A stretch of DNA of 60,897 nucleotides from Myxococcaceae bacterium (GTDB taxonomy: Bacteria; Myxococcota; Myxococcia; Myxococcales; Myxococcaceae), in the NCBI GenBank assembly GCA_044223505.1, contig JBGALX010000012.1, positions 218,174 to 279,070 on the forward strand, given 5' to 3'. How positions within the stretch are numbered: position 1 is the first letter of the stretch; each line of letters opens with the position of its first letter. Both the position numbers and the translations under genes were made by a program. Positions 1 through 60,897 of the stretch are shown here, one piece after another. The notes under the pieces were generated by a model that was not told the origin of the DNA, did not search any database, and was given only the letters and a program-made list of their open reading frames with translations.

Positions 1-133
1 GGAACAGCACCAGCGGAGCGCCCTGCAGCGTGAACGGCATCGGCTTGCCGGCCTTCAGGCTCTTCGCCTCGCACGCGATGAACCACGCGTCGGGCAGCTT
101 CACCACGCTCGTCTTGGGAGGAATCGCCGACAT
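1..133 (-). CDS. Partial CDS running off the left edge (N-terminal 44 aa only). MSAIPPKTSVVKLPDAWFIACEAKSLKAGKPMPFTLQGAPLVLF resembles the start of a Rieske [2Fe-2S]-domain protein.
   Basis: ATG at 131-133 on the minus strand, open to the window edge. The ...GxPxxFxLxGxPLVLF pattern is typical of Rieske N-termini. It is not in the ORF track because it lacks a stop inside the window. Confidence 0.3.
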   Translation of the reverse strand, partial: MSAIPPKTSVVKLPDAWFIACEAKSLKAGKPMPFTLQGAPLVLF

Positions 134-206
134 GCCGCTCGGTCCTTATAGCGCGCACCCTGGCTGCCCCGCAGAAGACGGGGTGACTTTGCAGGCACGC
201 GCCGGC

Positions 207-2066
<1,860 letters not shown>

Positions 2067-2383
2067 GACCGCACATTCCACGCGGCCGCGGGGTCTGCAA
2101 GGCGCTCGAGCCGCGCGCGCAGTCGTGCCGCGACCACCCCGTCGCGGTACCGCAAACCGTCGTTTGCTTCGGACACGCTCGAGATCCTGCTGCAGCCGTA
2201 CGAGCGCGAGGGCCGGCCGGGCGCGGCCTGCGTGTTCGTCGAGCCCGGAGCCGAGGCGAAGTCGGGCCGCGTCTTCCTGCAGATGGAGCCGGCTCGAGCC
2301 TGACGTCGGCTTCAGCCGCGACGACTGGGGCATCTGCTTCGACTTCGGTCACATCTTCTGAGCGCGCAGCGCGAGCAGGAGGC

Positions 2384-3826
2384 TCAGTGCCACTGGAAGT
2401 TCCAGGTGACGCGGGAAGGCGTGACGTAGCCGCCGACCGCGACAGTGTAACGGCCGGCCGGCAGCGTCTGGCGGACGAGCTCGTGGAAGTCGTTCTTCTG
2501 CACGTTGTCGTCGATGCTGGAGGCGACGAGGTTGTTCGAGGCGTCGAAGATGAAGAGGTCGAGGTCGGCGTCGAGGTGGGCCTCGAACGAGAGCTCGGCG
2601 CTCATCGCTCCGCCGGCGTGGTTCACGGTGAAGAAGTCGTGCAGCCGCGCGTTCGTGTAGCCGAGGCTGGCGAGCGTGGTGACGGTCGCGGCGTCGGAGC
2701 TGTGGACGTCGCCGACGAGCACCTGGCCGCTGCCCGAAAAGTCGCGCGCCGAGGCGCGGGTGTCGTTCGGCTCGACCTCGCGCTGGGGCGTGAAGGCGTA
2801 GTGGGTGAGCGACGAGCCGAGCAGGCCGACGTCGTACTTGTGGAAGTGCATCGTGCAGTAGCCGCCTCCGCAGCTGGAGAGGAAGCTCTGCGCGAAGTAG
2901 CCGAGCGGGCCGACGCCCTCGCGGAAGAAGTCCTTCTCGGTGGCGCTGGAGTCGACGTCGCCGCCGCAGATCGTGCCGACGCCGCTGAAGTACTCGCACT
3001 GGCTGGTGCTCGACGACGTCGAGGCCGACAGGGCCGACCCCTTCACGAACACGCTGTCGATGGAGTCGGCGCGCGCCGAGATCAGGCGGTCGTTGCGGAA
3101 CTCGGCGAAGAAGCCGCCGCCCGACCACGCGCCGCGCTGCGCGTCGAACACGACCTCGGTGCCGACCCCGTCCTTCGAGCCGAGGAGCTGGCTGCCGTGG
3201 AGCGCGAGGTACTTCCACCGCGGCGCGAACTTCTGCTCGGTGTAGCGGCCCATCGCCGCCGAGCGGCCGTAGAGCTCGACGGCGTTCATCGCCACGCCGC
3301 CGATGGTGCGCGGCGCGCCGAGCCGCACGTAGAACATGCCGCGGTCGGTCACCGTGACGTCGTTCACCTTCTCGAAGAGCTCCCACCCGAAGGCCCAGAA
3401 GTCGCCCTGCTCGAGCGGGAAGTCGAACCCGGCGAGGCGCGGCGGCGGCGCGTTGGTGGTGGCGCACGCGGAGTCGCTGCGGGCCGACTCGTTGCCCGCG
3501 GCGTCGGCGGCGACGACCTGGTAGCAGTACCGCGTCTGGCCGGCGAGGCCGGTGTCGCCGAGCTGGGTCTCGGAGGTCGAGCCGATCGGCAGGCCGTCGC
3601 GGAGCACGTGGTAGCGCGACGCCTCGGGGGAGGCGCTCCACGACAGGCCGATGGTCGAGTCGGACAGCGCCATCGCGACGACGCCCGCCGGGGAGGCGGG
3701 CGCGGTGGTGTCGGCGGGCGGCGGCGGAGGAGAAACCCCGGTGCCCGGCCCTTCCGACAGGTCGAGCCCGCAGCCTGCGAGCAGGAGCCCGAGACAAACC
3801 AGAATGCTCTTCAGGGGAGTGGTCAT
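2384..3826 (-). CDS. Secreted lipoprotein with a fibronectin type III domain (480 aa).
   Basis: Internal ATG at 3826 gives MTTPLKSILVCLGLLLAGCG (signal peptide plus lipobox LAGC). A PPPP linker is followed by an FN3-like segment (SDSTIGLSWSASPEASRYHV...CYQVVAADAAGNES). GC3 is high across the ORF. Confidence 0.7.
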   Translation of the reverse strand: MTTPLKSILVCLGLLLAGCGLDLSEGPGTGVSPPPPPADTTAPASPAGVVAMALSDSTIGLSWSASPEASRYHVLRDGLPIGSTSETQLGDTGLAGQTRYCYQVVAADAAGNESARSDSACATTNAPPPRLAGFDFPLEQGDFWAFGWELFEKVNDVTVTDRGMFYVRLGAPRTIGGVAMNAVELYGRSAAMGRYTEQKFAPRWKYLALHGSQLLGSKDGVGTEVVFDAQRGAWSGGGFFAEFRNDRLISARADSIDSVFVKGSALSASTSSSTSQCEYFSGVGTICGGDVDSSATEKDFFREGVGPLGYFAQSFLSSCGGGYCTMHFHKYDVGLLGSSLTHYAFTPQREVEPNDTRASARDFSGSGQVLVGDVHSSDAATVTTLASLGYTNARLHDFFTVNHAGGAMSAELSFEAHLDADLDLFIFDASNNLVASSIDDNVQKNDFHELVRQTLPAGRYTVAVGGYVTPSRVTWNFQWH

Positions 3827-3909
3827 GGCCGCCTGAAGAGCAGGCCGCGTGCCCCGGGCCTGGCCCGTGCCGGCGGGCGCTTGCGGGCCGGCGGAATCGG
3901 CTGAACAGT

Positions 3910-4164
3910 TCATCGACCGTCCTGCGAGCGGCGGTTCCACTCGTCCAGATCCTGGAGGCGCACTTCCCGGCACGTGGGCCCCCAGCCCAGCTCCGGGTTG
4001 GGCCTGCTGTAGCAGTCGTAGATGAGGTCGGTCGCGCCGGGGCGCGAGCGGATGATCACGTAGTGGCTCTTGTCGGTCTCCGCCCCGTGGAGCTGAAAGC
4101 TGTACGAGGCGCAGGAGCTCGACAGTGCGGCGAACACGGCGAGCAGAACGATTCGTGCGTTCAT
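3910..4164 (-). CDS. Small secreted protein, 84 aa, four Cys.
   Basis: ATG at 4162-4164 is preceded by GGAGG. N-terminus MNARIVLLAVFAALSSSCAS is a signal peptide. Only the last 84 codons of track ORF 3910..5235 look protein-like; the rest is an Arg-rich artefact. Confidence 0.5.
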   Translation of the reverse strand: MNARIVLLAVFAALSSSCASYSFQLHGAETDKSHYVIIRSRPGATDLIYDCYSRPNPELGWGPTCREVRLQDLDEWNRRSQDGR

Positions 4165-4178
4165 GGTTTCGCCTCCGT

Positions 4179-6320
4179 TCACGGGCTGATGGTGAGGCGG
4201 ATGTAGTTGACGTCGAGGCTGTCGACGAACGTGGTGCCGCCGCCGTGTGGTGCGACGGCGATCTCGTTCACGCCGCCCGAGTAGCTGAACGCCGCGGTCG
4301 AGGGCATCACCAGCGAGCTCGCGAGCCAGCTGGCGCTGCTGATCGTCTGGTAGCTCGCGTGCAGGTTCGCCATGGGGCTGAGCGCGGCGCGGAACAGGTC
4401 CGTCGGGCCGGCCGCCGGAAGACCGCGCAGCCTGACGCGATACCCGAGCGTCACCGAGCGCTGGCCGGTGAACTGGTCCAGCTTGAACTGGAAGCCCGCG
4501 TAGCCCTGGCCGCCGTTGTGCGGGACGGTCCAGTAATACGGCCAGGTGTTCGTCGCGTCGCGGCTCACCGGAGCGAGGGTCGTGCCGCCGGTGATCGCGA
4601 ACCCGGTCGCCTGCGTCGGGTAGCTCAAGAGCTGCGTGTTGTTCGTGAAGTAGAGGAGGCTGCCGTTCACGCCGTCGCCGTTCGGCATCACGCACATCGT
4701 CGGCGACGTGGGGATGACGGTGATGCCGCAGACGGCCCGGCACGCTCCGTCGGTGCACATCTGGAAGGCGTTGCACGACGACGTCGTCCACGCACCGTTG
4801 GAGCACGTCTGAACCTGGGTCGGAGAGCCGGCGACGCAGCGCGTGGGCATCGGGCACGGGGTGGTCGTGACGGTGATGCAGCGCACGACGCTCCAGGGGT
4901 CGCCGGCCGAGGCGGTGCCGTTGCGGCTGCGGTAGCAGTAGGTGCCTGCGGGCCTGCCGGTGAAGCTGAACACGGCGGGCGAGCCGCTGTTCTGCGACTG
5001 CGCGACCGGCGACGTGAAGGACATGTTGTCGTCCTCCTCGAGCACGTTGAAGGTCGAGCAGATGGAAGCGGTGCAGGTGACGGTCACGCTGTAGCTGCCG
5101 GTCGTGGAGCCCGTCGGGACCGAGACGGTCGTCGCCGGCGGGCGCGGCTCCAGCGCGATGTTGACGGTGCGCGCCTGCGTCATGCTCACGGTGCAGCTCG
5201 TCTGAGTCGGGCTGACGGCGGCGCAGCCGGACCATGAGGCCACCTGCGAGCCGGCGTCGGGGGCCACGGTGATCGTGACCATCGCGCCGCTCGGGTATGC
5301 CTCGGAGCAGTCGGTGCCGCAGTTGATCCCGGTCGCGGTGACGACGCCTGTGCCCGCGCCCGCCTTCACGATCGTGAGCAGGAAGGTCGGAGCCGTGATC
5401 GTGGCGCTGGCGGTATTCGAGTACGCCGAGTCACCCACCGCGTTCGTCGCGCGCACGCGGAAGGCGTACGCACCCGCGCCGACCGACGGCGCCGTGTGCA
5501 TCGTCGCGCCCGCCGCGGGCTGCGCGATCTCGACGAACGCGCCGCCCGCGAAGCTCTGCTCGAGCTTGAAGCCGAGCTCGTTGTTCGAGTTGTCGCTCCA
5601 GCTCAGCGTGATGCTGGTCGTACCCGCGCTCGCCACGAGGTTGCTCGGCGGTGCGGGCGGCTGCGGCGCGGCCGGCACCGTGACGGAGGCGACGTTGCTG
5701 TACGCCGAAACGCCGGTGCCCGAGACCGCGCGGACGCGGTACCAGTAGCTGGTGGCGGGCAGCACGCTGGTGTCGGCCTCGTTCGAGATGCCGGCCACCG
5801 GGCTCGACACGAGCGCGAACGGGCCGGTCGCCGCGGTTGCGCGCTCGAGCTCGAAGCCGGTCTCGTCGTTCGACGGGTGAGACCAGCTGAGCAGCACGAC
5901 GGTGCTCGTCATGGCGGTCGCCGTCAGCTGCGTCGGCGCGGCCGGGCCGGTCATGGCGCTGCCGCCTGCGGTCGCCATTCCGCCTGCGGTCGCCATTCCG
6001 CCTGCGGTCGCCGTTCCGCCCGCGGTCGCCATTCCGCCTGCGGTCGCCGTTCCGCCTGCGGTCGCCGTTCCGCCTGCGGTCGCCATTCCGCCTGCGGTCG
6101 CGATTCCGCCCGCGCTCGCCATTCCGCCCGCCGCTCCGTTGCCGCCTCCGGCGCCGCTCGGCTTGTGCTCCTCGCACATGCCGCCGCGGCAGGTCAGCCC
6201 CTGGTCGCAGCTCAGACCCTGCGTGCAGGCACAGCCCTCACTTCCGACGGGGCACGGCGTGCCACACGACGTGGCGACCAACAGCGAGGCGGCGAGCACG
6301 GCAAGATGACGGGCAGTCAT
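4179..6320 (-). CDS. Large secreted multidomain protein (714 aa): signal peptide, Cys-rich module, Gly/Ala/Thr heptad-repeat linker, two FN3 domains, an InlB-B-repeat-like beta-sandwich domain and a Cys-containing C-terminal domain.
   Basis: Internal ATG at 6320 gives MTARHLAVLAASLLVATSCG. The linker (GGMATAGGTATAGG)n is encoded by a 21-nt tandem repeat. FN3 motifs LSWSHPSNDETGFELER and LSWSDNSNNELGFKLEQ are present, as is a GINCGTDCSEAY...WSGC motif typical of Listeria-Bacteroides / InlB-B-type repeats. Confidence 0.75.
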   Translation of the reverse strand: MTARHLAVLAASLLVATSCGTPCPVGSEGCACTQGLSCDQGLTCRGGMCEEHKPSGAGGGNGAAGGMASAGGIATAGGMATAGGTATAGGTATAGGMATAGGTATAGGMATAGGMATAGGSAMTGPAAPTQLTATAMTSTVVLLSWSHPSNDETGFELERATAATGPFALVSSPVAGISNEADTSVLPATSYWYRVRAVSGTGVSAYSNVASVTVPAAPQPPAPPSNLVASAGTTSITLSWSDNSNNELGFKLEQSFAGGAFVEIAQPAAGATMHTAPSVGAGAYAFRVRATNAVGDSAYSNTASATITAPTFLLTIVKAGAGTGVVTATGINCGTDCSEAYPSGAMVTITVAPDAGSQVASWSGCAAVSPTQTSCTVSMTQARTVNIALEPRPPATTVSVPTGSTTGSYSVTVTCTASICSTFNVLEEDDNMSFTSPVAQSQNSGSPAVFSFTGRPAGTYCYRSRNGTASAGDPWSVVRCITVTTTPCPMPTRCVAGSPTQVQTCSNGAWTTSSCNAFQMCTDGACRAVCGITVIPTSPTMCVMPNGDGVNGSLLYFTNNTQLLSYPTQATGFAITGGTTLAPVSRDATNTWPYYWTVPHNGGQGYAGFQFKLDQFTGQRSVTLGYRVRLRGLPAAGPTDLFRAALSPMANLHASYQTISSASWLASSLVMPSTAAFSYSGGVNEIAVAPHGGGTTFVDSLDVNYIRLTISP
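5961..6135. repeat. In-frame 21-nt tandem repeat (about 8 copies) encoding the heptad (A)GG(M/T)ATA linker of the FN3 protein.
   Basis: Directly visible: ccgcctgcggtcgccattccg repeated head-to-tail with single-base variants (att/gtt). Confidence 0.85.
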
Positions 6321-6346
6321 TGTGGTTCTCCTGCGGGGTTGGGGTT

Positions 6347-7117
6347 TCAGAACGAAGCGGCGAGGCCGACGGACCCGCCGTTGCCGCTGACCGAAACGAC
6401 GGGCGCGATACGAAGACGGCTCTGCTCGCGCGCGTCGTGCACCTCGGCGGCGCTGTCGGCCTGCGCGGCGGCGACGAAGCCGTCGATCGCGAAGAACGCC
6501 ATCGACATCGACGACAGGCCCTGCGTCATGAACGGGCCGTACGGGAGGCGCAGGCCGAACGCGCCGAGCACGAGCTGGCTGGTGCCCGACACGAGCGAGA
6601 GCACGTAGGTGAGCCAGCCGAGCGCCCGGCTGCCGCCGCTGCCGGTGATGTTGTTGGCGTCGCGCGCCGAGCCCGCGCCGCCCGCGACGATGGGCGCCAT
6701 GATCACGCCCGTGCCGTGCAGCGCGAGCCGGAGCGGCAGCTGCACCGACGTCTCGTCGAGGAACAGCTCGTTGAACGCCGTCGCGCCGGCCAGGGTGCCC
6801 GCGAACACGAGGCCCATCACCGCGGCGCCGCGCGCCCAGCCGGCGGTCGGCCGCGGCTCGCTGCGCTCGAGCTCGATCACCGGCACCTGCACGATCGGCG
6901 CGACCGCAGCGACCGGCGAGACGAGCGGAGCGGCCGGCAGGCACTCGCCGTTCGCCGTGCAGGTCTCGCCTGCGGCGCACAGCGGGTTGCACGCCGACAC
7001 GCACTGGGCCGCGATGCACACGAAGCCGCTGCGGCAGCCCGGGAAGCACGCGTCGGCCTGGGCGGCGGCGGCGACCGGGAGGATGAAGGCGACGAGACCG
7101 GCGGAGAGCTTGATCAT
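6347..7117 (-). CDS. Secreted protein with a Cys-rich N-terminal module and a Gly/Ala-rich C-terminal region ending in Phe (putative outer-membrane beta-barrel), 256 aa.
   Basis: Internal ATG at 7117 gives MIKLSAGLVAFILPVAAAAQA (signal peptide). It has 10 Cys in the first 60 mature residues, alternating hydrophobic/Gly stretches and a C-terminal ...LAASF (aromatic terminal residue typical of OMPs). Confidence 0.55.
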   Translation of the reverse strand: MIKLSAGLVAFILPVAAAAQADACFPGCRSGFVCIAAQCVSACNPLCAAGETCTANGECLPAAPLVSPVAAVAPIVQVPVIELERSEPRPTAGWARGAAVMGLVFAGTLAGATAFNELFLDETSVQLPLRLALHGTGVIMAPIVAGGAGSARDANNITGSGGSRALGWLTYVLSLVSGTSQLVLGAFGLRLPYGPFMTQGLSSMSMAFFAIDGFVAAAQADSAAEVHDAREQSRLRIAPVVSVSGNGGSVGLAASF

Positions 7118-7249
7118 GGCGGCCGACAGAGCAGCCGCTGTGCCCCGCGTTTGATTCGCCGGGTCGCGCACTTGGCGCGCGCGGCGTGGGACCGGAAGCG
7201 TCCATGAACTGTTCAGCCCCGGGTGTGCGGCGCTGTACTATTCGCCTCG

Positions 7250-8548
7250 ATGACCCGTTGCCCGCATTGCCACGCGCCGGTCGGGGACACCGACACCTCG
7301 TGCGCCGCGTGCAAGGGCGCGCTGGTGTCGGGACCAGGTCCGGCCGACCCCGAGCTGCTGGCCGGCAACTTCCGCCGCATCCGGCTGATCGGCTCGGGCG
7401 GCATGGGCGCGGTCTGGCTCGCCGAAGACGTCGGGCTCCAGCGCCAGGTGGCCGTGAAGCTCCTCGCAGAGAAGCTGTGCCACGACCCCGAGCTCGTCGA
7501 GCGTTTCCTGCGCGAGGCGCGGCTCATGGCGAAGGTCGACCACCCCAACGTGGTGCCCGTGCACTTCGTCGGACGGTGGAACCACGTGCCGTTCATCGTG
7601 ATGAAGCTGCTGTCGGGGGATCCGCTCTCGGAGTACGCCCGCGCCCGGCCGCTCACGCTCACCGACATCGCCGGCATCGCGCGGCAGGTTTGCAGCGGGC
7701 TGACCGCGCTCCACGCGCAGGGCATCATTCACCGCGACATCAAGCCCGCGAACATCTTCATCTGCGACGACGGCCGCGTGTTGCTGCTCGACCTCGGCGT
7801 CGCGAGAGAGAGCGACAGCAGCCTCACCCATACGGGCGCCCTGATCGGCACTCCACGCTACATGCCGCCCGAGCAGGTGCAGGGCCGCGAGGTCGATGCC
7901 TCCTGCGACGTCTACTCGCTCGGCGTCGTGCTCTACGAGCTGTTCGCCGGCCGCCGCATGTTCGAAGTCGACAGCAACGACTCGGTCTTGAGGGCGCACG
8001 TCTACGCGCGCCCCGAGCCGCTGACGCGCGTGAGCGAGCCGGTGTGGAGGGTGCTCGAGAAGGCGCTCGAGAAGGAGCCGGCCCAGCGCTACCGCACCGC
8101 GGCCGAGTTCAGCCAGGCGCTCGACGGCGCGGTCGGCGCGCCCAGCGACGTGCTCGCCGAGACGTACGTGGGCCCGTGGAAGAAGAAGGCGACCCCGCTG
8201 TCGCAGGTCGGGTTCGACGCGACGGTGCCCTCCGCGGTGCGCAAGCGGCGCGTGGCGCTGGTCACGGTGATGGGCGTGTCCGCCGTGATCGGTGCGGGCG
8301 GGGCGCTGTGGGCGCTGCGACCTGGGGCGTCCGAGGCGCCGCCGCTGCCGGCCCCGCTCCAGGCGCCGCCGAAGGTCGTGGTCGCCGAGCCTCCCAGAGA
8401 AGAGCCGGCGCCGGTCGAACCGGTCGACGCCGGGGTGAAGCTCACGGCCGCGACGCCCGCGCCTTCGCCCCGGCCCGCGGGCGGCCGCGGGGTGACGAAG
8501 CCGCCTCCTCCGCGCGAGGAAGCGCCGCCGCCGCTGCTGCCGCGCTGA
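7250..8548 (+). CDS. Serine/threonine protein kinase with an N-terminal zinc-ribbon, one TM helix and a Pro-rich C-terminus.
   Basis: Motifs GSGGMGAVW...AVK (ATP binding), HRDIKPANI (catalytic loop), DLG and GTPRYMPPE (activation segment). N-terminal CPHC...CAAC. The track ORF begins with GTG at 7223; the first ATG is at 7250. Confidence 0.85.
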   Translation: MTRCPHCHAPVGDTDTSCAACKGALVSGPGPADPELLAGNFRRIRLIGSGGMGAVWLAEDVGLQRQVAVKLLAEKLCHDPELVERFLREARLMAKVDHPNVVPVHFVGRWNHVPFIVMKLLSGDPLSEYARARPLTLTDIAGIARQVCSGLTALHAQGIIHRDIKPANIFICDDGRVLLLDLGVARESDSSLTHTGALIGTPRYMPPEQVQGREVDASCDVYSLGVVLYELFAGRRMFEVDSNDSVLRAHVYARPEPLTRVSEPVWRVLEKALEKEPAQRYRTAAEFSQALDGAVGAPSDVLAETYVGPWKKKATPLSQVGFDATVPSAVRKRRVALVTVMGVSAVIGAGGALWALRPGASEAPPLPAPLQAPPKVVVAEPPREEPAPVEPVDAGVKLTAATPAPSPRPAGGRGVTKPPPPREEAPPPLLPR

Positions 8549-8608
8549 GCACGACAAGTTCGCGCGTTGACAGCCTCGAGCCTGCGCGGCAGGTTGCTGC
8601 GCCGCGCG

Positions 8609-9871
8609 ATGAAACCTCTGGCTCGACTGTGCGGGGCAGTCGTCGTGACCGGCGTGTGCATGACGGCCGCCACGGCCCGCGCCGACCCGGCGAGCGAGGC
8701 CGAGCTGCAGTACCTGCTCGGCACCGAGCTGTACAAGCAGCGCAAGTTCCAGGAGGCGCTCCAGCACTTCATCGCATCGAACCGGCTGGTGCCCAACGCG
8801 AACGTCGTCTTCAACATCGCGCTGACCTATGGGCTGCTCAACCGCCCTGCCGACGCGTTCAACTGGTACGAGACGTTTCTGAGGTTCCCGAACGTCGACG
8901 AGGCCGCGCGGTCGAGGGCCCGGGCGGAGCTCGCGGCGCTGGCGCAGCGCGTGGCGGTGATCGCGGTGACGACCTCGCCGCCCGAAGCCGAGCTGTTCGT
9001 CGATCGCGTCGATCTCGGCTCGCTGGGCAGTTCGCCCCGGAAGCTCGCCGTCGCGCCCGGGGCGCACAAGGTCATCGCGCGCCTCTCGGGTCACCACGAC
9101 GCCGAGGCCGAGGTCGTCGCGAACCTGGGTGCGACCGCGGCGCTCGAGCTGAGCTTGAGCGCGCTGGTCGGAACGCTGGCGGTCGAGACCAACGTGCCCG
9201 CGGCGGTGCGCCGCGAAGACACGAACGAGGCCCTGGGCGAGACGCCGCTGCGCCTCACGCTGCCCGCCGGCGAGTACCGGCTGATCATCTCGGCCGAGGG
9301 CTACGTCGATCAGCAGAGGGTCGCGGTGCTGCGCGCCGACGCCGAGACGCGGGTGCAGGTGAAGCTCGAGCAGGCGGCGAGCCGCGTGGCGGCGCTGACG
9401 GTGACCGGCACTCCTCAGGGCGCGCGGGTGCTGCTCGCGGGTCGCGACCTCGGGCCGGTGCCGCTCACCACGAATGGCCTCACGCCCGGCGTCTTCGAGC
9501 TCGAGGTGGTCTCGCCCGGCCACGAGGCGTTCCGGCACACGCTGGTGCTCGAGGCGGGGGGCGCGACGCGCGTCGCGGTGCGGCTCGTCGGCCCGAACGA
9601 CCTGCGCTGGCGGTGGCTCAAGTGGGTGGGCTACGGAGCGGGAGCCGTGGGTTTCGGCGCCGGCCTGGTGGTGGGGGGCGTCGCGATCTCGAAGCGCAAC
9701 GGCTTCTGGGAGGCCCCCAACCGGCGCGCTGCCGATCTGGTGTGGGCCCTGAATCCGGTCGCCGATGCGCTGTGGATCTCGGGCCTCGTCGTCGCGGCGG
9801 CGACGGCGCTGCTCGACCTGGTCATCGTGCCCACGCCCCACACGGCCGGCACCGTCGAGGTGGTGCGGTGA
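8609..9871 (+). CDS. PEGA-domain protein with a signal peptide, a TPR-like N-terminal region and a C-terminal TM segment.
   Basis: ATG at 8609 gives MKPLARLCGAVVVTGVCMTAATARA. Two PEGA-type motifs (PLRLTLPAGEYRLIISAEGY; GPVPLTTNGLTPGVFELEVVSPGHE). Position downstream of an STPK is a common myxobacterial arrangement. Confidence 0.75.
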   Translation: MKPLARLCGAVVVTGVCMTAATARADPASEAELQYLLGTELYKQRKFQEALQHFIASNRLVPNANVVFNIALTYGLLNRPADAFNWYETFLRFPNVDEAARSRARAELAALAQRVAVIAVTTSPPEAELFVDRVDLGSLGSSPRKLAVAPGAHKVIARLSGHHDAEAEVVANLGATAALELSLSALVGTLAVETNVPAAVRREDTNEALGETPLRLTLPAGEYRLIISAEGYVDQQRVAVLRADAETRVQVKLEQAASRVAALTVTGTPQGARVLLAGRDLGPVPLTTNGLTPGVFELEVVSPGHEAFRHTLVLEAGGATRVAVRLVGPNDLRWRWLKWVGYGAGAVGFGAGLVVGGVAISKRNGFWEAPNRRAADLVWALNPVADALWISGLVVAAATALLDLVIVPTPHTAGTVEVVR

Positions 9872-11295
9872 TCGGCCTGCGCGTCGCGGCGCCGGGGGTG
9901 GTGGGAGCGCTGCTCAGCGGCTGCCTCCTCGCCAACAAGATTGAAGTGTGCGAGCGGCGCGTGCCCGAGGGTCAAGAGCTCAACGCCCTGACCGACGGCC
10001 CACAGCGGGTGAGCTCGCCGAGGGCGGTGGCGGCCGTGCCGACGGGCGAGGCCCTCGTCGTCTTCCGCTCGGGTGTGTTCGGCGCCGTCGACGACGAGCG
10101 CAGCGTCTTGCGAACCGTGCTCGTCGACGCGGCGGGCACACCGCTGCCGACCTGCAACGCCACTTCGGAGTACACGCTCGTCGACGTCGGCCCCTCCGAC
10201 CGCATCTTCCACACGAACGCAGAAGTCACGCTGCCGGCCGACCTCGGGGACATCGGGCTCGTGTCGTTCGTCCGCTATGACCGGACGAAGCTCTCGATGG
10301 AGGTCATGGGCCAGCTGGTGAGCCCGCAGGGCTGCGGCATCGGCAGCACCACGCCGTTCGAGATCAGCGACGAGCCCGACGGCTCACCGTGCGAATTGGG
10401 CCCGGCTTTTCACTGCGTCGCCACGCCCGCGACCGTGCAGGTCAAGCCGAACCGCTTCGCGGTGTTCTGGCTGTCGGGTCACGACGTCTCGATGCTCCAG
10501 GGCGACTTCGGCATCTTCGGGCGGGTCTTCGACGCGGACTATCAGGGCCACCGGCCCCTGCCGACGAGCCTGGCCTCCAACGGTAAGCCGGCGCGGCTCA
10601 GCGAGCCGGGCAGCGGGCCGAGCTCGCTCGCCGCGCTGGGGCTCGGGCAAGACCGGATCGCGCTCGCGTGGCAGGAACGCTCGACCGGCCGGCCGCTGCG
10701 CACGGTGATCCGGGTCATCAACGATCGTTTCGACCGGCTCTCGAGCGAGATCGAGCTCTCCGCCAGCACCGCCGAGACCCCCGAGCTGACGAGCGTGGCG
10801 CTGGCGCTGGCTGGCAATCGGCTGCTGGTCATGTGGGTGCAACGCAACCGCACGGGCGTCGACGCGGTGTTCACCCGCATCCTGGAGCTCGGAGCGGACG
10901 GTTCGCTCACGCCCGTCAGCGTCGAGCGGGAGGTCGACGCCCCGGCGCGAGGCCGTCAAGATCGGCCCTCCGCGGTCGTGGTCACCGGGCCGAAGGGGCC
11001 TCTGTTCCTGGTGGTGTGGACGGAGGACGCCGGCGACGGCGACGGGCGCGGCGTTCGCGCGGTGCTGCTCGACGTCGACGGGAACCCCGTGTTCAACAAC
11101 ACGTCATGCGCTGACACTCCGTTCGTGCTGACCTCGGTCCGGTCTGGCGATCAGCGCGAACCGGCAGCGGCGGTGCTGGAGAACGGCACAGTGTTCGTGG
11201 TCTGGTCCGACGAGGGACGATCGATGCACGACCGCAGTGGATCGGCCGTATTGGGGGCTACCTATGAACCGCGCACGCTGCTGCCCTTTCCGTAG
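9868..11295 (+). CDS. Lipoprotein with repeated beta-strand motifs (possible beta-propeller), 475 aa.
   Basis: GTG at 9868 overlaps the TGA of the PEGA gene (GTGA). N-terminus VIGLRVAAPGVVGALLSGCLLA has lipobox LSGC. Repeated ...LLVMWVQ / LFLVVWTED / VFVVWSDEG blocks. The rest of track ORF 7186..11295 upstream is an artefact. Confidence 0.55.
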   Translation: MIGLRVAAPGVVGALLSGCLLANKIEVCERRVPEGQELNALTDGPQRVSSPRAVAAVPTGEALVVFRSGVFGAVDDERSVLRTVLVDAAGTPLPTCNATSEYTLVDVGPSDRIFHTNAEVTLPADLGDIGLVSFVRYDRTKLSMEVMGQLVSPQGCGIGSTTPFEISDEPDGSPCELGPAFHCVATPATVQVKPNRFAVFWLSGHDVSMLQGDFGIFGRVFDADYQGHRPLPTSLASNGKPARLSEPGSGPSSLAALGLGQDRIALAWQERSTGRPLRTVIRVINDRFDRLSSEIELSASTAETPELTSVALALAGNRLLVMWVQRNRTGVDAVFTRILELGADGSLTPVSVEREVDAPARGRQDRPSAVVVTGPKGPLFLVVWTEDAGDGDGRGVRAVLLDVDGNPVFNNTSCADTPFVLTSVRSGDQREPAAAVLENGTVFVVWSDEGRSMHDRSGSAVLGATYEPRTLLPFP

Positions 11296-12655
11296 CTGGC
11301 TGCTGCTCTTGGGGGTCGGTGCGCTCACGTGCACTCCGGTTCCTCCGGATCTGGTGCCGAACTTCGTACCGATCCTGGGGACGAGCAGCCCCGACCCCTG
11401 CGGCGCCACTGACTCGGTCGAGCTCAACGGCGCGTGCACCTGCACGTCCGAGTGCAACGGCGAGCTGATCTGCATTCCCGAAGCCGACGGTCCGCCGCGG
11501 GGCGCATGCACGAAGCGGTGCCTGGTGACGCCTCCCGACGGCGGTGAGCAGTGCCCCGGCGGCTCGGTCTGCCGTCAGACGGGGGCAGACCTCACGCTCG
11601 GCATCTGCCGCAAGAGCTGCCTGACCTCGGCCGAGTGTCGCGCGGGCCAGTACTGCGACGGGACGGCGTGCCAATACGCCTGCACGAGCGACGATCAGTG
11701 CAGCTCGGGGAGCTGCAACGCGTACTCCGGCACGTGCGTCACTCAGTCCGTGACCGGGAAGGGCCTCTTCGAGCCTTGCTTGCGCCACGAGGACTGCCGG
11801 TCGGGCTTCTGCCACGGCGAGCGGTGCTTCACCTTCTGTGGCGCCGACATCAACCGCTGCCCTGCGGGTGGGCACTGCGTACCGGCCGACCCGCGCCTCC
11901 CCCAGGTCGGCATCTGCCTGGCGTCCTGCCAGGCGACCGCCGATTGCCAGGGCCTCGACTGCGTCCAGGTCCCGAAGCCGTACAACGCCCGCGTGTGCTT
12001 CCTCAAGCCCGTCGGCCCGACGTGCAAGGGACGAACGACGGTGATCACCGAGCTGGCGCCATGCGGGTGCGCCGAAGACTGCTCGTTCGGGGCAGCGTGC
12101 ATCAGCGAGGCCTCCAGCCAGAGCCCGGGAGGACTCTGCGTGCGCCGGTGCCCGATTCCGGGCACGGCGGAGGCAGCCCCGGGAGAGATGGCCTGCGGCG
12201 GAGACGGCTACGTGTGCGCGTACACCATCGGGGTCCCCGGCGGCGCGTGCGCCGCGAAGTGCACCAGCTCCGCCGAGTGCCCGCCGTTCCGGGTCTGCTC
12301 CTCCGTGAGGGGCTGCGTGCCGCTCTGCCAGGCCGACTCGGACTGCATGGTCCCCCCGTGCAACCCGTACCGCGGCTGGTGCGACTCCGTGCCCAACATG
12401 GCGCGGCTGCCGATCGGCTCGGCGTGCAGCGGCGCGCAGCAGTGCCGGGGCCCCTGCCGACGGGGGCTCTGCACAGCCGAGTGCTCGCGGGTGCGAAACG
12501 GGTGCCCCGAGAACGGCGTCTGTTTCGACGACGGCGACGGCGACGACCTCGGGTTGTGCGGCCAGCGGTGCACCGTGCCGGCCGATTGCCGGGCACCGGG
12601 CGCGGAGTGCGAGCCGACTCCCCAGCCTCACTGCGTGCTTCGTGACGGGGGTTGA
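11264..12655 (+). CDS. Cys-rich repeat lipoprotein (463 aa, about 13% Cys).
   Basis: ATG at 11264 gives MNRARCCPFRSWLLLLGVGALTCTP (lipobox ALTC). Many C-x-x-x-C / CxxGxC repeats resembling myxobacterial Cys-rich repeat proteins. It overlaps the upstream gene by 32 nt. Confidence 0.7.
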   Translation: MNRARCCPFRSWLLLLGVGALTCTPVPPDLVPNFVPILGTSSPDPCGATDSVELNGACTCTSECNGELICIPEADGPPRGACTKRCLVTPPDGGEQCPGGSVCRQTGADLTLGICRKSCLTSAECRAGQYCDGTACQYACTSDDQCSSGSCNAYSGTCVTQSVTGKGLFEPCLRHEDCRSGFCHGERCFTFCGADINRCPAGGHCVPADPRLPQVGICLASCQATADCQGLDCVQVPKPYNARVCFLKPVGPTCKGRTTVITELAPCGCAEDCSFGAACISEASSQSPGGLCVRRCPIPGTAEAAPGEMACGGDGYVCAYTIGVPGGACAAKCTSSAECPPFRVCSSVRGCVPLCQADSDCMVPPCNPYRGWCDSVPNMARLPIGSACSGAQQCRGPCRRGLCTAECSRVRNGCPENGVCFDDGDGDDLGLCGQRCTVPADCRAPGAECEPTPQPHCVLRDGG

Positions 12656-12683
12656 GCGCGCGGAGGTCTATACTCGCCGCGCA

Positions 12684-14252
12684 ATGGAGGGCGGCTCAGA
12701 CACGACGCTGCAGCCCGCCGCGGCGCGGCCCACGCGCGCGCTGCTCAAGATCCCTGCGCTCACCGTGCTTCACCACGTCGACCGGTCGCGCGTCGGCGAA
12801 GTGGCGCGGCTGAGCGAGCTCGCTGGTGGCCGCGAGGCGAGCCTCTCGCGCTCGGCGCTGCAGTTCGTGCCCGTGACGGGCGGTCAGGCCCGGCCGCTGC
12901 TCGACCCGTACCTGAGCGACAAGCGCCCGCTGCAGATCAAGCGCGCCAGCGACGGTGGCGTCGCGCTCGAAGCGCCCGGCGCGGGCCTCACCGTGCAGGG
13001 TCACGCCGTCGAAGGCACGGTGACGATCACGGGCGCGCAGCTCGACGCCGGCGTCGTGCTGACCCTGGCCGGCCGCGTGGCGCTGCTGCTGCACCGGCTC
13101 GGGCCGCCCGTGAAGGCCGCCGAGGGGCTCGGCATGATCGGCGCCAGCGAGCGGCTCGCCGAGCTGAGGGCCGACGTGCTGCGCGTGGCCGATCTCGACG
13201 TCCCGCTGCTGGTGCGTGGCGAGACCGGCTCCGGCAAGGAGCTCGTCGCGCGCGCCGTTCATCAGCACAGCCCGCGGAGGCCGCGGCCGTTCGTCGCGGT
13301 GAACATGGCGGCGATCCCCGCCTCGACCGCGGCCTCCGAGCTGTTCGGGCACCAGGCGGGCGCCTTCACCGGGGCCGCGCGCGCGCGCGACGGCTATTTC
13401 CTCGAGGCCCACGAGGGCACGCTGTTCCTCGACGAGATCGCCGAGGTGCCGGGCGAGGTGCAGGCCATGCTCCTGCGCGCGCTCGAGACGCGCGAGGTGC
13501 AGGCTCTGGGCTCGAACCGCGCGCAGAAAGTCGACGTTCGCCTCGTGGCCGCGACCGACGCCGAGCTCGAGGAGCTGATCGCGACCGGCGCCTTTCGCGA
13601 GCCGCTGTTCCACCGCATCGCGGGCTACCAGCTGCACGTGCCCCCGCTGCGCGAGCGCCGCGACGACATCGGCCGGCTGCTCCACCACTTCCTCGCTGAA
13701 GAGATGACGGCGATCGGAGAGGTGCAGAAGCTCGATCGGCCGCTCACGACCGACGCGCCGTGGCTGACCGCCGACGTGGCGGCCCGGCTCGCGATGCACG
13801 ACTGGCCGGGCAACGTGCGGCAGCTGCGCAACGTGGTGCGCCAGCTGGTCATCTCGAGCCGCGGGCTCGACCAGGCGCGCGTCGACGCGACGCTCTCGAG
13901 GCTGATCGACGAGCTCCCGCCGCGGCCGGTCGAGACCCATGACGCGTCGCCGCCCGCCGCTGCGCCCGCCACGCCGGTGCAGGAGCTCGGCGACGATCGG
14001 CTCCTCGAGGTGCTGCGCAAGAACGGGTGGAAGACGTCGGCGACGGCGCAGGAGCTCGGCATCTCGCGCACGACGCTGTATGCGCTCATCGATCGCTCCA
14101 AGCGGATCCGAAAAGCGCGCGACGTGCCGCGGGACGAGATCGTGGCCGCGCTCGCGGGGTGCGGCGGCGACGTGACGGCGGCGGCTGCGAAGCTCGAGGT
14201 GTCGAAGCGCGGGCTGCAGCTGCGGATCACCGAAGACGGCATCGGCTCCTGA
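12684..14252 (+). CDS. Sigma-54-dependent transcriptional activator (bEBP) with an FHA-like N-terminal domain and a C-terminal HTH.
   Basis: AAA+ sigma-54 interaction motifs GETGSGKE, the GAFTGA-type loop (FGHQAGAFTGA) and the arginine finger region. The C-terminal HTH is ELGISRTTLYALI. The first ATG is at 12684, after the upstream stop at 12653-12655. Confidence 0.85.
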   Translation: MEGGSDTTLQPAAARPTRALLKIPALTVLHHVDRSRVGEVARLSELAGGREASLSRSALQFVPVTGGQARPLLDPYLSDKRPLQIKRASDGGVALEAPGAGLTVQGHAVEGTVTITGAQLDAGVVLTLAGRVALLLHRLGPPVKAAEGLGMIGASERLAELRADVLRVADLDVPLLVRGETGSGKELVARAVHQHSPRRPRPFVAVNMAAIPASTAASELFGHQAGAFTGAARARDGYFLEAHEGTLFLDEIAEVPGEVQAMLLRALETREVQALGSNRAQKVDVRLVAATDAELEELIATGAFREPLFHRIAGYQLHVPPLRERRDDIGRLLHHFLAEEMTAIGEVQKLDRPLTTDAPWLTADVAARLAMHDWPGNVRQLRNVVRQLVISSRGLDQARVDATLSRLIDELPPRPVETHDASPPAAAPATPVQELGDDRLLEVLRKNGWKTSATAQELGISRTTLYALIDRSKRIRKARDVPRDEIVAALAGCGGDVTAAAAKLEVSKRGLQLRITEDGIGS

Positions 14253-14439
14253 ACCGTTCAGCGAACTGTTCCGCGGGCGCTCGACTGCCGCGTGCTGTCA
14301 GACGACGGCAGGCTCGTCTGCGTCGCTCCGTCGACCGATGGCGGGCTGCACCTGGTGCTGCTCGAGCCGGTGCCTTGACAGCGCTCAGTGCTCGCCCGAG
14401 CGCGTGATTCGCGCGGCGGCCGCGCCCTGAGCGCGCCCG

Positions 14440-15294
14440 TCACTGAACCTGGGCGACGCCCCCCAGTGGTTCGAGGCTCGCGCGCAGGTGGACCTGATAG
14501 CCGCCGACCGTGAACTCGGTCTCGGTGGAGTTCCACACCGCGAAGTACGCTCGGCTGCGGACGTTCAGCGCCCGCAGCGCAGCTGGCGGAATGAAGAGCG
14601 AGCCGCCCGCTGCCGCCGCAGCACAGACGAGAAAGCTGTCGTTGTCTGCGCCGTCACTGCTCCACAGGATGGCCTCGACGAGGCCACCATCGGCGCTCCC
14701 ATTCCACGCGACCCGCGTGCCCGCATCGCGAGAGAAAGGGCCACAATCGAGCGGGCACGATGGAGATGTGACCGCGATCGCCCCCGGCATGCGCAGCGTC
14801 TTGCCGGTGAAGGGCGGAAGGCTGCCGCCGCCCGCAGAGAACGTGATGAGGTCATCTGCGCCGCTGGGGGTGAGCGGCACGAGGTAGCCGTTCTGGCCCC
14901 ACCGGTACTCGAGCCGGCGTTCCTCACCCGTGCTCGCGAACGACATCGTGATGGTGCCGGCGTCACCGGGTGACCCGGCGTCGACGCGCAGAGCCTTACC
15001 GGTGCAATCGAAGAGCTCGCAGGCTCCGAAGCTCTGGCGCGCGCACGCGCGATGGTCTCCGTAGACGAAGGCCGCCCCCTGCGGCACGGCCGGCACGAAC
15101 ACCGCATCGGCGGAGAACGTGGTTCTCGCCTGCTTGACCCAGATTGACCCGAAGCCTTGCACCACCGCACCGCCACCCGCGCCACCTGCGCCACCCGCAT
15201 TGCTGGCTCCGCCCGTGCCCCCGCCCATTCCACCCGCGCCGCCCCCGCCGCTGCAGGCGCCCAGCACGAACGCCGCAATGAAGACGGACCTCAT
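14440..15294 (-). CDS. Lipoprotein with a Gly-rich linker (284 aa), hypothetical.
   Basis: MRSVFIAAFVLGACSGGGGAGG... has lipobox LGAC followed by a poly-Gly/Ala linker. It is convergent with the bEBP gene. Confidence 0.6.
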   Translation of the reverse strand: MRSVFIAAFVLGACSGGGGAGGMGGGTGGASNAGGAGGAGGGAVVQGFGSIWVKQARTTFSADAVFVPAVPQGAAFVYGDHRACARQSFGACELFDCTGKALRVDAGSPGDAGTITMSFASTGEERRLEYRWGQNGYLVPLTPSGADDLITFSAGGGSLPPFTGKTLRMPGAIAVTSPSCPLDCGPFSRDAGTRVAWNGSADGGLVEAILWSSDGADNDSFLVCAAAAAGGSLFIPPAALRALNVRSRAYFAVWNSTETEFTVGGYQVHLRASLEPLGGVAQVQ

Positions 15295-15560
15295 TGACGG
15301 CCGCCAGGCACAGCAACGCGCTCAGCCCACACGTCGTCTTCGAGTGACATGACTCGCTTGGTGAACATGCGGTCGCGCAGGATGCCACAGCCGAAGCAGG
15401 TGTCGGGTCGGATCCCGGTTCGCGATGCACGCTCGACCTGCGCGAGCGTCAGCGTCATGGCTCACCCAGAGCCCAGTCACGCCATCCAAAACTCGCGCGC
15501 GGTGCCGCTCGCCGCGCTCGCTTTCTGAAATTCGGAATCACTTTCGCGTACGGTGTGGCC

Positions 15561-16307
15561 ATGACCAGTCCCGTCATCTGGTTCGATCACAGCGATCCCG
15601 CGATGGGACTCGCGGGAGAGCAGGCGCGCGCGACGTTTCGCTACTTCATGCGCGAGCTGAGCTGGGAGCGTCGCCGCATCATCAAGGCGTTCGATCTCGC
15701 CGCCGTGAAGGCCGCGTTCACCGACGGCACCCACACCGAGCACATGTGGCTCGCCGACATCGAGTTCGACGGGACCACACTGCACGGCACGCTCCTCAAC
15801 CGGCCGAACCAGGTGGACAGCGTCGACGAGGGCGACCGCGTCGAGGTGAGCTTCGCCGAGCGCGTCGGCGACTGGATGTTGTGCATGCAGGATCGCGTGT
15901 ACGGCGCCTACACGGTCCACCTCATGCGCTCGCGCATGTCCGCGCGCGAGCGCAAGGACCACGACGGTGCGTGGGGGCTACCGTTCGGTCCGCCGGACGC
16001 CCCCCTCCTCCCGAACGCCAGGAGCCCCGACGACGAGACCGATCACCCGATGGCCGTGAACATGAAGGCCTCGCTGCAGCAGGCGCTCGCCAAGAACGCG
16101 GCGGCGTTCCTCGCGCCCGACGAGCGCGGCTGGACGATGCTCCACGACGAGGCGCTGTGCGGCAACCCGATCGTCGTCGAGGGCCTGTTGCAGCACGGCG
16201 GGAACGCGAACGCGCGCACCCGCGCCGGCGTCACACCGCTCGCGCTCGCGACCGCCTGGAAGTGGACGCGGGTCGCAGAGCTGCTGCGCCGCGCCGGTGC
16301 GACGTGA
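15561..16307 (+). CDS. DUF2314-like domain fused to ankyrin repeats (249 aa).
   Basis: The N-terminal half matches the DUF2314 family pattern (FRYFMRELSWERRRII...HMWLADIEFDG). The C-terminal TMLHDEALCGNPIVVEGLLQHGGNANARTRAGVTPLALA is ankyrin-repeat-like. Confidence 0.6.
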   Translation: MTSPVIWFDHSDPAMGLAGEQARATFRYFMRELSWERRRIIKAFDLAAVKAAFTDGTHTEHMWLADIEFDGTTLHGTLLNRPNQVDSVDEGDRVEVSFAERVGDWMLCMQDRVYGAYTVHLMRSRMSARERKDHDGAWGLPFGPPDAPLLPNARSPDDETDHPMAVNMKASLQQALAKNAAAFLAPDERGWTMLHDEALCGNPIVVEGLLQHGGNANARTRAGVTPLALATAWKWTRVAELLRRAGAT

Positions 16308-16606
16308 GCCTGGCGTTCCCGGCCGTCTACAACATGGCGAGCGATGAGCGAACAGCAGATCGTGAATCGCGCCATCGACGACGCGACGGACGAAAGGCCG
16401 GACGACGGCACGGTCCTCCTCCGTGAGGCGCCCGAGGTCTGCCTGCAGCTGTCTGACGGCAGGGGCCTTCCAGTGGCCCTTCATCGTGAGCTCTGCCGAG
16501 TCGAATGCCGTGTCCCGCCGCTCCATGACGAAGCGACCGAAGTCGCCCAGCGCCTTGCCCCATCCCGACAGGGTACTCGCTATGGACTCAACGTAGGCAC
16601 CCGGCC

Positions 16607-17074
16607 CTACAGCTTGTGCTCGTCGATGAACGCCCGCACCGCGCGGCGCGAGAGAATCACGCCGAGGTCGTCGCTCGCCTGCGAGCCCATCGGCCGCTCG
16701 GGCCCGCGCTCCTGCAGCTCGTACTGCCCCACGACCTTCTCGGTGCCGCTCGCGTCTTCGACGAGGCGAAGGGTCACCTTCAAGGTCTGCACCTTGCGCA
16801 CCTGCATCGGCATGGCCTGGGGCTGCGGGCTCGCCGACGGCGGCCGAAACACGGGCTCGTCGAAGCTCGTCGTCGACGCCTCGACGTGCAGGTGCAGCTC
16901 GGCCTTCTCGGGGTCGAGCTCGAAGCGCTCGGCGATGGCCTCTTTCATCATCGACTGAGCGTCGGCCGAGCCGCTCACCTCGCCGAGCCCCACGCGCTTG
17001 CCGAGCACCGTCGGCTTCGGCGTCACGTGCGTGCACGCGACGAGCAGCAGGCCCGTCGCCAGGGCCCTCGTCAC
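16607..17074 (-). CDS. Small lipoprotein (155 aa), last gene of the PTS/kinase operon.
   Basis: GTG at 17072-17074 overlaps the TGA of the upstream kinase gene (GTGA). N-terminus VTRALATGLLLVACTHV has lipobox LVAC. Only the C-terminal 155 codons of track ORF 16607..18823 look protein-like. Confidence 0.55.
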   Translation of the reverse strand: MTRALATGLLLVACTHVTPKPTVLGKRVGLGEVSGSADAQSMMKEAIAERFELDPEKAELHLHVEASTTSFDEPVFRPPSASPQPQAMPMQVRKVQTLKVTLRLVEDASGTEKVVGQYELQERGPERPMGSQASDDLGVILSRRAVRAFIDEHKL

Positions 17075-18888
17075 GCGCGGCTCCTCAAGAGGCGCGCCAC
17101 CTGCTCGCAGACGTCGAACGGCTTCTGCAGCCACTCGTTCGGCACCGAGTCGAGAAAGCGCCGCGCCCGGTCGGTGAACGCGCCGCCCGTCATGAACACG
17201 AGCGCGCGCTCGGCTCCGGGCCGCTTCACCTTGAGCTCTTCGTAGACGTCCATGCCCGAGACGTCGCGCATCATCAGGTCGCAGAACACCAGGTCGAAGT
17301 GCTCGCCGCTCGTGAGCCGCTCGACCGCCTCGCGCCCCGACTGCACCACCACCACGTGGTGCTTCGCGAGCTCGAGCGCGCTCGCCATCACCCGCCCCAG
17401 GTTCACGTTGTCGTCGATGAGCAGCACGCGCGCCCCCTCGGGCCGCGTCGCGGGCGCCTCGGCGGGCAGCCGCACCCGGAACACCGCACCGCCCTCGCGC
17501 CGGTTCTCGACCTCGATGCGCCCCTTGAGCTCGCTCACCAGGTTGCGGCACACGAAGAGCCCCAGGCCCGTGCCTTCGCCGACGGCCTTCGTCGTCACGA
17601 AGGGCTCGAAGATGCGCTCGAGCAGCTCGGGCTTCACGCCCGCGCCCGTGTCGGCGACCTCGACCACCGCGTCGTGCGGCTCGGCGCGCGTCGCGACCCG
17701 AACCACGTGACCGCCCGGCCGCTCGACGTCGCGCACCGCGTGCACGGCGTTGAGCAGCAGGTTCATGAACACCTGCACCAGCCGCCGCTCGCTCGCCCTC
17801 ACGTGAACGCCGCTCGCGAGGTCGAGCGACAGCCGCGCCACCGGGTCGAGCTGGCTGCGCAGCATCTGCACCGCCGTTCGCACCGCGGACGAGACGTCGA
17901 CGCTCTGCATCGGCTCGTCGTCGCGCCGCGTGAACGTCTGCAGGTCCGACGTGATGACCCGCACGCGCTCGGCGCCCTCTTTCACGTCGGCGAGCAGCTG
18001 CCGCACCTCGGGCGTCGCGCCGCCCCCGAGCTCGCGCTCGATGCTGCGCAGGCCCTCGAGCACGTACGCGAGCGGGTTGTTGATCTCGTGTGCGACGCTG
18101 GCCGCGAGCGTGCCCATCGCCGCCATGCGCTCGGAGCGGAAGACCGCCGACTGCGCCGCGTGCCGCTCGGTGACGTCGGTCGTCACACCGATGATGCCCG
18201 TCACGCGCCCCGCGGCGTCGCGGAGCGGGCCCATCCACCCCTCGAGCACGGCGCCGTCGATGTGCGTCAGCGACGTGAACGACTCGCCGTCGAGCGCCCG
18301 CCGCATGTTCGAGATGACCCCGGCGTTGCTCGCGTACACCTCGAACACCGACTTGCCGATGAGCTCGCCCGGGCTGCGCCCCAGCGCCTTGAGGCCCGCG
18401 CCCTCCGAGAGCGTCACCACGCCGCGCGAGTCGGTCGTGAAGATGATGATGGGCGCGTGGTGCACCGCGAGGTCGAGCTGCATCTCGGCCGTGCGCTCGG
18501 CCGTGATGTCGAAGAACGACACCATCACCGCCTCGACGACGCCGCTCGCGCCGAAGAGCGGCTTGCCGTAGGCGCGCACGTGCACGCGCCGGCCGTCGCC
18601 GCGGTGCACGACGATGTCGTCGACCATCACGACGCTGCGCGCCTGCAGCGCCTGCACGAACGGCAGGCGCTCTTCGGGGTACGGCTGGCCGTCGCGCGTG
18701 AAGAGCCCGTACGGCTCGGAGTAGGCGCCCGCCGCCGCCCCGGTCACCGGGCCCATGCCCATGATCTCGTCGAACGCCTCGTTCGAGTACAGGTGCTCGC
18801 CGCCCGGAGCCCGCGCCACCCACACTCCGACGGGGAGCCCGCGCAGAATCGCGCTCGAGGTCTCGTGAGTCAGCGCGTTCAAAGTCAC
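17071..18888 (-). CDS. Hybrid sensor histidine kinase / response regulator with PAS domains (PAS-PAS-HisKA-HATPase_c-REC), cytoplasmic, 605 aa.
   Basis: H-box HEINNPLAYV, G-box DTGAGV...GTGLGL, and a receiver domain with LLIDDN...DLVFCDLMM. The start is placed at GTG 18886-18888, overlapping the TGA of ptsI. The upstream in-frame codons are Arg-rich antisense of ptsI. Confidence 0.8.
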   Translation of the reverse strand: MTLNALTHETSSAILRGLPVGVWVARAPGGEHLYSNEAFDEIMGMGPVTGAAAGAYSEPYGLFTRDGQPYPEERLPFVQALQARSVVMVDDIVVHRGDGRRVHVRAYGKPLFGASGVVEAVMVSFFDITAERTAEMQLDLAVHHAPIIIFTTDSRGVVTLSEGAGLKALGRSPGELIGKSVFEVYASNAGVISNMRRALDGESFTSLTHIDGAVLEGWMGPLRDAAGRVTGIIGVTTDVTERHAAQSAVFRSERMAAMGTLAASVAHEINNPLAYVLEGLRSIERELGGGATPEVRQLLADVKEGAERVRVITSDLQTFTRRDDEPMQSVDVSSAVRTAVQMLRSQLDPVARLSLDLASGVHVRASERRLVQVFMNLLLNAVHAVRDVERPGGHVVRVATRAEPHDAVVEVADTGAGVKPELLERIFEPFVTTKAVGEGTGLGLFVCRNLVSELKGRIEVENRREGGAVFRVRLPAEAPATRPEGARVLLIDDNVNLGRVMASALELAKHHVVVVQSGREAVERLTSGEHFDLVFCDLMMRDVSGMDVYEELKVKRPGAERALVFMTGGAFTDRARRFLDSVPNEWLQKPFDVCEQVARLLRSRA

Positions 18889-20642
18889 TCCGCTCCGCTG
18901 AAGCGCTTCTCCATCTCCATGCGCACGAAGCGTTCGATCTCTTCCGCCGTCGAGAACTCCATCGCGCGCTCGAGCAGCGACTGCGCCTCGGTGCGGCTCG
19001 TCTGTCGCACGATGCGCTTCACCGCCGCGAGCTGGCCTGCCGTCATCGAGAGCTCCTCGAAGCCGAGCGCCAGCAGCACGAGCGTGTACGTCGGGTCGCC
19101 CGCCATCTCGCCGCACATCGCGACGGGGATGCCGGCGTTCTTCGCCGCGCGCACGATGTTCTGCAGGCTGCGCAGCACGGCGAGGTGCAGCGGGCGATAG
19201 AGGTACGCGACGTCGCGGTTCTGCCGGTCGATCGCGAGCGAGTACTGGATCAGGTCGTTCGTGCCGATGCTGAAGAAGTCGGCCTCCTGGGCGAGCCGGT
19301 CGGCGATCCACGCGGCGCTCGGCGTCTCGACCATGATGCCCACCGGGAAGCGCTTGCCCACCGGCACGCCCGCGCGGCCCAGCTCGCTCTTGCAGTGCTC
19401 GAGCTCGCTGCGCGCCTCGCGCAGCTCCGACAGGCCGCTGATCAGCGGGAACATGATGCGAATGTTGCCGTGCGCCGATGCCCGCAGCATCGCGCGCAGC
19501 TGCACGCGGAACAGCTCGCGGTGGTGAAGGCAGTAGCGAATCGCCCGCAGGCCGAGCGCCGGGTTCGCCTCGCGCTCGGGCTTGCGGCCCGGCACCTTGT
19601 CGCCGCCCAGGTCGAGCGTGCGAATCGTGACGGGCCGGCCGCCCATCGCCTCGAGCACCTCGCGGTAGACCTTGTAGTGCTCCTCTTCGCTCGGAGCCTC
19701 GGTGCGGTTCAGGAACATGAACTCGGTGCGGTACAGGCCGATGCCTTCGGCGCCGTGCGCGAGCAGCGAGGGGATCTCTTCGGGGAACTCGATGTTCCCG
19801 TTCAGGTGAATCTGGTGGCCGTCGAGCGACACCGCGCGCAGCTCGGCCGTCTGCAGCGCCGTGGCCTCGGAGGCCTGGTGCCGCCGCATCGTCTCGCGGA
19901 ACAGCGCGAGCTGGGCGTCGGTCGGGTTGACCAGCACGAGGCCCTGGTTGCCGTCGACCGCGATGAGGTCACCCGGCCGAATCGAGTCGCTCGCGCGCCC
20001 CGCGCCGACCACGGCCGGCACCTCGCGCGCGCGCGCGACGATGGCGGTGTGGCTCGTCTGGCCGCCGAGGTCGGTGACGAACGCGGCGACCTTGCCGGTG
20101 CGCACCAGCAACGCGGCGTCGGCGGGCGAGACGTCGTGCGCGACGACGACCGAGTCGCTCGGCAGCTCGACCTCTTCGTCCATCGCGTGGCCGAGCAGGT
20201 TGCGCACGACGCGATCGGCGACGAAGTCGACGTCGGCCCGGCGCTCGCGAAAGTACTCGTCCTCCATGTTGTCGAACTGGTGCTTGATGCGGCGCGCGAC
20301 CCGGCGCACGGCCCACTCGGCGTTGATCGCCTCTTCCTGGATCAGCCGGTTCACCTCGACGATGAACATCGGGTCCTGCAGCATCAGCTTGTGCGCCTCG
20401 AGAATGAGGCCGTGGTCCTTGCTGCCGTCTTGCGAGTCGGTCTGCAGCTTCTCTTTGAGGTCGTCGAGCTGGCTCGACGAGAGCTCGACCGCCGTCTTGA
20501 AGCGCAGCGCCTCGGGGTCGATCTCACCGTCTTGCAGCTTCACCTTCGGAGTGCGGACGCGCCGGTTGTCGAGCACGTACGCGTGGCCGACCGCGACCCC
20601 CGGCGACGCTCCGATGCCCTTGAACGATTGCGTCGCGCTCAC
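18885..20642 (-). CDS. ptsI: Phosphoenolpyruvate-protein phosphotransferase, PTS Enzyme I.
   Basis: Full-length EI with the phospho-His region GGQTSHTAIVAR and a PEP-utilizing C-terminal domain (GIGLYRTEF..., MCGEMAGD). Confidence 0.92.
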   Translation of the reverse strand: MSATQSFKGIGASPGVAVGHAYVLDNRRVRTPKVKLQDGEIDPEALRFKTAVELSSSQLDDLKEKLQTDSQDGSKDHGLILEAHKLMLQDPMFIVEVNRLIQEEAINAEWAVRRVARRIKHQFDNMEDEYFRERRADVDFVADRVVRNLLGHAMDEEVELPSDSVVVAHDVSPADAALLVRTGKVAAFVTDLGGQTSHTAIVARAREVPAVVGAGRASDSIRPGDLIAVDGNQGLVLVNPTDAQLALFRETMRRHQASEATALQTAELRAVSLDGHQIHLNGNIEFPEEIPSLLAHGAEGIGLYRTEFMFLNRTEAPSEEEHYKVYREVLEAMGGRPVTIRTLDLGGDKVPGRKPEREANPALGLRAIRYCLHHRELFRVQLRAMLRASAHGNIRIMFPLISGLSELREARSELEHCKSELGRAGVPVGKRFPVGIMVETPSAAWIADRLAQEADFFSIGTNDLIQYSLAIDRQNRDVAYLYRPLHLAVLRSLQNIVRAAKNAGIPVAMCGEMAGDPTYTLVLLALGFEELSMTAGQLAAVKRIVRQTSRTEAQSLLERAMEFSTAEEIERFVRMEMEKRFSGAE

Positions 20643-20646
20643 GGCG

Positions 20647-20925
20647 TCACGATGGCTCCCCGAACCGGTTCTTCACCAGCACACCAATCTCGTCGACGCA
20701 CTGCTTCGCGCCTTCGCCCTCGCACTTCAGCGTCACCGTCATGCCCTGCGCCGCCGCGAGCATCAGCACGCCCATGATGCTCTTCGCGTTCACCGTCTGG
20801 CCCTCGCAGGTCAGCGAGACGTCGCACTTGTACCGGTTCGCGATCTTGACGAGCTGCGCCGCAGCGCGGGCGTGGAGCCCGAGCGCGTTGATGATCTCAA
20901 GATCGATGCTTGCGACGTCCATCAT
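20647..20925 (-). CDS. ptsH: Phosphocarrier protein HPr.
   Basis: MMDVASIDLEIINALGLHARAA carries the His-15 active-site context (GLHARA). It is about 92 aa and lies 4 nt upstream of ptsI. Confidence 0.85.
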   Translation of the reverse strand: MMDVASIDLEIINALGLHARAAAQLVKIANRYKCDVSLTCEGQTVNAKSIMGVLMLAAAQGMTVTLKCEGEGAKQCVDEIGVLVKNRFGEPS

Positions 20926-20953
20926 CCCCTCGGTGAGTCGGCGGCGGAGCGTC

Positions 20954-21709
20954 TCATTGAAGCGCCCCCGCCACAATGGCCAGCAGCGCCGAACCGTAGA
21001 GCGCCGCCCACCGCGAGCCCCGCGTCTCCGAGACGGCGAACGACAGCACCGCGATGAGCAGACATCCTCCGGTCAATAACGGCACCGACAGCCCGCTGCG
21101 GTGCGCGAACACCACGCTCAAGTACGCCGCCAGCGCTCCCGCCGCCGCCGCCGCCACCGCCCGCAGCCGCTCGCCCCAGCGCGGGATGTTGAGCTGCCCG
21201 AGCTTCGCCACCAGCCCGTCGCCGTGCAGGTAGCCGAGGCGGAAGAAGCGCGCCCGCGCCGTGAGGTGCACCGCGTTGAAGAGAAAGAGGAACAGCACCG
21301 CGCACCACACGCCGAGCAGCGGGTACAGGGCCGCGCTGACGGCCCCGCACGCCGGCCGCAAGCTGAACCAGAAGAAGCCGTCGCCGAGCGCCGCGAGCGG
21401 CCCCATCAGCGAGGCCTTGAAGTGCTCGGCCGACGAGGCCGGCGCCTCGCTGCGCGCCATGCGCTCCTCGTGGTGGAGGATGCCGCCCACGATCGCCGCC
21501 GCCACGTACGGGTGCGTGTTGAACGTCGTCGACAGGTGCCGCTGCACCGCCGCCGCCTCGGCCTGCGGCTCGGGGTACAGCGCCTTCAGCGCCGGCAAGA
21601 GCGCGTACGTGAGCCCGAGCGACTGCTGGCCCCGCGGGTTGTAGCCCGCCTGAATGAAGAGGCTGCGCCAGAACACGCGCGCGCGCACCGTGCGAGTCAG
21701 CGTCTTCAC
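20954..21709 (-). CDS. PTS mannose/fructose/sorbose-family EIID component.
   Basis: VKTLTRTVRARVFWRSLFIQAGYNPRGQQSLGLTYALLP... is the conserved IID N-terminus. GTG at 21707-21709 overlaps the TGA of the IIC gene. The upstream 313 codons of the track ORF are an Arg-rich artefact. Confidence 0.75.
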   Translation of the reverse strand: MKTLTRTVRARVFWRSLFIQAGYNPRGQQSLGLTYALLPALKALYPEPQAEAAAVQRHLSTTFNTHPYVAAAIVGGILHHEERMARSEAPASSAEHFKASLMGPLAALGDGFFWFSLRPACGAVSAALYPLLGVWCAVLFLFLFNAVHLTARARFFRLGYLHGDGLVAKLGQLNIPRWGERLRAVAAAAAGALAAYLSVVFAHRSGLSVPLLTGGCLLIAVLSFAVSETRGSRWAALYGSALLAIVAGALQ

Positions 21710-22410
21710 CCGCGGAACCTCCCGGTGAGGCCGAGCGCGAAGAGCATGGCGAGGGCGGCGGCGCCGGCGAGCGCCGCGGCCTTCTTCGAGTGGCTGCCCC
21801 GCACCGCGAGGCCCGCCGCGACCGAGGCCATCACCGGGTAGGCCCAGCTCAGCCCGCGCAAGAGCGGTGAGGGCAGAGCGCGCTCGAGCGGCTCGGCCGC
21901 GAACCCGAGCGCGGCGGCCGCAGCCGAGAGCAGCCCGAACGCGACGAAGTGCGGCCACATGCCCCAGAGGTTCTGGCGCGCGACGCGGTGGAAGTCTTCG
22001 CCCGAGGCGCTCGTCATGGCCTCGCCGAGGTAGCGCACGGCGCGGGCGTCGAACGCGTTCTCGATGGCGCGGCCGGCGGGGCCGAGCGGCGCGAAGAGAA
22101 TGATGCTGAGGCTCCAGATGGCGGTGGTGCCGGGCGAGTGGGCGGCGGCCGAGAGCGTCGAGGCGAAGGCGGCGGCGCAGACCGAGGGCAGGGTCTCGTG
22201 GTCCGAGTGCACTCCGCCGAGCGAGGCGGCGCCGAGCCAGTAGAGCTCGAACACGAGCCCGACGAAGAGGCCGGACTCGGCGTCTTCGAGCAACAGGCCC
22301 GTGCCGGTCGCGGCCACCAGCGGCCGGCTGAACATGGCCTGCAAGAACGCGCGCCGCTCGAGGGCCAGGAGGCCGCCCCAGAGGCCGGCCACGGTGAGGT
22401 GCAGCACCAT
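21706..22410 (-). CDS. PTS mannose-family EIIC component (234 aa, polytopic membrane protein).
   Basis: Hydrophobic multi-TM protein immediately upstream of and start-stop coupled to IID. The sequence pattern is consistent with IIC(Man) (e.g. ...LEDAESGLFVGLVFELYWLG...). Confidence 0.7.
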   Translation of the reverse strand: MVLHLTVAGLWGGLLALERRAFLQAMFSRPLVAATGTGLLLEDAESGLFVGLVFELYWLGAASLGGVHSDHETLPSVCAAAFASTLSAAAHSPGTTAIWSLSIILFAPLGPAGRAIENAFDARAVRYLGEAMTSASGEDFHRVARQNLWGMWPHFVAFGLLSAAAAALGFAAEPLERALPSPLLRGLSWAYPVMASVAAGLAVRGSHSKKAAALAGAAALAMLFALGLTGRFRG

Positions 22411-22449
22411 CGACGGACCTCTTAACTGATGGGCCCCTCGATGTGACGA

Positions 22450-22785
22450 TTACTCCTGCAGGCAGTAGTGCAGCGCCCCGGCGTCGCAGCTGCGGCCCGA
22501 GAAGCTCCACCAGGAGGGCGAGATCGAGCGCGGGTCGCCGACGCGCGCAGAGTTGGCGGGCGACGACCACGACGAGCACGTGTTCCCGAGGCCGCCCGTC
22601 CACACGGGCAGGCCGCTGTCGGGCACGTCCGAGAGGCTCGTCAGCCACGGCGCGGGCAGCACGGCGTTCGCCAGGTCGGCGAGGTCGCCGGGCGAGGTGA
22701 ACGCCGGGTAGCCGTCGAGGCGGTACCAGTTGCCGCCGTCGAGCCGGAACCGCACGTAGGCGTCGAGACCGCCGTCGACGCTCAC
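22450..22785 (-). CDS. Small ORF (about 111 aa from a GTG) whose sequence resembles the C-terminal half of a C-type lectin-like fold; possibly a frameshifted C-terminal extension of the upstream gene.
   Basis: WLTSLSD...GLPVWTGG...CSSWSS...WWSFSGRSCDAGALHYCLQE. The protein-like part begins within a few nt of the stop of the upstream 365-aa gene in the +1 frame. There is no ATG and no signal peptide. Confidence 0.3.
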   Translation of the reverse strand: MSVDGGLDAYVRFRLDGGNWYRLDGYPAFTSPGDLADLANAVLPAPWLTSLSDVPDSGLPVWTGGLGNTCSSWSSPANSARVGDPRSISPSWWSFSGRSCDAGALHYCLQE

Positions 22786-22808
22786 GAGCGCGCGAGCGTG
22801 AGACGCCG

Positions 22809-23903
22809 TCAGCCGTCCCAGCTCAGCGTGCGCACGGCAGCGTCGAGCTCGGCGTCGGCCTCGGCGGGCTCCTGCCACGGCGGCCGCGAGAGCGTGACGG
22901 CGAGAGCGGCCTCGCCGCGCCTCAGCCACCGCGCGTGCGACGACACCTGCATGCTGCCGGCCCGGCCGGTGAAGGCGACGGTGACGAGCTCTTCGGCGCC
23001 GCCGGCCCGCGGTGCGGGCGCGACCTCGAGCCGCTCGGTGGCGACGCCCTGCTTTTCCCACGAGGCGTAGAAGGCGCGCAGCTGCTGCTCGAGCGTGCCC
23101 TGCAGCGGCAGCGCGACGACCTCGAACAGCTGCGGGTCGGCGCGCAGCGAGTGGAACACGCGCGTGAACGTGTAGTGGCCCTTCGGCGAGGGCATCACGC
23201 CGTCGGGCACCCGGCCGAACCGCGGCGGCGCCGCGACCGTGACGCCGGCGAGCTCGAGGCGCTCTCTCGCGGGCGGCGGCGCGGCCGGTGCGACGACCTC
23301 GAGCCGGCCCGCGAGCGTGCGCAGCGTCTTTCGGGCGCGGCTCAGGCAGTGGGCGGGGAACTTCGCGTCGAGCGCTTCGTCGTCGACGCGCGCGAAGAAG
23401 TCGGGGCCGCGCTGCTTGCCCGCGCTCAGGTAGACGACCGACTCGCGGCCGCCGGTGGTGGTGTCGGTGGCCGAGACCGAGAGCTCGGCGCAGCCGCCGG
23501 CGAGCGGCACGAGCAGCCGCGCGACCACGAGCTCGCCCGACGGCCGGTAGTCGCGCCGGTAGACGAGCCGCACGCCTTCGCCGCCCTTCAGGGGCACGCG
23601 CTCGAACGCGGTGAGCGCGTTGAAGCCCGGCTGCTGGGTGGCGGCGGGCTCCTTCGGCGCGGGGAGGCTCGCCCAGAGCTGCTCGAGCTCCCAGCGGGTC
23701 GAGCGCTCGACGGCGGCGCGGTGAGCGGCGGCGGGCTCGAGCACGAGCCGCCACGGCAGGCGAATCACCTCGACGACGCACGAGGGGTCTTCTGCCTCGA
23801 GCACGAGCTGGCCGACGGTGTTCGAGCGCACGGGCCAGGAGTCGGGGAGCGAGAGCTTCAGCCCGGCGCTGCCGTCGCCGAGGTCGCTCTTGAGCGAACG
23901 CAT
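22809..23903 (-). CDS. Hypothetical protein (365 aa) embedded in the PTS operon.
   Basis: Internal ATG at 23903 (MRSLKSDLGDG...). Non-repetitive, protein-like composition with high GC3. No recognisable family. Confidence 0.5.
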   Translation of the reverse strand: MRSLKSDLGDGSAGLKLSLPDSWPVRSNTVGQLVLEAEDPSCVVEVIRLPWRLVLEPAAAHRAAVERSTRWELEQLWASLPAPKEPAATQQPGFNALTAFERVPLKGGEGVRLVYRRDYRPSGELVVARLLVPLAGGCAELSVSATDTTTGGRESVVYLSAGKQRGPDFFARVDDEALDAKFPAHCLSRARKTLRTLAGRLEVVAPAAPPPARERLELAGVTVAAPPRFGRVPDGVMPSPKGHYTFTRVFHSLRADPQLFEVVALPLQGTLEQQLRAFYASWEKQGVATERLEVAPAPRAGGAEELVTVAFTGRAGSMQVSSHARWLRRGEAALAVTLSRPPWQEPAEADAELDAAVRTLSWDG

Positions 23904-23977
23904 GGCGCGCACGTTACTCGCACGCGCGACGTTGAGCGCGGCTCTCGCACGTGCCTGTCGCCGGGTGGGCTCGCGGG

Positions 23978-24961
23978 TCAGCGCGGCACGAGCGGCCGCG
24001 CGACGCCGTCGAGCTCGCACCGCACGAGCCGGCGGGCCTCGGGGCCGACCGCAATCGACACCTGCAGCTCGCAGGGGCTCTCGAGCCGGGTGACGATGCC
24101 GAGCGTGGCGCCCGAGCACGCGCCGGTCTGCTCCCACTGCAGCCGCGCCTCGAGGTCGGCTCCTGGCGCGAGCGCGGCGGTCGAAGCGCTGGCCGTGACG
24201 CCGACGGCGAGCTCGCGGCCCGGGTCATCGAGCGCGAGCAGGGTCGACGTGAAGCGGGTGGCCCGAACGACGGTCACCGTCACCGCTCGCGCCGAGTCGC
24301 CGCGGTTCGTCACGCGCACGGCGTCGGCGCTGCACGCGAGCTCGAGGGGGCGCCACTGGGTGTCCTCGGCCCGGCGCTCGTACGCGTGGAGCAGCGGGGC
24401 GGCTCCGGCGATGACGGCGGCCGTGAGCACCCAGGCGAGGCCCGCGGCGAGCTGCCGGGCGCCGCCGTGCAGCACGCCGCGGTTGTAGGCGCCGACGGCG
24501 CGCACGCCGCCCACGAGGTCGGCGACGATGAGCAGGACCCACAGCCCGTAGCCGAAGCTCGAGGTCGAGCTGCCTCCGGCGGCGGCGACGAGCGAGCAGA
24601 GCCAGGCGGCGAGCAGCACCGCGCCGGTCCACGGGCGGCGCGCGTAGAAGTGGCCGCCCGCGGGAATGAGAAACGGCAGGCCGGCCGCGAGGCGCCGGCG
24701 GAGCGTGCGCCGCGGCGGAGGCTCGGGCTCCTCGTGCGGCTCGGGTGCGTGCTTCAGCGCCTCGAGCACCTCGTTCGCGCGAGCGACGTCGGCGGTGGGC
24801 ACCTGGAGCGCGAGGGGCAGAATCTCGGGCGAGACGCCGAGCAGGGCGGCGTCGGCGAAGCCCTCGATGCGGGCAGGGACGCCCTCACCCTCGAGCGCAG
24901 AGAGCCACAGCTCGGCCTCGACGCGGTCGGTGGTGTTGCGAATCGTCTCGAAGGCGCCCAT
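23978..24961 (-). CDS. Membrane protein with a DUF2007-like N-terminal domain, then Pro/Glu linker, TM region and C-terminal domain (327 aa).
   Basis: N-terminus MGAFETIRNTTDRVEAELWLSALEGEGVPARIEG resembles the putative signal-transducing DUF2007 fold. Two hydrophobic helices follow. Confidence 0.5.
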   Translation of the reverse strand: MGAFETIRNTTDRVEAELWLSALEGEGVPARIEGFADAALLGVSPEILPLALQVPTADVARANEVLEALKHAPEPHEEPEPPPRRTLRRRLAAGLPFLIPAGGHFYARRPWTGAVLLAAWLCSLVAAAGGSSTSSFGYGLWVLLIVADLVGGVRAVGAYNRGVLHGGARQLAAGLAWVLTAAVIAGAAPLLHAYERRAEDTQWRPLELACSADAVRVTNRGDSARAVTVTVVRATRFTSTLLALDDPGRELAVGVTASASTAALAPGADLEARLQWEQTGACSGATLGIVTRLESPCELQVSIAVGPEARRLVRCELDGVARPLVPR

Positions 24962-25038
24962 CGGGCGGGATGACCCCGAAGGAAGAGGTCGAGGGCAGCA
25001 AACCCGAACGGCGCCGCGGGTGCGGCGAGGCGCCTGGC

Positions 25039-25473
25039 TCAGGGACCCGAGCGTGAGCCACCGAGATCCGGTGAGCGGTTGAAGCGCTCGTCGGTGATGA
25101 GCTGCCTCGCTTCGTCGATGGGGTACTCCTCTGCTTCGAGCACCAGGTCCCTGCGCTCGGACGCCACGACGATGCGGAAGGCGCGTGCCTCACCGGGCCT
25201 GAGCATCACGTCTTCTCGCGCTGGCTCGTGACCGCTCGCCGAGAAGCGCAAGAGATGGTCTCCAGGCGAGACCTCGACCTGGACAAAGTCGCCGATGGAG
25301 ACCTCGAAGCGGTGCCCGTCGAGCTGCATCTCGTAGCTCTGCATGACCGGCGGCCCGCGCGTCACGCACACGACGGCCATGGTCGAGGTCGAAGGCCGGC
25401 ACAGCTCGGCGCTTGGCTTCACTGCGCGTACGCACCCCGCCAGCAGCATCACCAACGCGATCGACCATCGCAT
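25039..25473 (-). CDS. Small lipoprotein (144 aa), hypothetical.
   Basis: MRWSIALVMLLAGCVRA has lipobox LAGC. Confidence 0.55.
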   Translation of the reverse strand: MRWSIALVMLLAGCVRAVKPSAELCRPSTSTMAVVCVTRGPPVMQSYEMQLDGHRFEVSIGDFVQVEVSPGDHLLRFSASGHEPAREDVMLRPGEARAFRIVVASERRDLVLEAEEYPIDEARQLITDERFNRSPDLGGSRSGP

Positions 25474-25519
25474 GGGTCCAAGCTAGACCAGCAGCGAGTC
25501 GCCCCGCAGCCTCGACGCT

Positions 25520-25972
25520 TCAGCGCAGCGCTTGCGCGGGCTCGTTGGGCACGGCCTGAATGTTGACGGCGAGCCCGTCGCGGCTCAGGTCGAGCAGCTG
25601 GCGCTTCTCGTTCTCGGTGAGGAAGACGCTGCGGCTGACGGCGAGGCGCTCGGGGCCGGCGTGCACGTTGCCGAGGTTGAGGGGGCCGGTGAGGCCGAGC
25701 GCGTAGGCGCGAACGGCGGCCGGCACGTCGCGCAAGAGCACGAGGGTGCGGGGCGCGTCGTTGAGCAGCTTCTTGAACGGCACGTCGTCGACGCGGGCGA
25801 CGAGCACGTCGACGTCAGGCGGCACGGCGAGGCTCATCGCGGCGCGGGCGAGCGGGTCGGCGACCGTGACGTCGTCGGCCACGACGATGCGCTGAATCTT
25901 CAGGTGAGGCAGCCAGGTCTCGATCACCTGCCCGTGAATGAGGCGGCTGTCGACGCGGATGAGCGAGATCAC
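25520..25972 (-). CDS. PTS mannose/sorbose-family EIIB component.
   Basis: MISLIRVDSRLIHGQV contains the conserved IIB(Man) phospho-His motif (RIDDRLIHGQV-type). Confidence 0.8.
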   Translation of the reverse strand: MISLIRVDSRLIHGQVIETWLPHLKIQRIVVADDVTVADPLARAAMSLAVPPDVDVLVARVDDVPFKKLLNDAPRTLVLLRDVPAAVRAYALGLTGPLNLGNVHAGPERLAVSRSVFLTENEKRQLLDLSRDGLAVNIQAVPNEPAQALR

Positions 25973-26050
25973 AGCGGAGGAAACACTCCTGTACGACGGT
26001 CCGGTTCCGGCTCTAGCGCCGTCGCTCGGGCATGTCGAGCGTGCGGGCGC

Positions 26051-26473
26051 TCAGTGCGCCGGAACCCGCAGCGCGTCGCGCAAGAGCTGCGACGCCAGCG
26101 TGATGTTCCGCTGCCCGTACTGCACGAGCGCGTGCGCCAGCGCGTTCACCGTGAGGCCCTCGTGGCGCATCGACGCCGCCTTGATCACCATCGGCAGGTT
26201 CACGCCGCAGACGACCTCGAGGTTCGCCTTCGCGCACAGCGCCATCGACTCGCGGCACGGCGACCCACCGAACAGGTCGGCCAGCACCAGCACGCCGTCG
26301 CCTTGATCGACGCGCTGCACGGCCTCTTGAATGCGCTCGCGCAGCTGCTCGGCCGACGACCCCGGCTCGACCGAGCACCACGTCACCTGCGCGAGCACAC
26401 CGACGATCTGCTCGGCTGTCGAGAGCATCTCTTGCGCGAGCCTGCCGTGAGTGGCGACGACGAGACCGACCAT
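26051..26473 (-). CDS. PTS mannose-family EIIA component (140 aa).
   Basis: Internal ATG at 26473 gives MVGLVVATHGRLAQEMLSTAEQIVG (IIA-Man phospho-His region ...THG...). Confidence 0.8.
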   Translation of the reverse strand: MVGLVVATHGRLAQEMLSTAEQIVGVLAQVTWCSVEPGSSAEQLRERIQEAVQRVDQGDGVLVLADLFGGSPCRESMALCAKANLEVVCGVNLPMVIKAASMRHEGLTVNALAHALVQYGQRNITLASQLLRDALRVPAH

Positions 26474-26495
26474 CTCGAACCCAAGTATCGCTGAG

Positions 26496-26510
26496 GGCCC
26501 TCGCGTGCAA
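26496..26510 (-). promoter_or_regulatory. Candidate sigma-54 (-24/-12) promoter upstream of the PTS operon.
   Basis: The minus-strand sequence GGTGCACCTGTTGCA has GG-N10-GC spacing with a perfect TTGCA -12 element. It lies about 25 nt upstream of the IIA start. Confidence 0.35.
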
Positions 26511-26549
26511 CAGGTGCACCGCCGACCCCGGCGCGTTAAACACACATTC

Positions 26550-27194
26550 ATGGCTCTGCTCCTGCGCGCCTGGGCCGACTACGTCTGACCCTGGTGCTAC
26601 GTCGGCCAGGTCGTGGCCGAGCGATTCTCGAAGGACTACTCGTTCGACGGAAAGCCTGTGCCCGTCGACTGGCAGCCGTTCCTCTTGCGCCCCGACGCCC
26701 CCCTCGAGGGCTGGGCGCTGCCCGAGCGCATCAAGGCGATGAAGAACCGCCCCGACAACCCGCTGCACCTGCGGGCGAAGCAGCTCGGGCTGCCGCTCGT
26801 CGAGCGCGACTGGATTCCGAATTCGCGCCGCGCCCTCGCCGCCAACGAGTACGTGCGCGAGCTCGGCGGCCTCGAGAAGCTGCACGCGTACCACTCTGCC
26901 GTCAACGCGCGGTACTGGGGCCAGGGCGAAGACCTCTCGAAGCTCGACGTGCTCGAGGCCGCCGCCCGCGACGCCGGCATCGACCCGGCCGGCGTGCGCG
27001 AGGCCGTCGAGAGCGGCACGTACGACCAGCGCATCGACGACGGCATCGCGAAGGCGAACGCGATGGGCATTCACGCGGTGCCGACGTACGTCTTCTTCGA
27101 CGGCGAGCGGCCGATCGGCGCGATTCAGGGCGCGCAGGAGTACGCCGTCTTCGAGCGCGCCGCCGCCCAGCTCGGGCTCACGCCTCAGCGGTAG
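26550..27194 (+). CDS. DsbA/FrnE-like thioredoxin-fold oxidoreductase with an in-frame TGA at the first Cys position of the CxxC motif (candidate selenoprotein, U-P-W-C).
   Basis: ATG 26550 gives MALLLRAWADYV, then TGA (26586-26588), then PWCYVGQVVAERF... continuing as track ORF 26613..27194. A 7-bp stem-loop UCGGCCA-GGUCG-UGGCCGA (26602-26620) starts 13 nt after the UGA. If the TGA is a true stop, the remaining ORF lacks the catalytic motif. Confidence 0.55.
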
Positions 27195-27547
27195 GCGGCG
27201 AGCGCCGCGGTGAACGTCTTCTCCTGCTCGGCGGCGGGCAGCTTCTGAAACGCTTCGCTCTTGAGCTTGCCCATCAGGGCGACCATCGCGCTCGGCTCCG
27301 AGAGCTTCGGCAGCGCGCGCTCGAACGCGGCGCGGGCCGCTGCGGGCAGCTTCTTGTACAGCGGCGAGTGCATCAGCTTGCGACCCAGGTCCTGCGTGGT
27401 GAGTCGCTTCACCTGGCCTTCGTGCCCGGTCGGCTCGAAGCCGTCGGCGTAGTTCGCTTGTACGCGCCGCTGGAGCGGCGTCGCCCCCGGCCGCGCGGCG
27501 TCGCTGCGCGAGACCGAGACGTCGGAGCCCACCGGCCGAACGGACAT
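27185..27547 (-). CDS. Small hypothetical protein (about 120 aa).
   Basis: Internal ATG at 27547 (MSVRPVGSDVSV...). Lys/Ala-rich helical C-terminus. It is convergent with the DsbA-like gene and overlaps it by 10 nt. Confidence 0.4.
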   Translation of the reverse strand: MSVRPVGSDVSVSRSDAARPGATPLQRRVQANYADGFEPTGHEGQVKRLTTQDLGRKLMHSPLYKKLPAAARAAFERALPKLSEPSAMVALMGKLKSEAFQKLPAAEQEKTFTAALAAYR

Positions 27548-27722
27548 GCGGCGGATCAGTGCAACGGCGGGACCAGCCGGCGGGCGCCTCCCCACGCGGG
27601 CTTACGCTGCGACGCGGGCGGTGCTCGCCCATGACAGGCTGTGCGCGCCTGCGCTCAAAACACTTCGGCCGCCGAACCCGAGAGGGCGCGGCGGCCGAAC
27701 GTCCCCACTTTGATGTCGAGCG

Positions 27723-28517
27723 TTACTTCGACAGCTGGCTCGAGAGCAGCTCGACGCAGCCGGTGACCGCGCGCTGCGCGTTCGACTTCGACGCGTAGGT
27801 CTCGCTGCGGGCGATGATGGCGCCGTTCGCGGCCTTCAGGTGGAAGTAGTACTGGCCGTCGGCCGCCGCGAGCACCGTGTAGCGGGCCGCGATGGCGCCG
27901 TTCGTGTTCACCGAGATGGCGCCGTTCGTCGCCGACGTCTTCGACGCGTACGACTGCGACTGCAGCACGATCTCGCCGTTCAGCGCGCGCACGTGGAAGT
28001 AGTACTTCGAGTCGAGACCCTTGAAGACCTCGAACTTCGCGTCGCCCGTGATGGCCAGGCCCTGCGCCACCGTCTGCTTCACCACCGTCGCCACCGACGT
28101 CATCGCGCGCGTCGCGTTCGACTGGCTCACGTACATCTCGCTCGCCGCCAGAATGTCGCCGTTCGCCGCCGACGCGACCACGAAGTACCAGCTGCCGTCG
28201 CTCGCCTCGCGGAGCAGGTACTTGCTCGCATCCTGGCCGTTCGCCTTCAGCGACTCGATGCCCGACAGCGCGCTCGCCTGCGTCGCGTAGCCCTGCGACT
28301 GCAGCACCTTCTCGCCGTTGCCCGCGAGCAGGTGGAAGTACGTCTTCCCGTCCTTGCCCACGAACGTCTCGAACTTGCCCTTCGCGCTCAGCGCCTCGTC
28401 GTTCACCTGGTACTCGTCGGCAGGCGACCCGACCTCGGTCGTGTCTTCGGCCCCGACGCCGCAGGCAGTGAAGGAGAGCGCGAACAGCGAAACGAGGATT
28501 TTGAAGTTGGAGTTCAT
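27723..28517 (-). CDS. Lipoprotein made of four tandem YegP/DUF1508-like repeats (264 aa).
   Basis: MNSNFKILVSLFALSFTACG has lipobox FTAC. The block KFE(T/V)F(V/K)G.DGK.YFHL.A.NGE.(V/I)L.SQ.Y recurs four times. The K/N/S/Y-rich composition is atypical for this genome. Confidence 0.75.
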   Translation of the reverse strand: MNSNFKILVSLFALSFTACGVGAEDTTEVGSPADEYQVNDEALSAKGKFETFVGKDGKTYFHLLAGNGEKVLQSQGYATQASALSGIESLKANGQDASKYLLREASDGSWYFVVASAANGDILAASEMYVSQSNATRAMTSVATVVKQTVAQGLAITGDAKFEVFKGLDSKYYFHVRALNGEIVLQSQSYASKTSATNGAISVNTNGAIAARYTVLAAADGQYYFHLKAANGAIIARSETYASKSNAQRAVTGCVELLSSQLSK

Positions 28518-28530
28518 GCCGCGGCCTTAC

Positions 28531-28546
28531 AGCAGCCCGCGTGCCA
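28531..28546 (-). promoter_or_regulatory. Candidate sigma-54 promoter immediately upstream of the YegP-repeat lipoprotein gene.
   Basis: The minus-strand TGGCACGCGGGCTGCT matches TGGCAC-N5-(T)TGC with GG-N10-GC spacing. The predicted TSS is only about 3 nt before the ATG, so the transcript would be leaderless. A sigma-54 activator gene lies divergently about 100 bp away. Confidence 0.4.
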
Positions 28547-28627
28547 CCTCTGCCCACACCCGTTTCCAGCCGGTTACGTCACGATGAGTTGCACGCGGCG
28601 CAACAACGAATGTAGAAGCTGCAACGA

Positions 28628-30124
28628 ATGTCGAACACGCTTGAAGAGGAGCTCCACGCCGCGACCGGCATGGAGGGCGTCGCGCGCCGGCTGGTCGAGG
28701 TCGCTTGCGAGCGAACGGGGTCGCGGCACGGCGCGGTGTTTCTGTGGGACGCGAAGCTGAAGGCGCTGACGGTCGACTTCCACGTGGTCGAGGGCGTCAT
28801 CGTGGCGCTGCCCGGGACGGGGGCGGTCTTGCGGCCGCGGCGCGACGGGCGGCCGAGCGGCATCGCGGTGAGCTGCTTCGAGAGCGGGCAGCCGTACGTC
28901 TGCAACGACACCGAGCGCGACCCGAACTACGCGCGCTACTTCCTCGAGGTGGGGTCGGTGCTGGCGGTGCCGATTCCGTACCAGGGCAAGCCGCTGGGCG
29001 TGCTGACGGTGAGCGCGTCGAAGAAGCACGCGTTCGACTCGACGCACGTGGCGGCGCTCGAAGAGGTCGCCGAGGCGAGCGCGAAGTTTCTGCGGCGCGC
29101 GGCGCTCGCGCGCACGGCGAGGGCCGACGGCCGGCCGTTCGTCATCAAGGGGCTGTCGCCGCAGTGGCTCGAGGTCGAGAAGCGGCTCGAGAAGGTGGCG
29201 TCGACCGACGCTCCGGTGCTGGTGACCGGCGAGAGCGGCACCGGCAAGGACCTCGTGTCGCGGGCGATTCACTTCAACAGCCGGCGCGCGGGCAAGCCGT
29301 TCGTGACGGTGAACTGCGCGGCCATCCCCGAGACGCTGCTCGAGAGCGTGCTGTTCGGGCACGTGAAGGGCGCGTTCACCGGCGCGACGTTCAACAAGGT
29401 GGGCGAGTTTCAGAAGGCCCACGAGGGCACGCTGTTCCTCGACGAGCTCGGCGAGCTGCCGCTGATGCTGCAGGCGAAGGTGCTGCGCGCGATCGAGCAG
29501 GGCGAGGTGACTCCGCTCGGGAGCAACGAGGCGCCCGAGCACGTCGACGTGCGGCTCATCTGCGCGACGAACCGCAACCTCGCGCAGATGGCGCACGAGG
29601 GGCGGTTTCGCGAAGACCTCTACTACCGGGTCGGCGTCGTGACCGTCGAGCTGCCGCCGCTGCGCAGCTACAAGGACAACCTCGAGATTCTCTCGCAGGT
29701 GTTCCTGCAGCAGGCGGCGCAGCGGCACGGGCGCAAGGTGTCGCGCATCGCGCGCGAGGCCGTCGACGCGCTGAACGCGTACGACTTTCCCGGGAACGTG
29801 CGCGAGCTGAAGAACGCGCTCGAGCACGCGGTCATCATGTCGGCCGGCGACGAGGTGCGCGCCGAAGACCTGCCTGCCGTGATGCGGGGCGGAGCCGCCG
29901 CCAAGGTCGCTGCGGCGCCGGCTCCCAAGCCGAGCGCTCCGCGGACGCTGGCGCAGCTGCGCGACGAGTGGCTGGCTCCGCACGAGAAGGCGTACGTGCA
30001 GCAGCTGCTCGAGGCGAGCGCCGGCAAGGTCGACGACGCCGCGAAGCGCGCGGGGGTGAACCGCGTGACCTTCTACCGGCTGATGACCAAGCACGGCATC
30101 AAGCTGCGCAAGACGGCGGCCTGA
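28628..30124 (+). CDS. Sigma-54-dependent transcriptional activator with an N-terminal GAF domain (GAF-AAA+-HTH).
   Basis: Motifs GESGTGKD, GAFTGA, and the C-terminal HTH AGVNRVTFYRLM. The N-terminal 160 aa are GAF-like. Confidence 0.85.
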   Translation: MSNTLEEELHAATGMEGVARRLVEVACERTGSRHGAVFLWDAKLKALTVDFHVVEGVIVALPGTGAVLRPRRDGRPSGIAVSCFESGQPYVCNDTERDPNYARYFLEVGSVLAVPIPYQGKPLGVLTVSASKKHAFDSTHVAALEEVAEASAKFLRRAALARTARADGRPFVIKGLSPQWLEVEKRLEKVASTDAPVLVTGESGTGKDLVSRAIHFNSRRAGKPFVTVNCAAIPETLLESVLFGHVKGAFTGATFNKVGEFQKAHEGTLFLDELGELPLMLQAKVLRAIEQGEVTPLGSNEAPEHVDVRLICATNRNLAQMAHEGRFREDLYYRVGVVTVELPPLRSYKDNLEILSQVFLQQAAQRHGRKVSRIAREAVDALNAYDFPGNVRELKNALEHAVIMSAGDEVRAEDLPAVMRGGAAAKVAAAPAPKPSAPRTLAQLRDEWLAPHEKAYVQQLLEASAGKVDDAAKRAGVNRVTFYRLMTKHGIKLRKTAA

Positions 30125-30207
30125 CCTCGGCGGTCGGTTGCGGGCACCGTCCGGCGAATCAGCGCGTCACGTAGAAGTAGACGAGGCACATCTCGTCGCT
30201 CGTCTTC

Positions 30208-30453
30208 TCACCCCACGTCACGCGTCAGCGTCGCTCCGGCCATCGCGCCCGCGTTGCGCTGCGCCTGCTCGTAGGTGTCGAGCGCGAACGGAGCGATGCC
30301 GCCCTCCGTGTGGCAGCCCTGGCAGCTCCTCGCGACCAGCGGCTGCACGTCTTGCCGGTACGTCATGCCGGCGGCGGTCGGCGCTCCTTCGGTCGGAGCG
30401 TTCTCCGTCGGAAAACAGGCGGCGAAGACGAAGATGAGGTTGGCGTGTCGCAT
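30208..30453 (-). CDS. Small secreted protein (81 aa) with a single CxxCH haem-binding motif (PSCyt1-like N-terminal cytochrome-c motif).
   Basis: ATG at 30451-30453. MRHANLIFVFAACFPTENA is a signal peptide, followed by QDVQPLVARSCQGCH. Only the C-terminal 81 codons of track ORF 30208..31167 are protein-like. Confidence 0.45.
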   Translation of the reverse strand: MRHANLIFVFAACFPTENAPTEGAPTAAGMTYRQDVQPLVARSCQGCHTEGGIAPFALDTYEQAQRNAGAMAGATLTRDVG

Positions 30454-30550
30454 GCGGCGCCGTGGAGCAAGCGGTACGCCTCGCGGGGAGCGAAGCTGAT
30501 CCGCGCGCTTGGCTCGGAGGTCGCTACGGCGGTAGCGCGACCGGGGTCGT

Positions 30551-32608
30551 TTGTCCCCCGAGTCTGGTTCGTGCATACGGTCCCGGCGCGTGCTCCGTCT
30601 CCTCGTCGTTGCTGCGCTGTTCTTCGCCGGGTGCCGGGCGAACCCGCTCGTCGAAGCGAAGACCGTGCTGTCGGTGAAGCCTTCGAGCCTCGCGTTCCCC
30701 GACACCGCCATGGGCACCAGCGCCGCCCTCGAGGTCGAGCTGACGAATACGGGCACCGTCGACCGCCAGGTGACCGCGACCGCGGGCGAGCCGTTCTCGG
30801 TGACCGCGTCGCTCATCGACCTGCCGGCGAGCTCCAGCGCTCCGCTGCTGATCCGCTTCAGCCCCGCCGCGGCCGGCCCCTTCGACGGAGCGCTGCGGCT
30901 CGAGAGCGAGGGCGAGGTGCTCGAGGTGCAGCTCACCGGGCTCGGCGTCGCGCCCCTCGTCTGCCCCGCGCCGAAGGCGCAGTGCCGCGTGAGCACCGTC
31001 GGCTCGTCGGGCTGCGCCGAGGTGAACGCCCCCGATGGCACCGCGTGCCAGAGTCGGTGCCTCGAGCAGGCGAGCTGCGTCTCGGGGGTCTGCGTCGGGG
31101 TCGCGCGCGGCTGCGACGACGGCGACCGCTGCACCGTCGACGCCTGCGACCCCGCGCTCGGCTGCACGCATACGGCGCTCAGCTGCGCCGACCCGGCCGA
31201 CCCCTGTCACGTCGGTCAGTGCGACGCCGTGAGCGGCTGCGTCGCGAGCCCCGCGCCCGACGGCACGCCCTGCGGCCCGAACGACTGCACGTCGGCGAAG
31301 GTCTGCATCTCGGGAGCGTGCCTGGCGCGCCAGCCTCCCGAGGGCTCGCGCTGCGGAGAGCCCACGCCGTGCCAGCCGGCTCCCGTCTGCCAGGCGGGGC
31401 AGTGCGTCGCGGGGCCGGTGACGCCGCTGCAGCCGGCGTGGACGGTGAGCGTCGCGGGCACGTCGACGCTCATCTTCCCGGGCGTGTTCGACGCCTCGGG
31501 CAACGTGTACTGGGTCGAGCAGGGCGCAGCGACGACCGACCTCGTCAGCGTCGACCGCGGCGGCGCGCAGCGGTTTCGCGTGACGATGGCGGGGCAGCTG
31601 GCGCGCTTCTTCGGCTACCCCGTCGAAGACCCGTCGGTGCTGCTCGTGTCGGAAGACCGCATTCTCGTCGTGATGCAGGACTCGGCGAACGCGGCCGACA
31701 CGCGGCGCGCCGAGGTGCGGTCGACGCTCGACGGCTCGCTGTCGTGGAGGGCAGGGCGCGCAGAGCTCGCTCCCGCGGTGGCGCTCGCGGCGGGCCTCCC
31801 GCTGTGGATCGTGTCGGTCGCGGCGGTGCCGTCCTCCGAGCGCGTCGTGCTGAACCTGCGCACGAACGCCGGCGGCTCGGCCTGGTCGTCGTGGATCGCC
31901 TCGCTCGACGGCGCGACCGGCGCGGTGCAGTGGACCTGGCGCAGCACGTACCTGAGCGCGACCCTCGTCGACGAGCAGGGCACGGTGTTCACCTACGAGG
32001 ACCTCTTCGTGCACAGCCTCTCGGCGCTGTCGCCCACGGGCCTCGAGCGCTGGCGGGTCTCGCAGACGAACTGGTCGGCGATTCCCTCGGCGACGCACCA
32101 GGGCGACCTCTACACGGCGTACCCCTCGCGCGTGTTCTCTGCCGGCGACGGCGGGGTCTTGAGCGAGCCGACGTTCTACTGGGGCCGAGACCCGCTCGTG
32201 GGCTTCGGGCACCTCGTGTCCGACGACGGCAACAGCCTCTGCGCGCGCGCGATGTTCTCGGTGAGCCTCGGGAGCCCGGCGCAGATCGCCGGCACGTGGG
32301 TCGCATCGCCCGCAGCCTGCGTGCACGACCCGATGCTGACGTCGCGCGCGACCGTGGTGGTCTCGAGCACCGGCATGAACGGCACTCCGCCCGGCCGGCT
32401 GTACGAGCTCTCGCTCGACGGGGGCCAGCTCTTCTCGTGCCCGCTGCCCACGGCGCCCGGCGACCACGCCGCGCTCATCGACGACGGCTATGTGACGGGC
32501 AGCGGCACGAGCGTCTCGATGTACCCGCTGCCGGGCGCGAAGCTCGCACCGCACGGCTGGGTCGCTCAGAGCGGAGGCCGCGCGCGCTCGAGGTCGCCGC
32601 AGCCGTGA
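30551..32608 (+). CDS. Large Cys-rich lipoprotein (685 aa).
   Basis: RVLRLLVVAALFFAGC has lipobox FAGC. A central region of repeated Cys modules (CxDGDRCTVDACDP..., CxxGxC), then a Ser/Thr/Trp-rich C-terminal half. Confidence 0.7.
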   Translation: MSPESGSCIRSRRVLRLLVVAALFFAGCRANPLVEAKTVLSVKPSSLAFPDTAMGTSAALEVELTNTGTVDRQVTATAGEPFSVTASLIDLPASSSAPLLIRFSPAAAGPFDGALRLESEGEVLEVQLTGLGVAPLVCPAPKAQCRVSTVGSSGCAEVNAPDGTACQSRCLEQASCVSGVCVGVARGCDDGDRCTVDACDPALGCTHTALSCADPADPCHVGQCDAVSGCVASPAPDGTPCGPNDCTSAKVCISGACLARQPPEGSRCGEPTPCQPAPVCQAGQCVAGPVTPLQPAWTVSVAGTSTLIFPGVFDASGNVYWVEQGAATTDLVSVDRGGAQRFRVTMAGQLARFFGYPVEDPSVLLVSEDRILVVMQDSANAADTRRAEVRSTLDGSLSWRAGRAELAPAVALAAGLPLWIVSVAAVPSSERVVLNLRTNAGGSAWSSWIASLDGATGAVQWTWRSTYLSATLVDEQGTVFTYEDLFVHSLSALSPTGLERWRVSQTNWSAIPSATHQGDLYTAYPSRVFSAGDGGVLSEPTFYWGRDPLVGFGHLVSDDGNSLCARAMFSVSLGSPAQIAGTWVASPAACVHDPMLTSRATVVVSSTGMNGTPPGRLYELSLDGGQLFSCPLPTAPGDHAALIDDGYVTGSGTSVSMYPLPGAKLAPHGWVAQSGGRARSRSPQP

Positions 32609-32612
32609 GCGC

Positions 32613-33146
32613 TCACTGCTGCGGGCAGTGGTTGGCGCAGTCGTAGTACGTCTGCATGCAGCGCGTGCTGCAGTCGGCGCAGGCGACGAAGCCGGCGTCG
32701 GGGCACAGGTCAGGGCAGCTGCGCCCGGCGCGGAAGCAGTCGTCGCACGCCTTGCCTCCGGTGCACTTGTCGTCGCACGTGGTGCGATCGGCGAAGCAAC
32801 CCTGCTCGCAGCGCTTCTCGGGCACTCGCCTCGACATCCAGCACGTCTCGGCGACGGTAATGAAGGTCCGGTAGCCGCCGTCGGCGCACTGATCGGCCTT
32901 GTCGACCAGACACTGGGCGACGGGCCCCATTCCCTGGATGTTGCAAGCCTGCGCGCAGTACTCGAACAGCAGGTTGTGGTCGGGCAGCTTGTTCGTGGTG
33001 AGGCAGCGCGTCGAGTACGAGTCGAACTCGATGCGGCATTCGTCGATGAGCCGCTTGCAGTTCTCGACGCTGCACCGCGGGTCGTTGCCCGTGCACGAGC
33101 AGCCGGCCGCCCAGAGCAGTGGCACCGCAATCAACGCTGTTCGCAT
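32613..33146 (-). CDS. Cys-rich lipoprotein (177 aa, 30 Cys).
   Basis: Internal ATG at 33146 gives MRTALIAVPLLWAAGCSC (lipobox AAGC). The upstream part of the track ORF is an artefact. Confidence 0.65.
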   Translation of the reverse strand: MRTALIAVPLLWAAGCSCTGNDPRCSVENCKRLIDECRIEFDSYSTRCLTTNKLPDHNLLFEYCAQACNIQGMGPVAQCLVDKADQCADGGYRTFITVAETCWMSRRVPEKRCEQGCFADRTTCDDKCTGGKACDDCFRAGRSCPDLCPDAGFVACADCSTRCMQTYYDCANHCPQQ

Positions 33147-33439
33147 GCGCTCTCCAGAAGTCGCTTCAGGTCGCCGACCGGGGCCTTCTGAAGCTGTATG
33201 AGAATTGCCGGGTGGCCATCGACGTGCGGAGTCGTGAAGCAGTACTTCGGCTCCGTTCGCAGCAGCAGCTCCTCCGCCTCGACCGGCCCGCGCACGCCGA
33301 GCACCACGCCTTTCGGCGCCGAGTCCCTCGGTGCCTCGAAGCCCGACTTGACCAGCGGGCGCTCCCAGGCCGCGAGCTTCATCTCTACGCGCCCCTTGCG
33401 CCGACCCTTCTCGCGCTCGGCCTCGCGGATGCCGTTCAT
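33131..33439 (-). CDS. Small hypothetical protein (about 102 aa).
   Basis: MNGIREAEREKGRRKGRVEMKLAAWERPLVKSGF... has protein-like composition with high GC3. It overlaps the start of the downstream lipoprotein gene by 16 nt. Confidence 0.35.
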   Translation of the reverse strand: MNGIREAEREKGRRKGRVEMKLAAWERPLVKSGFEAPRDSAPKGVVLGVRGPVEAEELLLRTEPKYCFTTPHVDGHPAILIQLQKAPVGDLKRLLESACEQR

Positions 33440-33480
33440 GATGGGCGTGAAGTGGGACCCGTTTGGCCACTTTTTCGAAG

Positions 33481-34266
33481 TCACTTCTTCTTCTTCTCGT
33501 CGAACGGCACCGTCGTGACCTGTGCCGAGCGGATCTCGATCGCGACGGTCTTCGCCTTGCCCTTCTTCGGCTCGAGCTTGAGCTGGTACTTGCCCGGCGC
33601 GAGCGGCATGTTGCGCAGCGGAGTGACGCCGAGCTCCTTGCCGTCTTTGCCGACGGTGCTCACCTTCGTGCCGGGGTCGGCGGTGATGTTGAGGAAGCCG
33701 GACTCGGGCGCCGGAGGCAGCTCTTTCAGCGTGACCTGCAGCGACTTCGCGTCGAGCAGCACGGTGACGACGCGGTCTTCCCAGCTGCACATCAGCGTGA
33801 CGGTGAGCTTCACCTTCGACTTCGGAGTCGCCGGCCCGACGAGCGCGACGAGCTCGGCGCCGTCGGTCTTCACCTCTTCGGTGCCGCCCTCTTCGACCGA
33901 GCGCACCTTGCGGTACTCGATCTTCGGCCCGTTCGCCTTCGCGCCGAGCTTCAGCTCGATGCGCTGCTTCTTCTTGTCCTTCACCGCCCTCGCCTTGCCG
34001 GTGAGCACGGTCGAGACGTCGGCCGGGCACTTGGGCTTCTCGGGCTCGGGCGCGGGCGGCGCGGCGGCGGGCTCCGGTGCCGGTGCGGGTGCCGGCGCGG
34101 TCGGCGCGGCGTTCTTCGGCTTCGGAGGCCCCGGCGGCTCGGGCGGCCCGCCGGTGTAGCCCTCGGGCGGGCGAATCGGCTTGTCGGGCTGCGGCCCGAC
34201 GGGATCGTCACACGACGCCAGCGCGAGCGCGGCTGCCGCGATGCCGAGAACCGAGAGGCGCCCCAT
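33481..34266 (-). CDS. PEGA-domain lipoprotein with a Pro-rich linker and Lys-rich C-terminus (261 aa).
   Basis: MGRLSVLGIAAAALALASCDD has lipobox LASC. A PEPPGPPKPK...APAPAPAPEP linker. PEGA-type motif GVTPLRNMPLAPGKYQLKLEP. Confidence 0.7.
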   Translation of the reverse strand: MGRLSVLGIAAAALALASCDDPVGPQPDKPIRPPEGYTGGPPEPPGPPKPKNAAPTAPAPAPAPEPAAAPPAPEPEKPKCPADVSTVLTGKARAVKDKKKQRIELKLGAKANGPKIEYRKVRSVEEGGTEEVKTDGAELVALVGPATPKSKVKLTVTLMCSWEDRVVTVLLDAKSLQVTLKELPPAPESGFLNITADPGTKVSTVGKDGKELGVTPLRNMPLAPGKYQLKLEPKKGKAKTVAIEIRSAQVTTVPFDEKKKK

Positions 34267-34293
34267 CGGGCCGGAGCGTAGAGCGGTGCACCG

Positions 34294-34779
34294 TCACGCG
34301 CTACGTTTTGCAGGCGCCAGGGCGTCGGCCACGAACCGCTCGATGTGGCTCACGGCGCCGTCGGCCTCGAGGGTCGGGTCGTGCTCGACGAGCCACGCGA
34401 CCGCCTCGTCGACCGAGCGGAAGGCCCGGTGCGGGCTCGACGGCATCATGAGGCTCAGCCCCGCGAAGAACGTGCGCGCCAGCATCGCCTTCACCCCCGA
34501 CGTCGCGATGACGAGCGCCGTGCCGCGCACGTGCGCCTGAAAGCGCTTCATCGCCATGATCGAGGCCTGCCGCAGCTCTTCGCTCGGCACTCCCGTCGAT
34601 TGGCCCGTGAGCACGCCGATGGCCGTGATGCGCCCGTGCTGCGCGATCACCTTCGCCTGCACTTCGTTCACGTGCTCGAGCAGCTGCGGCGTGATGGTGC
34701 CCCGCCACACGCTGATCAACACGTTGCCGTACCGCCCGACCTTGAGGCCAGGCCACTCTCCCAACACCTCGACCATCAC
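34294..34779 (-). CDS. Hypothetical cytoplasmic protein (161 aa), possibly STAS/SpoIIAA-like.
   Basis: MMVEVLGEWPGLKVGRYGNVLISVWRG... The start has GTG then ATG. GGGAGGG lies 5 nt upstream. No firm family assignment. Confidence 0.5.
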   Translation of the reverse strand: MMVEVLGEWPGLKVGRYGNVLISVWRGTITPQLLEHVNEVQAKVIAQHGRITAIGVLTGQSTGVPSEELRQASIMAMKRFQAHVRGTALVIATSGVKAMLARTFFAGLSLMMPSSPHRAFRSVDEAVAWLVEHDPTLEADGAVSHIERFVADALAPAKRSA

Positions 34780-34789
34780 GCCCTCCCGT

Positions 34790-34963
34790 CTTTCTTGGTC
34801 GGGCTGCGCTGCTCGTCAGGACCTCAGACGGTGCTGCTGTCCGAGGTCCACACTCGCGGTCGCGCATCCCTCCCGGCTTTCTTGGTCGGGCTGCGCTGCT
34901 CGTCAGGACCTCAGACGGTGCTGCTGTCCGAGGTCCACACTCGCGGTCGCGCATCCCTCCCGG
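34790..34963. repeat. Perfect 2 x 87-bp tandem duplication in the 5' leader of gene 34294..34779. Each copy contains an SD-like GGGAGGG, an ATG and a 7-bp inverted repeat GGACCTC...GAGGTCC.
   Basis: Copies at 34790-34876 and 34877-34963 are identical. A partial third junction (ccctcccg) precedes copy 1. Confidence 0.9.
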
Positions 34964-34972
34964 TGACTGCGG

Positions 34973-37033
34973 CTACGCCGCCTGAATCAGCCGCAGCGGC
35001 CGGAACTTCGCGTGCCGCCGCTGGCGCACCACATCGATCAGCATCCTCCCTGCCCAGCGATACACGTTGAACTCCTTCACCTGCGAGCGCATCGCGCGCA
35101 TGCGCGCCTTCTGCTCGCTCCGCTTCATCTCGATCGCCGTCCGCATCGCGTCGGCTGCCTCGTCGAGGTCGTACGGGTTCACCACCAGCGCCTCCGTCAG
35201 CTCGCGCGCCGCGCCCGTGAACGACGACAGCACCAGCACCCCCTGCTCGTCGTCACGCGCCGCGACGAACTCCTTCGCGACCAGGTTCATGCCGTCGTGC
35301 AGGCTCGACACGTAGCAGAGGTCTGCCGCCCGGTAGCACTTGAACACCGTCGGCGGCTCGTGGTGCGCGCGCAGCAGCTTCACCGGCGGCACCTTCGCTC
35401 CGGCGAAGCGCTCGTTCACGCGCGCCACCTGCGCCTCGACGCGGTCCTGCAGGTCTTTGTACTGGGGGATGACCGTTCGGCTCGGCGCCGCCAGCTGCAC
35501 GAAGCAGAACTTGCCCACGAGGCTCGGCGTGCGTTCGAGCAGGCGCTCGACGGCGAGCACGCGCTCCTCGAAGCCCTTCGTGTAGTCGAGGCGATCGACG
35601 CCGACGCCCAGCAGCGTGTCTTCGGGCAGCCCGAGCTCGGCGCGCACCTGCTTGCGGCACACGTCGACCGGAGGCGACTGCTGCACCCACCGGTTCGGCC
35701 ACTCGACGCTGATGGGGTAAGGCCGCACGAGCGTCTGCCGCCCGCGGCGCACCACCGCGTTGCTCTCGCGATCGAGCCGGGCCTCGAGGAAGCGGTCGCA
35801 CGCCTCGAGGAAGTTGTTGCAGTGCTGCTGCGTGTGGAAGCCGACGATGCTCGCGCCGAGCGTGCCCTCGAGCAGCTCGTCGCGCCACGGGCAGATGCCG
35901 AAGCGCTCGGCCGACGGCCAGGGAATGTGCCAGAACGCCACCACCGTCGCGCCCGGCAGCCGGTCGGTGATCATCTTCGGCAGCAGCGCGAAGTGGTAGT
36001 CCTGCACCAGCACCACCGGGTCCTTCACCCGCACCTCTTCGAGCAGCGCGTCGGCGAACCGCTCGTTCACCTCGCGGTACTTCTGAAAGTCCTGCGCGCG
36101 GAAGTCGGGGCGCGTGTGCACGAGGTGGCACAGCGGCCAGAGGCCCTCATTCGAGAAGCCGTAGTAGTAGCCGGCCTCTTCTTCGGGAGTCAGCCACACG
36201 CGGCGCAAGAGATAGGCGTCTTCGCCCGGAGGCACGCGCAGACGGCCTCGCGCGTCTGCGGTCTCGCGGTCGGCCGAGCCCGACGCCTGCGCGATCCACG
36301 TGCCGCCGCACGCGCGCATCACCGGCTCGAGCGCCGTGACGACGCCGCTCGCCGGGTGCAGCACCTTGATCTCGCCGTTCTGGCTCGAGCGCGTGTGAAT
36401 GTACGGCTCGCGGTTCGACACGACCGTCACGCTGCTGCCCTTGAGCTGCGCGCCGACGAGCTGCCGCAGGCGGCCCTCCGTCCACTGGCCGTCGAGGGCG
36501 AGCTCCTCGCGCTCGGCGCGCAGATCGTCGAGCAGCCTTCTCTCGGTGAGGCGCTCGATGACGAGCGTCGCGCCGGCGATCAAGAGCGCGCCCAGGCCGA
36601 ACAGCACCCACAGCCAGCGGCCGACCGCGGCACGGCGGGCCTCGATGGCGCTCGTCTCGCGCACCAGCACCAGCGTGGCGTCAGAGACGTCGACGGTGAC
36701 CGCCTCTTTCGGCAGCGCGTCGGTCGCGCAGTTGAACACCTCGGGCAGGTCGCCCGCGGCGGCGCGCAGCGTGCCGTCGTGCCCGCAGATGGCGGCCGCG
36801 AGGATGTTCTCTTTCCGCGCGAGCTCGGTGAGCGACTCCTGCAGCTCAGCGGTGCTGACGGCGTTCGCGATCGTCGGGGCGAACGCACGGCCGCGCGCCC
36901 GGAGGTCGTCTCCGTCCCACGCCCAGAGGCGCCCGGCGAGCACCTGGCTCGCGACGAACGTCAGCGCGAACGACACGAGAACGATGACGAGCGGAGCGGC
37001 CAGCGCACGTCTCAACGTGGGCGAGATCTGCAC
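34973..37033 (-). CDS. otsA: Trehalose-6-phosphate synthase (GT20, OtsA-like) with an about 200-aa N-terminal extension containing two TM helices flanking a periplasmic-like domain.
   Basis: The C-terminal 480 aa carry GT20 hallmarks (FWHIPWP, LWPLCH, VQDYHF, GVDRLDYTKG, YYRAADLCYVSSLHDGMNL). N-terminus MQISPTLRRALAAPLVIVLVSFALTFVA plus a second helix WLWVLFGLGALLIAGATLVI. Confidence 0.8.
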   Translation of the reverse strand: MQISPTLRRALAAPLVIVLVSFALTFVASQVLAGRLWAWDGDDLRARGRAFAPTIANAVSTAELQESLTELARKENILAAAICGHDGTLRAAAGDLPEVFNCATDALPKEAVTVDVSDATLVLVRETSAIEARRAAVGRWLWVLFGLGALLIAGATLVIERLTERRLLDDLRAEREELALDGQWTEGRLRQLVGAQLKGSSVTVVSNREPYIHTRSSQNGEIKVLHPASGVVTALEPVMRACGGTWIAQASGSADRETADARGRLRVPPGEDAYLLRRVWLTPEEEAGYYYGFSNEGLWPLCHLVHTRPDFRAQDFQKYREVNERFADALLEEVRVKDPVVLVQDYHFALLPKMITDRLPGATVVAFWHIPWPSAERFGICPWRDELLEGTLGASIVGFHTQQHCNNFLEACDRFLEARLDRESNAVVRRGRQTLVRPYPISVEWPNRWVQQSPPVDVCRKQVRAELGLPEDTLLGVGVDRLDYTKGFEERVLAVERLLERTPSLVGKFCFVQLAAPSRTVIPQYKDLQDRVEAQVARVNERFAGAKVPPVKLLRAHHEPPTVFKCYRAADLCYVSSLHDGMNLVAKEFVAARDDEQGVLVLSSFTGAARELTEALVVNPYDLDEAADAMRTAIEMKRSEQKARMRAMRSQVKEFNVYRWAGRMLIDVVRQRRHAKFRPLRLIQAA

Positions 37034-37131
37034 GGGCGATGCGATAACGACGTCACATTTTCGCGTGCAGCGGCGTTACCGGGCCGACACCCTTCCCGTG
37101 GTAGCCTGCGTGTCGCGTCGGGGCCGGTGAA

Positions 37132-38775
37132 GTGGAGCCAAGCGTGAGCTGGGTAGCCCTCGTCGGACCCGAGATCGAAGAGAACCTGTCGCTGCGCTAC
37201 CTCGCGAGCGCGCTGAAGCGGGCGGGCTACGACTGCGAGCTCCTCGCGTACAACGGCGGCCCCGCGCTGCCGGGCATCGTGCAGCGCATCGTCTCGACCG
37301 ACTCGCCGCCGCTGCTCGTCGGCATCTCGATGGCGTTTCAGTGGCGCGCCCCCGACATGCTCGCGCTCGCCGTCGCGCTCAAAGAGGCGGGCTACCGCGG
37401 CCACGTCACCGCGGGCGGCCACTTCGCGACGTTCGCCGCGAAGGACATGCTGAACGACTTCCCCGAGCTCGACTCCATCTGCCGGCAGGAGGCCGAAGAG
37501 ACGCTCGTCGAGCTGTGCCGCACCATCGAGGCGGGCCGCGACTGGTCGGCGCTCGCCGGCCTCGCGGTGCACACGAGCGAGGGCCCGCGCATCAACGCGA
37601 TGCGCTCGGCGCCCGAGCTGTCGGGGCTCGCGTGGCCCGACCGGCGCGGGGCTCCGGCCGAGTGCTTCGGGCACCGCATCGCTCCGTTGGTGTCGACGCG
37701 AGGCTGCTACGCGAACTGCAGCTTCTGCTGCATCGCCGCGTGGCACGAGATGGCGCTGCCCGGGAAGCGGTACCGCGAGCGGCCGCTCGAAGACGTCGCC
37801 GACGAGATGGCGGCCGAGCACTTCGGGCGCGGCATCGAGATCTTCGTCTTCCACGACGACAACTTCTTCCTGCCCTCGGGCGTGAAGAACGCCGAGCGGC
37901 TGAACCGGCTCGCCGACCTGCTCGAGGCGCGCGGCGTGAAGCGCTTCGCGACCGTCGTGAAGGCGAGGCCGACCGACGTGCAGCCGAAGGCCTTCGAGAC
38001 GCTCGTGAAGCGGCTGCACTGCATTCGCTGCTACGTCGGCATCGAGACCGACGCCGACCAGGGGCTGCAGACGCTCAACCGCTGGGCCCGCTCGAAGCAC
38101 AACTGGGAGGCCATGGAGCGCATCGACGCCCTCGACCTCTACACCTGCTTCAACATGCTGCTGTTCGACCCCGACACCACGCTCGAGAGCGTCGAAGACA
38201 ACCTCGACTTCATGGAGGCGCACGCCCACTGCCCGTTCAACTTCGGGCGCACCGAGCTGTACGCGGGCACTCCGCTCTTGCACCGCATGCAGGCCGAGGG
38301 GCGCGCGCGCGGCGACTGGCTGCAGTGGGACTACAGCCTGAAGGACTCGGGCATCGAGCGCGTGTTCCAGATGGCCGCGAGCGCGTTCTACGAGCGCAAC
38401 TTCGCCGTCGATGGCCTCGCGAACACGATGATGTCGACGCGCTTCGACATCGAGGTGGTGAAGCGCTTCCACGCCGAGCAGCTGCGGCCCGAGTGGCCGG
38501 CCGCCGCGAAGGAGCTGTCGAGGAAGCTCGGTCGTGACAGCGTCGCCGGCATGCGCCGGCTGCTCGCGCACGTGCGGGCTCGCGAAGACGGCGACGCCGA
38601 GCTCGCGCAGGAGCTCGCGCTCGGGCTGCGCGAGACCGAGCAGCGGCTGAAGGGTGAGGCCCGCGCGCTCGCGCGCGAGGTGGCCGGCGTGGTCGGAGGA
38701 GCTCCGCTCACGGACGTGGGCGACAAGGTGGCGACGCCGCTGCAGCGCGCGCGCTTCGAGGAGGCACGGTCATGA
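37132..38775 (+). CDS. B12-binding domain radical SAM protein (class B rSAM), 547 aa.
   Basis: N-terminal cobalamin-binding Rossmann pattern (VALVGPEIEENLSLRYLASALKRAGYDCELL) and the radical SAM cluster motif CYANCSFC (CxxxCxxC). Confidence 0.85.
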   Translation: MEPSVSWVALVGPEIEENLSLRYLASALKRAGYDCELLAYNGGPALPGIVQRIVSTDSPPLLVGISMAFQWRAPDMLALAVALKEAGYRGHVTAGGHFATFAAKDMLNDFPELDSICRQEAEETLVELCRTIEAGRDWSALAGLAVHTSEGPRINAMRSAPELSGLAWPDRRGAPAECFGHRIAPLVSTRGCYANCSFCCIAAWHEMALPGKRYRERPLEDVADEMAAEHFGRGIEIFVFHDDNFFLPSGVKNAERLNRLADLLEARGVKRFATVVKARPTDVQPKAFETLVKRLHCIRCYVGIETDADQGLQTLNRWARSKHNWEAMERIDALDLYTCFNMLLFDPDTTLESVEDNLDFMEAHAHCPFNFGRTELYAGTPLLHRMQAEGRARGDWLQWDYSLKDSGIERVFQMAASAFYERNFAVDGLANTMMSTRFDIEVVKRFHAEQLRPEWPAAAKELSRKLGRDSVAGMRRLLAHVRAREDGDAELAQELALGLRETEQRLKGEARALAREVAGVVGGAPLTDVGDKVATPLQRARFEEARS

Positions 38776-39269
38776 GCGACAAGAAGCTGATGAACGAGCA
38801 GCTGCCGGCGCCGCAGAAGAGCGAGCCCGCCGCGAGCGCGCGCGAGCGCGTGCTCTCGCACATGAAGAGCCTCGTGAAGGTCGGGGCGGCGTCGGTGGTG
38901 GTGAGCGCGTGCACTCCGTTCGCGGTGGTCGACCCCCTGCCGCCTCCGGCGCGGTGCAAGACGAACAACGACGTGCTGAGCGAGCTGAGCGCGGTCGCGA
39001 CGCGCGCCGACGGCGGCGCGGTCATCACGCTCGCCATCAACGCGAAGATCGATGAAGAGAGCGGCGTCTTGTTGATCTCGGCACCGATCAACGACGGCGG
39101 CACGTCGATGGACGTCGTGGAGCTGAACGGCAAGCGGCTGGTCGCGAACATCACGTCGTCGGCGCCGACGGTGTTTCTCACCCTGCACCTGACCTGCGAC
39201 GGCGCCAACCGCAACGTGAGCGTGCTCATCGACACCGCGACGCTGAACGTCACGCTCAGCAAGCCGTAG
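38772..39269 (+). CDS. Hypothetical protein (165 aa; alternative start at 38862 would give a 135-aa lipoprotein), start-stop coupled (ATGA) to the B12-rSAM gene.
   Basis: Its ATG overlaps the rSAM TGA. An internal signal-anchor/lipobox-like segment MKSLVKVGAASVVVSACTPF is present. No family recognised. Confidence 0.45.
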   Translation: MSDKKLMNEQLPAPQKSEPAASARERVLSHMKSLVKVGAASVVVSACTPFAVVDPLPPPARCKTNNDVLSELSAVATRADGGAVITLAINAKIDEESGVLLISAPINDGGTSMDVVELNGKRLVANITSSAPTVFLTLHLTCDGANRNVSVLIDTATLNVTLSKP

Positions 39270-39277
39270 CAGGCGGC

Positions 39278-41800
39278 TCAGGCGCGCAGGTGGCGCGCGA
39301 TGCCGAGCGTCGTCTCGAGATCGACGGGCTTCACGAGGTGATGCTGGAACCCCGCGGCGGCGGTGCGAGCCTTGTCCGACGCCTGGCCGTAGCCGGTGAC
39401 GGCGACGAGCACCACGCGCTGGTCGAGCTCGCGCAGCCGCGCCGCGACCTCGTAGCCGTCCATCGCGGGCAGGCCGAGGTCGAGAAACGCGATCTCGGGC
39501 TTGAGCCCCTCGGCGAGGTCGATCGCGTGAGGCCCGTCGTTCGCGACCCTCACGTCGTGCCCATCGGCGCGCAGCCCCTCGGCGAGCAGCTCGGCGGCGT
39601 CGACGTTGTCGTCCACCACCAGCACGCGGCGCCGCTGATCATCGGTGCGCGGCGGCCTCGGCGCCGAAGGCCGCGGCTGCAGCTGCGCTCCGGTCGCGAG
39701 CGGCAGCTCGAGGGTGAACGTCGAGCCCTGCTTCAGCCCCGCGCTCTCGGCCTTCGCCGTGCCCTGGTGCATCTCGGCGAAGCGCTTCACCAGCGCGAGG
39801 CCGAGCCCGAGGCCGCCCGCGCTGCTGCGCTGCTCGGTGGGCGCCTGCGCGAACGCCTCGAACAGCCGCGGCAGCTGCTCGGGCGCGATGCCGTCGCCGT
39901 CGTCTTTCACCGTGAGCACCACGCGGCCGTCGTGCGCCGCCGCGCGGACCTCGACGTGCCCGCCGTCGTCGGTGTAGCGCGCCGCGTTCGTGAGCAGGTT
40001 CGACACGGCCTGCGTGAGCCGGTGCTCGTCGCCGAACAGCACGAGGCCGCGCTCGGGGACGTCGATGAGCAGCTGGTGCCGCTTCTGCTCGAACAGCGGC
40101 GACGCCATCTCGACGGCCTTCGTCACGATGCCGTGCAGCTCGACGCGTGTGCGGTTGAGCTCGATCTTCCCCCGCGCGATGCGCGACACGTCGAGCAGGT
40201 CGTCGACCATGCGCATCAGGTGCTTCACCTGGCGGTAGATGATCTTCCGCTCGCGCAGCAGCGCGGGCTCCTTCTTGCGGTCGAGCACCTCGAGCGCGAT
40301 GACGATCGGCGCGAGCGGGTTGCGCAGCTCGTGCCCCAGCATCGCCAGGAACTCGTCTTTCGTCTGGTTCGCAGCCACCGCCGCCTCCTGCGCGGCCCGC
40401 AGCTCGGCCATGTTCGACTCGGCCGCCTCGCGCAGCTTCCGCTCGGAGTCGAGCAGCAGCGCCCGCTCGAGCGCCTGCGCGCAGTGCCACGCGAGCACCG
40501 AGAGCTGCTCGAGCTCCTGGCCCGAGAGGCGCCGCGGCTCGCTGAAGCTCACGCCCAGCACACCGAGCGGCCCGTCGCGCCCGAGCATCGGCAGCGCGGC
40601 GAGCGCCGAATGGCGAACGTGCTCGGGCGAGACCGTCGGGTACCTCTGAAACAGCTGCTCCCGCGACTCGAGCACCACCGGCTGGCGCGTACGCCAGGCG
40701 TCGGCGGCCGGCGTCGCCGCGTCGGAGCGCATGCGCTGATAGTGCGCCACCGTCGGAGCCGAGTGACCCATCGAGCCACGCACGTCGAGCGACGTGCCGT
40801 CGGGGCTCGGCAGGAAGACGTTCGCGGCCGACGCGCCGACCGCCTCGGCCCCCTCGTGCACCACCGCGCGCAGCACCTCGTCGACGCCGCTCGCCCGGGC
40901 CAGCGCCGCGTTCAGCCGTGCGACCGCCTCGAGGCGCTGCTCGCTCGCGCGCCGCATCGCGTCTGCGACCGACACCGAGCGCGCGAGCATCACGGCCATC
41001 GCCGCGCTCACCACCGTGAGGCAGACGACGAGCAGCGCAGTGCCCGTGGGCGTGTCGACGACTCCGAGCGACTGGAGGCCGAGGCGCAGGTACCCGACCG
41101 CGACGGGCAGGCCGAGCACCATCGGAATCGCGCGGCGCAGCATGTAGCCGCCCGCGTCGCGCCGCGTGAACGCCTGACCGAGGCCGAGCTCGGGGCGCTG
41201 GAAGAGGGCGGCGACTCCGATGGCCGTCGCGAGCATCGCCGTGAGCCCCGCCATGCGAATGTACGAGGTCGGCTGGTAGAGCAGGGTCGCGTCGTAGAGG
41301 TAGCCGACGATGGCGCTGAAGCCGGTCAAGAAGACGCCGATCGAGAAGGCCTGGCTGAGCAGCACGGCGGTGCGACCACGGCGCGAGGCGAAGATCGACA
41401 GGCCCGCCAAGGTCAGCGCGAGCGCGGTGTTCGGCGCCATGCGGTTCGGGTGCAGCACCGCCTCGGCGAGCGCGCTGTGCTCGCGCTGCACGAGCTCGTC
41501 GATGCCGAGGTCGACGGCCGTGGCGTACTCGAGCAGCGTGAGCGCTCCGATGCCCGCAGCCAGCGCGGCGAGCACGTCGGCGAGCCGCGGCACGCGACGG
41601 CCGAGCCGCAGCACGAGCGCCGCCCCGATGAGCGTGAACGCCAGCGCCGTGTTCGCCTTCATGCGGTCGGCGACCACCTCTGCTCCGGTGCCGCCCGAGA
41701 GCCAGCAGCTCAGCACGAAGGTCCCGATGACGGCGCAGAAGACACCGATGACGGCCGCTGCCGTGCGTATGCCTTCGTTCGACTCTTCCGGGGGAGACAT
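39278..41800 (-). CDS. Membrane hybrid sensor histidine kinase / response regulator (multi-TM sensor domain - GAF - HisKA - HATPase_c - REC), 840 aa.
   Basis: About 8 predicted TM helices at the N-terminus, a GAF-like region, H-box HELRNPLAPIV, G-box DDGDGI...GGLGLGL, and a receiver with VLVVDDN...IAFLDLGLPAMDG. Internal ATG at 41800 (MSPPEESNEG). Confidence 0.8.
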   Translation of the reverse strand: MSPPEESNEGIRTAAAVIGVFCAVIGTFVLSCWLSGGTGAEVVADRMKANTALAFTLIGAALVLRLGRRVPRLADVLAALAAGIGALTLLEYATAVDLGIDELVQREHSALAEAVLHPNRMAPNTALALTLAGLSIFASRRGRTAVLLSQAFSIGVFLTGFSAIVGYLYDATLLYQPTSYIRMAGLTAMLATAIGVAALFQRPELGLGQAFTRRDAGGYMLRRAIPMVLGLPVAVGYLRLGLQSLGVVDTPTGTALLVVCLTVVSAAMAVMLARSVSVADAMRRASEQRLEAVARLNAALARASGVDEVLRAVVHEGAEAVGASAANVFLPSPDGTSLDVRGSMGHSAPTVAHYQRMRSDAATPAADAWRTRQPVVLESREQLFQRYPTVSPEHVRHSALAALPMLGRDGPLGVLGVSFSEPRRLSGQELEQLSVLAWHCAQALERALLLDSERKLREAAESNMAELRAAQEAAVAANQTKDEFLAMLGHELRNPLAPIVIALEVLDRKKEPALLRERKIIYRQVKHLMRMVDDLLDVSRIARGKIELNRTRVELHGIVTKAVEMASPLFEQKRHQLLIDVPERGLVLFGDEHRLTQAVSNLLTNAARYTDDGGHVEVRAAAHDGRVVLTVKDDGDGIAPEQLPRLFEAFAQAPTEQRSSAGGLGLGLALVKRFAEMHQGTAKAESAGLKQGSTFTLELPLATGAQLQPRPSAPRPPRTDDQRRRVLVVDDNVDAAELLAEGLRADGHDVRVANDGPHAIDLAEGLKPEIAFLDLGLPAMDGYEVAARLRELDQRVVLVAVTGYGQASDKARTAAAGFQHHLVKPVDLETTLGIARHLRA

Positions 41801-41874
41801 CGTCGGGCTTCGTCCGTACGTAGGGACGCTTGGGCTCCGCACGCAACGGGGCGCGCGGGCGTTACCGGTTGGTA

Positions 41875-42591
41875 ATGGAGGCACCCCGCGCAATGCTCGC
41901 GGCGGGAATGCGCCGGCTCGTGCTCTGCGTGCTGTGGGCGTGCGTCTCGACCGGGCCGCAGCAGGTGACGGTCGCGGCCGGGCCGTGGCGCGCCACGTAC
42001 CGCGACTGGAGCGGCGTCGACGTGTGCGAGACCGAGCCCTCGTGGCTGCGCGAGGAGCTCGACGAGGCGAACGACGTGCTCGAGCGCTTCACGGCGCACG
42101 GCGGCGCGTGGCGCGACGACGAGCTGCCCGTGCTCGAAGAGGCTTCGCGCGCGCTGCCGCCGCTGGTCGAGGCGCACGCCAAGAACCTCGAGGCGCTGCA
42201 GCACTGCCCCGGCGAGCCGCACGCGACGGCGGTCGAGCGCGGGCTCAAGCTCGTGGCCGCGGCGCGCGACGGGCTCGACGGCGCGTCGAAGCTGCTCCGC
42301 TTCTCGAGCCACCGGCGGGGCATCGAGGCGTGGCGCAAGTCACTCGAGACCGAGAGAGACGAGGCGCGCGAGCGCTGCGCCGCCGACGCGGGCGCGCTGC
42401 CTGTCATCTACTTCGCGTTCGGCGACGAGCTCGCCGGCACGACGTGGCTGTTCTGCGATGGCGCCGTCGTGAACGCGCCGCTGACCGGCGGCCTGAGGCT
42501 CGAGGGCGGCGACGCCAGCGTGCAGGCGCGGTACTTCGAGCAGTCGCGCGTGCACCCGCCGGGCCTCGTGAAGCGCCCGCCCGTCAGGTGA
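41875..42591 (+). CDS. Secreted hypothetical protein (about 238 aa).
   Basis: MEAPRAMLAAGMRRLVLCVLWACVSTGPQ is a signal peptide, and there are several conserved-looking Cys. The exact start is uncertain (ATGs at 41875, 41893 and 41908). Confidence 0.45.
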   Translation: MEAPRAMLAAGMRRLVLCVLWACVSTGPQQVTVAAGPWRATYRDWSGVDVCETEPSWLREELDEANDVLERFTAHGGAWRDDELPVLEEASRALPPLVEAHAKNLEALQHCPGEPHATAVERGLKLVAAARDGLDGASKLLRFSSHRRGIEAWRKSLETERDEARERCAADAGALPVIYFAFGDELAGTTWLFCDGAVVNAPLTGGLRLEGGDASVQARYFEQSRVHPPGLVKRPPVR

Positions 42592-43063
42592 TGACGACCG
42601 AGAGGATGACGAGCGCGACCGCGAGAATCGCGAGGCCGAGCACGCCCAGGCGGCGCACGTCGATGGGCAGCCGGCGCACCGGCAGAAACGCCGGCCGCAC
42701 GTCGACCTTCAGGCGGCCGGCGTGCAGCACGAGCGAGTCGCCGCTCTCGAGGAAGAGCTCGAGCCCGTCGGCGGTCTCTCTCGCGCGGCCGCGAGCGGTC
42801 AGCGCGTTGAGCGCCACCGCGTAGTCGCCCTTCAGCGAGGCGCGGCCCGTGAAGCCGCTCGACAGCGAGACCTCGAGGCCCAGCGGCGTCCACTTGAGCT
42901 TCGCGGTGGCGTCGATGCCGAGCTCGACGTCGGCGCCCTCGCCGCGGCCGAGCGTGAGCGACGTGCGCCCCTCGGCGTCGAGCGCCTCGGCGTGCAGGCG
43001 GCGGTCGCCCCAGCGGACCTGAACCATCCACGTGGTGACCGAGGGAGGAACCGCCGCCGCCAT
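42584..43063 (-). CDS. Hypothetical protein with a possible FHA-like N-terminal region and a C-terminal TM anchor (about 159 aa).
   Basis: ...TSLTLGRGEGADVEL... is FHA-like. C-terminal LGVLGLAILAVALVILSVVIT is a TM helix. Start chosen at internal ATG 43063. Confidence 0.4.
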   Translation of the reverse strand: MAAAVPPSVTTWMVQVRWGDRRLHAEALDAEGRTSLTLGRGEGADVELGIDATAKLKWTPLGLEVSLSSGFTGRASLKGDYAVALNALTARGRARETADGLELFLESGDSLVLHAGRLKVDVRPAFLPVRRLPIDVRRLGVLGLAILAVALVILSVVIT

Positions 43064-43224
43064 GGCGCCGCACCATACTCTGCCGCCCGGTCGGGCTGCA
43101 CCGGCCGCAGACAGAGAGCCTGATGCGACGACCGCCGAGCTCGCGGCCCTGAGCGACCGCACGCGAGAGACGACCCGGCCTTCCGTCGCGGTCGCCGAGC
43201 TCGGGGCCGAGAGGGGTTGAGGGT

Positions 43225-43256
43225 ATGTTTAACATTAGGTTGGCTTTGCTAAACAT
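43225..43256. promoter_or_regulatory. AT-rich island containing an inverted repeat ATGTTTA-N18-TAAACAT (and internal near-palindrome ATGTTTAACAT); putative operator/promoter element.
   Basis: It is about 35% GC over 40 nt in an otherwise above-70% GC intergenic region. It lies about 165 nt upstream of the gene starting at 43063 (minus) and downstream of the 7TM gene. Confidence 0.35.
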
Positions 43257-43541
43257 GGGCTCACGGGTCGCCCGGGCCGAGCTCAGGCGCCCGGCGGGGG
43301 GCGCTACCCAGGTCGCGCGCAAGCGACTCCGGCCGTGTGGCCGCCGCAGCCAACGCCGCGAGAGCACGAGCGCGCGCCGCGGCTCGGCTCTTGCGTTCGC
43401 GCCAGCCCATGCGCCTCCTTCTTCTGGCTGCTCTCACCACGCTCTGCGCGTGCGGCACCGTCTGCGACGCCGCGCGCGGGCTGCCAGCTGCAGCCAGCCG
43501 GCCGCATCTCGGCCAGCTGCGCGGCCGCCATCTTCTGACGG

Positions 43542-44324
43542 TCAACGCGCCGGCGCTGCGGCGAGGTGCGCGAAGTTCTCTCGCGCGTGCAGCCAGAACA
43601 TCGCGACGGCGGCGGCCGACGTCACGTGCCAGAGCGCGTGACCCTGCCACGGCGACTCGGGCGCGCAGAGCGGCATGCCGTCGATGGCCGAGAAGTGCCA
43701 CACGACGACCCCGAGCCCGAACACGAGCACTCCGCTGCGGAACCAGCGCTTCGGCAGACGCGGGTCGCGCCGGTGCAGCCAGACCTCGCTGCCCATCACC
43801 GAGACGACGACGACCATGACGAGGTTGCCGGTGAGCGTGGGCGCCACGAGGCCGAGCCCGGCGCCGCCCACCAGGAACGCGAGCCAGAGCGGCACGAGGC
43901 CGCGCTCGCCGAGCCGGCCCATGCGGAAGAGGTTCACCCCGGCGAGCATGCCGACGACCGCGAACATGCTCGTCGCGTCGACCGCGCCGGACCAGGCCGT
44001 GAGCGAGGCGTGGAAGAACATCGAGCCCAGGCCCTGGAACACGAGCGTCAGCGCGAAGACGAGCCCGAGCGCGCGCGGCAGCCGTGCCGCTGCGGGCCGC
44101 CCGGCGTCGCGCGCGACCGCGATCGCCGCCAGCAGCGGAGCCAGGTTCGACCACGTGTTCACCGGCTGCCGCCACAAGCCCTGCGCGGGGGCCTCGCAGT
44201 AACAGAGCACGCTGGTGCAGTCGATCGGCTCGCCCGGCCAGCCGAGCAGCGCGAAGCCCGCGAGCGTGCCAAGGCCGGCGGCGATGGCCGCGAGGGTCCA
44301 CCCGAGGGTCGCACGGCCGCTCAC
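43542..44324 (-). CDS. 7-TM membrane hydrolase of the alkaline-ceramidase-like (CREST) superfamily (260 aa).
   Basis: Seven hydrophobic helices. Conserved His positions in helices (FFHASL, WLHRRD, GHALWHV with HxxxH) fit the ceramidase/PAQR-type metal site. Confidence 0.55.
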   Translation of the reverse strand: MSGRATLGWTLAAIAAGLGTLAGFALLGWPGEPIDCTSVLCYCEAPAQGLWRQPVNTWSNLAPLLAAIAVARDAGRPAAARLPRALGLVFALTLVFQGLGSMFFHASLTAWSGAVDATSMFAVVGMLAGVNLFRMGRLGERGLVPLWLAFLVGGAGLGLVAPTLTGNLVMVVVVSVMGSEVWLHRRDPRLPKRWFRSGVLVFGLGVVVWHFSAIDGMPLCAPESPWQGHALWHVTSAAAVAMFWLHARENFAHLAAAPAR

Positions 44325-44357
44325 GCAGGCCCGATGTAGCGCGGCTCGGTGAGCCGG

Positions 44358-45599
44358 TCAGCGCCCGGCGGTCTTCTTCACCAGCTCCCGCGGCGTCGGA
44401 GGCCTCGGGTCGGGCGCGTCGAACGGCTCCTCGCGGAGCTCGAAGCGGCCGTTGTCGAACGGCAGGCCCGGCGCGGCCTCGCGCAGCACGAGCCGCTCGC
44501 GCAGCCCGCGGGCCTTCAGCGCCCGGGCGCGGTGGTGGCAGTAGGGGTTGTTGCCCGGCCGCCCGAACATCGCGTGCGCGGTGAACGTGCAGCCGCCCAT
44601 GCAGGTCTCTGCGTACGCGCACGTCCGGCAGTAGCCCCAGAGGTCTTCGACGGTGCGGCGCCGCGCGAACGCGAGCTCGGGCGCGTGCTCCCAGAGGTCT
44701 TTCAAGGGGCGCTCGCGCAGGTTGCCTCCGACGTACTCGGCGGTCTGCAGCGACGGGCAGCCCTTCACGGCGCCGTCGGACTCGATGCCCAGCACCTGTC
44801 TTCCCGCGCGGCAGCCGTGGAAGTGCTCGGTGAGGCCGGGAGGCGAGCGGAGCACGGCCTCCTCGGGGCCGAAGTAGCCCAGGTTGTTGCCGGGCACGAT
44901 GAGCAGCCGCGCCTCGGCCCACGCGCGCTTCTTCAGCGCGGCGATGCGAGGCACGAGCTCGACGAGGTCCCACGGCTGCAGCAGCATCGCGGGGCGATCT
45001 GCCGCGCGCCCGAGCGGAGCCGTCAGCTGCACCTGCCACGCCGTGACGCCGAGCTCCTTCAGCACCTCGTAGAGCGGCTCGAGGTCGGCGTGGTTGAGGC
45101 GGTTCAGGTTGATGTTCGAGCCGGTCGCGATGCCGGCGGCCTTCGCGTGCCGCAGCGCCGCCGTCGCCGCGTCGAAGCCGCCGCGCGTCGCCCGCATCAG
45201 GTCGTGCGTGGCCTGCAGCCCGTCGATGCTGACCGACACGGTGTGCAGCCCGGCCTCGGCCATCGCCGCCGCGAGCTCGGGCGTGAGGCCGCGGCCGCCG
45301 GTCGTCATCGAGGGCCGAATGCCGTGGGCCTTCAGCGCGCGAATGACGTCGAGGAAGCCCGGGTGCAGGTAGGCCTCGCCGCCGATGAGCACCACCTCGA
45401 ACGTGCCCATCGCCGCGAGCTGCTCGACGACGCCGAGCGCCTGCTCGGTCGAGAGCTCGACGTCGCGGGCCTCTTGCGCGCGCGAGCCGCAGTGCGTGCA
45501 GCGCTGATCACACGCGAGCGTGAGCTCCCAGACGACGTACAGCGGCGTCGGCGGCTCGCGCACGTCGAAGCGACGCAAGAGGTCGTCGCGGCTCGCCAT
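44358..45599 (-). CDS. Radical SAM / SPASM-domain protein (AslB/PqqE-like peptide-modifying maturase family), 413 aa.
   Basis: Internal ATG at 45599 (MASRDDLLRR...). The rSAM motif is CDQRCTHC (CxxxCxxC). A C-terminal SPASM Cys cluster follows (GCRAG...GCPSL...CRTCAYAETCMGGC...YCHH). Confidence 0.85.
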   Translation of the reverse strand: MASRDDLLRRFDVREPPTPLYVVWELTLACDQRCTHCGSRAQEARDVELSTEQALGVVEQLAAMGTFEVVLIGGEAYLHPGFLDVIRALKAHGIRPSMTTGGRGLTPELAAAMAEAGLHTVSVSIDGLQATHDLMRATRGGFDAATAALRHAKAAGIATGSNINLNRLNHADLEPLYEVLKELGVTAWQVQLTAPLGRAADRPAMLLQPWDLVELVPRIAALKKRAWAEARLLIVPGNNLGYFGPEEAVLRSPPGLTEHFHGCRAGRQVLGIESDGAVKGCPSLQTAEYVGGNLRERPLKDLWEHAPELAFARRRTVEDLWGYCRTCAYAETCMGGCTFTAHAMFGRPGNNPYCHHRARALKARGLRERLVLREAAPGLPFDNGRFELREEPFDAPDPRPPTPRELVKKTAGR

Positions 45600-45604
45600 C
45601 GTGG

Positions 45605-45937
45605 CTACTCGCCGCCGTCGGTCTTGCCGCCGTCGGTGGCGCCGGCCTTGCAGCCCACGGCGTACTCGGGGTCGTTCGCCTTGATGCCGCCGTCGGGCAG
45701 CACGTGGTTGCAGACGTCGGAGCTGCACTCGTCGATGCCGCCGTCGCCGAGCGCCGCGCTCGTGCAGGGCGCTCCGTAGATGGCGACGATGCACGCCTGA
45801 AACGCGCTCGCTCCGAGCAGCCCGAGCGGAGCGAGCCACCAGCCGCGCTTCGAGCTCGGCGACGGTGAGAACGCGCAGTTCGGGCAGCGGTGGTCGGGGT
45901 TGGGGACGAAGCTTCGGCACTCGGGGCAGCGCAGCAT
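45605..45937 (-). CDS. Small membrane-anchored protein (110 aa): N-terminal zinc-ribbon (CPEC...CPNC), one TM helix, and a Cys/Gly/Asp-rich C-terminal tail. Candidate substrate/precursor of the adjacent rSAM/SPASM enzyme.
   Basis: Internal ATG at 45937 (MLRCPECRSFVPNPDHRCPNC...). TM is WWLAPLGLLGASAFQACIVAIYGA. The tail PCTSAALGDGGIDECSSDVCNHVLPDGGIKANDPEYAVGCKAGATDGGKTDGGE has 5 Cys and DGG repeats. The gene ends 5 nt before the rSAM start. Confidence 0.55.
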   Translation of the reverse strand: MLRCPECRSFVPNPDHRCPNCAFSPSPSSKRGWWLAPLGLLGASAFQACIVAIYGAPCTSAALGDGGIDECSSDVCNHVLPDGGIKANDPEYAVGCKAGATDGGKTDGGE

Positions 45938-46197
45938 CAGTTTTTCCTCGGGGTGGCTCGGCCGGCCCGGGCTCTGTGCAAGGGCTGATCCGGCGCGGAA
46001 CTCACGCGGAATCGCCGCGGTGCATGCATGCTCCACTGCCCCTGAGGGTGGAGCGCGACGCGCAAGTCGCCGTGAGCTCGCGGTCGGCCGCGCTCGAAGG
46101 CGCGCTGACACGTCAGGCAGGGGTCGAGCTTCGCGCTGTCGGCGCCGCTACTCGTGTGGGCGATCGAGCTGTCGCGCGCGCTCACGCAGCCGTCACA

Positions 46198-46983
46198 TCA
46201 CGGCACGACGGTCGTCGACTGAAGCTCGAGCTGCAGGCAGACGCTCACGGCGTCGCAGCCGAGGTCGCCGCCGCACGGCAGCGGCCGCCCGTCGACCATC
46301 GCGGTGTCAGCGCCGCCCATCAGGCCGACGACCGCGTCGAGCGCCTTCTCGGGCATGCCATCGGTCTCTCGCTCGATGATGCCGCAGATGTTCTTCGCCT
46401 TGCCCGCCGCGCACTGCGCGAGCACCTGCTCGACGAGCCCGCGCAGCTCGGCCTCGCTGTAGTAGCCGGTGAGCGTGAGCGGCACGCCGGTGATCGAGCC
46501 GTCGACCAGCCGGCCCTCGATGCGCGCCGCCTGCAGGCGGCTCTTCAGCATCAGCTCGTCGAGCACCGGCACCGGCAGCCGGAAGCCCGACGCCTCGGTC
46601 GAGAACCAGCCGTCGCGCTCGCCCGCGATGGCGCCGAACACGCCGTCGCCCTCGTCGTCGCCGGTCACGCGGAACTGCTCGGGGCTCGCCGCCTGCCGGC
46701 CGCTCTGAAAGTCGAGGCCCGCAAGCCCACCGCGCACGCGCGAGACCTCGGCCAAGAGCGCGATGCGCACGAAGCCCTCTTTCGGCTCGACGTACTGCTG
46801 GAGCCCGCCGGTGAAGAGCACGAGGTCCGACAGGCCGCCGCCCGCGTTGCGGCCCACCGTCGAGCAGCCGGCCTCGCGCGGGCTCGCCGGCACCGACAGC
46901 TTCGTGACGCGCAGCCACTCGGGCTCGGGCGCCGGCTGACCGCACGCCGCGGCCGCGAGCACGAGCAGCAGCGCCGCCCTCAC
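46198..46983 (-). CDS. Lipoprotein (261 aa), third gene of the DUF1592-DUF1552 operon.
   Basis: GTG at 46981-46983 overlaps the TGA of the DUF1552 gene. VRAALLLVLAAAACGQP has lipobox AAAC. The upstream part of track ORF 46198..48120 is an artefact. Confidence 0.6.
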   Translation of the reverse strand: MRAALLLVLAAAACGQPAPEPEWLRVTKLSVPASPREAGCSTVGRNAGGGLSDLVLFTGGLQQYVEPKEGFVRIALLAEVSRVRGGLAGLDFQSGRQAASPEQFRVTGDDEGDGVFGAIAGERDGWFSTEASGFRLPVPVLDELMLKSRLQAARIEGRLVDGSITGVPLTLTGYYSEAELRGLVEQVLAQCAAGKAKNICGIIERETDGMPEKALDAVVGLMGGADTAMVDGRPLPCGGDLGCDAVSVCLQLELQSTTVVP

Positions 46984-48260
46984 GACCAGACTCCCGGCAG
47001 CACGCGCGTCGAGTCGCCGAACCGGTCGACCCCGGCGCCCATCGCCCCCATGAACGCGAGGTAGAGGTTCGCGAGCGGCTCGGCCTGCGCGAGCCGCACG
47101 TGCTGGCCTGCGACGCTGCCGCCGCGGCCGGCGACGAGCACCGGCAGGTTCGTGTGCGCGTGCGAGTTGCCGTCTTCGACGTCGCTCGAGAAGTACGCGA
47201 CGGTGTGGTCGAGCAGCGTGCCGTTGCCCTCGGGCACGGCCTTCAGCGCCTCGAGGAGGTAGCCGAACTGGGCGACCTCCCACGTGGCGATGACGTCGAG
47301 CTTCTCGAGCTTCTCGGGGTCGTTCTGGTGGTGCGACAGCTCGTGGTGGGCGCCGCGAGCTCCGAGGAAGTCGTAGCTGCGGTTCGAGATGCCGTTCGCG
47401 AGCATGAAGCTCACCACGCGCGTGAGGTCGCAGCGCAGCGCCGTCACGATGAGGTCGATCATCTGCTTCGACTTCACGGGAATGTCGCCCTCGACTGGAG
47501 CCGTTGCGCTGCACGTGCCCGCCTCGACGCCGAGCCGCACCTCGAGCTCGCGCACGCCCGTCAGGTACTCGTCGAGCTTCGCGCGGTCTCTCGTCGACAG
47601 CCGCGACGACAGCGAGGTCGCCTCGCCGCGCACGTAGTCGAGCACGCTCGCGCGCGTGACGCGGCGGCGCTGCAGCTGCTGCTGGCTCGCCGACGCGTCT
47701 GCTCCGGCGAAGAGGCGCTCGAAGACGACGCGCGGCTCGACGAGCTTCGGCATCGGGCTCTTCGGGCCGGCCCACGAGATGTTCCGCGTGTACGCGCACG
47801 AGTAGCCGTTGTCGCAGCTGCCCTGCGACTCGCCGCCCTCGAGGCCGAGCTGCAGCGAGCGGAAGCGCGTCGCCGGGTTCAGCCGCTGCACCATCAGCTG
47901 ATCCACCGAGGTGCCGTTGGTGATGTCGGCCGCCTCGGACTTCACGACCGCCTCGCACGTGAGAAACGAGCCCGTGCCGCGCGCGTGATCGCCCGGCAGC
48001 GGGGAAGCGGCCGGCGCGTTCGACAGGCCCGTGATGACCGTCACGTGCGGCTTCACCGGAGCGAGCGGCAGCAAGAGTCGCTTGGGCTGCCACTGAGGGC
48101 CCTCGGCGTCGGGCGTCCACCCGCTCATGTTGATGCCGTTCGGCGCGAAGACCGCGACGAAGCGCATCGGCGGCGCGGTCTGCGCCAGCGACTCGAACGC
48201 CGGCAGCGCGACGAGGGCGCCGGCGCCTCCGAGAAAGGCCCTGCGGCCGAGGCGAATCAC
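46980..48260 (-). CDS. DUF1552-family protein with a Tat-type signal (426 aa).
   Basis: VIRLGRRAFLGGAGALVALPAFESLAQ (twin-arginine RRAFL). The body matches the DUF1552 pattern (...FMLANGISNRSYDFLG...HHELSHH...). GTG at 48258-48260 overlaps the TGA of the upstream DUF1592 gene. Confidence 0.78.
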   Translation of the reverse strand: MIRLGRRAFLGGAGALVALPAFESLAQTAPPMRFVAVFAPNGINMSGWTPDAEGPQWQPKRLLLPLAPVKPHVTVITGLSNAPAASPLPGDHARGTGSFLTCEAVVKSEAADITNGTSVDQLMVQRLNPATRFRSLQLGLEGGESQGSCDNGYSCAYTRNISWAGPKSPMPKLVEPRVVFERLFAGADASASQQQLQRRRVTRASVLDYVRGEATSLSSRLSTRDRAKLDEYLTGVRELEVRLGVEAGTCSATAPVEGDIPVKSKQMIDLIVTALRCDLTRVVSFMLANGISNRSYDFLGARGAHHELSHHQNDPEKLEKLDVIATWEVAQFGYLLEALKAVPEGNGTLLDHTVAYFSSDVEDGNSHAHTNLPVLVAGRGGSVAGQHVRLAQAEPLANLYLAFMGAMGAGVDRFGDSTRVLPGVWS

Positions 48261-50155
48261 GGGGCGGCTCCTCTCGCGCGGAAGACCGGCGCGTGCACGA
48301 GGGCGTCGACGAGGCCCGGCAGCGTGTGCGCTTCGGCGAGCGACTCGAGCACCGACTGCTCTTCGCCGCCCGGCGGCCGGCCCAGCGCGTAGGTGAAGAG
48401 GTGCTGCGCGATGCACAGCTCGAGGTTCGGGTCGCTCGCGACGAGCTGCGAGAGCTGCGCCGGCCCGTCGAACGAGCGCCCGTCGGGCAGCTTGCCGGTC
48501 GCGTCGATGGCGTAGCCGAGGTCGCGCTCGCGCGCCGCGCCGATGCCGTCGAAGCCCTCGAGCCCGAAGCCGATGGGGTCCATCTGCTTGTGGCACGACG
48601 CGCAGACCGGCTTGCTCACGTGCGCCTCGAGCCGCTGCCGCACGCTGCCCATCACCTGGGTCGCCGTCGGCAGCCCCTCGACGCCCGGAGGAGGAGGCGG
48701 CGGCGACTGACACAGCAGCTGGCTCAGCACCCACTTGCCGCGCTGCACCGGCGACGTGCGCGTCGGGTAGGAGGTGAACGTGAGGAAGGCGCCCTGCGTG
48801 AGCAGCCCGCGCCGCTGAGAGCCCTCGTCGAGCGTCACGCGCTGAAAGTCGTCGCCGGGCGCAGGCAGCCCGTAGTGCGCGGCGAGCGGAGCGTTCACGA
48901 ACGTGAAGTCGGCGGTGAGCAGCTCGCGCGTGGGGCGCTCGCCCGCGACGAACGCGGCGAAGAAGCGCTGCGACTGCTCGCGCATCGCGTCGCGTAAGCC
49001 TGGGCTCCACGCGGGGAACGCGTCGGGGTCGGTCTCGTGGGCCGCGAGCGCGCGCGTCGCGAGCCACTGGCCGCCGAAGTCTTCGATGAACGCCTGCGCC
49101 TTCGGGCTCTCGAGCATGCGCTTGACCTCGGCCGACAGCACCGCGGCGTCGTGCAGCCGCCCCTCGTCGGCGCGAGCCCGCAGCGGCTCGTCGGGCATGC
49201 TCGACCACAAGAGATACGAGAGCCGCGTCGCGAGCTCGTGGTCGGTCAGCCAGCGCGGGCGGCCCTCGCCGTCGGCCTCGACGCGGAAGAGGAAGTGTGG
49301 AGAGACGAGCGCGGCCTCGAGCGCCACAGCGACCGCCGCGTCGAACGGAGCGCCCGCCTCGAGCTCGGGCTCGACGAGCGCCAGCAGCGCGTCGACCTCG
49401 GCGCGCGACACCGGGCGGCGAAACGCCCGCGCCGCGAAGCCCTCGACGATGTGCCGCGCGTCCGCCGAAGCGAAGACCTGTGCGTACGCCTCGGACGGCG
49501 CCTCGAGCGGGCCCTCGAGCCGCAGCCAGTCGACGCGCGCGGCCTTCAGCGGCCCGGCCATCGGCGCGCCCGTCAGCTCGAGCGTGAGCGCGGCGGCGCC
49601 TGCTTGCGGGGCGTCGACCTCGACCGAGTAGACCTTGGGGAAGGTGTCGGCGAGCTCGAGCGTCTCGGTCGCAGCGCCGAGCGAGAGGCGCGCGGGCAGC
49701 GGCCCGCTCTCGGCGGCGGCGCGCACCGAGAGCCGGTAGCGCCCGGCGGCGGGCAGGCTCAGCTCGGCGCGGAGCTGGCCGCTCCACAGGCGCCACCAGG
49801 TGTCGCGCCAGCGGTGGCCCTCTTGCGGCTGCAGGTCTTCGGCCTGGAAGACGGCGAAGGTGCGGCTGCCGACGAGCTCGTCGACGAGCGTCTCGGCGGC
49901 CTGCGCGTAGAGCTCGGCCTGCAGCGGCGAGAGGCTGAGCGCGTCGGGGTTGTTGTCGAAGCCGTACGCGTGGTCGTCGACGGGAAAGTCGCGTGACGGG
50001 TCGAGCGTGGTGCCGAGCAGGTCTTGCACGGTGCGGCGGTACTCGGTGCGATTGAGCCGGCGCAGCGTGATGAGGCCCGGGTCGTAGGGCACGGCCGGCT
50101 CGGCGCAGGCGCTGATCAACGCCACCACAGAAAGGGCTGACCAGGCCGCTCGCAC
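48257..50155 (-). CDS. DUF1592/DUF1595/DUF1587/DUF1588/DUF1585-family lipoprotein (partner of DUF1552), about 632 aa, containing a CxxCH motif.
   Basis: Start placed at GTG 50155 (VRAAWSALSVVALISACAEP, lipobox ISAC), downstream of an intrinsic terminator. Contains the CASCHKQMDPIGFGLEGFDGIG motif characteristic of this family. Confidence 0.75.
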   Translation of the reverse strand: MRAAWSALSVVALISACAEPAVPYDPGLITLRRLNRTEYRRTVQDLLGTTLDPSRDFPVDDHAYGFDNNPDALSLSPLQAELYAQAAETLVDELVGSRTFAVFQAEDLQPQEGHRWRDTWWRLWSGQLRAELSLPAAGRYRLSVRAAAESGPLPARLSLGAATETLELADTFPKVYSVEVDAPQAGAAALTLELTGAPMAGPLKAARVDWLRLEGPLEAPSEAYAQVFASADARHIVEGFAARAFRRPVSRAEVDALLALVEPELEAGAPFDAAVAVALEAALVSPHFLFRVEADGEGRPRWLTDHELATRLSYLLWSSMPDEPLRARADEGRLHDAAVLSAEVKRMLESPKAQAFIEDFGGQWLATRALAAHETDPDAFPAWSPGLRDAMREQSQRFFAAFVAGERPTRELLTADFTFVNAPLAAHYGLPAPGDDFQRVTLDEGSQRRGLLTQGAFLTFTSYPTRTSPVQRGKWVLSQLLCQSPPPPPPGVEGLPTATQVMGSVRQRLEAHVSKPVCASCHKQMDPIGFGLEGFDGIGAARERDLGYAIDATGKLPDGRSFDGPAQLSQLVASDPNLELCIAQHLFTYALGRPPGGEEQSVLESLAEAHTLPGLVDALVHAPVFRARGAAP

Positions 50156-50234
50156 GGCGCGAGCAGTACCACAGGGTGACGAGCACCGTTCGCGCCGGGT
50201 TGGCGTGAATTGTCTGCCGTCAGTCGCCGCCCGC

Positions 50235-50286
50235 AAAAAGAAAAACCCCGGGTGTGCCGCTCCAAAGGGGCGGCCCGGCCCGGGGG
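50235..50286 (-). terminator. Rho-independent terminator on the minus strand: two-level GC hairpin followed by TTTTTCTTTTT.
   Basis: The minus strand reads CCCCGGG-[GCCGC..GCGGC inner stem]-CCCGGGG TTTTTCTTTTT. On the plus strand this appears as aaaaagaaaaa followed by the stem. Confidence 0.6.
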
Positions 50287-50516
50287 CGCTACTCACTGAA
50301 GAGGAGGCAAGGGTGGACGTTGCTGCCGACTGACGCGGCGTGCGGTGCGGGTCCGTTCAAACACCCGCGCTCCGGGGTCTCCCTTCCTTCTGCCTTCGCT
50401 CCAGCGAGGGCGAACAGGTGCAGCGCATGTGCCGCGGCGTAACCCAGCGAACCCCCGCGCTCGGCGCGGCGCGTGCGCGCAAGCGTTTCGTTTTCGGGGC
50501 GCTCGGGGCGCAACAC

Positions 50517-51164
50517 TCACGCGCGCGGCGACAAGATGAAGCCGATGGCGCGCACGAGCTCGCGAAGGCGGCGGCGCTTCCACGCCTCGGTGGTGCTCTT
50601 GCCCGTCCAGCTGTGGGGGAGCAGCGCGAAGTTCGTGATGACGAGCATGCCGACCTGCAGCACGGCGACCTCGGGGTCGAGCTCGGGCCGCACGTCGCCC
50701 GCGCGCTGGGCGCTCTTCAAGGCGTCTTCGAGGAAGCCGAACCAGGGGCGCGCGCCGGTGCGAATGCGCTCGACGGCGGCGGGGTCGTCGTCGAGCAGGA
50801 AGCGCAGGAAGACGGCGGCGGCGTGAGGCTCGGCCTCGAGGAAGTCGTTGATGTGCGAGAGAATCGTGTCGAGGCGGTCACCGCTCGAGCGCGGCAGCTC
50901 GCCCAGCAGCGTCGAGAGGCTCTGGTTCGCGCGCTCGAGCAGGTGGTCGACGATGGCGAGCTTGAGCGCCTCTTTGCTCTCGAAGTGGTACAGCACCGAC
51001 TGCTTCGCGACGCCGACCTCGGTCGCGACGTCTTGCAGCGAGATGCCGGCGAAGCCGCTCGCCGCCGTGAGCTCGGTGGCCTTCTCGAGCACCGCGGCTC
51101 GCACGTCTTGCTTCGGGCTCGTCTTCGGGCGCGTCTTCGAGGGGGCGGCGGTGCGGCGCGGCAC
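50517..51164 (-). CDS. TetR-family transcriptional regulator.
   Basis: N-terminal HTH AASGFAGISLQDVATEVGVAKQSVLYHFESKEAL is the TetR signature. Confidence 0.85.
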   Translation of the reverse strand: MPRRTAAPSKTRPKTSPKQDVRAAVLEKATELTAASGFAGISLQDVATEVGVAKQSVLYHFESKEALKLAIVDHLLERANQSLSTLLGELPRSSGDRLDTILSHINDFLEAEPHAAAVFLRFLLDDDPAAVERIRTGARPWFGFLEDALKSAQRAGDVRPELDPEVAVLQVGMLVITNFALLPHSWTGKSTTEAWKRRRLRELVRAIGFILSPRA

Positions 51165-51173
51165 CGGTCGACC

Positions 51174-52040
51174 CTACGCGAAGAACGCGCGTCTGCGGGC
51201 GACTTCCGGCAGCGACTCGAGCGTGAAGGTGCCGAAGGCGTCGAGGTCGGCGCGGCTCCAGCCGAGCGCCAGGAGCTCGCGCAGGTGGCCCGAGGTGGCG
51301 TGGGCGACCTCGGGCGCGAGCCTTCGGCCCACGGCCAGGCCGAGGGGGCCGACGGCGACGCGGTTGAACGCGACGTGACCGATCTCGTCGATGATGATCT
51401 CGATGAGCCGCGCCTCGAGGCCGTCGCGCAGCTCGGGCTGATCGGCGTAGACCTTCGCGACCCGCTCGAGCAGCCAGTTGAACGTGAACAGCCCGCCGAC
51501 CTCGGCCGCCAGCAGCACCGGGTGAAAGAACGGCGACGGCGCGTGCACGAGCGCTCCGATGAGCAGCTTCACGCCGAGCGGCGGGCGGTACGCGGCCTTC
51601 GGCGGAGCGAGCCCGAACTGGTGCGCGGCGCCGAGCAGAATGCGCGTGTGGTACTCCTCTTCCTTGATGAGCAGGCGCTCGACGCGGTCGAGCGTGTCGC
51701 CCGTCTCGGGCCGCTGGTGTCTGGCGCGCCCCACCGCCTCGACGCCGTACGCCTCGCCGGCGTTGATCTTGACGAACGCCAGCAGCGCCCTCAGCTCGGG
51801 CGAGCTGACCTCGCTCGCGTCGAAGCGGCCGAAGCCCCGCTCGAACTGCCCCTGATCGACCGCGCCCGCGTAGCGCACCGGTGAGGCGTCTGCCGCGGCC
51901 AGCCACGCCTCGCGCGGAGGGAACGCGGCCTGCGGCGCCGTGACTCCGTCGCGGCGGGCGAGGAACTGCAGGTACTCGGCCATCGCGGCGTCGCGGGGCG
52001 GCACGGGACCAAAGAACGAGGTCTGACGGGTGGTGAGCAT
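51174..52040 (-). CDS. Ferritin-like superfamily protein with two E-x-x-H motifs (putative di-iron enzyme), 288 aa.
   Basis: LIKEEEYHTRIL and IIIDEIGHVAF are spaced about 90 aa apart, as in di-iron carboxylate proteins. The stop is 9 nt from the TetR start. Confidence 0.55.
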   Translation of the reverse strand: MLTTRQTSFFGPVPPRDAAMAEYLQFLARRDGVTAPQAAFPPREAWLAAADASPVRYAGAVDQGQFERGFGRFDASEVSSPELRALLAFVKINAGEAYGVEAVGRARHQRPETGDTLDRVERLLIKEEEYHTRILLGAAHQFGLAPPKAAYRPPLGVKLLIGALVHAPSPFFHPVLLAAEVGGLFTFNWLLERVAKVYADQPELRDGLEARLIEIIIDEIGHVAFNRVAVGPLGLAVGRRLAPEVAHATSGHLRELLALGWSRADLDAFGTFTLESLPEVARRRAFFA

Positions 52041-52076
52041 GTGTCTACCAAATGGTAAACACGTGACTGACGAACG

Positions 52077-52430
52077 TCAACGCGCGGTCGAGCTCGGCCG
52101 CCAGGCCTGCGACCAGCGGGCGAGGGGCTGCAGCGCCTCGAGCAGGCGCTCGCCCTGCCGGGTGAGCCGGTAGCCGGGCTCGTGGCGGCTCTCGGCGAGC
52201 CCGGCGATGTCGGCCTGGCGCAGCTCGCGCAGACGCGTGTTGAGCGAGCTCGGTGAGAGGTCGCCGCAGCGGGCGCCCAGCTCGCGGAAGGTGAGGGGGC
52301 CGTCGCGCAGCTCCCAGATGATGCGCAGGGCGTAGCGCCGGCCGAGCAGGTCGAGGGCGGCCATGATCGGCCGCCCGGTGCTCGAGCCTCGAACGCGCCG
52401 GCCCGGCAGCGGCGTGCGCGCGGCGCTCAC
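52077..52430 (-). CDS. HxlR-family (MarR-like wHTH) transcriptional regulator, 117 aa.
   Basis: RPIMAALDLLGRRYALRIIWELRDGPLTFRELGARCGDLSPSSLNTRLRELRQADI matches the HxlR core. GTG at 52428-52430 overlaps the TGA of the upstream CMD gene. Confidence 0.75.
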   Translation of the reverse strand: MSAARTPLPGRRVRGSSTGRPIMAALDLLGRRYALRIIWELRDGPLTFRELGARCGDLSPSSLNTRLRELRQADIAGLAESRHEPGYRLTRQGERLLEALQPLARWSQAWRPSSTAR

Positions 52431-52969
52431 GGGAACCTCGCGGCCCACGGCTCGAGCGGCAGCTGCGCCGCGTTCATCACGCCCGACAGCAGCCGGTAGA
52501 AGCCCGCGAGCGCGAGCAGCTCGAGCACCTGGGCCTCGGTGAAGCGCTCGCGCAGCGCGGCCCAGGTGGCGTCGCCGACCGAGCTCGTCGCGTGCAGCTC
52601 GTCGGCGAAGCGCAGCAGCAGGGCGTCGCCGGCGCCGGCCTCGGGGCGCTCGCGCGTCGTCTGCAGCACGGCCTGCGCGTCGAGCTCGGCCAGCGCGGCG
52701 AACGCGGTGACGTGCACGCCCCACTCGTACTCGGCGCCGCAGCGCCAGCACGTGCGCAAGATGACCAGCTCGCGCTCGCGCAGCGAGACCGACGGGCGGC
52801 CGAGGAAGAGGGCTCCGAGGCCGCGCAGCCGCTCGGCCAGCGCTTCATGCCGCTGCAGCGTTCGGAACAGCACGAGCGGCTCGACGGGCGAGCCCGGCGG
52901 CATCCACTTCTTCAGCGAGGCCTCGACGGCCTCGGAGTACGGCGGCGTCAGGGGTTCGATTCGGTTCAT
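52427..52969 (-). CDS. Carboxymuconolactone decarboxylase-family (AhpD-like) protein, 180 aa.
   Basis: Internal ATG at 52969 (MNRIEPLTPPYSEAVEASLKK...). The CMD-family Cys pair is in LRTCWRCGAEYEWGVH. The upstream half of the track ORF is an artefact. Confidence 0.75.
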   Translation of the reverse strand: MNRIEPLTPPYSEAVEASLKKWMPPGSPVEPLVLFRTLQRHEALAERLRGLGALFLGRPSVSLRERELVILRTCWRCGAEYEWGVHVTAFAALAELDAQAVLQTTRERPEAGAGDALLLRFADELHATSSVGDATWAALRERFTEAQVLELLALAGFYRLLSGVMNAAQLPLEPWAARFP

Positions 52970-53216
52970 GCTACAGATGTCGTAGCGCGCTACGTTATTC
53001 GTAGCAAGTCTGACCGCTGCCTCAGGGCAGCCCGAGGCAGGCCCCTGGCTTGGCGAGGCTCGCGGCGTCGGGGTTGACGCTCGGCACGACGCACGCCTGC
53101 AGCAGGTGCGGGTCGGACGGTGCACGACGAGCGGCTCATCGATCGCTTCAGTTCGTGTCATGGGCAGAGGCGCCAACTCTCGAGCCCCGCTGCTACGGTT
53201 GCGTGCCGAGGGACCC

Positions 53217-53825
53217 ATGCTCGTGCTCACTGCGCAGGTCGCCGTCATCGCAGCGTTTCTCGTGGCCACGGTCGCGCTCGGCGTCGCCATACGCAAGAAC
53301 CCGACGAGCGAGGCCGCGTGCCGCCTGAGCCGCATCAGCCACGCCTTCTTCTGGCTGAGCCTCGTGCCGCTCTACGCGGGCGTGGTCTACCCGGGGCTCA
53401 ACCACTTCGACGAGCTTTCGGGCGCGCCGCCGCTGCCCTGGCCCGTTGCGCGCTGGCTCGTCGGCGTGCCGATGATTCTCGCGGGCCTGTACTACTCGGT
53501 CACCTCGATGCGGGCGCTGAAGAACATCGGCTCGGGGGCGATGGCGTTCAAGCTGACGAAGTCGGTCGTCGCGACCGACGTCTACACGCGCGTGCGCAAC
53601 CCGATGTCACTGGGCCTGTACCTGCAGTTCGTCGCCGTGCCACTGCTGGTCGGCTCGACCACGCTGCTGTTCGTGTGCGTGTTCCTCTACATTCCCGTGC
53701 ACGCGTTCAACCTGTGGTTCTTCGAGGAGCGCGAGCTGAGCGCGCGCCTCGGCGCCGAGTACGACGCGTATCGCGCGCGGGTGCCGTTCGTGATTCCGCG
53801 CTTCGGTGCCCTCACGCCCCGATAG
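53217..53825 (+). CDS. Isoprenylcysteine carboxyl methyltransferase (ICMT/PEMT)-family membrane methyltransferase, about 202 aa.
   Basis: Multi-TM protein with the C-terminal family motif ...VYTRVRNPMSLG...EERELSARLGAEYDAYRARVPFVIP. Internal ATG at 53217. Confidence 0.7.
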   Translation: MLVLTAQVAVIAAFLVATVALGVAIRKNPTSEAACRLSRISHAFFWLSLVPLYAGVVYPGLNHFDELSGAPPLPWPVARWLVGVPMILAGLYYSVTSMRALKNIGSGAMAFKLTKSVVATDVYTRVRNPMSLGLYLQFVAVPLLVGSTTLLFVCVFLYIPVHAFNLWFFEERELSARLGAEYDAYRARVPFVIPRFGALTPR

Positions 53826-53839
53826 CTCGCAGACGTGCT

Positions 53840-54289
53840 TCATCGCGTGAGCTTCCCGGTGATGGTCCACGCCGGGGCGGTGGCGCTCGCCTCTTCGCGC
53901 AGCTCGACGGCGCCGCTCGCCGCGTCGAAGGTCAGCGCGGGGTCGGCGCACGCGACGCGGTCCTTCTGGGCGCACAGCGCGCTCAGCGTCGCGAGAGCGG
54001 CCTTGCGGTCGACCGGGCCGCCGACGCCGCGCAGCTGAAGCCGCGCGAAATGCTCACAGAGCACGTTGCGGTACTCGGTCTTCGGGTCGGCGCAGCTCGC
54101 CGCGAGCGACGCGCGCGCCTGCTGGGGAAAGACCGCCGTGCAGCCCGAGAAGGACCACGAGGTCTTCACGCAGCGGTCGATGGTGACCGAGCGGTCTTTC
54201 GTCTGAAACCCGGTCACCGCCGGCGAGGGCGCCTCGGCAAGCGCGACGGTGGCACTACAGAACAGCCAGCACACGAGCACGCGGATCAT
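53840..54289 (-). CDS. Small secreted protein (149 aa) with six Cys.
   Basis: Internal ATG at 54289 gives MIRVLVCWLFCSATVALAEA (signal peptide). The rest of track ORF 53840..54979 is an artefact. Confidence 0.5.
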   Translation of the reverse strand: MIRVLVCWLFCSATVALAEAPSPAVTGFQTKDRSVTIDRCVKTSWSFSGCTAVFPQQARASLAASCADPKTEYRNVLCEHFARLQLRGVGGPVDRKAALATLSALCAQKDRVACADPALTFDAASGAVELREEASATAPAWTITGKLTR

Positions 54290-54351
54290 TCCCGCAAGAC
54301 CCTCGGTGTCGGCGTCACGTGCAGGCATTCGCGCTCGCAGCACGAGGCGAG

Positions 54352-55161
54352 CTACGGCCCGCACCGAAAGCCGCCGTCGTCGGCGGGGCCGCAGCCGGCG
54401 TCGCAGCGGCTCGGGCATGCCACCGTGCAGCTCGACGAGGCGCCTCGTACGCGGCACGCGCTCGACGCCCTGCAGTCGACCGTCGTGTTCACGCAGTTCG
54501 GCGGGAGGAAGACGTCGCAGGTGCCGGCACTGCATACGATGGGTCGGCCTCCGCACGCGTTGACGCCGTTGCACGAGATGTTGCACGCGCCCGCGTCGCA
54601 GACGATCGGCGCCAGGGTGAACGTGCACGCGTTGGCGAGCGGGCCGCAGCTGAGGTCGCAGCGTGCTCCGCTGCAGCCGACCGGGCCGTTGCACCCGTCT
54701 TGGCTGCAGTGCAGGTCGCAGCTCGACGCTCTGCCGCAGTCGACGGTGGAGCAGCCGAAGGCACAGCCGAGGCGGCAGGCTCCGCGGCTGCACAAGACCG
54801 TGGAGCACGCGAAGGCTCCGTCGCAGAGAATCTCGCAGTCGGTCGCGGGCCCGCAGTCGACGTCGCGCCGCGAGCCACCGAAGACGAAGACGCTGCACGG
54901 CATGCCCGCGGCGCACGCGCAGCCTCCGTCCGCGCCGCACACCACCGAGCACGCGCCGCCGACGCAGCCGTTGTTGCACTCGGCTGGGCAGAAGCCCGCG
55001 TCGTAGCCGCCGTCGTAGTCGCTGCCGCCGTCGTGACCGCCGTCATCGCCGCCGTCGCGCCCCGCATCGGCGCCGGAGTCGGCGCCGCCGCCGACGCCTC
55101 CATCCGGCACCGGGCCTGGCGTACACGCCACCGACAGCAGCAGCGCGTAGAAGCCCCGCAT
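54352..55161 (-). CDS. Cys-rich lipoprotein (269 aa, about 45 Cys) with an Asp/Gly-rich linker, start-stop coupled (TGATG) to isocitrate lyase.
   Basis: [16 protein letters not shown] has lipobox SVAC. A DGG/DAG-rich linker is followed by repeated CxxxC modules. Confidence 0.65.
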   Translation of the reverse strand: MRGFYALLLSVACTPGPVPDGGVGGGADSGADAGRDGGDDGGHDGGSDYDGGYDAGFCPAECNNGCVGGACSVVCGADGGCACAAGMPCSVFVFGGSRRDVDCGPATDCEILCDGAFACSTVLCSRGACRLGCAFGCSTVDCGRASSCDLHCSQDGCNGPVGCSGARCDLSCGPLANACTFTLAPIVCDAGACNISCNGVNACGGRPIVCSAGTCDVFLPPNCVNTTVDCRASSACRVRGASSSCTVACPSRCDAGCGPADDGGFRCGP

Positions 55162-57410
55162 CACTCGGCGATGAGGGCCTCGAGCGCCTTGCGGCTGGGG
55201 TCGACGAGCTCCTTCACGCGGTCTTTCGAGACCTCGGCGACGATGATCTCGCCGACCTCGTCGGTGACCGAGCTGAACAGACCGCGCTTCTGCATCTTCT
55301 CGGTCTGCCGGTGGTTGTCGTCGGTCGGCGTCAGGTAGTGCACCGAGTCGACCTTGTACCGGTGAATGAGGAACAGCTGCGCGAGCAGCATGAGGCGCTT
55401 CTTGCGCAGCTTCGTGTCGAACGTGTTCTGGTCGCGAACGCTCAAGATGCTGCGGCCCTGCCGGTCGTGAATCGGCTCGAACACGACGTTCGCCGTCTTC
55501 TGGCCCGCCGACATGAGGCTCAGCTCGAGCACGTGCGAGCCCGCGCTGTGCGGGCGCAGGCTGACGGTGAGCTCGGCCGCGACGTCGTGCCGCTTGCGCC
55601 ACACGTCGAGCCAGTCTTTGAGCACCTTCGGCGGCAGCTCGGTCTGCAGGTGGTGCTGGAACTGCGTCGAGCCCTTGCCCATCGCCTTCGTGGTGGCGGT
55701 GCGGCCCGAGAGCGACATCAGCGCGGCGTCGGCGCGAGGCCCGCCGACCAGCGTCTGCGGCGTGCGGTACGGCGACTCGAGCAGGCGGAACTTTCGCTGC
55801 AGGCGCGCGAGCGCGAGCATGCCGTCTTGGCGGAGCGCGGTCGCGAACTCCTCGCCCGCGAGGCCGTCGATCTGGTGGCCGCCGTAGGTGATGAAGTTGA
55901 ACACGAAGCCGAGCTTGCCGAGCTCTTCGGGGAAGCGGCGCATCTGGTCGTCGGTCATGCCCGTCGTGTCCCAGTTGAACGAGGGCGACAGGTTGTAGGC
56001 GAGCATGCGGTCGGGGAAGGCCGCGTGAATCGCGTCGGCGAACACCTTCGCGTCGTGCAGATCGGCGGTCTTCGTCTCCATCCACAGCACGTCGGCGTAC
56101 GGCGCGACCGCGAGCGACTTCGCGATGGCGTAGTCCATGCCGCCGCGCACCTGGTAGTAGCCGTCGGGCGTCTTCGCGTGCTCGCAGTCCCACGTCACCG
56201 TGAGGCCGAGCGCCTTGCACTTCGCCGCGATCTGCACGAACGAGGCGGTCTTCGCGAACGCCGTCCACTCCGCCTCGGTCATCGCGAGCTTCTCGCCTTC
56301 GGCCAGCCGGAAGCGCAGCACCTCGGCCACGGCCTCACCGTAGGTCGTGACGTTCGCCTCGGCCTGCCAGACGTCGACGAACTTGTCGAAGACCTTGTCG
56401 AGCGCGGCGTCGGCGTTCGTGCGCCCGGACTTCTCGTACAGCGCCACCGCGGCGTCGTAGCCCGCAGCCAGGCCCGACTTCTGAAGCCACGCGTCGGCGG
56501 CGGCGAGCTCGGCGTCGCTGACGGCGTACAGCTGGTGCCCGGTGAGCTCGAGCAGGCCGCGGCCGTGCAGCGCGCGCAAGATGGCGAGGAACGCGACGCG
56601 GAAGGTCGGCACCTCGACGTTCGTCGCGCCGAGGATGAACGGCTGGTCGCGCTCGTCGCTGCGCCCGTCGAGCAGCGTCGCCGACTCGGCGTCGGTGCGC
56701 GCGACGATGATGCCCGGCACCTGCATGATGTCGAGCTGGAAGCGGGCCGCGCTGAGGCGACGAATCTGCTCGTCCTCGGCGACCAGCACCTTGCCGCCCT
56801 GGTGCCCGCACTTCTTCACGCCCGGCTTCTGATCTTCGATGTGGTACCCGGGCACGCCGGCCTCGACGAAGCGGCGAACCAGGTTGCGCACGTGGGCGTC
56901 GCCGCCGTGACCGGTGTCGGCGTCGGCGATGATGAACGGGCGGAAGTCGACCGCCGGGCTCGCCTGCCGCTGCTCCTCGGTCATGCGCGAGCGCGTGTGA
57001 AACTCGTTGCGGTCGGCGGCGAGCAGCGCGCGCACGATCGAGTGCGCCTCGTCGGGCACGCGGCTCAGCGGGTAGCTCGCGAGGTCCGGTCCTGGATCCT
57101 CATCGGCCGAGCCCTTCGCGCTCGTCGCCCAGCCGCCGACGTAGATGCCCTCGATGCCCATGCGCTTCATCGCGACGGCCTCGCCCGGCGAGTACGGGCC
57201 GAACGACGTCATGCACTTCTTCGTCAGGAACAGCTCGCGCAGCCGCGCGTGAAAGCCCACCGCCGCGTCACGCGCGACCGTGTGCTCGTGAGCGATGGTG
57301 CCGCGCTGCTCGACGACCTCACGCGGCGTGTAGAGCCGCCGTATTCCCTTGAAGCGCTCGGACTCGAACCACCGGCGCATCTGCGCGACCTGCTCTTCGA
57401 AGCTGGGCAT
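55161..57410 (-). CDS. aceA: Isocitrate lyase, long (about 750 aa, eukaryote/mycobacterial Icl2-like) form.
   Basis: ICL signature KKCGHQGGK. Full-length alignment-like architecture with an inserted domain, 749 aa. Confidence 0.9.
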
Positions 57411-57470
57411 GGCGGCGCATGGTAGCGAAAGCGCCCCCGTCGCGTTCGTCAGAATGCACGCGCAAAAATT

Positions 57471-60400
57471 TCAGCTCCGCGCGTTCTTCCGGCGCTGCCA
57501 GACCTTCCACCGCCAGGGCTCGGCGACGACGGCGAAGCCGATGAGCACCAGCACCAACGGCAGCAAGCCCTCGACGAAGACCTTCACGCTGAGCTGCGCG
57601 CCCGCGGCCCTCACCGCTTCGGTCAGCCACCCGTACTTGCCGTACTCAACGAACGCGACGCCGAGCCCGAGGCCGAAGCCGCCGATCAGCGCGGCGACCC
57701 AGCGCACCCACGACCGCTGAATGATGAGCAGGTACAACGTGAGCCAGGCCGCGGGCACGACCCAGAACGCGAGCGCCCAGCCCCACTTCACGGCCTCGCC
57801 CGGCGGCCAGATGAAGTCGCTCATCGGCACGCTCGCGACGAGAATCACCCCGCTCGCCAGCATCGCCGCGTTCATGACCGTTCTCGCCTTGCTCGTCGCC
57901 GCGAACGCGTAGACGAAGAACGTCGCCCAGCGCACCGCGGCGAAGACGGGCGACATCGCCTTCGCCATGCCCAGGGGCATCGCGCGGTCGGCCACCGGCG
58001 CCAGCACGTTCTGCATCACCAGCGCGGCGTGCGTCGCGAGCCGCAAGAGCACCACCGGAGGCACGTCTTTCGTGAGCGACTCCTCGCCGACCTTGTAGTC
58101 GGCGAAGCGAATCGGCACCGGCGTCAGCTGCGGCTGCTCGTCGCGCTCGAACGCGACGGCGAGCTGGCGAATCTGCGTCGCCGACCACGCGGCCACGTGC
58201 GCGTCGAGCCCGTCTTGCGCCGGAGGCACCGTGCCCCACTCGGCGCCCTGAACGACGGCGTCGTAGAGCACGTTGCGGAGCTCCTTCTCGATGATGTCGG
58301 CCTGCGCCAGCTTCGCGAGCGCCTCGTGCACCTTCGACTTCTTGTCGAGCAGCACCTCGCTCGCGGCCTTGCGGTCGGCGCCGAGCCGCTCGACCCACGC
58401 CTTCAGCGTCTGCACCTCGTCGGTCAGCGGGCTCTTGCCGTAGAGCTCGTCGACGAGCTTCAGCAGCTCGGTCTTGCTCGTGTGCGCGCGGCCGACGGCG
58501 TGGGCGCTCAGCAGCTCCTGAATGAGCAGCGTGGTCGAGTCGAGGCGGCCCCACATGATGTCGTTCGAGCGCCACGAGCGCTTCATGAACGCGCCGAAGT
58601 GGCCCAGCGCCTCGCCCGTCACCTTGTCGTAGGCGGCGCGCTTGCAGAAGCCGAGCTGCGCGTCCTGCGGGCTGATGCGCAGCGTGTCGATGGGGTCCTT
58701 CTGGTCGAGGCGGGCGAGCGTCTCGATGGGGTACGTCAGCTCGTCGAGCAGCTCGAACTGCTGGTAGCTCGGCTCGCCGCAGCTCACGTGCTGGTCGATC
58801 TGGTCGAGCAGCCCGGGCTTCCCCGCGGGCGGCGTCGAGCCTCTGTCGGCGTTCTGCTTCAACCGGCTCACGAGCAGCTTGTGGAGCTCGGAGGGACTGT
58901 CGAGCAGCTCCTTCGGGACCTCCGAGAAGAGAAACGAGAGCCGCTCGTAGTAGCGCTTCCACACGTCGGGGCCGTCGAGAAAGGCCTTGCCGAAGAGCTC
59001 GCGCCACTCGCTGTCCGTCCACCCGACGATCTTGAGCAGGTGGAGCTGCGCGTTCAGCTTCGGCAGCAGCGCACGAATCTGCGCCGCGCGCTCGGGGCTC
59101 GGCCGCGGCTCGCGCGTGTAGAGCTCGTCGTACAGCGCGTACACGGTGTGAAAGAGCCGCCGCTTCCGGAAGCCGACGTCGAAGTCGTGGAGGAACTGCT
59201 CGGTCACAGCAGTCTTCGTCGTATCGCGCACCTCCCTCGCGAGCGCCTCGAGCGTCGTGCGCTCGGCGTCGAGCGGCCTGCCGTCGGCGTCGCGGCGCGC
59301 GCGCGCGTAGCCCTGCCGCGCGCCGATGACCTCGGACAACAGCTCCTCCGAGTAGCCGATGGTGCGGGCGCGCAGGTAGAACTCGGTGCGGAACTTCGGC
59401 GACTGCTTCGGCAGGTCGAGCTTCGCGAGGTTGCGAACCAGCTCCTGGTAGCTCGCGACGCGGGCGTTGTGGTCGGCGAGGTTCTGCAGGTCGTCGGCGA
59501 TGGTCTCGTAGCCGGGCAGCGTGCTCAGGGCGGCGACGACGACCTCTCCGAAGTCGGGCACCTTGTTCACCACGGGCTCGAAGTTCTCGGGGTCGGGCTC
59601 GCAGAAGACGAGCTTGCGGTCGACCTCGCGCTCGGTGGTGCGCGCGTAGATGGCGTTGAGCGTGTGCGTGAAGGGCTTGTTGTCGATGACGCCGCCGTCG
59701 ACGAGCACGAAGTCGTGCGGGCTCTTCGAGGCCGACCAGTCGTGCAGGTAGTGGTGCCACGCCGTGCGCGTCGAGCTCGCCGCCCGCTCGTCGGCCGGCA
59801 CCAGCACCGGCTCGAACGCGCCCGGGAACGTCGCCGTCGCGCGGCACACGGTCGCGAGCGCCTTGCGCCACTCGGGGTCGTCCGGCTTGCCCGCGGGCGG
59901 CCTGAGGTCGCTGATGTCGCGGCCGCTGCGGAACTTCAGCTGGAACACGCGGCGGTGGTCTTTCACCTCGATGACGTCGGCGAGGTCGTCGAGCACGAAG
60001 CCGAGCTGCCCGTGAAAGTCGGTCGCGGTCACGAACAGGTCGATGGCGTCGACGGGGTCGCCCTTCGACTCTCTGTTCGGCTTCTCGAGCATCGCCTTCA
60101 GCGCCTCCTCGAGCCGCTTCTGGAAGTAGCCCTCACCGTCGAGCAGCGACGGAGGCTTCGCCTCGCCGATGCTGCGCATCAGCTTCTCGAGGTCGCCCTG
60201 CTCGCGCCACAGCTGCGCGAGGCCGTCGAGCTCGAGGTTGTTCGCGAGCGCGAACGCGAGCAGCACGCCGTTGATGCCGCCCGCCGACGTGCCCGAGATG
60301 ATGTCGACCTTCAGGTCCGACCCGATGAGCGCCCGCAGGAGCTTGTAGACCCCGCGGCCGTGCACCGCGTCGAACAGCTCGCGGACGACGCCTCCGATGT

Positions 60401-60488
60401 ACACGGCGAGCGAGACTCCGCCGTAGAGAACGACGCCCAGACGGACTTCGCGATCGAACCCCGGCGTCTCGTTTTGAGTGGCCCCCAT
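57471..60488 (-). CDS. Large patatin-like phospholipase (about 1005 aa) with a DUF3376-like middle region and C-terminal TM helices.
   Basis: Internal ATG at 60488. Oxyanion motif GGVSLAVYIGG, GxSxG lipase motif GTSAGG, catalytic Asp in VLVDGGVIDN. Three or four hydrophobic helices in the last 150 aa. Confidence 0.8.
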   Translation of the reverse strand: MGATQNETPGFDREVRLGVVLYGGVSLAVYIGGVVRELFDAVHGRGVYKLLRALIGSDLKVDIISGTSAGGINGVLLAFALANNLELDGLAQLWREQGDLEKLMRSIGEAKPPSLLDGEGYFQKRLEEALKAMLEKPNRESKGDPVDAIDLFVTATDFHGQLGFVLDDLADVIEVKDHRRVFQLKFRSGRDISDLRPPAGKPDDPEWRKALATVCRATATFPGAFEPVLVPADERAASSTRTAWHHYLHDWSASKSPHDFVLVDGGVIDNKPFTHTLNAIYARTTEREVDRKLVFCEPDPENFEPVVNKVPDFGEVVVAALSTLPGYETIADDLQNLADHNARVASYQELVRNLAKLDLPKQSPKFRTEFYLRARTIGYSEELLSEVIGARQGYARARRDADGRPLDAERTTLEALAREVRDTTKTAVTEQFLHDFDVGFRKRRLFHTVYALYDELYTREPRPSPERAAQIRALLPKLNAQLHLLKIVGWTDSEWRELFGKAFLDGPDVWKRYYERLSFLFSEVPKELLDSPSELHKLLVSRLKQNADRGSTPPAGKPGLLDQIDQHVSCGEPSYQQFELLDELTYPIETLARLDQKDPIDTLRISPQDAQLGFCKRAAYDKVTGEALGHFGAFMKRSWRSNDIMWGRLDSTTLLIQELLSAHAVGRAHTSKTELLKLVDELYGKSPLTDEVQTLKAWVERLGADRKAASEVLLDKKSKVHEALAKLAQADIIEKELRNVLYDAVVQGAEWGTVPPAQDGLDAHVAAWSATQIRQLAVAFERDEQPQLTPVPIRFADYKVGEESLTKDVPPVVLLRLATHAALVMQNVLAPVADRAMPLGMAKAMSPVFAAVRWATFFVYAFAATSKARTVMNAAMLASGVILVASVPMSDFIWPPGEAVKWGWALAFWVVPAAWLTLYLLIIQRSWVRWVAALIGGFGLGLGVAFVEYGKYGWLTEAVRAAGAQLSVKVFVEGLLPLVLVLIGFAVVAEPWRWKVWQRRKNARS

Positions 60489-60642
60489 GAGCGCGAGCGT
60501 AGCCACGCACTCCGTGACAGTCGTGAGAAATGAGATTGTCGCGACTGCGGCGCCGCGGTGGCGCTTGTCGCCAGCCACGGTGACCGATTTCGTCAGCGGA
60601 ACGAAATCTGCACACCGTGTACGCCGCGCGGGGTCAGGGGCG

Positions 60643-60897
60643 CATGCGCGCCCTCACGCTCGCGGCCCTCATTGCGGGCTGCACCGGTCCACGACCCGAA
60701 CCGAAGTCCGCTCCCGCGACCCTCGACCCCGCAGCCGTGAGGCGGCAGGTGCAGCGTGCGTTTCGCTCCACGGCGTCGGGCGCCGAGCTCGTTCAGCCGT
60801 CGTTTCGCGTCGCGGTCGACGCCCGCACCGGAGCGAAGACGCTGAGCGCCCACGCCGGCGCCGAGACCGCGCGCTGGCGCTGGGGCGCGCCCGAGCT
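60643..60897 (+). CDS. Partial CDS (N-terminal 85 aa) of a lipoprotein running off the right edge.
   Basis: ATG at 60643 preceded by AGGGG. MRALTLAALIAGCTGPRPEP has lipobox IAGC. It is open to the window end and absent from the ORF track because it lacks a stop. Confidence 0.4.

Follow-up and report, generated by a model that had tools for sequence, protein, structure and literature searches.

A mannose-family PTS operon of Myxococcia in lineage-specific form, with a probable passenger insertion and an appended hybrid histidine kinase and lipoprotein

Mannose-family PTS operons are a known type of gene cluster. Myxobacteria show poor or no growth on sugars. In E. coli, PTS protein EIIA-Ntr binds two kinases, KdpD and PhoR. 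In the regulatory-only branches of the PTS that have been described, the permease has been lost (PMC2937029), and the BvrR/S-hprK-ptsM-ptsO operon of Brucella presents a transcriptional link between PTS and two-component genes (PMC2937029).

Our present results describe a PTS operon in a stretch of 60,897 nucleotides (the window) from a Myxococcaceae bacterium. A preliminary description of the locus pointed to relatives in Polyangia or Myxococcia; the lineage is Myxococcia, not Polyangia. What is new here is the lineage-specific form of the operon, with an insert and an appended kinase. We propose that the locus is probably an ordinary myxobacterial mannose-family PTS operon in such a form, carrying passenger DNA inside and a kinase and lipoprotein at its end.

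The core operon and its relatives

All genes of the operon lie on the minus strand, in the order IIA(Man), IIB, lipoprotein, DUF2007 membrane protein, 364-aa orphan, small ORF, IIC, IID, HPr, Enzyme I (EI), hybrid kinase and lipoprotein. Pfam matches and coordinates confirm the gene order and domain identities of the preliminary description, and the three GTGA start-stop overlaps that it reported (IIC/IID, EI/kinase and kinase/lipoprotein) are present in the sequence. The remaining intergenic gaps measure 4-78 nt, and no credible terminator was found in the operon (one terminator-like site observed, 3.4 expected by chance).

IIA (26051-26473; 140 aa) belongs to the mannose family (PF03610, 2.5e-28), and its active-site His9, in ATHG, aligns with the GTHG histidine of E. 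coli IIA-Man (1PDO). IIB (25520-25972; 150 aa) is of sorbose/mannose type (PF03830, 3.8e-34) and keeps RLIHGQV with its histidine in alignment with solved IIB chains. IIC (21706-22410; 234 aa) is a divergent member of the mannose family (PF03609, 1e-16; 61.6 bits, cutoff 26.3), matching ManY (6K1H) weakly at 1.2e-3; it is preceded by RBS-like CAGTTAAGAGG (22418-22428), a motif common to related lineages L081 and L001. IID (20954-21709; 251 aa; PF03613, 1.5e-38) matches solved IID chains at 3e-33. Its AF2 model (pLDDT 75) matched Man-PTS IID chains only, with TMq of 0.65 for ManZ, and thus predicts a full ManZ-like fold; FNTHPY and GPLAALGDGFFW motifs of IID occur also in streptococcal transporters. 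HPr (20647-20925; PF00381, 2.4e-28) retains both its histidine (GLHARAA) and the serine targeted by HprK (NAKSIMG), conserved in alignment with solved HPr/Crh chains, while its match to NPr is far weaker (32 bits). EI (18885-20642; 585 aa) is of sugar type (PF05524, PF00391 and PF02896), with active-site His198 in GGQTSH, and Pfam domain search found no GAF domain in it. For every characterised sugar specificity in NCBIfam, the scores of all four of IIA, IIB, IIC and IID stay well under the cutoffs. Between the window and L001, dN/dS of PTS genes ranges from 0.10 to 0.37 (EI 0.10, HPr 0.13, IID 0.20, IIB 0.22, IIC 0.31), values that indicate purifying selection.

By gene content and order, these six PTS genes (IIA-IIB-IIC-IID-HPr-EI) represent the standard compact mannose-family PTS operon of Myxococcia. 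The gap between IIB and IIC is below 150 nt in 44 of 46 loci of Myxococcota species (median 47 nt), and hprK-rapZ lies directly upstream of the operon in 27 loci, including those of Archangium, Cystobacter and Anaeromyxobacter. Sugar-catabolic genes never adjoin the operon in canonical loci. In the clade whose operon is linked to a kinase, hprK-rapZ is not adjacent, and the neighbourhood consists of a GAF-type sigma-54 activator, a DUF1508 gene and a DsbA-like gene, followed by the PTS operon. The operon of this small, mostly uncultured clade would thus have lost its hprK-rapZ neighbours and gained new ones.

Regulatory genes are dense in the 61 kb, with two hybrid kinases, two sigma-54 activators and one Ser/Thr kinase. 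In the window, an additional 16.4 kb of DNA also separates the last lipoprotein gene from a Rieske gene; in relatives, these two genes abut.

The insertion between IIB and IIC

Our comparison supports the first view of the locus as a complete Man-family PTS interrupted by an insertion at an unusual place. A lineage-specific block of 3.1 kb with four ORFs (22411-25519) occupies the space between IIB and IIC, and no repeats were found flanking it. The first inserted gene encodes a small lipoprotein (25039-25473; 144 aa, lipobox LLAGC) with no Pfam, NCBIfam or PADLOC family and no homolog in any related locus. The second (23978-24961; 327 aa) consists of an N-terminal DUF2007 domain (PF09413, 2e-6), a hydrophobic, transmembrane region and a C-terminal domain; again no homolog was found in related loci. 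The third, a 364-aa orphan with no family match (22809-23903), has a single homolog among 5.8e9 proteins, encoded at the same site in L001 with 62% identity. Its presence in two genomes at one site and its dN/dS below 1 (0.65) mark it as a real gene under some constraint, for which a local role is conceivable. The small ORF (22450-~22800, start uncertain) had no family match in Pfam or NCBIfam, and is 35% identical to the C-terminal domain of a secreted protein of ~1500 aa in L034; it is probably a fragment of this Cys/Trp-rich domain of large secreted proteins.

The IIB-IIC junction can be read in six of the seven kinase-linked lineages, the window included, as the L086 contig begins inside EI. 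Three of the six (L002, L083 and the P0126 contig) have an empty junction, in L081 an unrelated EamA gene occupies it, and in L001 it contains the 364-aa orphan accompanied by different ORFs, with no other insert gene in common. The preliminary description considered the inserted membrane and lipoprotein genes as possible accessory components of the PTS and named absence or variability of the inserted genes in relatives as grounds for giving this up. Since the junction is empty, replaced or different in kinase-linked relatives, the block is best read as variable, strain-specific cargo and not as accessory PTS components. The IIB-IIC spacer would be a recurrent breakpoint in this group, and in this genome only, the four poorly conserved ORFs would have landed in its ~50 nt. 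The insert would be passenger DNA that is transcribed by read-through from the IIA promoter and stands outside the PTS machinery. An internal promoter is conceivable, either within the insert or ahead of IIC.

Function of the PTS and the appended kinase

Judged from its conserved residues, the phosphorelay appears intact: phosphate would pass from PEP to His198 of EI, then to the histidine of HPr, His9 of IIA, the histidine of IIB and finally the substrate at the IIC/IID permease. Although IIC is very divergent, the system is most likely competent in transport, still importing and phosphorylating a hexose or amino sugar. HPr, with its HprK-target serine, may also report carbon status.

It is possible, if rather unlikely, that the myxobacterial Man-type PTS is mainly sensory or regulatory and not a nutritional sugar transporter. 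Transport by IIC/IID would then set phosphorylation of HPr and IIA, acting on targets of HprK/RapZ type in canonical genomes and possibly on the kinase here. The position of the canonical operon directly after hprK-rapZ and apart from sugar-catabolic genes, the retained HPr serine, the low scores of the four EII proteins against characterised specificities and the poor growth of myxobacteria on sugars are all consistent with such a role, and no sugar-catabolic gene was identified among the scanned ORFs of the 61-kb window. However, purifying selection has preserved IIB, IIC and IID throughout the class, IID keeps the motifs of streptococcal transporters and a complete predicted ManZ fold, and the regulatory-only branches described to date are those without permease.

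EI is followed by a cytoplasmic hybrid histidine kinase (17071-18888; 605 aa) with Pfam domains PAS-PAS-HisKA-HATPase-REC, H267 and D537, whose best NCBIfam matches, EspC and EspA, are both under cutoff. Its stop overlaps the start of a small lipoprotein gene (16607-17074; 155 aa, lipobox LVAC). This lipoprotein follows the kinase at 45-80% identity in L001, L002, L081, L083 and L086, and the P0126 contig has a 154-aa gene at the same position. It has only six representative clusters in 1.84e9 proteins and no significant fold match was found for it; by distribution, it appears to be a clade-restricted partner of the kinase. The tight joining of the kinase to ptsI noted earlier holds well: seven lineages keep EI, kinase and lipoprotein together, with kinases 63-86% identical and both junctions overlapping or within 30 nt, and co-transcription and co-translation of kinase and lipoprotein with the PTS genes are therefore almost certain. 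Among 44 other loci of Myxococcota species, 42 lack the kinase behind EI. It would have been appended to the operon, together with the lipoprotein, in a small group of related, mostly uncultured Myxococcia.

A signalling link from PTS to kinase is possible, but that both, with the insert excluded, form one signalling device is doubtful. Here the PEP:pyruvate ratio or sugar flux would be mirrored in the phosphorylation of EI, HPr or IIA/IIB, and one of these proteins would bind the co-translated kinase at its PAS or catalytic region and modulate its autophosphorylation, coupling carbon status to two-component output. Rearrangements took place immediately downstream of the operon and inside it, never at the EI/kinase or kinase/lipoprotein junctions, and this retention despite divergence of the kinases could reflect selection for a functional link. 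The absence of hprK-rapZ, the usual regulatory neighbours, beside the operon, the kinase binding of EIIA-Ntr and the Brucella precedent point the same way. On the other hand, domain search found in the kinase no PRD, EIIA/EIIB-like or HPr-like domain as a target of PTS phosphorylation, and homologs of the same architecture (61%, 60-61% and 50% identity) have no PTS linkage. Restriction to few PTS loci and the high density of regulatory genes in the window also count against it, as does the faster evolution of kinase and lipoprotein (dN/dS 0.41 and 0.44) compared with the PTS genes. Overlapping genes leave no intergenic space for insertions, so that their cohesion may be neutral.

The IIA promoter and comparison with known systems

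The promoter region of IIA (26484-26520) was aligned with four orthologous promoters, L083 among them. The sigma-54-like element of the preliminary description, GGTGCACCTGTTGCA, can indeed be read on the minus strand (26506-26520), but it has three mismatches to TGGCAC-N5-TTGCW, and its -24 GG recurs in only two of five promoters (window and L083; TG, TG and CT in the others). With up to two mismatches allowed, this consensus has 20 matches in the window against 17.8 expected. As a sigma-54 element, GGTGCACCTGTTGCA is weak and no better than chance. The region also contains an inverted repeat, GTGCA-N5-TGCAC (26505-26519). Invariant in all five promoters are CTGTTGC (26507-26513) and GCGATACT (26484-26491), of which the second stops 10 nt ahead of the IIA ATG. 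The putative -35 and -10 elements match at no more than 3/6 and 4/6 positions, and their spacer of 15 nt is short. Transcription of the operon probably starts from this conserved promoter, with its TTGC and GATACT blocks, just upstream of a near-leaderless IIA start, and does not depend on sigma-54. Two genes away, the DUF1508 gene is preceded by a conserved sigma-54 promoter, TGGCACG-N4-CTGCT, with a palindromic upstream site; this one is genuine and belongs to the neighbouring GAF-type activator.

A sigma-54-driven regulatory PTS like PTS-Ntr, with the inserted proteins as accessories and the hybrid kinase reading phosphoryl flux, is highly improbable: single-strand, closely spaced genes without terminators, DUF2007's annotation as a putative signal-transducing domain, the GG-N10-GC string upstream of IIA and a sigma-54 activator gene 2 kb away would suit this model, but the activator faces its own promoter, the string is not conserved, and synteny largely refutes the model, the inserted genes being absent or replaced in all five readable relatives, of which L001 shares only the orphan.

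The analogy once drawn between this operon and PTS-Ntr fails on several points: EI lacks a GAF domain, IIA belongs to the Man type instead of the Ntr type, the locus includes a permease, and the resemblance to a -24/-12 element is weak and not conserved. The appended kinase shares the architecture of EspA and EspC.

Gene content and PTS proteins

Twelve ORFs, chosen by third-position GC content and homology in a window of about 70% G+C, lie on the minus strand between positions 26473 and 16607. The first two code for the mannose-family PTS components IIA-Man (26051-26473, PF03610) and IIB (25520-25972, PF03830). They are followed by the four ORFs of a 3.1-kb insert: a lipoprotein with lipobox LLAGC (25039-25473), a DUF2007 protein with a hydrophobic core (23978-24961, PF09413), a 364-aa protein without assigned family, called here the orphan (22809-23903), and a small ORF, likewise without family (22450 to about 22800). 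IIC (21706-22410, PF03609), IID (20954-21709, PF03613), HPr (20647-20925, PF00381) and EI (18885-20642) come next, and the string ends with a hybrid kinase of PAS-PAS-HisKA-HATPase-REC architecture, as assigned by Pfam (17071-18888), and a terminal lipoprotein with lipobox LVAC (16607-17074). IIA and HPr thus stand in one tightly spaced, same-strand gene string with the kinase: three GTGA overlaps are real in the sequence, all other gaps measure 4-78 nt, and terminator-like sites in the operon show no excess over expectation. Rfam scanning at gathering threshold and a tRNA scan, both over the whole window, found nothing. Positive GC skew would place the insert genes on the plus strand, a reading that is out: third-position GC is higher in the minus frames, DUF2007 is found in a minus frame, and it is the minus frame with which the orphan homolog in the related locus L001 is collinear. 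The preliminary description was right in its gene map and is largely confirmed in what it observed; its interpretation is supported in part only.

The four EII subunits belong to the mannose family. IIA scores 98.9 bits against PF03610, and its ATHG lines up with the GTHG that contains His10 in E. coli IIA-Man 1PDO. IIB (118.6 bits, PF03830) retains RLIHGQV as compared with solved IIB chains and is of the sorbose/mannose type, with His and not Cys. IIC reaches 61.6 bits against PF03609 (gathering score 26.3; profile positions 5-188 of 233); as it matches ManY at only 21.8 bits (E = 1e-3) and falls far under the TIGR00822 cutoff, it is a divergent member of the Man family. IID has 132.9 bits to PF03613 and matches solved IID chains at 3e-33, with 118 bits to chain 8HFS_Z. 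The structures hit by an AlphaFold (AF2) model of IID, built from 15 homologs (pLDDT 75, pTM 0.71), are exclusively Man-PTS IID chains, 13 in number and matched over its full length, with TMq 0.65 for ManZ, and the motifs FNTHPY and GPLAALGDGFFW are common to the window protein and streptococcal transporters. All four EII proteins score under the NCBIfam subfamily or equivalog cutoffs. EI, of 585 aa, is of the sugar type, containing only the PEP-utilisers_N, mobile and C domains, and HPr is nearer to Firmicute HPr/Crh than to NPr. The expected catalytic residues are all present: His9 of IIA, the His within RLIHGQV of IIB, the active-site His of HPr and His198 of EI. HPr also has the HprK-target Ser, and the kinase H267 and D537. 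IIC and IID are under purifying selection, with dN/dS of 0.2-0.3 for IIB, IIC and IID. Taken together, these features make it probable that the permease is functional; for PEP-dependent uptake and phosphorylation of a sugar, the retained catalytic residues and the dN/dS values are indirect evidence. Adjacency of IIAB and IICD, broken in the window by the insert, is kept in 44 of 46 related loci and concerns gene organisation rather than biochemistry. In the literature library searched, no paper on a myxobacterial PTS was found.

The kinase junction and extra DNA, compared with related loci

Archangium, Hyalangium and Myxococcaceae MAGs contain hundreds of close relatives of IID that carry the annotation Man-family IID. 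When a single genome per species was scanned, 63 Myxococcota loci came up, and all window proteins were mapped onto these by tblastn. Where IIB lies upstream of IIC, the gap between them is below 150 nt in 44 of 46 loci (median 47 nt). The genes hprK and rapZ are located directly upstream of the operon in 27 loci, including those of Archangium, Cystobacter and Anaeromyxobacter; in Myxococcus xanthus a divergent peroxiredoxin gene occupies the upstream side. Neither hprK nor rapZ is present in the window. A compact operon of six genes is thus the ancestral, ordinary state. A sensing role for the PTS is also plausible, given this canonical hprK-rapZ linkage and the lack of catabolic genes nearby. 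Of the Polyangia and Myxococcia, both named earlier for comparison, it is the Myxococcia to which the lineage belongs.

Coupling of the kinase to ptsI, noted in the preliminary description, is absent from 42 of the 44 scanned loci with at least 2 kb past EI, the two exceptions being L001 and L002, but it is kept in seven lineages. The further relatives, found by gene-context look-ups of the closest IID and kinase homologs, are loci L081, L083 and L086 and the P0126 contig. In all six relatives the kinase gene overlaps EI or lies no more than about 30 nt behind it, and a lipoprotein of 154-156 aa comes next, with kinase identities to the window of 86% (L081), 79% (L001), 73% (L086), 72% (L002), 66% (P0126 contig) and 63% (L083). 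Upstream neighbours found by tblastn in L001, L002, L081 and L083 are also the same, namely genes for a GAF-type sigma-54 activator, a DUF1508 protein and a DsbA-like protein; this side falls outside L086 and could not be recognised on the P0126 contig, which is short. Seen in seven lineages, the junction of EI, kinase and lipoprotein is a real feature specific to this clade. Kinase homologs of identical architecture occur in unrelated contexts as well (P0129, 61%; P0130/L085, 60-61%; L084, 50%).

The terminal lipoprotein family comprises six representative clusters among 1.84 billion proteins. Its single-sequence AlphaFold model (pLDDT 69) gave no significant match in the PDB, the best having E = 0.04 and TM < 0.3. 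Fourteen stretches of the 3712-aa protein P0246 resemble residues 38-94 of the lipoprotein at 30% identity, which suggests that its core is a repeatable module.

The IIB/IIC junction has four different states among six readable lineages of the same clade. Nothing is inserted in L002, L083 or the P0126 contig; L081 has a single EamA transporter gene there, L001 the orphan and, behind it, two unrelated ORFs, and the window the lipoprotein, DUF2007 protein, orphan and small ORF. In L086 the junction is not seen, as the contig begins inside EI. Among 5.8 billion proteins the L001 copy is the single homolog of the orphan, which has a dN/dS of 0.65 versus 0.10-0.37 for the PTS genes. The small ORF is similar (35%) only to the last, C-terminal domain of a secreted repeat protein of about 1500 aa in locus L034 (4623-9242, plus strand), and looks like a fragment of a larger protein's domain. 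About 25 nt before IIC, with an RBS-like AAGAGG, are conserved among insert-bearing loci, which places the insertions between the IIB stop codon and this element. Flanking direct or inverted repeats around the insert were limited to low-identity, GC-rich chance matches, and no mobile-element genes were found at it. A defence-island reading is unsupported, since Pfam, NCBIfam and PADLOC scans of the insert genes and terminal lipoprotein returned only DUF2007 and a sub-threshold CarboxypepD_reg, and no defence-system families. The earlier proposal that the inserted genes are accessory parts fails on their absence or variability in orthologous loci; the insert is passenger DNA in a standard myxobacterial operon.

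The same spacer seems to be altered elsewhere in the phylum. Eight Myxococcota loci (L031, L034, L045, L051, L053, L054, L055 and L059) contain IIC-IID, whether or not accompanied by HPr and EI, and lack IIA and IIB in the 3 kb upstream, and locus L026 has an IIB-IIC gap of 929 nt (8341-9294). Breaks or insertions seem to recur at the IIB/IIC spacer in the PTS operons of Myxococcota. In L034 the secreted protein ends directly upstream of a solitary IIC-IID pair, which has none of the genes for IIA, IIB, HPr and EI in its vicinity; the position before IIC that it shares with the small ORF is either coincidence or the trace of a shared rearrangement.

Two further stretches of the window are lineage-specific additions. 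Some 16.4 kb (134-16606) separate the terminal lipoprotein from a Rieske/VanA_C gene (N-terminus at 133-2, minus strand), which follows the lipoprotein after 0-0.6 kb in L081, L083, L086 and the P0126 contig. This block, including an ABC exporter, a Ser/Thr kinase, a PEGA-domain protein, a second sigma-54 activator and a DUF2314-ankyrin protein, is a large lineage-specific insertion. An extra ORF of 136 aa in the interval between the DsbA-like and DUF1508 genes (27185-27595, minus strand) has no counterpart in L001, L002, L081 and L083 and is another, small one. Intergenic insertions have accumulated throughout the neighbourhood in the window genome.

The IIA promoter and sigma-54

The sigma-54-like element reported upstream of IIA, GGTGCACCTGTTGC at 26506-26520 (minus strand), is present, and its GG and GC are 12 nt apart, start to start. 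Its match is nevertheless no better than chance: it has three mismatches to TGGCAC-N5-TTGCW, and sites with two or fewer mismatches already number 20 in the window versus 17.8 expected. Nor is the -24 GG conserved, being found in the orthologous promoters of the window and L083 only and replaced by TG in L001 and L081 and by CT in L002. Two blocks are invariant in the aligned promoters: CTGTTGC and, at a distance of 15 nt, GCGATACT, whose end lies 10 nt ahead of the IIA ATG. A promoter of -35/-10 type with a near-leaderless start would fit this pattern, which is one of conservation only, better than -24/-12; the hexamers are imperfect, so we hold this reading loosely, and a sigma-70 consensus scan of 16-27 kb found no site. 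The inverted repeat GTGCA-CCTGT-TGCAC (26505-26519, minus strand) shares bases with the conserved TTGC block. This GTGCA-N5-TGCAC repeat is free of mismatches in the window and L081, is degenerate in L001 and L002, and is a candidate operator.

A better sigma-54 site lies farther upstream. TGGCACGCGGGCTGCT, with one mismatch (28531-28546, minus strand), stands directly before the gene for a DUF1508-repeat protein (27723-28517), and a palindrome, GTTGC-N7-GCAAC (28588-28604, minus strand), is located about 40 nt upstream of it. The GAF-type sigma-54 activator gene (28628-30124) is divergent from the DUF1508 gene. Both the TGGCACGCGGGCTGCT-type promoter and the palindrome are visible in L001, L002 and L083; the L081 segment shows the palindrome and stops before the promoter position. 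TGGCACGCGGGCTGCT is close to consensus and a genuine sigma-54 promoter in front of the DUF1508 gene, which explains the presence of the activator without the PTS. The sigma-54 signal of the neighbourhood belongs to a different gene, and a sigma-54 link to the PTS operon is not supported.

Divergent from IIA is a DsbA/FrnE-like gene (26550-27194, plus strand) with an in-frame TGA at 26586-26588, which stands exactly at the place expected for the first Cys of a CPWC motif (AWADYV-TGA-PWCYVG). The hairpin GGCCA-GGTCG-TGGCC (26604-26618) lies downstream of it. All five related loci have the TGA codon, the flanking peptide and the hairpin unchanged; the fold energy of the hairpin alone is not significant (z = -0.8), and the window contains no tRNA-Sec. 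The gene likely codes for a selenocysteine (UxxC) protein that gene callers truncate; a DsbA-like UxxC selenoprotein family is already known (PMC1088965).

Possible signalling and comparison with known systems

Myxobacteria are known for starvation-triggered development. If the kinase did read the PTS, the locus would present a compact natural case of carbon-status sensing wired into two-component signalling, and a PTS-to-two-component module of a kind not described before. In its fullest form the proposal is that a Man-type PTS of a small uncultured Myxococcia clade swapped hprK-rapZ for a translationally coupled, soluble PAS hybrid kinase and a clade-restricted lipoprotein, the kinase directly reading phosphorylation of EI, HPr or IIA; we consider this unlikely, and the inserted genes have no part in it. 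Functional signalling from PTS to kinase, for which only conserved adjacency in a shallow clade speaks, is doubtful. Pfam shows neither a PRD nor an EII-like or HPr-like domain in the kinase, which counts against direct phosphorylation by the PTS, and overlapping genes are intrinsically hard to separate. Chance adjacency has a raised prior, since the 61 kb also contain a second hybrid kinase (39281-42088, minus strand; GAF-HisKA-HATPase-REC, 936 aa), two sigma-54 activators and a Ser/Thr kinase. As it stands, the value of the analysis is mostly corrective, the 10-kb "interrupted PTS" being a standard operon plus passenger DNA; new biology, if there is any, would lie in the conserved EI-kinase-lipoprotein junction alone.

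Among regulatory systems, PTS-Ntr (PtsP-PtsO-PtsN) was the analogy first drawn, by way of sigma-54. It shares with the window a PTS of regulatory interest, but the analogy breaks down at every defining feature tested. EI-Ntr has an N-terminal GAF domain that is lacking from the window EI; PTS-Ntr has no permease and employs an Ntr/fructose-type EIIA, whereas the window codes for a PF03610 IIA together with IIB, IIC and IID; and rpoN linkage is absent, with no RpoN-box peptide in six frames of the window and no Sigma54 factor domain among the scanned ORFs.

The idea of a link between PTS and two-component systems does have precedent in the literature. In the bvrR-bvrS-hprK-ptsM-ptsO loci of Brucella, Sinorhizobium and Agrobacterium, the gene for a Man-type IIA and that for a protein of the HPr family share their transcription with two-component genes, which has been taken as evidence of cross-talk (PMC2937029). 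Co-location of a Man-type IIA and an HPr-family gene with two-component genes is common to these loci and the window. Contrary to the window, with its complete permease and sugar-type EI, the alphaproteobacterial system works with EI-Ntr and NPr and has no permease; it includes hprK, which the window lacks; and it places a membrane sensor kinase and a DNA-binding response regulator upstream of the PTS genes, whereas in the window a hybrid kinase that is soluble and an orphan lies downstream of ptsI, with no DNA-binding regulator.

EspA and EspC, orphan hybrid kinases with a receiver domain, control MrpC turnover in M. xanthus (PMC4320627) and provide the best NCBIfam matches of the window kinase (EspC 348 bits, cutoff 1200; EspA 334 bits, cutoff 1400). 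Only architecture is shared, that is PAS-PAS-HisKA-HATPase-REC without a cognate response regulator nearby: the window kinase is far below the equivalog cutoffs and has no FHA domain, and EspA/EspC are not reported as PTS-linked.

Man-family permeases (E. coli ManXYZ; the Man-PTS of Listeria, Lactococcus and Streptococcus; TC 4.A.6) have the same four EII modules, with IIA and IIB phosphorylated on His as in the window, where the general proteins EI and HPr likewise belong to the sugar type. Compared with ManXYZ-type permeases, IIA and IIB of the window are separate proteins, IIC is highly divergent, IIAB lie 3.1 kb apart from IICD, ptsH-ptsI belong to the same operon, and a hybrid kinase follows ptsI. 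In the canonical myxobacterial hprK-rapZ-IIA-IIB-IIC-IID-ptsH-ptsI cluster, represented by Archangium violaceum (CP069396, L082), six orthologous PTS genes occur in window order; identities of the window to Myxococcia loci are 55-60% for IID, 72-74% for EI and 62-74% for HPr. Unlike the window, the canonical cluster is compact, has hprK and rapZ in front, and continues after EI with unrelated genes (MgtC in L082), without kinase or lipoprotein. The locus is thus a variant, so far new, of a known PTS operon.

Follow-up and report, generated by a model that had tools for sequence, protein, structure and literature searches.

An in-frame UGA as probable selenocysteine codon and a covarying SECIS-like hairpin in a DsbA/FrnE-like gene of a Myxococcaceae bacterium

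The gene described here encodes a DsbA/FrnE-like thiol-disulfide oxidoreductase in which an in-frame UGA stands at the position of the first cysteine in the CxxC motif. The gene lies in a stretch of 60,897 nt (60.9 kb), which is called the window in the following. Judged from sequence comparison we consider it very likely, with a probability of about 0.9, that the UGA at 26586 is a selenocysteine (Sec) codon and that insertion of Sec is directed by the hairpin at 26602-26620. The reading is carried by two observations made on homologous loci: TGA alternates with cysteine codons at this one position, and the hairpin following the codon is conserved by compensatory changes in the loci with TGA. 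The features of the region are collected in Table 1.

Table 1. Features of the putative selenoprotein locus and its surroundings (positions in the window)
Feature	Position	Strand	Remarks
Mannose-family PTS EIIA gene	26051-26473	-	Divergent from the putative selenoprotein gene
Divergent intergenic region, 76 nt	26474-26549	.	Separates the putative selenoprotein gene from PTS EIIA(Man)
Coding sequence, putative DsbA/FrnE-like selenoprotein	26550-27194	+	Translation, Pfam DSBA match, FrnE match, Met start
UGA, probably read as selenocysteine (residue 13)	26586-26588	+	Same alignment position as the first CPWC cysteine of Cys-type homologs and FrnE
Redox motif U-P-W-C (TGA CCC TGG TGC)	26586-26597	+	Read directly; the first position is the UGA
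Hairpin, putative bacterial SECIS	26602-26620	+	Arms UCGGCCA (26602-26608) and UGGCCGA (26614-26620); loop GGUCG (26609-26613)
Truncated ORF, GTG start, 193 aa	26613-27194	+	Automatic call; first strand and catalytic motif missing
Val177-Pro178	27078-27083	+	Both residues invariant in the family alignment
Short convergent ORF	27185-27595	-	No known family
Lipoprotein with four DUF1508 repeats	27723-28517	-
GAF/sigma-54 activator	28628-30124	+

Reading frame and identity of the protein

Translation in frame from the ATG at 26550 gives MALLLRAWADYV, the TGA, and then PWCYVGQVVAERF. The frame has 214 codons, Sec13 included, and is closed by the stop codon TAG at 27192-27194; the C-terminus of the protein, ending with residue 214, reads ...AAAQLGLTPQR. 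An earlier sequence-only reading of this DNA had placed the ATG at 26550 and the TGA at 26586, at the first-Cys position of a DsbA/FrnE N-terminus, and these coordinates are right. When U is replaced by C the protein matches the Pfam family DSBA (PF01323) from residue 7 to residue 204 with E=2e-26 and 93.4 bits (cut-off 25.6), and positions 4-189 of the 191 positions in the profile are covered. The domain therefore starts upstream of the annotated start.

The same reading had stated that a standard annotation would lose the N-terminal motif, and this has indeed happened. The database protein P0001 is identical to the 193-aa ORF from GTG 26613, a product which contains neither of the two redox residues, and the NCBI homologs MBL8957356.1 and MBK7857158.1 have the same N-terminal truncation. 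NCBIfam has no model for the selenoprotein or for the convergent ORF downstream of it. The ORF has a GC3 of 0.95, as is typical for the expressed genes of the window, and the Met start is conserved in the related loci L001-L003 and L085-L087.

Cys16 is the sole cysteine of the 214-residue protein, and the redox pair must therefore be U13/C16. With the active site starting at residue 13, a signal peptide would not fit in front of it, and a cytoplasmic location is thus expected. The pair V177-P178 we take to be the conserved cis-Pro loop of DsbA/thioredoxin folds, which faces the active site. The most likely function, to judge from homology, is that of a cytoplasmic thiol-disulfide reductase or isomerase which would cycle via a selenylsulfide.

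The position of the annotated start suggests another way to look at the locus. The UGA could stop a peptide of 12 residues, the hairpin could be a regulatory element acting by translational coupling or attenuation, and the protein proper could start at GTG 26613, so that the locus would have two products. This GTG is the start picked by gene callers, and it is located within the loop of the hairpin so that melting of the stem could control initiation. The supposed leader and the next 8 codons correspond, however, to DSBA profile positions 4 to ~25 and align with the active site of FrnE, and a protein starting at residue 22 would be devoid of both redox residues. Furthermore, the downstream start is unconserved in other Sec-type clades, where the called starts vary (P0003, P0017, P0068). 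We regard two products as extremely unlikely, and a single protein read through the UGA is assumed below.

TGA and cysteine codons in related loci

Genomes were scanned using one genome per species, which gave 80 loci, and in each of them we read the codon at the alignment position of the first Cys. The codon is TGA in 51/80 loci and TGC or TGT in 29/80; the window's own clade adds three TGA loci (L085-L087) and two Cys loci. This alternation, which had been named beforehand as a check on the selenoprotein reading, is thus present on a large scale. The TGA loci come from four phylum-level groups. They include cultured isolates (Archangium lansingense, A. violaceum, A. gephyra, Vitiosangium sp. 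and two Pyxidicoccus), many Myxococcota MAGs, MAGs of Desulfobacterales, Desulfomonile and Desulfatibacillum, and one MAG each from Chloroflexi and Binatia. In all TGA loci the peptide before the TGA, W-[AS]-D-[YF]-[VI], is kept in frame and a Met start is found 11-14 codons upstream of the TGA, and there is coding conservation on either side of the codon.

The proteins found closest in a database search are of two kinds, N-truncated calls of 175-193 aa (~88% query coverage) versus full-length proteins of 200-213 aa. The full-length homologs read ...W[AS]DYVCPWCY[VI]G..., and the Cys forms within the window's clade, P0005 and P0011, read ...RAWADYVCPWCYVGQ....

The sequence-only reading had given a pseudogene or a sequencing error as the alternative to a selenoprotein. 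In the case of a pseudogene a nonsense mutation from TGC to TGA would have killed a Cys-type DsbA/FrnE gene, and what is seen would be a decaying remnant or the gene for an inactive truncated product. TGC and TGA do differ by one base only, the gene calls in the database begin downstream at GTG 26613, and the machinery for Sec insertion is not seen in the window (see below). The same TGA is, however, found in 51/80 loci, which are spread over Myxococcota, Desulfobacterota, Chloroflexi and Binatia. The start codon, the 12 upstream codons and the remaining gene are under obvious in-frame purifying selection, the GC3 is as high as in the expressed genes of the window, and a covarying hairpin in a fixed register is present only in the TGA forms. 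A pseudogene is most unlikely.

An error of sequencing or assembly, with TGC as the real codon, has in its favour that single-base errors occur and that the source is probably a metagenome-assembled genome, the closest relatives all being MAGs or metagenome contigs. A Logan assembly made independently from run SRR28480386 (L081) has, however, the identical sequence, including the TGA, and TGA is also found in all the closest relatives, which come from unrelated samples and have 52-88% protein identity. The probability of such an error is practically nil. The alternative of a pseudogene or an error must accordingly be given up, in view of the 51 TGA loci, the covarying hairpin and the independent assembly.

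Decoding of the UGA

No selA, selB, selD or tRNA-Sec gene is present within the 60.9-kb window. ARAGORN detected tRNA genes neither in the window nor within 3 kb at the 51 Sec-type homolog loci, and Pfam scans of the ~40 ORFs of the window gave no SelA, SelB or SelD domains. Cultured Myxococcales are listed as Sec users, i.e. Myxococcus, Corallococcus, Cystobacter, Stigmatella and Anaeromyxobacter (Peng et al., Table S2 of PMC5029168). A conserved and covarying SECIS would have no cause to persist in a genome devoid of SelB.

The UGA might instead be decoded without selenium. The code could be reassigned to Trp or Gly, or there could be SECIS-independent near-cognate read-through giving Trp or Cys; UGA is the leakiest of the stop codons. 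Against this stands that TGA terminates 25/32 confident ORFs of the window, and it follows that the genetic code is standard and that recoding is specific for this site. The position is that of the catalytic Cys in CxxC, where Trp or Gly would kill the enzyme, and the conserved hairpin with an invariant G in the loop fits the model of a SelB-dependent bSECIS. Decoding without selenium is very unlikely. The occurrence of the TGA across loci, the conservation flanking it, the independent assembly and the use of TGA as the usual stop codon together lead us to reject pseudogene, sequencing error and alternative code.

Structure and folding energy of the hairpin

The hairpin had been noticed at 26602-26620, 13 nt downstream of the UGA, and it is located exactly there. 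A stem of 7 bp begins 13 nt after the UGA and the loop begins 20 nt after it. The consensus for bacterial SECIS elements (PMC13188914) has a loop of 3-9 nt, an upper stem of 4-16 bp, a distance from UGA to loop of 16-37 nt, a loop whose first two nucleotides contain G and which continues with G or U, and a minimum folding energy of at most -7.5 kcal/mol. The hairpin of the window agrees with this on every point (loop 5 nt, stem 7 bp, GGU, spacing 20 nt, -12.6 kcal/mol).

A check of the RNA folding, also proposed earlier, gave a divided answer. The isolated 23-nt hairpin, with its energy of -12.6 kcal/mol, has z=-3.2, which is favourable, whereas a 40-nt window (z=-0.68) and a 65-nt window (z=+0.31) are no stabler than dinucleotide shuffles of this DNA, which has 71% GC. 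Because windows of 40-65 nt match the shuffles, folding energy was dropped as a criterion and covariation was used instead.

A search of the whole window with Rfam at the gathering threshold gave zero matches, and a permissive scan of 26500-26720 gave chance matches of miRNA type only, on the opposite strand. It should be noted that Rfam has no models of such short bacterial SECIS hairpins, and the null result does therefore not count against a SECIS. Nor does any Rfam model pick up an element of the E. coli fdhF type here.

Conservation and covariation of the hairpin

In the comparison of loci the U of the UGA is position 1, and the stem of the window pairs positions 17-23 with 29-35. The register of the stem is identical in every Sec-type locus. 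The arms and the peptides encoded by them are presented for some clades in Table 2; pairs 19-33, 21-31, 22-30 and 23-29 alternate between GC and AU types in clades which have different peptides.

Table 2. Hairpin arms and encoded peptides in groups of loci
Group	5' arm	3' arm	Peptide
Window clade	GGCCA	UGGCC	VGQVVAE
Archangium-type	GGCCUC	GAGGUC	(V/I)GL(V/G)EV
L024, L025, L027, L031	GGUCU(C/G)	GAGAUC	VGLVEI
Desulfomonile (L047, L055)	GGCA	UGUC	IGMGIVE
Desulfobacterales and Binatia	CAUUAC	GUAUUG	FITGRI(D/E)

Among 43 distinct Sec-type sequences 89.8% of the cells are paired, as against 75.6±1.4% in shuffles, and there are 59 cells with double changes, as against 21±3.3 in shuffles; for both quantities 0/500 shuffles came as high. 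Compensatory double changes are found at 5/8 pairs in this set. When the register is slid by 1-3 nt just 28-53% of the cells pair, and the covariation score falls from 0.488 in register to 0.024-0.145. Since the sequences are just as closely related to each other in the slid-register control, common descent by itself is insufficient to explain the signal. Position 25 in the loop (G26610) is invariant among the Sec forms. The 29 Cys-type sequences, in contrast, have 59.9% of the cells paired in register versus 59.1% at slide -1, which means that there is no register-specific signal. Conservation of the hairpin in orthologous loci was another check named in advance, and the result is that the hairpin is conserved, with compensatory changes, in the Sec-type loci and is not conserved in register in the Cys-type loci.

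The seven Sec-type sequences of the window's clade (WIN, L001-L003 and L085-L087; 52-88% protein identity) have an identical hairpin, UCGGCCAGGUCGUGGCCG(A/G), a conservation which is partly confounded by conservation of the amino acids and by shared ancestry. In L087 there is a change from Glu to Gly, and a U-G pair is nevertheless kept. The nearest Cys-type relative, P0005/L082 (66% identical), has kept the 5' arm and lost the 3' arm so that 2/7 pairs are left; another Cys-type relative, P0011/L084, retains 5/7 pairs.

Proposed mechanism

During translation the UGA at 26586 would escape being read as a stop. The hairpin in the mRNA, with its 7-bp stem and GGUCG loop 13 nt downstream of the UGA, would work as a bacterial SECIS and presumably recruit SelB carrying Sec-tRNA(Sec) to the ribosome, and Sec would be inserted. 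The N-terminal nucleophile of the active site U13-P-W-C16 would then be Sec, and the enzyme would alternate between selenol/thiol and selenylsulfide (Se-S) states while reducing or isomerising disulfides of cytoplasmic substrates. We infer the dependence on SelB, the incorporation of selenium and the substrates; the cytoplasmic redox role is suggested by the homology with Deinococcus radiodurans FrnE.

Replacement of Sec by Cys

A neighbour-joining tree was made from 86 members of the family; any direction of change that is read from it comes from a distance tree only. Sec is the majority state throughout the Myxococcota clade of the tree, and the Cys forms are nested in it as ~7 small lineages (L020; L082/L084; L040; L021; L022/L036; L004/L011/L019; L028). 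The Sec forms always retain 6-7 of the 7 stem pairs. The nested Cys forms retain from 2 to 7 pairs: 7 in L011, 6 in L020 and L019, and 2 in L082.

Such a distribution fits with repeated replacement of Sec by Cys followed by decay of a hairpin which is no longer needed, and the pattern agrees with the "dynamic evolution" picture of selenoproteins (PMC1794560). A more far-reaching version may be put forward tentatively, as something possible rather than probable. The hairpin could be a family-specific element that has travelled with the gene, by inheritance or by horizontal transfer, through Myxococcota, Desulfobacterota, Chloroflexi and Binatia, keeping its codon register and the invariant G in the loop throughout. 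Sec could be ancestral in the aerobic soil myxobacteria, with ~7 replacements by Cys and hairpins at varied stages of decay. If this is true the gene family is a natural time series of SECIS erosion following the loss of Sec.

The main practical value of the finding concerns annotation. The gene of the window and dozens of its orthologs are stored as a truncated "DsbA family protein" with no active site, and these entries include the cultured and sequenced genomes of Archangium, Vitiosangium and Pyxidicoccus. The survey adds many unannotated members to the family, in these three genera as well as in MAGs of Chloroflexi and Binatia. Soil myxobacteria reportedly have 1-3 known selenoproteins each, and corrected entries would enlarge this inventory. 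The 43 Sec-type and 29 Cys-type sequences furthermore make up a clean comparative set, in which a SECIS in a coding region is found in one register with compensatory changes and with decay after the change from Sec to Cys. The present understanding of Sec decoding is unchanged; descriptions of the protein family go back to 2005.

Genomic neighbourhood

The putative selenoprotein gene is divergent from a PTS EIIA gene, and genes for IIB, IIC, HPr and EI are found farther along the minus strand beyond EIIA. The 76-nt region between the two divergent genes presumably holds the promoters of both. A sigma-70 consensus promoter was not found in this region, nor was there a clear Shine-Dalgarno sequence upstream of ATG 26550. 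L085, with an orthologous protein that is 88% identical, shares the neighbourhood, and the divergent pairing with EIIA is also kept in L086 and in the P0029 locus. It is possible that this pairing and the nearby GAF/sigma-54 activator reflect a functional or regulatory coupling.

The window was also scanned for other selenoprotein genes. Four in-frame TGAs with coding-like composition on both sides came up (4810, 5203, 11697 and 39280), none of them with a redox motif; in all likelihood these sites represent antisense shadows or the ends of genes. The TGA of the DsbA-like gene itself did not pass the filter for upstream composition, and the scan would thus miss Sec codons very close to a start. 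A junction at 8546 between a kinase and a PEGA reading frame in the same frame turned out to be two ordinary genes.

Comparison with known systems

The E. coli fdhF SECIS was taken from NC_000913.3 for comparison. Both elements are stem-loops within the coding region directly after the UGA, with an apical loop GGUC... and a closing A-U pair. The upper stem begins 11 nt after the UGA in fdhF and 13 nt after it in the window, and the loop 18 and 20 nt after it, respectively. The likeness to fdhF that had been proposed is partial: the GGUC of the loop is shared and the spacing to the stem is 13 nt as against 11 nt, but the likeness does not extend to the stem, which in the window is a continuous helix of 7 bp with no bulged U, whereas fdhF has a bulged U. 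The loop is 5 nt in the window and 4 nt in fdhF, and the hairpin of the window is devoid of a long lower helix, such as fdhF has, that would reach back to pair around the UGA.

The best match among solved structures is FrnE from D. radiodurans (PDB 5CNW/5CP1; E=1.4e-13), aligned over residues 6-190. The FrnE segment WSDIACPWCYIGK (5CNW) is aligned on WADYVUPWCYVGQ of the window protein, so that its CPWC is placed over UPWC. The two proteins have in common the active site W-x-D-x-x-C-P-W-C-Y-[VI]-G, the V-P loop and the lack of a signal peptide; FrnE has Cys where the window protein would have Sec. The FrnE chain is 260 aa long, the alignment ends at its residue 203, and the C-terminal extension of ~55 residues is absent from the window protein. 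We therefore call the protein FrnE-like and not a strict FrnE orthologue. The C-terminal tail of D. radiodurans FrnE carries an extra CxxxxC motif; such a second cysteine pair is absent from the window protein, which has C16 only.

The periplasmic DsbA of E. coli shares with the window protein the thioredoxin fold, into which a helical domain is inserted, and a redox motif of CxxC type. It has a signal peptide and CPHC, whereas the window protein has UPWC and no signal peptide. A cytoplasmic location would imply that the enzyme reduces or isomerises disulfides and is not an oxidant for secreted proteins.

The first description of DsbA-like selenoproteins with UxxC (COG2761/PF01323) dates from 2005 and was based on the Sargasso Sea metagenome; it comprised 9 sequences and showed a predicted SECIS (Zhang, Fomenko & Gladyshev, PMC1088965). 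In 2006 DsbA-like selenoproteins were reported for Anaeromyxobacter dehalogenans, Desulfovibrio desulfuricans and Desulfotomaculum reducens (PMC1794560). By 2016 there were 45 DsbA-like genes in 41 bacteria, which made this about the tenth most widespread family of bacterial selenoproteins (PMC5029168). A review from 2026 has the family under the entry "DsbA-like protein form 1, PF01323, UxxC" and states that nearly all such families are supported by bioinformatics alone (PMC13188914). The statement in the sequence-only reading that such proteins are known from Deltaproteobacteria and myxobacteria is thus borne out by the first two of these papers, A. dehalogenans being named in the second. 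Searches for FrnE-like proteins together with selenocysteine, and for Myxococcales together with SelB, found no literature; the family has been published under the name "DsbA-like".

The gene of the window shares with DsbA-like form 1 the PF01323 domain, UxxC with Sec in first position, the existence of Cys homologs and a bSECIS just after the UGA, and also the occurrence in delta-type proteobacteria including one myxobacterium. There is no categorical difference. On the strength of its sequence, which has each of the features that define the form at this level, the gene belongs to DsbA-like form 1, as a member that had escaped annotation and comes from a Myxococcaceae/Archangiaceae-like lineage which is uncultured.

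SECIS stem pairs in Cys-type genes

The Cys-type genes at the homolog loci L011, L019 and L020 are nested among Sec-type relatives; L020, which belongs to Myxococcus dinghuensis, has the codon TGT. In all of them 6-7 of the 7 stem pairs of the SECIS hairpin are still present at positions +17 to +35 counted from the TGY codon. This retention in genes nested in such a way suggests that the replacement of Sec by Cys is recent and that the hairpin has not yet decayed.

Genomic neighbourhood

The selenoprotein gene is paired divergently with a mannose-family PTS cluster (18885-26473, minus strand; see Table). The pairing with EIIA is kept in the closest relatives, namely L085 (1-2859), the locus with the 88% identical ortholog, L086 (1-298) and the P0029 locus. 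In the Cys-type relative L083, EIIA and the DsbA-like gene are separated by an inserted small ORF together with a LysR regulator.

The convergent ORF and the selenoprotein gene share 10 nt at the latter's 3' end; Pfam and NCBIfam gave no match for the ORF. In L081, an independent Logan assembly of run SRR28480386 with the same sequence, a 120-aa gene is called at the matching position, and its orientation with respect to the selenoprotein gene is that of the convergent ORF. The DUF1508 gene and the gene for the GAF/sigma-54 activator are downstream neighbours also in L085. The DUF1508/YegP-like protein is probably a lipoprotein (N-terminus MNSNFKILVSLFALSFTAC), and the first-position GC of its gene, 0.57, is unusually low for the genome.

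The two radical SAM loci, which may be lipid- or peptide-modifying, have no relation to the selenoprotein finding. The long isocitrate-lyase-family gene (769 aa) directly follows the patatin/DUF3376 gene and shares its frame.

Table. Features of the window
Feature	Position	Strand	Remarks
EI	18885-20672	-	PTS cluster
HPr	20647-21072	-	PTS cluster
IIC	21706-22449	-	PTS cluster
IIB	25520-26050	-	PTS cluster
EIIA	26051-26473	-	PTS cluster; pairs with selenoprotein gene
Convergent ORF	27185-27595	-	about 120-136 aa; GC3 0.90
DUF1508 gene	27723-28517	-	probable lipoprotein; four DUF1508/YegP-like repeats
GAF-domain sigma-54 activator	28628-30124	+	downstream of selenoprotein gene
B12-binding radical SAM gene	37105-38775	+	
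Radical SAM/SPASM gene	43542-46001	-	adjoins ceramidase-like membrane protein
Patatin/DUF3376 protein, then isocitrate-lyase-family gene	55161-60653	-	patatin/DUF3376 protein 1060 aa
In-frame TGA codons	4810, 5203	+	coding-like GC3 on both sides; no redox motif
In-frame TGA codons	11697, 39280	-	coding-like GC3 on both sides; no redox motif

Other in-frame TGA codons

The two plus-strand TGA codons lie in a region (~4180-7205) where a 1008-aa minus-strand ORF competes with several short plus-strand ORFs and where composition-based gene calls are unreliable; because of this location they are probably antisense shadows.

Annotation of the orthologs

NCBIfam holds no model for the DsbA-like selenoprotein family. 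In public entries the N-terminus of the orthologs is cut at the Sec codon and the product is named just "DsbA family protein", as in MBL8957356.1 and MBK7857158.1 (187 aa each); the loci behind this observation are L001 (JAEUJP010000846.1), L003 (JADJNS010000001.1), L005-L010, L013 and L017. The same unannotated TGA is found in the genomes of cultured myxobacteria (Archangium, Vitiosangium and Pyxidicoccus isolates; loci L005-L010, L013 and L017).

Follow-up and report, generated by a model that had tools for sequence, protein, structure and literature searches.

Between an otsA-like gene and the gene that follows it, a stretch of myxobacterial DNA carries two copies of an 87-bp unit in immediate succession, each with a Shine-Dalgarno-like motif, an ATG and a hairpin. 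The arrangement raises the question of whether the repeat is a regulatory element, a member of a mobile repeat family, an error of assembly or the trace of a recent mutational accident. The stretch that we analysed, called the window throughout, is 60,897 nucleotides (60.9 kb) long and has a GC content of 71%; its closest named relative is a Myxococcaceae MAG.

Anatomy of the array and its flanking genes

In Tandem Repeats Finder the region yields one array, which spans 34781-34963 with a period of 87, 2.1 copies, 98% matches and no indels. Direct comparison shows that 34790-34876 and 34877-34963 are 100% identical, in agreement with the initial annotation, and dinucleotide shuffles of the window yielded no pair like the two 87-nt units. 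The period-87 match resumes leftward for a further 8 nt (34781-34788) past a sole mismatch, t at 34789 against g at 34876. Read on the minus strand, the anatomy is 8-79-8-79-8: the 8-nt direct repeat CGGGAGGG borders each 79-nt core and occurs three times in the array, an identity that would arise by chance with a probability of about 1.5e-5. The order on this strand is TAG, CCGCAGTCA, C, CGGGAGGG, a core ending in AAAGC, CGGGAGGG, a core ending in AAAGA, CGGGAGGG, C, GTG and ATG. The features of the locus are as follows.

34973-37033, minus strand: OtsA-like glycosyltransferase family 20 gene, 686 aa (Pfam Glyco_transf_20, 1.2e-115, residues 201-665); stop TAG at 34973-34975
34964-34972, minus strand: native spacer remnant CCGCAGTCA, directly 3' of the otsA-like stop; GTCAC is common to the spacer of a relative's locus, L004
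34955-34962, minus strand: distal CGGGAGGG arm, a microhomology arm or target-duplication-like sequence; partial third copy that brings the count to 2.1 units
34876-34954, minus strand: distal 79-nt core (ATGCGCGACC...CCAAGAAAGC), with a hairpin of 11-bp stem and 9-nt loop at 34906-34936; not in relatives
34868-34875, minus strand: middle CGGGAGGG arm, at the unit-unit junction
34789-34867, minus strand: proximal 79-nt core, equal to the distal core but for its last base (minus-strand A, 34789); hairpin at 34819-34849
34781-34788, minus strand: proximal CGGGAGGG arm, the working Shine-Dalgarno sequence of the downstream gene; GGAGG lies 5 nt before the ATG at 34776
34294-34776, minus strand: STAS / SpoIIAA-like fold gene, 160 aa; start ATG at 34774-34776 (orthologue alignment, AlphaFold model)

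The core begins with ATGCGCGACC and ends with CCAAGAAAGC. Each unit carries, on the minus strand, the GGGAGGG-ATG motif and the inverted repeat GGACCTC-N17-GAGGTCC that had first drawn attention to it, the latter at plus-strand positions 34819-34849 and 34906-34936. The unit contains an imperfect palindrome of about 75 nt, placed internally and followed by a 12-nt 3' tail. Its GC content is 0.67-0.68, and that of the other intergenic gaps spans 0.61-0.77.

The array lies between the otsA-like stop codon and the next gene, as originally described, yet it is an intercistronic spacer of two same-strand genes, tightly packed in relatives, rather than the 5' leader that had been proposed. The start of the downstream gene also needed revision: three orthologues of its 160-aa product begin MVEVLGEWPG, so the true start is the ATG at 34774-34776 and not the GTG at 34779 that had been assigned. 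The upstream protein belongs to a 90% identity cluster that consists of the window and two relatives only, one member of which carries the name trehalose-6-phosphate synthase. No Pfam family matches its first ~200 residues, which open with a hydrophobic stretch; they may form a membrane-anchored or sensor-type extension, a feature unusual for trehalose-6-phosphate synthases. A gene for a PEGA-domain protein comes after the downstream gene.

The fold assignment of the 160-aa protein draws on a weak, sub-threshold Pfam SpoIIAA-like match (E 6e-4) and on an AlphaFold model of moderate confidence (pLDDT 72) that matches RsfB, the DUF3478 SpoIIAA-like structure 2q3l, RsbS and SpoIIAA. Proteins of this type (160-163 aa) form a very small family, with 6 clusters among 5.8 billion proteins and no Pfam assignment; its members include the proteins encoded at 34294-34776 (minus strand) in the window and in three more distant loci, L005 (1200-1691), L012 (137-628) and L013 (142-633). 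The gene always stands directly 3' of an upstream gene or overlaps it by 4 nt. In L005 the partner is a histidine kinase; the close relatives have the otsA-like gene in this place, and L012 and L013 an ORF that is cut off by the contig end. This arrangement hints that the STAS-fold protein may be a partner-switching-type accessory of the kinase.

Before the repeat is interpreted, its copy number has to be considered, since the assembler may have settled an 87-bp loop arbitrarily, in which case the true number of units would differ. Short-read graph assembly is known to handle perfect short tandem repeats poorly; in addition, the sequence resembles a metagenome-assembled contig, it is known from a single NCBI contig of 279 kb, and the collections hold no conspecific assembly. 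The junction between the units, however, reads AAGAAAGC-CGGGAGGG-ATGCGCG; a locus with one copy could not give rise to it, and some reads must therefore have contained two copies or more. The 8-nt repeat is moreover too short for a graph join, and the single t/g difference separates the end of the proximal unit from the junction. We consider an artefact quite unlikely, and even with a wrong count the insertion relative to the relatives would stand.

Relatives' loci and the proposed origin

The locus was compared with those of relatives. In L001, whose encoded protein is 81% identical (L002 and L003 represent the same lineage), a spacer of 19 nt separates the otsA-like gene from the STAS-fold gene after it, and in L004, with a 77%-identical protein, the same two genes are 30 nt apart. 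When L001 and L004 are aligned with the window, the flanks are colinear; each relative has one (C)GGGAGG, 5-6 nt ahead of the ATG, and lacks the 79-nt core altogether. The Shine-Dalgarno sequence in the window's proximal arm occupies the same relative position as those of L001 and L004. From stop to ATG the window's spacer measures 196 nt, or 22 + 174 (2 x 87); with the 174 nt taken out it reads CCGCAGTCAC-CGGGAGGG-CGTG, a spacer of 22 nt in the relatives' layout.

All four of these loci (L001-L004) thus present an empty site, without the 79-nt core, at the orthologous junction, and the alleles of the relatives have zero copies of the unit, not one. The comparison speaks against conservation: the element is absent from all relatives compared. 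We also considered that the core might be a decayed local duplication and rejected this origin, as neither the flanking genes nor the loci of the relatives contain anything similar to the core.

The direction of the change can be read from more distant homologues. In L005, L012 and L013 (55-56% identity) the STAS-fold gene overlaps its upstream gene by 4 nt, and a short or absent spacer is therefore likely to be ancestral and the long one derived in the window's lineage. The opposite polarity, in which the unit is ancestral and was deleted from the relatives between the 8-nt repeats, has some appeal: sequence between short direct repeats is easily deleted, duplications that arose through microhomology are readily reversed (bioRxiv 10.64898/2026.02.28.708716), and the three close lineages are about equidistant, so that the polarity is not strictly fixed. 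The distant homologues with their 4-nt gene overlap and no spacer argue against it, however. With two of three genes the window falls together with L001 and L004 falls outside, which makes loss in the relatives less parsimonious than gain in the window; the spacers of L001 and L004 differ, and under that grouping two independent precise losses would be needed. Finally, an arm that is a functional Shine-Dalgarno sequence is more simply explained by target duplication. We regard an ancestral unit as highly improbable.

Our preferred reading, which we think probable, is that the array records a two-step and probably near-neutral accident: an orphan insertion, specific to the lineage and flanked by a repeat derived from its target, followed by a microhomology-mediated tandem duplication. 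In the first step, a 79-nt imperfect palindrome would have inserted at the ribosome-binding site of the downstream gene and would have come to be flanked on both sides by the 8-nt target CGGGAGGG. These flanks could stem from staggered-cut repair, as in a transposition-type target duplication, or from a microhomology-primed templated insertion. The sequence signature points to a second step, in which the 8-nt arms would have mediated a tandem duplication by slippage or unequal exchange. Its product would be arm-core-arm-core-arm, 2 x 87 nt, with one base change since. We infer the order of events, insertion and then doubling, from the sequence. One substitution in 174 nt indicates that the doubling is very recent, as the initial annotation had supposed.

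Microhomology-mediated tandem duplications are frequent in bacteria and readily reversible, and they involve arms of 4-25 bp and segments of about 10-500 bp (bioRxiv 10.64898/2026.02.28.708716). The 8-nt arm and the 87-nt unit fall inside these published ranges; the copies lie head to tail, and the same arm recurs at both outer ends of the array and between the units.

The consequences for the downstream gene are probably slight. Because the arm is itself the Shine-Dalgarno sequence, the gene would have kept an intact ribosome-binding site 5 nt upstream of its true ATG, while the tight packing with the upstream gene would have been lost and the mRNA between the genes would have gained two hairpins. 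Judging by the absence of regulatory signals, the effect is likely to be near-neutral, or else to shift relative expression slightly. The array accordingly offers a clean natural example of a short target-flanked insertion that doubled through 8-nt arms, and of an insertion into a ribosome-binding site that is tolerated as the arm rebuilds the site. Beyond the locus it has little meaning, and it would become more interesting only if copies of the core turned up elsewhere in the genome.

A separate difference from the relatives lies on the other side of the otsA-like gene. A gene for a GAF-HisKA-HATPase-REC hybrid kinase is directly upstream of the otsA-like gene in L001 (351-2918) and L004 (1-1257), and its counterpart in the window (39278-42088, minus strand) is ~2.2 kb away from otsA. 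The intervening ~2.2-kb stretch (37034-39277) holds a further ORF and, on the opposite strand, a gene for a B12-binding radical SAM protein (37132-38775). By this comparison it appears to be a second lineage-specific insertion or rearrangement at the same locus.

RNA structure, regulatory signals and upstream start codons

We next consider whether the units could function as RNA. In the mRNA sense a single unit is predicted to fold into a long imperfect hairpin of -43.7 kcal/mol, with a z of about -3.3 against its own dinucleotide shuffles; the longer hairpin of the dimer is simply one palindrome paired with the other. Only in the sense RNA is the 11-bp stem complete, since one of its pairs, G-U in the RNA, corresponds to an A-C mismatch on the other strand. 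Measured against native sequence, this stability is ordinary. Windows of 96 nt that fold at least as stably as the unit make up 30% of all native windows and 10.6% of GC-matched ones, and with 30% of native windows in this 71% GC DNA folding as stably, the hairpin of the unit is not unusual. About 38 hairpins with stems of at least 10 bp occur in the 60.9-kb window.

Known regulatory signals were searched for as well. Nowhere in the window did Rfam give a match at the gathering threshold, and at E <= 10 it returned noise only; the best scores were 21 bits against a threshold of 94 for a miRNA model and 14 against 37 for Hammerhead_II. A hammerhead, suggested by CUGACGA...GAAA and the tandem layout, was rejected: a stem II cannot form, the alignment lacks the GAAA core, stem III is mispaired and the score is 14 bits against 37. 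Neither a sigma-70 promoter nor an intrinsic terminator was found in 33400-37400, and the sigma-54 consensus (-24/-12) has no match within the units. Structure prediction and an Rfam search, both recommended when the repeat was first described, gave weak evidence for a structured RNA: a predicted hairpin of z about -3.3, no Rfam family and an energy ordinary for native windows. The early suggestion of a riboswitch or small RNA fares poorly, with Rfam scores far below threshold, no promoter or terminator and a folding energy ordinary for the genome.

The ATGs within the units bear on translation. They lie 1 nt after GGAGG, a spacing that is poor for initiation, whereas the true ATG lies 5 nt after GGAGG. 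An Arg-rich ORF of 217 codons (34301..34954) has the distal ATG as its first codon and reads on through the downstream gene in a different frame, with no nearby stop after the unit ATGs. The GC3 of this frame is 0.59 within the units, 0.47 over the gene and 0.50 for the ORF as a whole, against 0.93 in the real frame. At 0.47-0.59 versus 0.93 the frame from the unit ATGs is not coding, which bears out the earlier judgement that the ORF is probably not a real protein. A duplicated translational leader or decoy start, also proposed earlier, is contradicted by the 1-nt gap between GGAGG and ATG, the absence of a nearby stop and the absence of the unit from relatives. From their sequence, the extra GGGAGGG-ATG pairs appear to be by-products of the arm and not start sites. 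For annotation, the locus is a warning that Shine-Dalgarno-ATG pairs made by a repeat, and the 217-codon ORF, are not genes, and that GTG 34779 is not a start.

A functional role would nevertheless be conceivable in the operon mRNA, where the units could protect the otsA-like message from 3' exonucleases, uncouple the two genes by serving as a processing site or act as decoy SD/ATG pairs that titrate ribosomes. REP/BIME and ERIC elements alter mRNA stability (E. coli malE-malF, Yersinia ERIC), and the inter-cistron position of the units resembles theirs; the stable sense-strand stem-loop and the G-U pair confined to the sense RNA would also fit such a role. Against it stand the absence of the units from every relative, and hence of conservation, the ordinary energy among native windows with about 38 comparable hairpins in the window, the lack of an Rfam family, and decoy ATGs that are 1 nt from GGAGG in a frame with a GC3 of 0.50-0.59 versus 0.93. 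Partition-function folding of the junction further predicts an SD/AUG accessibility of 0.33, 0.30 and 0.30 with zero, one and two units, so the accessibility of the real Shine-Dalgarno sequence is unchanged in silico. That the copies are perfectly identical is a sign of their recent origin and not of selection. A functional RNA is, in our judgement, improbable.

Some further features of the window deserve mention. At 5962-6155 (minus strand) another tandem repeat, of 18 nt in 9.3 copies with 93% matches, encodes a (GGxATA)n Gly/Ala/Thr linker. It lies in ORF 4179..7205 (minus strand), whose likely start is near MTARHLAVLAASLL; the product is a large secreted protein with a lipoprotein-like signal peptide and a Cys-rich start, and the linker follows directly on these. 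A cluster at 18885-26578 (minus strand) encodes PTS Enzyme I and mannose/sorbose-family IIA, IIB and IIC, and adjoining it are two sigma-54 activators (12309-14252 and 28616-30124) and a protein with four DUF1508 repeats (27723-28526).

Search for further copies and comparison with known systems

If the core belonged to a repeat family, copies should be found at other loci. Within the 60.9-kb window, blastn-short (word size 7) and nhmmer recovered only the two units. A pattern of the hairpin arms with a free loop had no match in 185,579 GTDB species-representative genomes, a set that does not include the source genome. An end-anchored gapped pattern matched 4 times in the GTDB representatives, where ~3.5 matches were estimated by chance, and there was no similarity between the anchors. 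The JGI metagenomes gave 2 pattern matches, both unrelated perfect palindromes, IMG/VR gave no match to the unit, and blastn against plasmids and phages gave none either. The three open frames of the dimer, once translated, had no match at E <= 10 among 5.8 billion proteins. One chance match of the hairpin pattern, at 1030-1115 of the metagenome contig L006, is a long perfect palindrome after a gene end, formed by a run of short repeats of the GACCTCAGAC/GAGGTCTGAGG type; it is unrelated to the unit.

Features of a mobile element were sought in the locus itself. Among the about 35 large ORFs of the window, Pfam identified no transposase, RAYT, integrase or reverse transcriptase. None of the 9 possible phases gives the core complementary ends, so that terminal inverted repeats are lacking. 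The REP/MITE-like family envisaged in the initial annotation finds no support in these searches, which turned up no second locus in the window or in genome, metagenome, virus, plasmid, phage or protein collections.

A mobile element is a rival to our preferred reading. Under it, the core would be a small non-autonomous element (MITE-, REPIN- or ERIC-like) that transposed into the ribosome-binding site and made an 8-bp (or 9-bp) target-site duplication, with the dimer formed by exchange between the target copies. It accounts for the filled site in the window against empty sites in relatives and for the 8-nt target-derived direct repeat, and the unit is small, non-coding and imperfectly palindromic. 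REP-type elements are also known to form hairpins and tandem arrays (PMC3116915). What weighs against it is the absence of terminal inverted repeats in any phase, the palindrome being internal with a 12-nt 3' tail, together with the absence of a second locus from the window and the public genome, metagenome, virus, plasmid, phage and protein collections, and of a transposase, RAYT, integrase or reverse transcriptase gene from the about 35 large ORFs. We hold this explanation to be unlikely. A special case of it, a low-copy mobile element, is the most interesting rival: the core would be a previously undescribed low-copy non-autonomous element of an uncultured Myxococcota lineage, without terminal inverted repeats and with an 8-9-bp target duplication, that had freshly inserted into a ribosome-binding site regenerated in the process and then dimerised. 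We rate this version as less likely still.

Set beside known systems, the array shares features with several of them. With bacterial MITEs it has in common that the unit is small and non-coding, with internal secondary structure, a target direct repeat and an empty site in relatives. Unlike MITEs, it lacks terminal inverted repeats and a related transposase nearby, and further copies are absent from the window and the public collections.

The REP/REPIN/BIME and ERIC- or Correia-type elements are likewise imperfect palindromes in transcribed intergenic spacers that can occur in tandem (PMC3116915). These families comprise tens to hundreds of copies per genome, with conserved end motifs and, in the case of REPINs, a RAYT gene; REPINs are not known to make an 8-bp target duplication. 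The unit differs in having no further copy in the 60.9-kb window, which holds about 40 intergenic gaps, or in the public collections; at the REP densities of E. coli or Pseudomonas, several copies would be expected in 60.9 kb.

Leader peptides or uORFs and tandem riboswitches resemble the array, in which an SD-like motif, an ATG and a hairpin, all present twice, precede a gene. In contrast to leader peptides and uORFs, the array has a 1-nt SD-ATG spacing, no stop for 217 codons and a codon composition unlike that of coding sequence, and in contrast to both leader peptides and tandem riboswitches it is without conservation and without an Rfam match.

With microhomology-mediated tandem duplication the array shares the head-to-tail doubling of a short segment, the same short arm at the ends and the junction, and near-perfect identity of the copies. 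It departs from a plain case in that relatives carry none of the core, for which our preferred reading assumes a separate, earlier insertion. The array is best filed as an ordinary kind of event, the tandem duplication of an orphan, lineage-specific insert with microhomology at its flanks, rather than as a regulatory leader, a riboswitch or a demonstrated repeat family.

Follow-up and report, generated by a model that had tools for sequence, protein, structure and literature searches.

A cobalamin-type radical SAM enzyme gene coupled to a family of tagged, putatively exported proteins in Myxococcota

The gene pair considered here lies in a 60,897-nucleotide stretch of the genome of a Myxococcaceae bacterium (GCA_044223505.1, contig JBGALX010000012.1, positions 218,174 to 279,070), hereafter referred to as the window. 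The first gene (37144..38775, + strand) encodes a 543-aa class-B radical SAM enzyme (rSAM) with Pfam B12-binding and Radical_SAM domains, and the second (38772..39269, + strand) encodes a 165-aa protein that is a putative lipoprotein precursor and candidate rSAM substrate. The genes share an ATGA start/stop overlap (38772..38775, + strand), in which the rSAM stop codon TGA (38773..38775) lies over the small-gene ATG at 38772, and a strong Shine-Dalgarno sequence for the small gene, GAGGAGG (38758..38764, + strand), is located inside the rSAM coding sequence. This bears out the ATGA coupling proposed in the original prediction. The surroundings are likewise as described there, with the pair placed between a sensor-fused otsA, a GT20/OtsA-like gene with a two-TM N-terminal extension (34973..37033, − strand), and a multi-TM GAF hybrid histidine kinase gene with roughly six TM segments (39278..41893, − strand). 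Since both flanking genes are on the opposite strand, the rSAM gene and the small gene form a separate two-gene unit. The small gene is present as a single copy in the window, which contains neither a cobalamin riboswitch nor any other Rfam match. A consensus scan of the window for sigma-70-like promoters found none, and its single terminator-like site, which falls within the small gene, is no more than shuffled sequences yield. The window also encodes a second, unrelated rSAM, whose matches include TIGR04133 at a score well below the cut-off.

Translation of the coupled rSAM more likely starts at GTG 37144 than at GTG 37132, which would yield an ORF of 547 aa (37132..38775, + strand), because the former is preceded by GGAG and agrees with the NCBI-derived protein P0014 and with the N-termini of homologues. 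Judged by its domain matches, the enzyme has the class-B architecture, with an N-terminal B12-binding domain followed by the rSAM barrel. The Rossmann-type B12-binding domain (37174..37515, + strand; PF02310, aa 15-128 in the 547-aa frame, E 4.3e-16) spans profile positions 11-120 of 121. The Radical SAM core (37690..38211, + strand; PF04055, aa 187-360 in the 547-aa frame, E 3.6e-11) includes the CxxxCxxC [4Fe-4S]/SAM cluster motif CYANCSFC (37705..37728, + strand, within RGCYANCSFCC), in agreement with the earlier assignment of a class-B rSAM carrying this motif. The three cysteines are invariant among 16 homologues, a comparison in which no auxiliary-cluster cysteines were found to be conserved. 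The C-terminal region (38332..38775, + strand) combines a domain of long helices (residues 425-442, 450-478 and 484-517 of the AF2 model, 543-aa numbering) with a conserved disordered tail, PLTxxGDxVATPLQxAR, and is a candidate substrate-docking region.

The enzyme belongs to a clade of more than 1,100 homologues at E<1e-10, the best 120 of which are 56-79% identical, and the existing annotation of this clade is generic only. An NCBIfam scan matched 23 families at E≤1, with the rSAM below the curated cut-off of every named class-B family (HpnR, BchE, HpnJ, ApyD, KedN5, PhpK, TsrM-type and MCR Gln methylase). The top scores, in bits against the respective cut-offs, are 69/650 for HpnR, 64/481 for BchE, 54/578 for HpnJ and 49/750 for ApyD, the first three being lipid or tetrapyrrole enzymes. 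The best structural neighbours of the AF2 model (pLDDT 84) are OxsB, TsrM, MgmA, TokK and CysS (E 1e-18 to 1e-12). The nearest solved structure is that of OxsB from oxetanocin biosynthesis, both by profile (E 9e-19) and by fold (E 1e-18, TM 0.6), but the two enzymes share only 16-18% identity. Furthermore, OxsB is a 744-aa protein with an extra N-terminal domain that acts on a nucleotide substrate and works with OxsA, whereas no OxsA-like gene is found here. AprD4, which has a B12-like domain but is not known to use cobalamin, is also among the structural neighbours.

The 165-aa ORF is a genuine coding gene. Its GC3 of 0.89 is similar to that of the neighbouring genes (the window has 71% GC), and its product has 13 homologues by word search and 422 profile matches among 50%-identity representatives, so that with hundreds of homologues the concern that it might lack coding signal is removed. 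Two giant proteins among the profile matches, P0258 and P0278, are unrelated Ig-repeat proteins that lack the tag described below. Pfam and NCBIfam searches with the small protein and 47 relatives assigned no family and returned only two stray single-member matches, and a fold search of the small protein gave generic Ig-like matches (best E 0.04) that are uninformative on function.

The N-terminal motif of the small protein, LMNEQLPAP (38787..38813, + strand; aa 6-14), corresponds to the consensus [KR]xLxLMPEVLPxP, with [ED]xLPxP as the family-wide form. The leader helix RERVLSHMKSL (38841..38873, + strand; aa 24-34; AF2 helix 23-37) has the consensus RxR[TV]xxH[LM]xxL and is the most widely retained N-terminal element of the family. 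It runs into a hydrophobic h-region and lipobox, LVKVGAASVV-VSAC (38871..38912, + strand; aa 34-47), ending in the invariant Cys47, and a linker of 0-60 aa across the family separates this cysteine from the core tag. In the window member the tag reads PFAVVDPLPPPARC (38916..38957, + strand; aa 49-62), for a family consensus of G[YF][GA]VV-D-P-[LM]-P-x-P-A-x-C. D54 and P59 never vary, conservation is at least 90% at P55, P57 and C62, and the tag logo reaches 100% at D, P+3 and P+5; the Val at −1 of the Asp can be replaced by Cys. The remainder of the protein is a variable passenger domain, an Ig-like beta-sandwich in the window member (38958..39266, + strand; aa 63-165; AF2 pLDDT 80-94), whose Cys142 probably pairs with Cys62. 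Other family members carry a PEGA-like or a CarboxypepD_reg-like domain, or none. Mean identity is 63% over the N-terminal 62 aa versus 34% over the rest. What the family conserves is a linear sequence, the Pro-rich tag together with the n-region of the signal peptide, and not a fold: the folded domain varies, is exchanged for another or is missing.

A relaxed lipobox fits 96 of 114 family members, and in one subgroup a signal peptidase I-type site takes its place. The n-region is conserved, 33-45 aa long and contains the amphipathic RxR[TV]xxH[LM] helix, and the h-region comprises 10-14 A/T/G-rich residues. Across the family, the median length of the uncharged run ahead of the Cys is 13 residues. 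This is too short for a membrane anchor, and the segment is better interpreted as a signal peptide of the lipoprotein type that is cleaved off. Of the signal-anchor/lipobox-like segment proposed originally, the lipobox is retained and the anchor is given up in favour of this reading. The window member itself shows the n-region, the h-region of 7-22 residues and the lipobox ([LVI][ASTVI][GAS]C) of a lipoprotein precursor, with an atypically long n-region of 33 aa and a canonical lipobox, V44-S45-A46-C47, closing the hydrophobic segment. Its hydrophobic stretch continues into PFAVV, with a 19-mer hydropathy of 1.75, and taken alone this member could still be membrane-anchored. A Tat signal peptide was rejected, as the arginines are spaced R-x-R throughout the family (R24-E-R26 in the window) and not consecutive as in an S/T-R-R-x-F-L-K-like motif. 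In addition, 136 of 147 members have both cysteines of a pair whose conservation behind the tag suggests an extracytoplasmic disulfide. Overall, these features argue strongly that the N-terminus is an unusually long signal peptide and that the small proteins are exported, most of them as putative lipid-anchored proteins.

Conservation of the pair was followed in 80 related loci containing the rSAM, from soil bacteria that are mostly Myxococcota. Cultured carriers include Labilithrix luteola DSM 27648 (L034) and Hyalangium versicolor (L003). A small-gene homologue adjoins the rSAM gene on the same strand in all evaluable loci except one, which meets the earlier question of whether the downstream ORF is conserved beside orthologous rSAM genes. 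The small-protein HMM matched 106 ORFs in these loci, all on the rSAM strand, and a regular expression for the core tag gave 100 matches on the + strand and none on the − strand. A 4-nt [AGT]TGA overlap of the two genes is present in 39 loci. Across Myxococcota and in a few MAGs of Planctomycetota and Acidobacteriota, the two genes stay together in the same order and on the same strand, and in many cases with the 4-nt overlap. The arrangement is identical on two independent metagenome contigs (L001 and L082), and a metagenome scan confirmed two loci, of which L082, the one with readable DNA, has the rSAM gene followed by the small gene. Locus L029 was, after inspection, the only one without a family member within 6 kb of the rSAM. 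An apparent fusion of the two genes in L065 looks like a frameshifted assembly. No other neighbour gene is conserved around the pair in the related loci; lipid-pathway genes, transporter genes, proteases and recognition-element proteins are all absent from the conserved neighbours. About 20 loci contain tandem paralogues, with 2-7 small genes per single rSAM (for example L038, L039, L006, L033 and L040). Furthermore, the tag is present twice in some proteins (L053, L022, L035, P0201, P0249 and P0266), and the small proteins of L027 and L062 consist of leader, signal, linker and tag only, without a folded domain.

The original prediction took the coupling as a hint that the small protein is a partner or a substrate of the rSAM, and the evidence supports this and leans to the substrate. 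Translational coupling, with one small-gene copy in the window, fits a 1:1 partner equally well as a substrate; it is the tandem paralogue arrays, the duplicated tags and the domain-less variants that favour the substrate over the partner. The pattern expected of a maturase and its precursor is found in the conserved adjacency, in a leader and motif within an otherwise variable precursor, and in the multiple paralogues (a single copy in the window). The presence of the rSAM without a partner at L029 is an observation against the substrate reading. Taken together, the sequence data point to a previously undescribed protein-modification system, formed by the rSAM and the tagged exported proteins, that would act before export; a full-text literature search found no paper on the pair. 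The interpretation that we favour, with slightly better than even confidence, is that the pair is a self-contained module, in which the rSAM modifies an exported (lipo)protein at its DPLPxP tag before Sec export. The cytoplasmic rSAM would bind the conserved n-region of the small protein, used as a leader, and would then modify the invariant linear tag [YF][GA]VV-D-P-[LM]-P-x-P, after which the modified protein would pass through Sec, Lgt and LspA. As this route would strip the leader along with the signal peptide, a dedicated protease or transporter would be unnecessary. Once outside, the modified tag could serve as a rigid protease-resistant tether or as a recognition epitope on envelope proteins.

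The chemistry of such a modification may tentatively be taken as C-methylation, with the methyl group placed on an unactivated carbon in a Pro, Asp or Val of the tag. This is the default guess because the characterised class-B rSAMs that modify peptides or proteins catalyze it; to our knowledge, all of those described to date (PoyB/C, the bottromycin methyltransferases, TbtI, Mmp10 and MgmA) are C-methyltransferases. The rSAM could instead modify the small protein by non-methyl chemistry. In this case cobalamin would mediate a rearrangement, a ring contraction, a cross-link or an oxidation at the Asp-Pro or a Pro of the tag. OxsB, the closest solved relative in both sequence and fold, performs a ring contraction, which speaks against methylation, and BchE and HpnJ rank high in the NCBIfam scan. 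In addition, the invariant tag residues are an Asp and three prolines, with a Val at −1 that can be Cys. However, MgmA, TsrM, TokK and CysS are likewise close structural neighbours, and no auxiliary cluster cysteines are conserved; with the methyltransferase precedent, this renders the non-methyl alternative unlikely. A broader proposal holds that a phylum-wide system exists in which a single cobalamin-type rSAM reads the Sec/lipoprotein n-region as its leader and acts on envelope proteins that are still in the cytoplasm. Their D-P-[LM]-P-x-P tag would be portable and would receive a modification without precedent, perhaps other than methylation; we regard this as conceivable, with the doubts outweighing the support.

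A different role for the small protein would be that of a stoichiometric partner, a bitopic membrane tether whose cytoplasmic EVLPxP motif and helix recruit the rSAM to a lipid or another hydrophobic small molecule. HpnR/HpnP, HpnJ and the tetraether/ladderane-type class-B enzymes act on such substrates, and the hopanoid enzymes HpnR and HpnJ, together with BchE, provide the best NCBIfam scores of the rSAM. ATGA coupling implies roughly equimolar synthesis, the segment facing the cytoplasm is the best-conserved part of the protein, and the hydrophobic 19-mer of the window member is above a transmembrane threshold. However, all scores for lipid enzymes are about one-tenth of the cut-offs, no lipid-pathway gene is among the conserved neighbours, and there are up to seven small-gene paralogues per rSAM. 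The h-region, with its median of 13 uncharged residues, is closed by a lipobox or, in one subgroup, by a signal peptidase I site. Moreover, a tether would have the membrane between its invariant DP[LM]PxP tag and the enzyme, which could then not reach the tag, and the conservation of the tag would be left unexplained. This role is accordingly considered improbable, more so than non-methyl chemistry. It is very improbable that the small proteins are envelope lipoproteins aiding the rSAM indirectly, for example by capture of cobalamin, cofactor or metal, with the real substrate encoded elsewhere: the enzyme is predicted to require B12, the small proteins appear exported and B12-binding surface lipoproteins such as BtuG/BtuH are known from other phyla, but what is conserved is a linear Pro-rich tag and n-region instead of a fold, no transporter gene is conserved nearby, the window lacks a cobalamin riboswitch and the conserved cytoplasmic leader would be left without a reason.

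The favoured interpretation, modification of the tag before export, can be compared with several known systems. In PoyB/PoyC, BotRMT1-3, Mmp10 and MgmA, as in the rSAM, a B12-binding domain at the N-terminus precedes the CxxxCxxC barrel, and the C-terminal domain is helical. Their targets are also of the kind proposed here, ribosomally made polypeptides whose gene lies close by or which are recognised by a short sequence context. MgmA, for instance, is a protein glutamine C-methylase. In contrast to these enzymes, the rSAM has no family-level membership, its class-B NCBIfam scores being far under cut-off, its putative substrate would be a (lipo)protein that carries a signal peptide and leaves the cytoplasm, and companion RiPP genes for a protease, transporter or recognition-element protein are absent. 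A cytoplasmic rSAM that modifies a short linear motif of an unfolded protein bearing an export signal, before translocation, is known from anSME and the sulfatases, where the motif is C/S-x-P-x-R, and from QhpD/QhpC. However, anSME and QhpD are SPASM/twitch rSAMs without a B12 domain, the residue modified in these systems is catalytic, and the substrates of anSME are scattered over the genome, whereas the small gene is translationally coupled to its rSAM. In the TIGR04133/TIGR04134 'rSAM/lipoprotein system', too, bioinformatics has linked an rSAM to a putative lipoprotein encoded next to it. The rSAM of that system, TIGR04133, is of the SPASM type and is not among the 23 NCBIfam matches of the B12 rSAM at E≤1, and neither the small protein nor its 47 relatives match an NCBIfam model, which places the pair outside this system.

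A precedent for cytoplasmic modification of precursors with Sec signals is provided by the MNIO-modified RiPPs. Bufferin and oxazolin precursors carry Sec-type signal peptides in place of classical leaders, some are protein-sized, and about 16% of the Buf2 precursors are predicted lipoproteins (PMC12452194). Bufferins have to be modified before they are exported, and the element recognised by the enzyme is suspected to include the signal peptide (PMC12452194). The differences are that bufferins depend on an MNIO/DUF692 enzyme with a DUF2063 partner and are modified at Cys, with the precursor gene first, whereas here a single class-B rSAM would act on a DP[LM]PxP tag and the small gene usually follows the enzyme gene.

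Few large groups of enzymes are as poorly understood as the class-B rSAMs, and the one described here is joined to a partner without any Pfam or NCBIfam family model. If the D-P-[LM]-P-x-P tag system exists as proposed, its enzyme would be the first class-B rSAM to mature lipoproteins, and the bufferin logic would gain its first counterpart based on an rSAM, with a signal peptide serving both recognition and export. The substrate interpretation, if right, would define a new protein tag together with its writer, in a compact system of two genes that lends itself to direct testing, and would extend the recent idea of Sec/lipoprotein signal peptides doubling as maturase leaders from MNIO to radical SAM enzymes. 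If true, it would also bring to light a chemical trait of the myxobacterial envelope that has so far been hidden.

The plus-strand open reading frame 37132..38775, in a window of ~71% GC throughout, translates into a 547-aa product with the motif RGCYANCSFCC. Pfam assigns aa 15-128 to a B12-binding domain (E 4e-16) and aa 187-360 to Radical_SAM (E 4e-11), in line with the class-B radical SAM enzyme (rSAM) with CYANCSFC named in the original prediction. Its true start is likely GTG 37144, as this codon is preceded by GGAG, matches the 543-aa database protein P0014 and agrees with the N-termini of homologues. The rSAM stop overlaps the start of a 165-aa ORF in an ATGA at 38772..38775. This small gene ends at 39269, has GAGGAGG 8 nt upstream of its ATG and is present in one copy only in the window. 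The pair is flanked, on the opposite strand, by a GT20/OtsA-like gene, extended N-terminally by two TM segments, and by a GAF hybrid histidine kinase with roughly six TM segments. Both the ATGA-coupled ORF and the flanks, described earlier as a sensor-fused otsA and a multi-TM GAF hybrid kinase, were thus found as predicted.

The small gene is real. Its GC3 of 0.89 is similar to that of surrounding genes, a word-based search returned 13 homologues of the protein with 30-61% identity, and a profile search of 1.84 billion representatives returned 422 (E<=1e-3), of which 103 reach E<=1e-10. Pairing was surveyed in 80 loci retrieved by scanning genomes with 16 aligned rSAMs. Most of these loci come from Myxococcota, among them the cultured Labilithrix luteola DSM 27648 and Hyalangium versicolor, and a few from Phycisphaerae or Acidobacteriota MAGs. 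A small-protein HMM matched 106 ORFs in these loci, all on the rSAM strand, and a regular expression for the core tag, a short Pro-rich motif around D-P-[LM]-P-x-P, gave 100 matches on that strand and 0 on the opposite one. The 4-nt [AGT]TGA overlap is identical in 39 of the 80 loci. Other small genes start about -50 to +32 nt from the rSAM stop (mostly within ~20 nt), a few lie 65-170 nt downstream, and in ~10 loci, including some missed by the first HMM, they are located upstream. After inspection of these misses, L029 (Byssovorax sp. MAG) is the sole locus without a small-protein member within 6 kb and the only exception among the evaluable related loci; there (5872..8567), the rSAM stop is overlapped by a ROK-family-like gene and not by one for a tag protein. 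The same arrangement occurs on two independent metagenome contigs (L001 and L082). The downstream ORF therefore carries coding signal and is, L029 excepted, kept beside the rSAM. A 796-aa rSAM ORF running into the small-protein region of L065 (5959..8349) was rejected as a natural fusion; the out-of-frame small gene is intact, and the long ORF looks like a frameshifted MAG assembly.

All-against-all clustering of flanking genes in the surveyed loci revealed no third conserved gene near the pair, and no conserved protease, transporter or lipid-pathway gene. The only recurring neighbours are Ser/Thr kinases (16 loci, either strand). Elsewhere, on the minus strand, the window holds a mannose/sorbose-type PTS set (EIIA-man, IIB-sorb, IIC) with enzyme I (PtsI) at 18885..26578 in an otherwise myxobacterial-looking genome, a 267-aa protein with four DUF1508 repeats (27723..28526, Pfam E 1e-47; first-position GC unusually low at 0.57, GC3 0.97), and a protein with the full planctomycete-type PSD/PSCyt set DUF1587, 1595, 1592, 1588 and 1585 (48257..50356).

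A homologue search with the rSAM gave 1,172 proteins at E<1e-10, a large and tight clade. The best 120 share 56-79% identity and are mostly 540-560 aa long, three entries being shorter and partial, and their named sources are Hyalangium, Archangium, Myxococcaceae and Polyangia. The AF2 model (pLDDT 84, pTM 0.86) predicts a Rossmann domain, a barrel, three long C-terminal helices and a conserved disordered tail. Foldseek against the PDB places OxsB first (E 1e-18), followed by TsrM, MgmA (the methyl-coenzyme M reductase glutamine methylase), TokK, CysS and AprD4. A PDB-sequence profile search again ranks OxsB first (9e-19), with CysS and TokK next. Beyond the CxxxCxxCC set only C293 is invariant, with C335 at least 90% conserved, so nothing in the conserved cysteines points to an auxiliary cluster. 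NCBIfam class-B models all score far below their cut-offs, the highest being HpnR 69/650, BchE 64/481, HpnJ 54/578 and ApyD 49/750. The enzyme has class-B architecture and belongs to an unnamed family, and its chemistry is not readable from sequence, as originally stated for the function of the pair. At 44358..46001 and 43542..44357 (both minus strand), the window holds a second, unrelated radical SAM protein with a SPASM domain and, immediately downstream of it on that strand, a ceramidase-like membrane protein. NCBIfam matches this second enzyme best to peptide maturases, namely nif11-class maturase 3 (441 bits vs 725 cut-off) and GDL-motif-peptide maturase (413 vs 592), and the region may be another peptide-maturation locus.

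The small proteins begin with an N-terminal element, [KR]xLxLMPEVLPxP in the family and LMNEQLPAP in the window, followed by an amphipathic helix, RxR[TV]xxH[LM]xxL (window RERVLSHMKSL; AF2 helix at 23-37). Tat targeting is not supported, the arginines being R-x-R and not RR. An A/T/G-rich uncharged run (median 13 residues) then leads to a lipobox Cys, V-S-A-C47 in the window, where a signal-anchor/lipobox-like segment had been noticed. The lipobox fits 96 of 114 family members, with an AxA-type signal peptidase I site in its place in the L012/L018/L023/L068 subgroup. A linker of 0 to ~60 residues precedes the tag, which over 157 sites reads G (59%), Y/F (78%), G/A (64%), V (89%), V (81%) or C (13%), D (100%), P (96%), L (54%) or M (31%), P (100%), P (68%), P (100%), A (56%), x, C (75%). 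In 136 of 147 members the Cys following the tag is accompanied by a late Cys; this points to a disulfide bond and, through it, to an extracytoplasmic location. Mean identity in the small-protein alignment is 63% over the first 62 residues vs 34% for the rest. This variable remainder, the passenger, is a confidently predicted beta-sandwich in the window (pLDDT 80-94) with generic Ig-like structural neighbours only. Alternatives are PEGA-like in the AxA subgroup, CarboxypepD_reg-like before a C-terminal tag, or domain-less; L027 and L062 end 12-20 residues past the tag. The window's two PEGA-domain proteins, 8549..9871 (+) and 33481..34266 (-), showed no core tag.

Proteins with two tags and low-complexity linkers between them include L022, L035, P0201, P0249 and P0266, and ~20 loci have 2-7 tandem small-gene paralogues behind one rSAM. 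L038 (7650..11600) and L039 (7660..11100) show seven and six tag sites, respectively, in tandem paralogous lipoprotein genes with a single rSAM each; their later copies lack the EVLPxP motif and retain the RxRT..HM helix. The most divergent phyla likewise keep the helix and lose the N-terminal element, with the tag reduced to C-D-P-x-P-x-P. In the window, E-Q-L-P-A-P (38787..38813; [ED]xLPxP across the family) and the tag D-P-L-P-P-P (38931..38948) share one skeleton; the N-terminal motif could be a docking pseudo-substrate or a further site, or the likeness may be coincidental.

The pair was originally proposed to join the rSAM to a partner or substrate. We lean slightly towards the small protein being the substrate, and an enzyme–substrate module fits the data better than an enzyme–subunit pair. 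In its favour are the several diversified paralogues that one enzyme may have, the doubled tags, the minimal proteins with little beyond leader and tag, and the swapped passengers. The pattern of conservation, with a constant leader, a short core that is invariant and a remainder that varies, is likewise that of a maturase precursor. A membrane tether for a lipid-modifying rSAM would account for the gene coupling and the conserved N-terminus, but leaves unexplained why a tag lying across the membrane should be invariant, why paralogues come in arrays, and why the h-region is short and has a cleavage site. A cofactor-scavenging lipoprotein fails as an explanation, as the conserved part is a linear tag and not a fold.

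The rSAM acts in the cytoplasm, given its need for SAM, reductant and Fe-S assembly, so that with an export signal and a probable disulfide on its partner any contact must precede translocation. The natural candidate for the recognition element would be the unusually long and conserved n-region of the signal peptide together with the helix. Signal peptidase would remove this leader at no extra cost, and no linked protease or exporter would be needed. By analogy with characterised peptide- and protein-modifying class-B enzymes, C-methylation is the prior for the chemistry, roughly twice as likely as another reaction if the small protein is indeed the substrate. A non-methyl reaction is kept open by two facts: OxsB, BchE and HpnJ rank closest to the enzyme, and Asp and Pro are what the tag keeps invariant.

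Modification by a radical SAM enzyme ahead of export is known from anSME/sulfatase and QhpD/QhpC. The bufferin and oxazolin MNIO systems share the proposed logic, although the enzyme class differs: their precursors have Sec signal peptides, lipoproteins are predicted among Buf2 precursors at ~16%, some precursors reach protein size, and recognition is suspected to involve the signal peptide (PMC12452194). Across 48 members tested, the small protein is covered by neither a Pfam nor an NCBIfam model, and a full-text literature search found nothing on the pair or the tag motif. Databases list the small protein as 'hypothetical protein' and the enzyme generically as 'B12-binding domain-containing radical SAM protein'. 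Pairing of an rSAM maturase with a neighbouring precursor is a general kind already known; the novelty lies in the combination of enzyme clade, tag, proposed signal-peptide leader and putative lipoprotein substrates.
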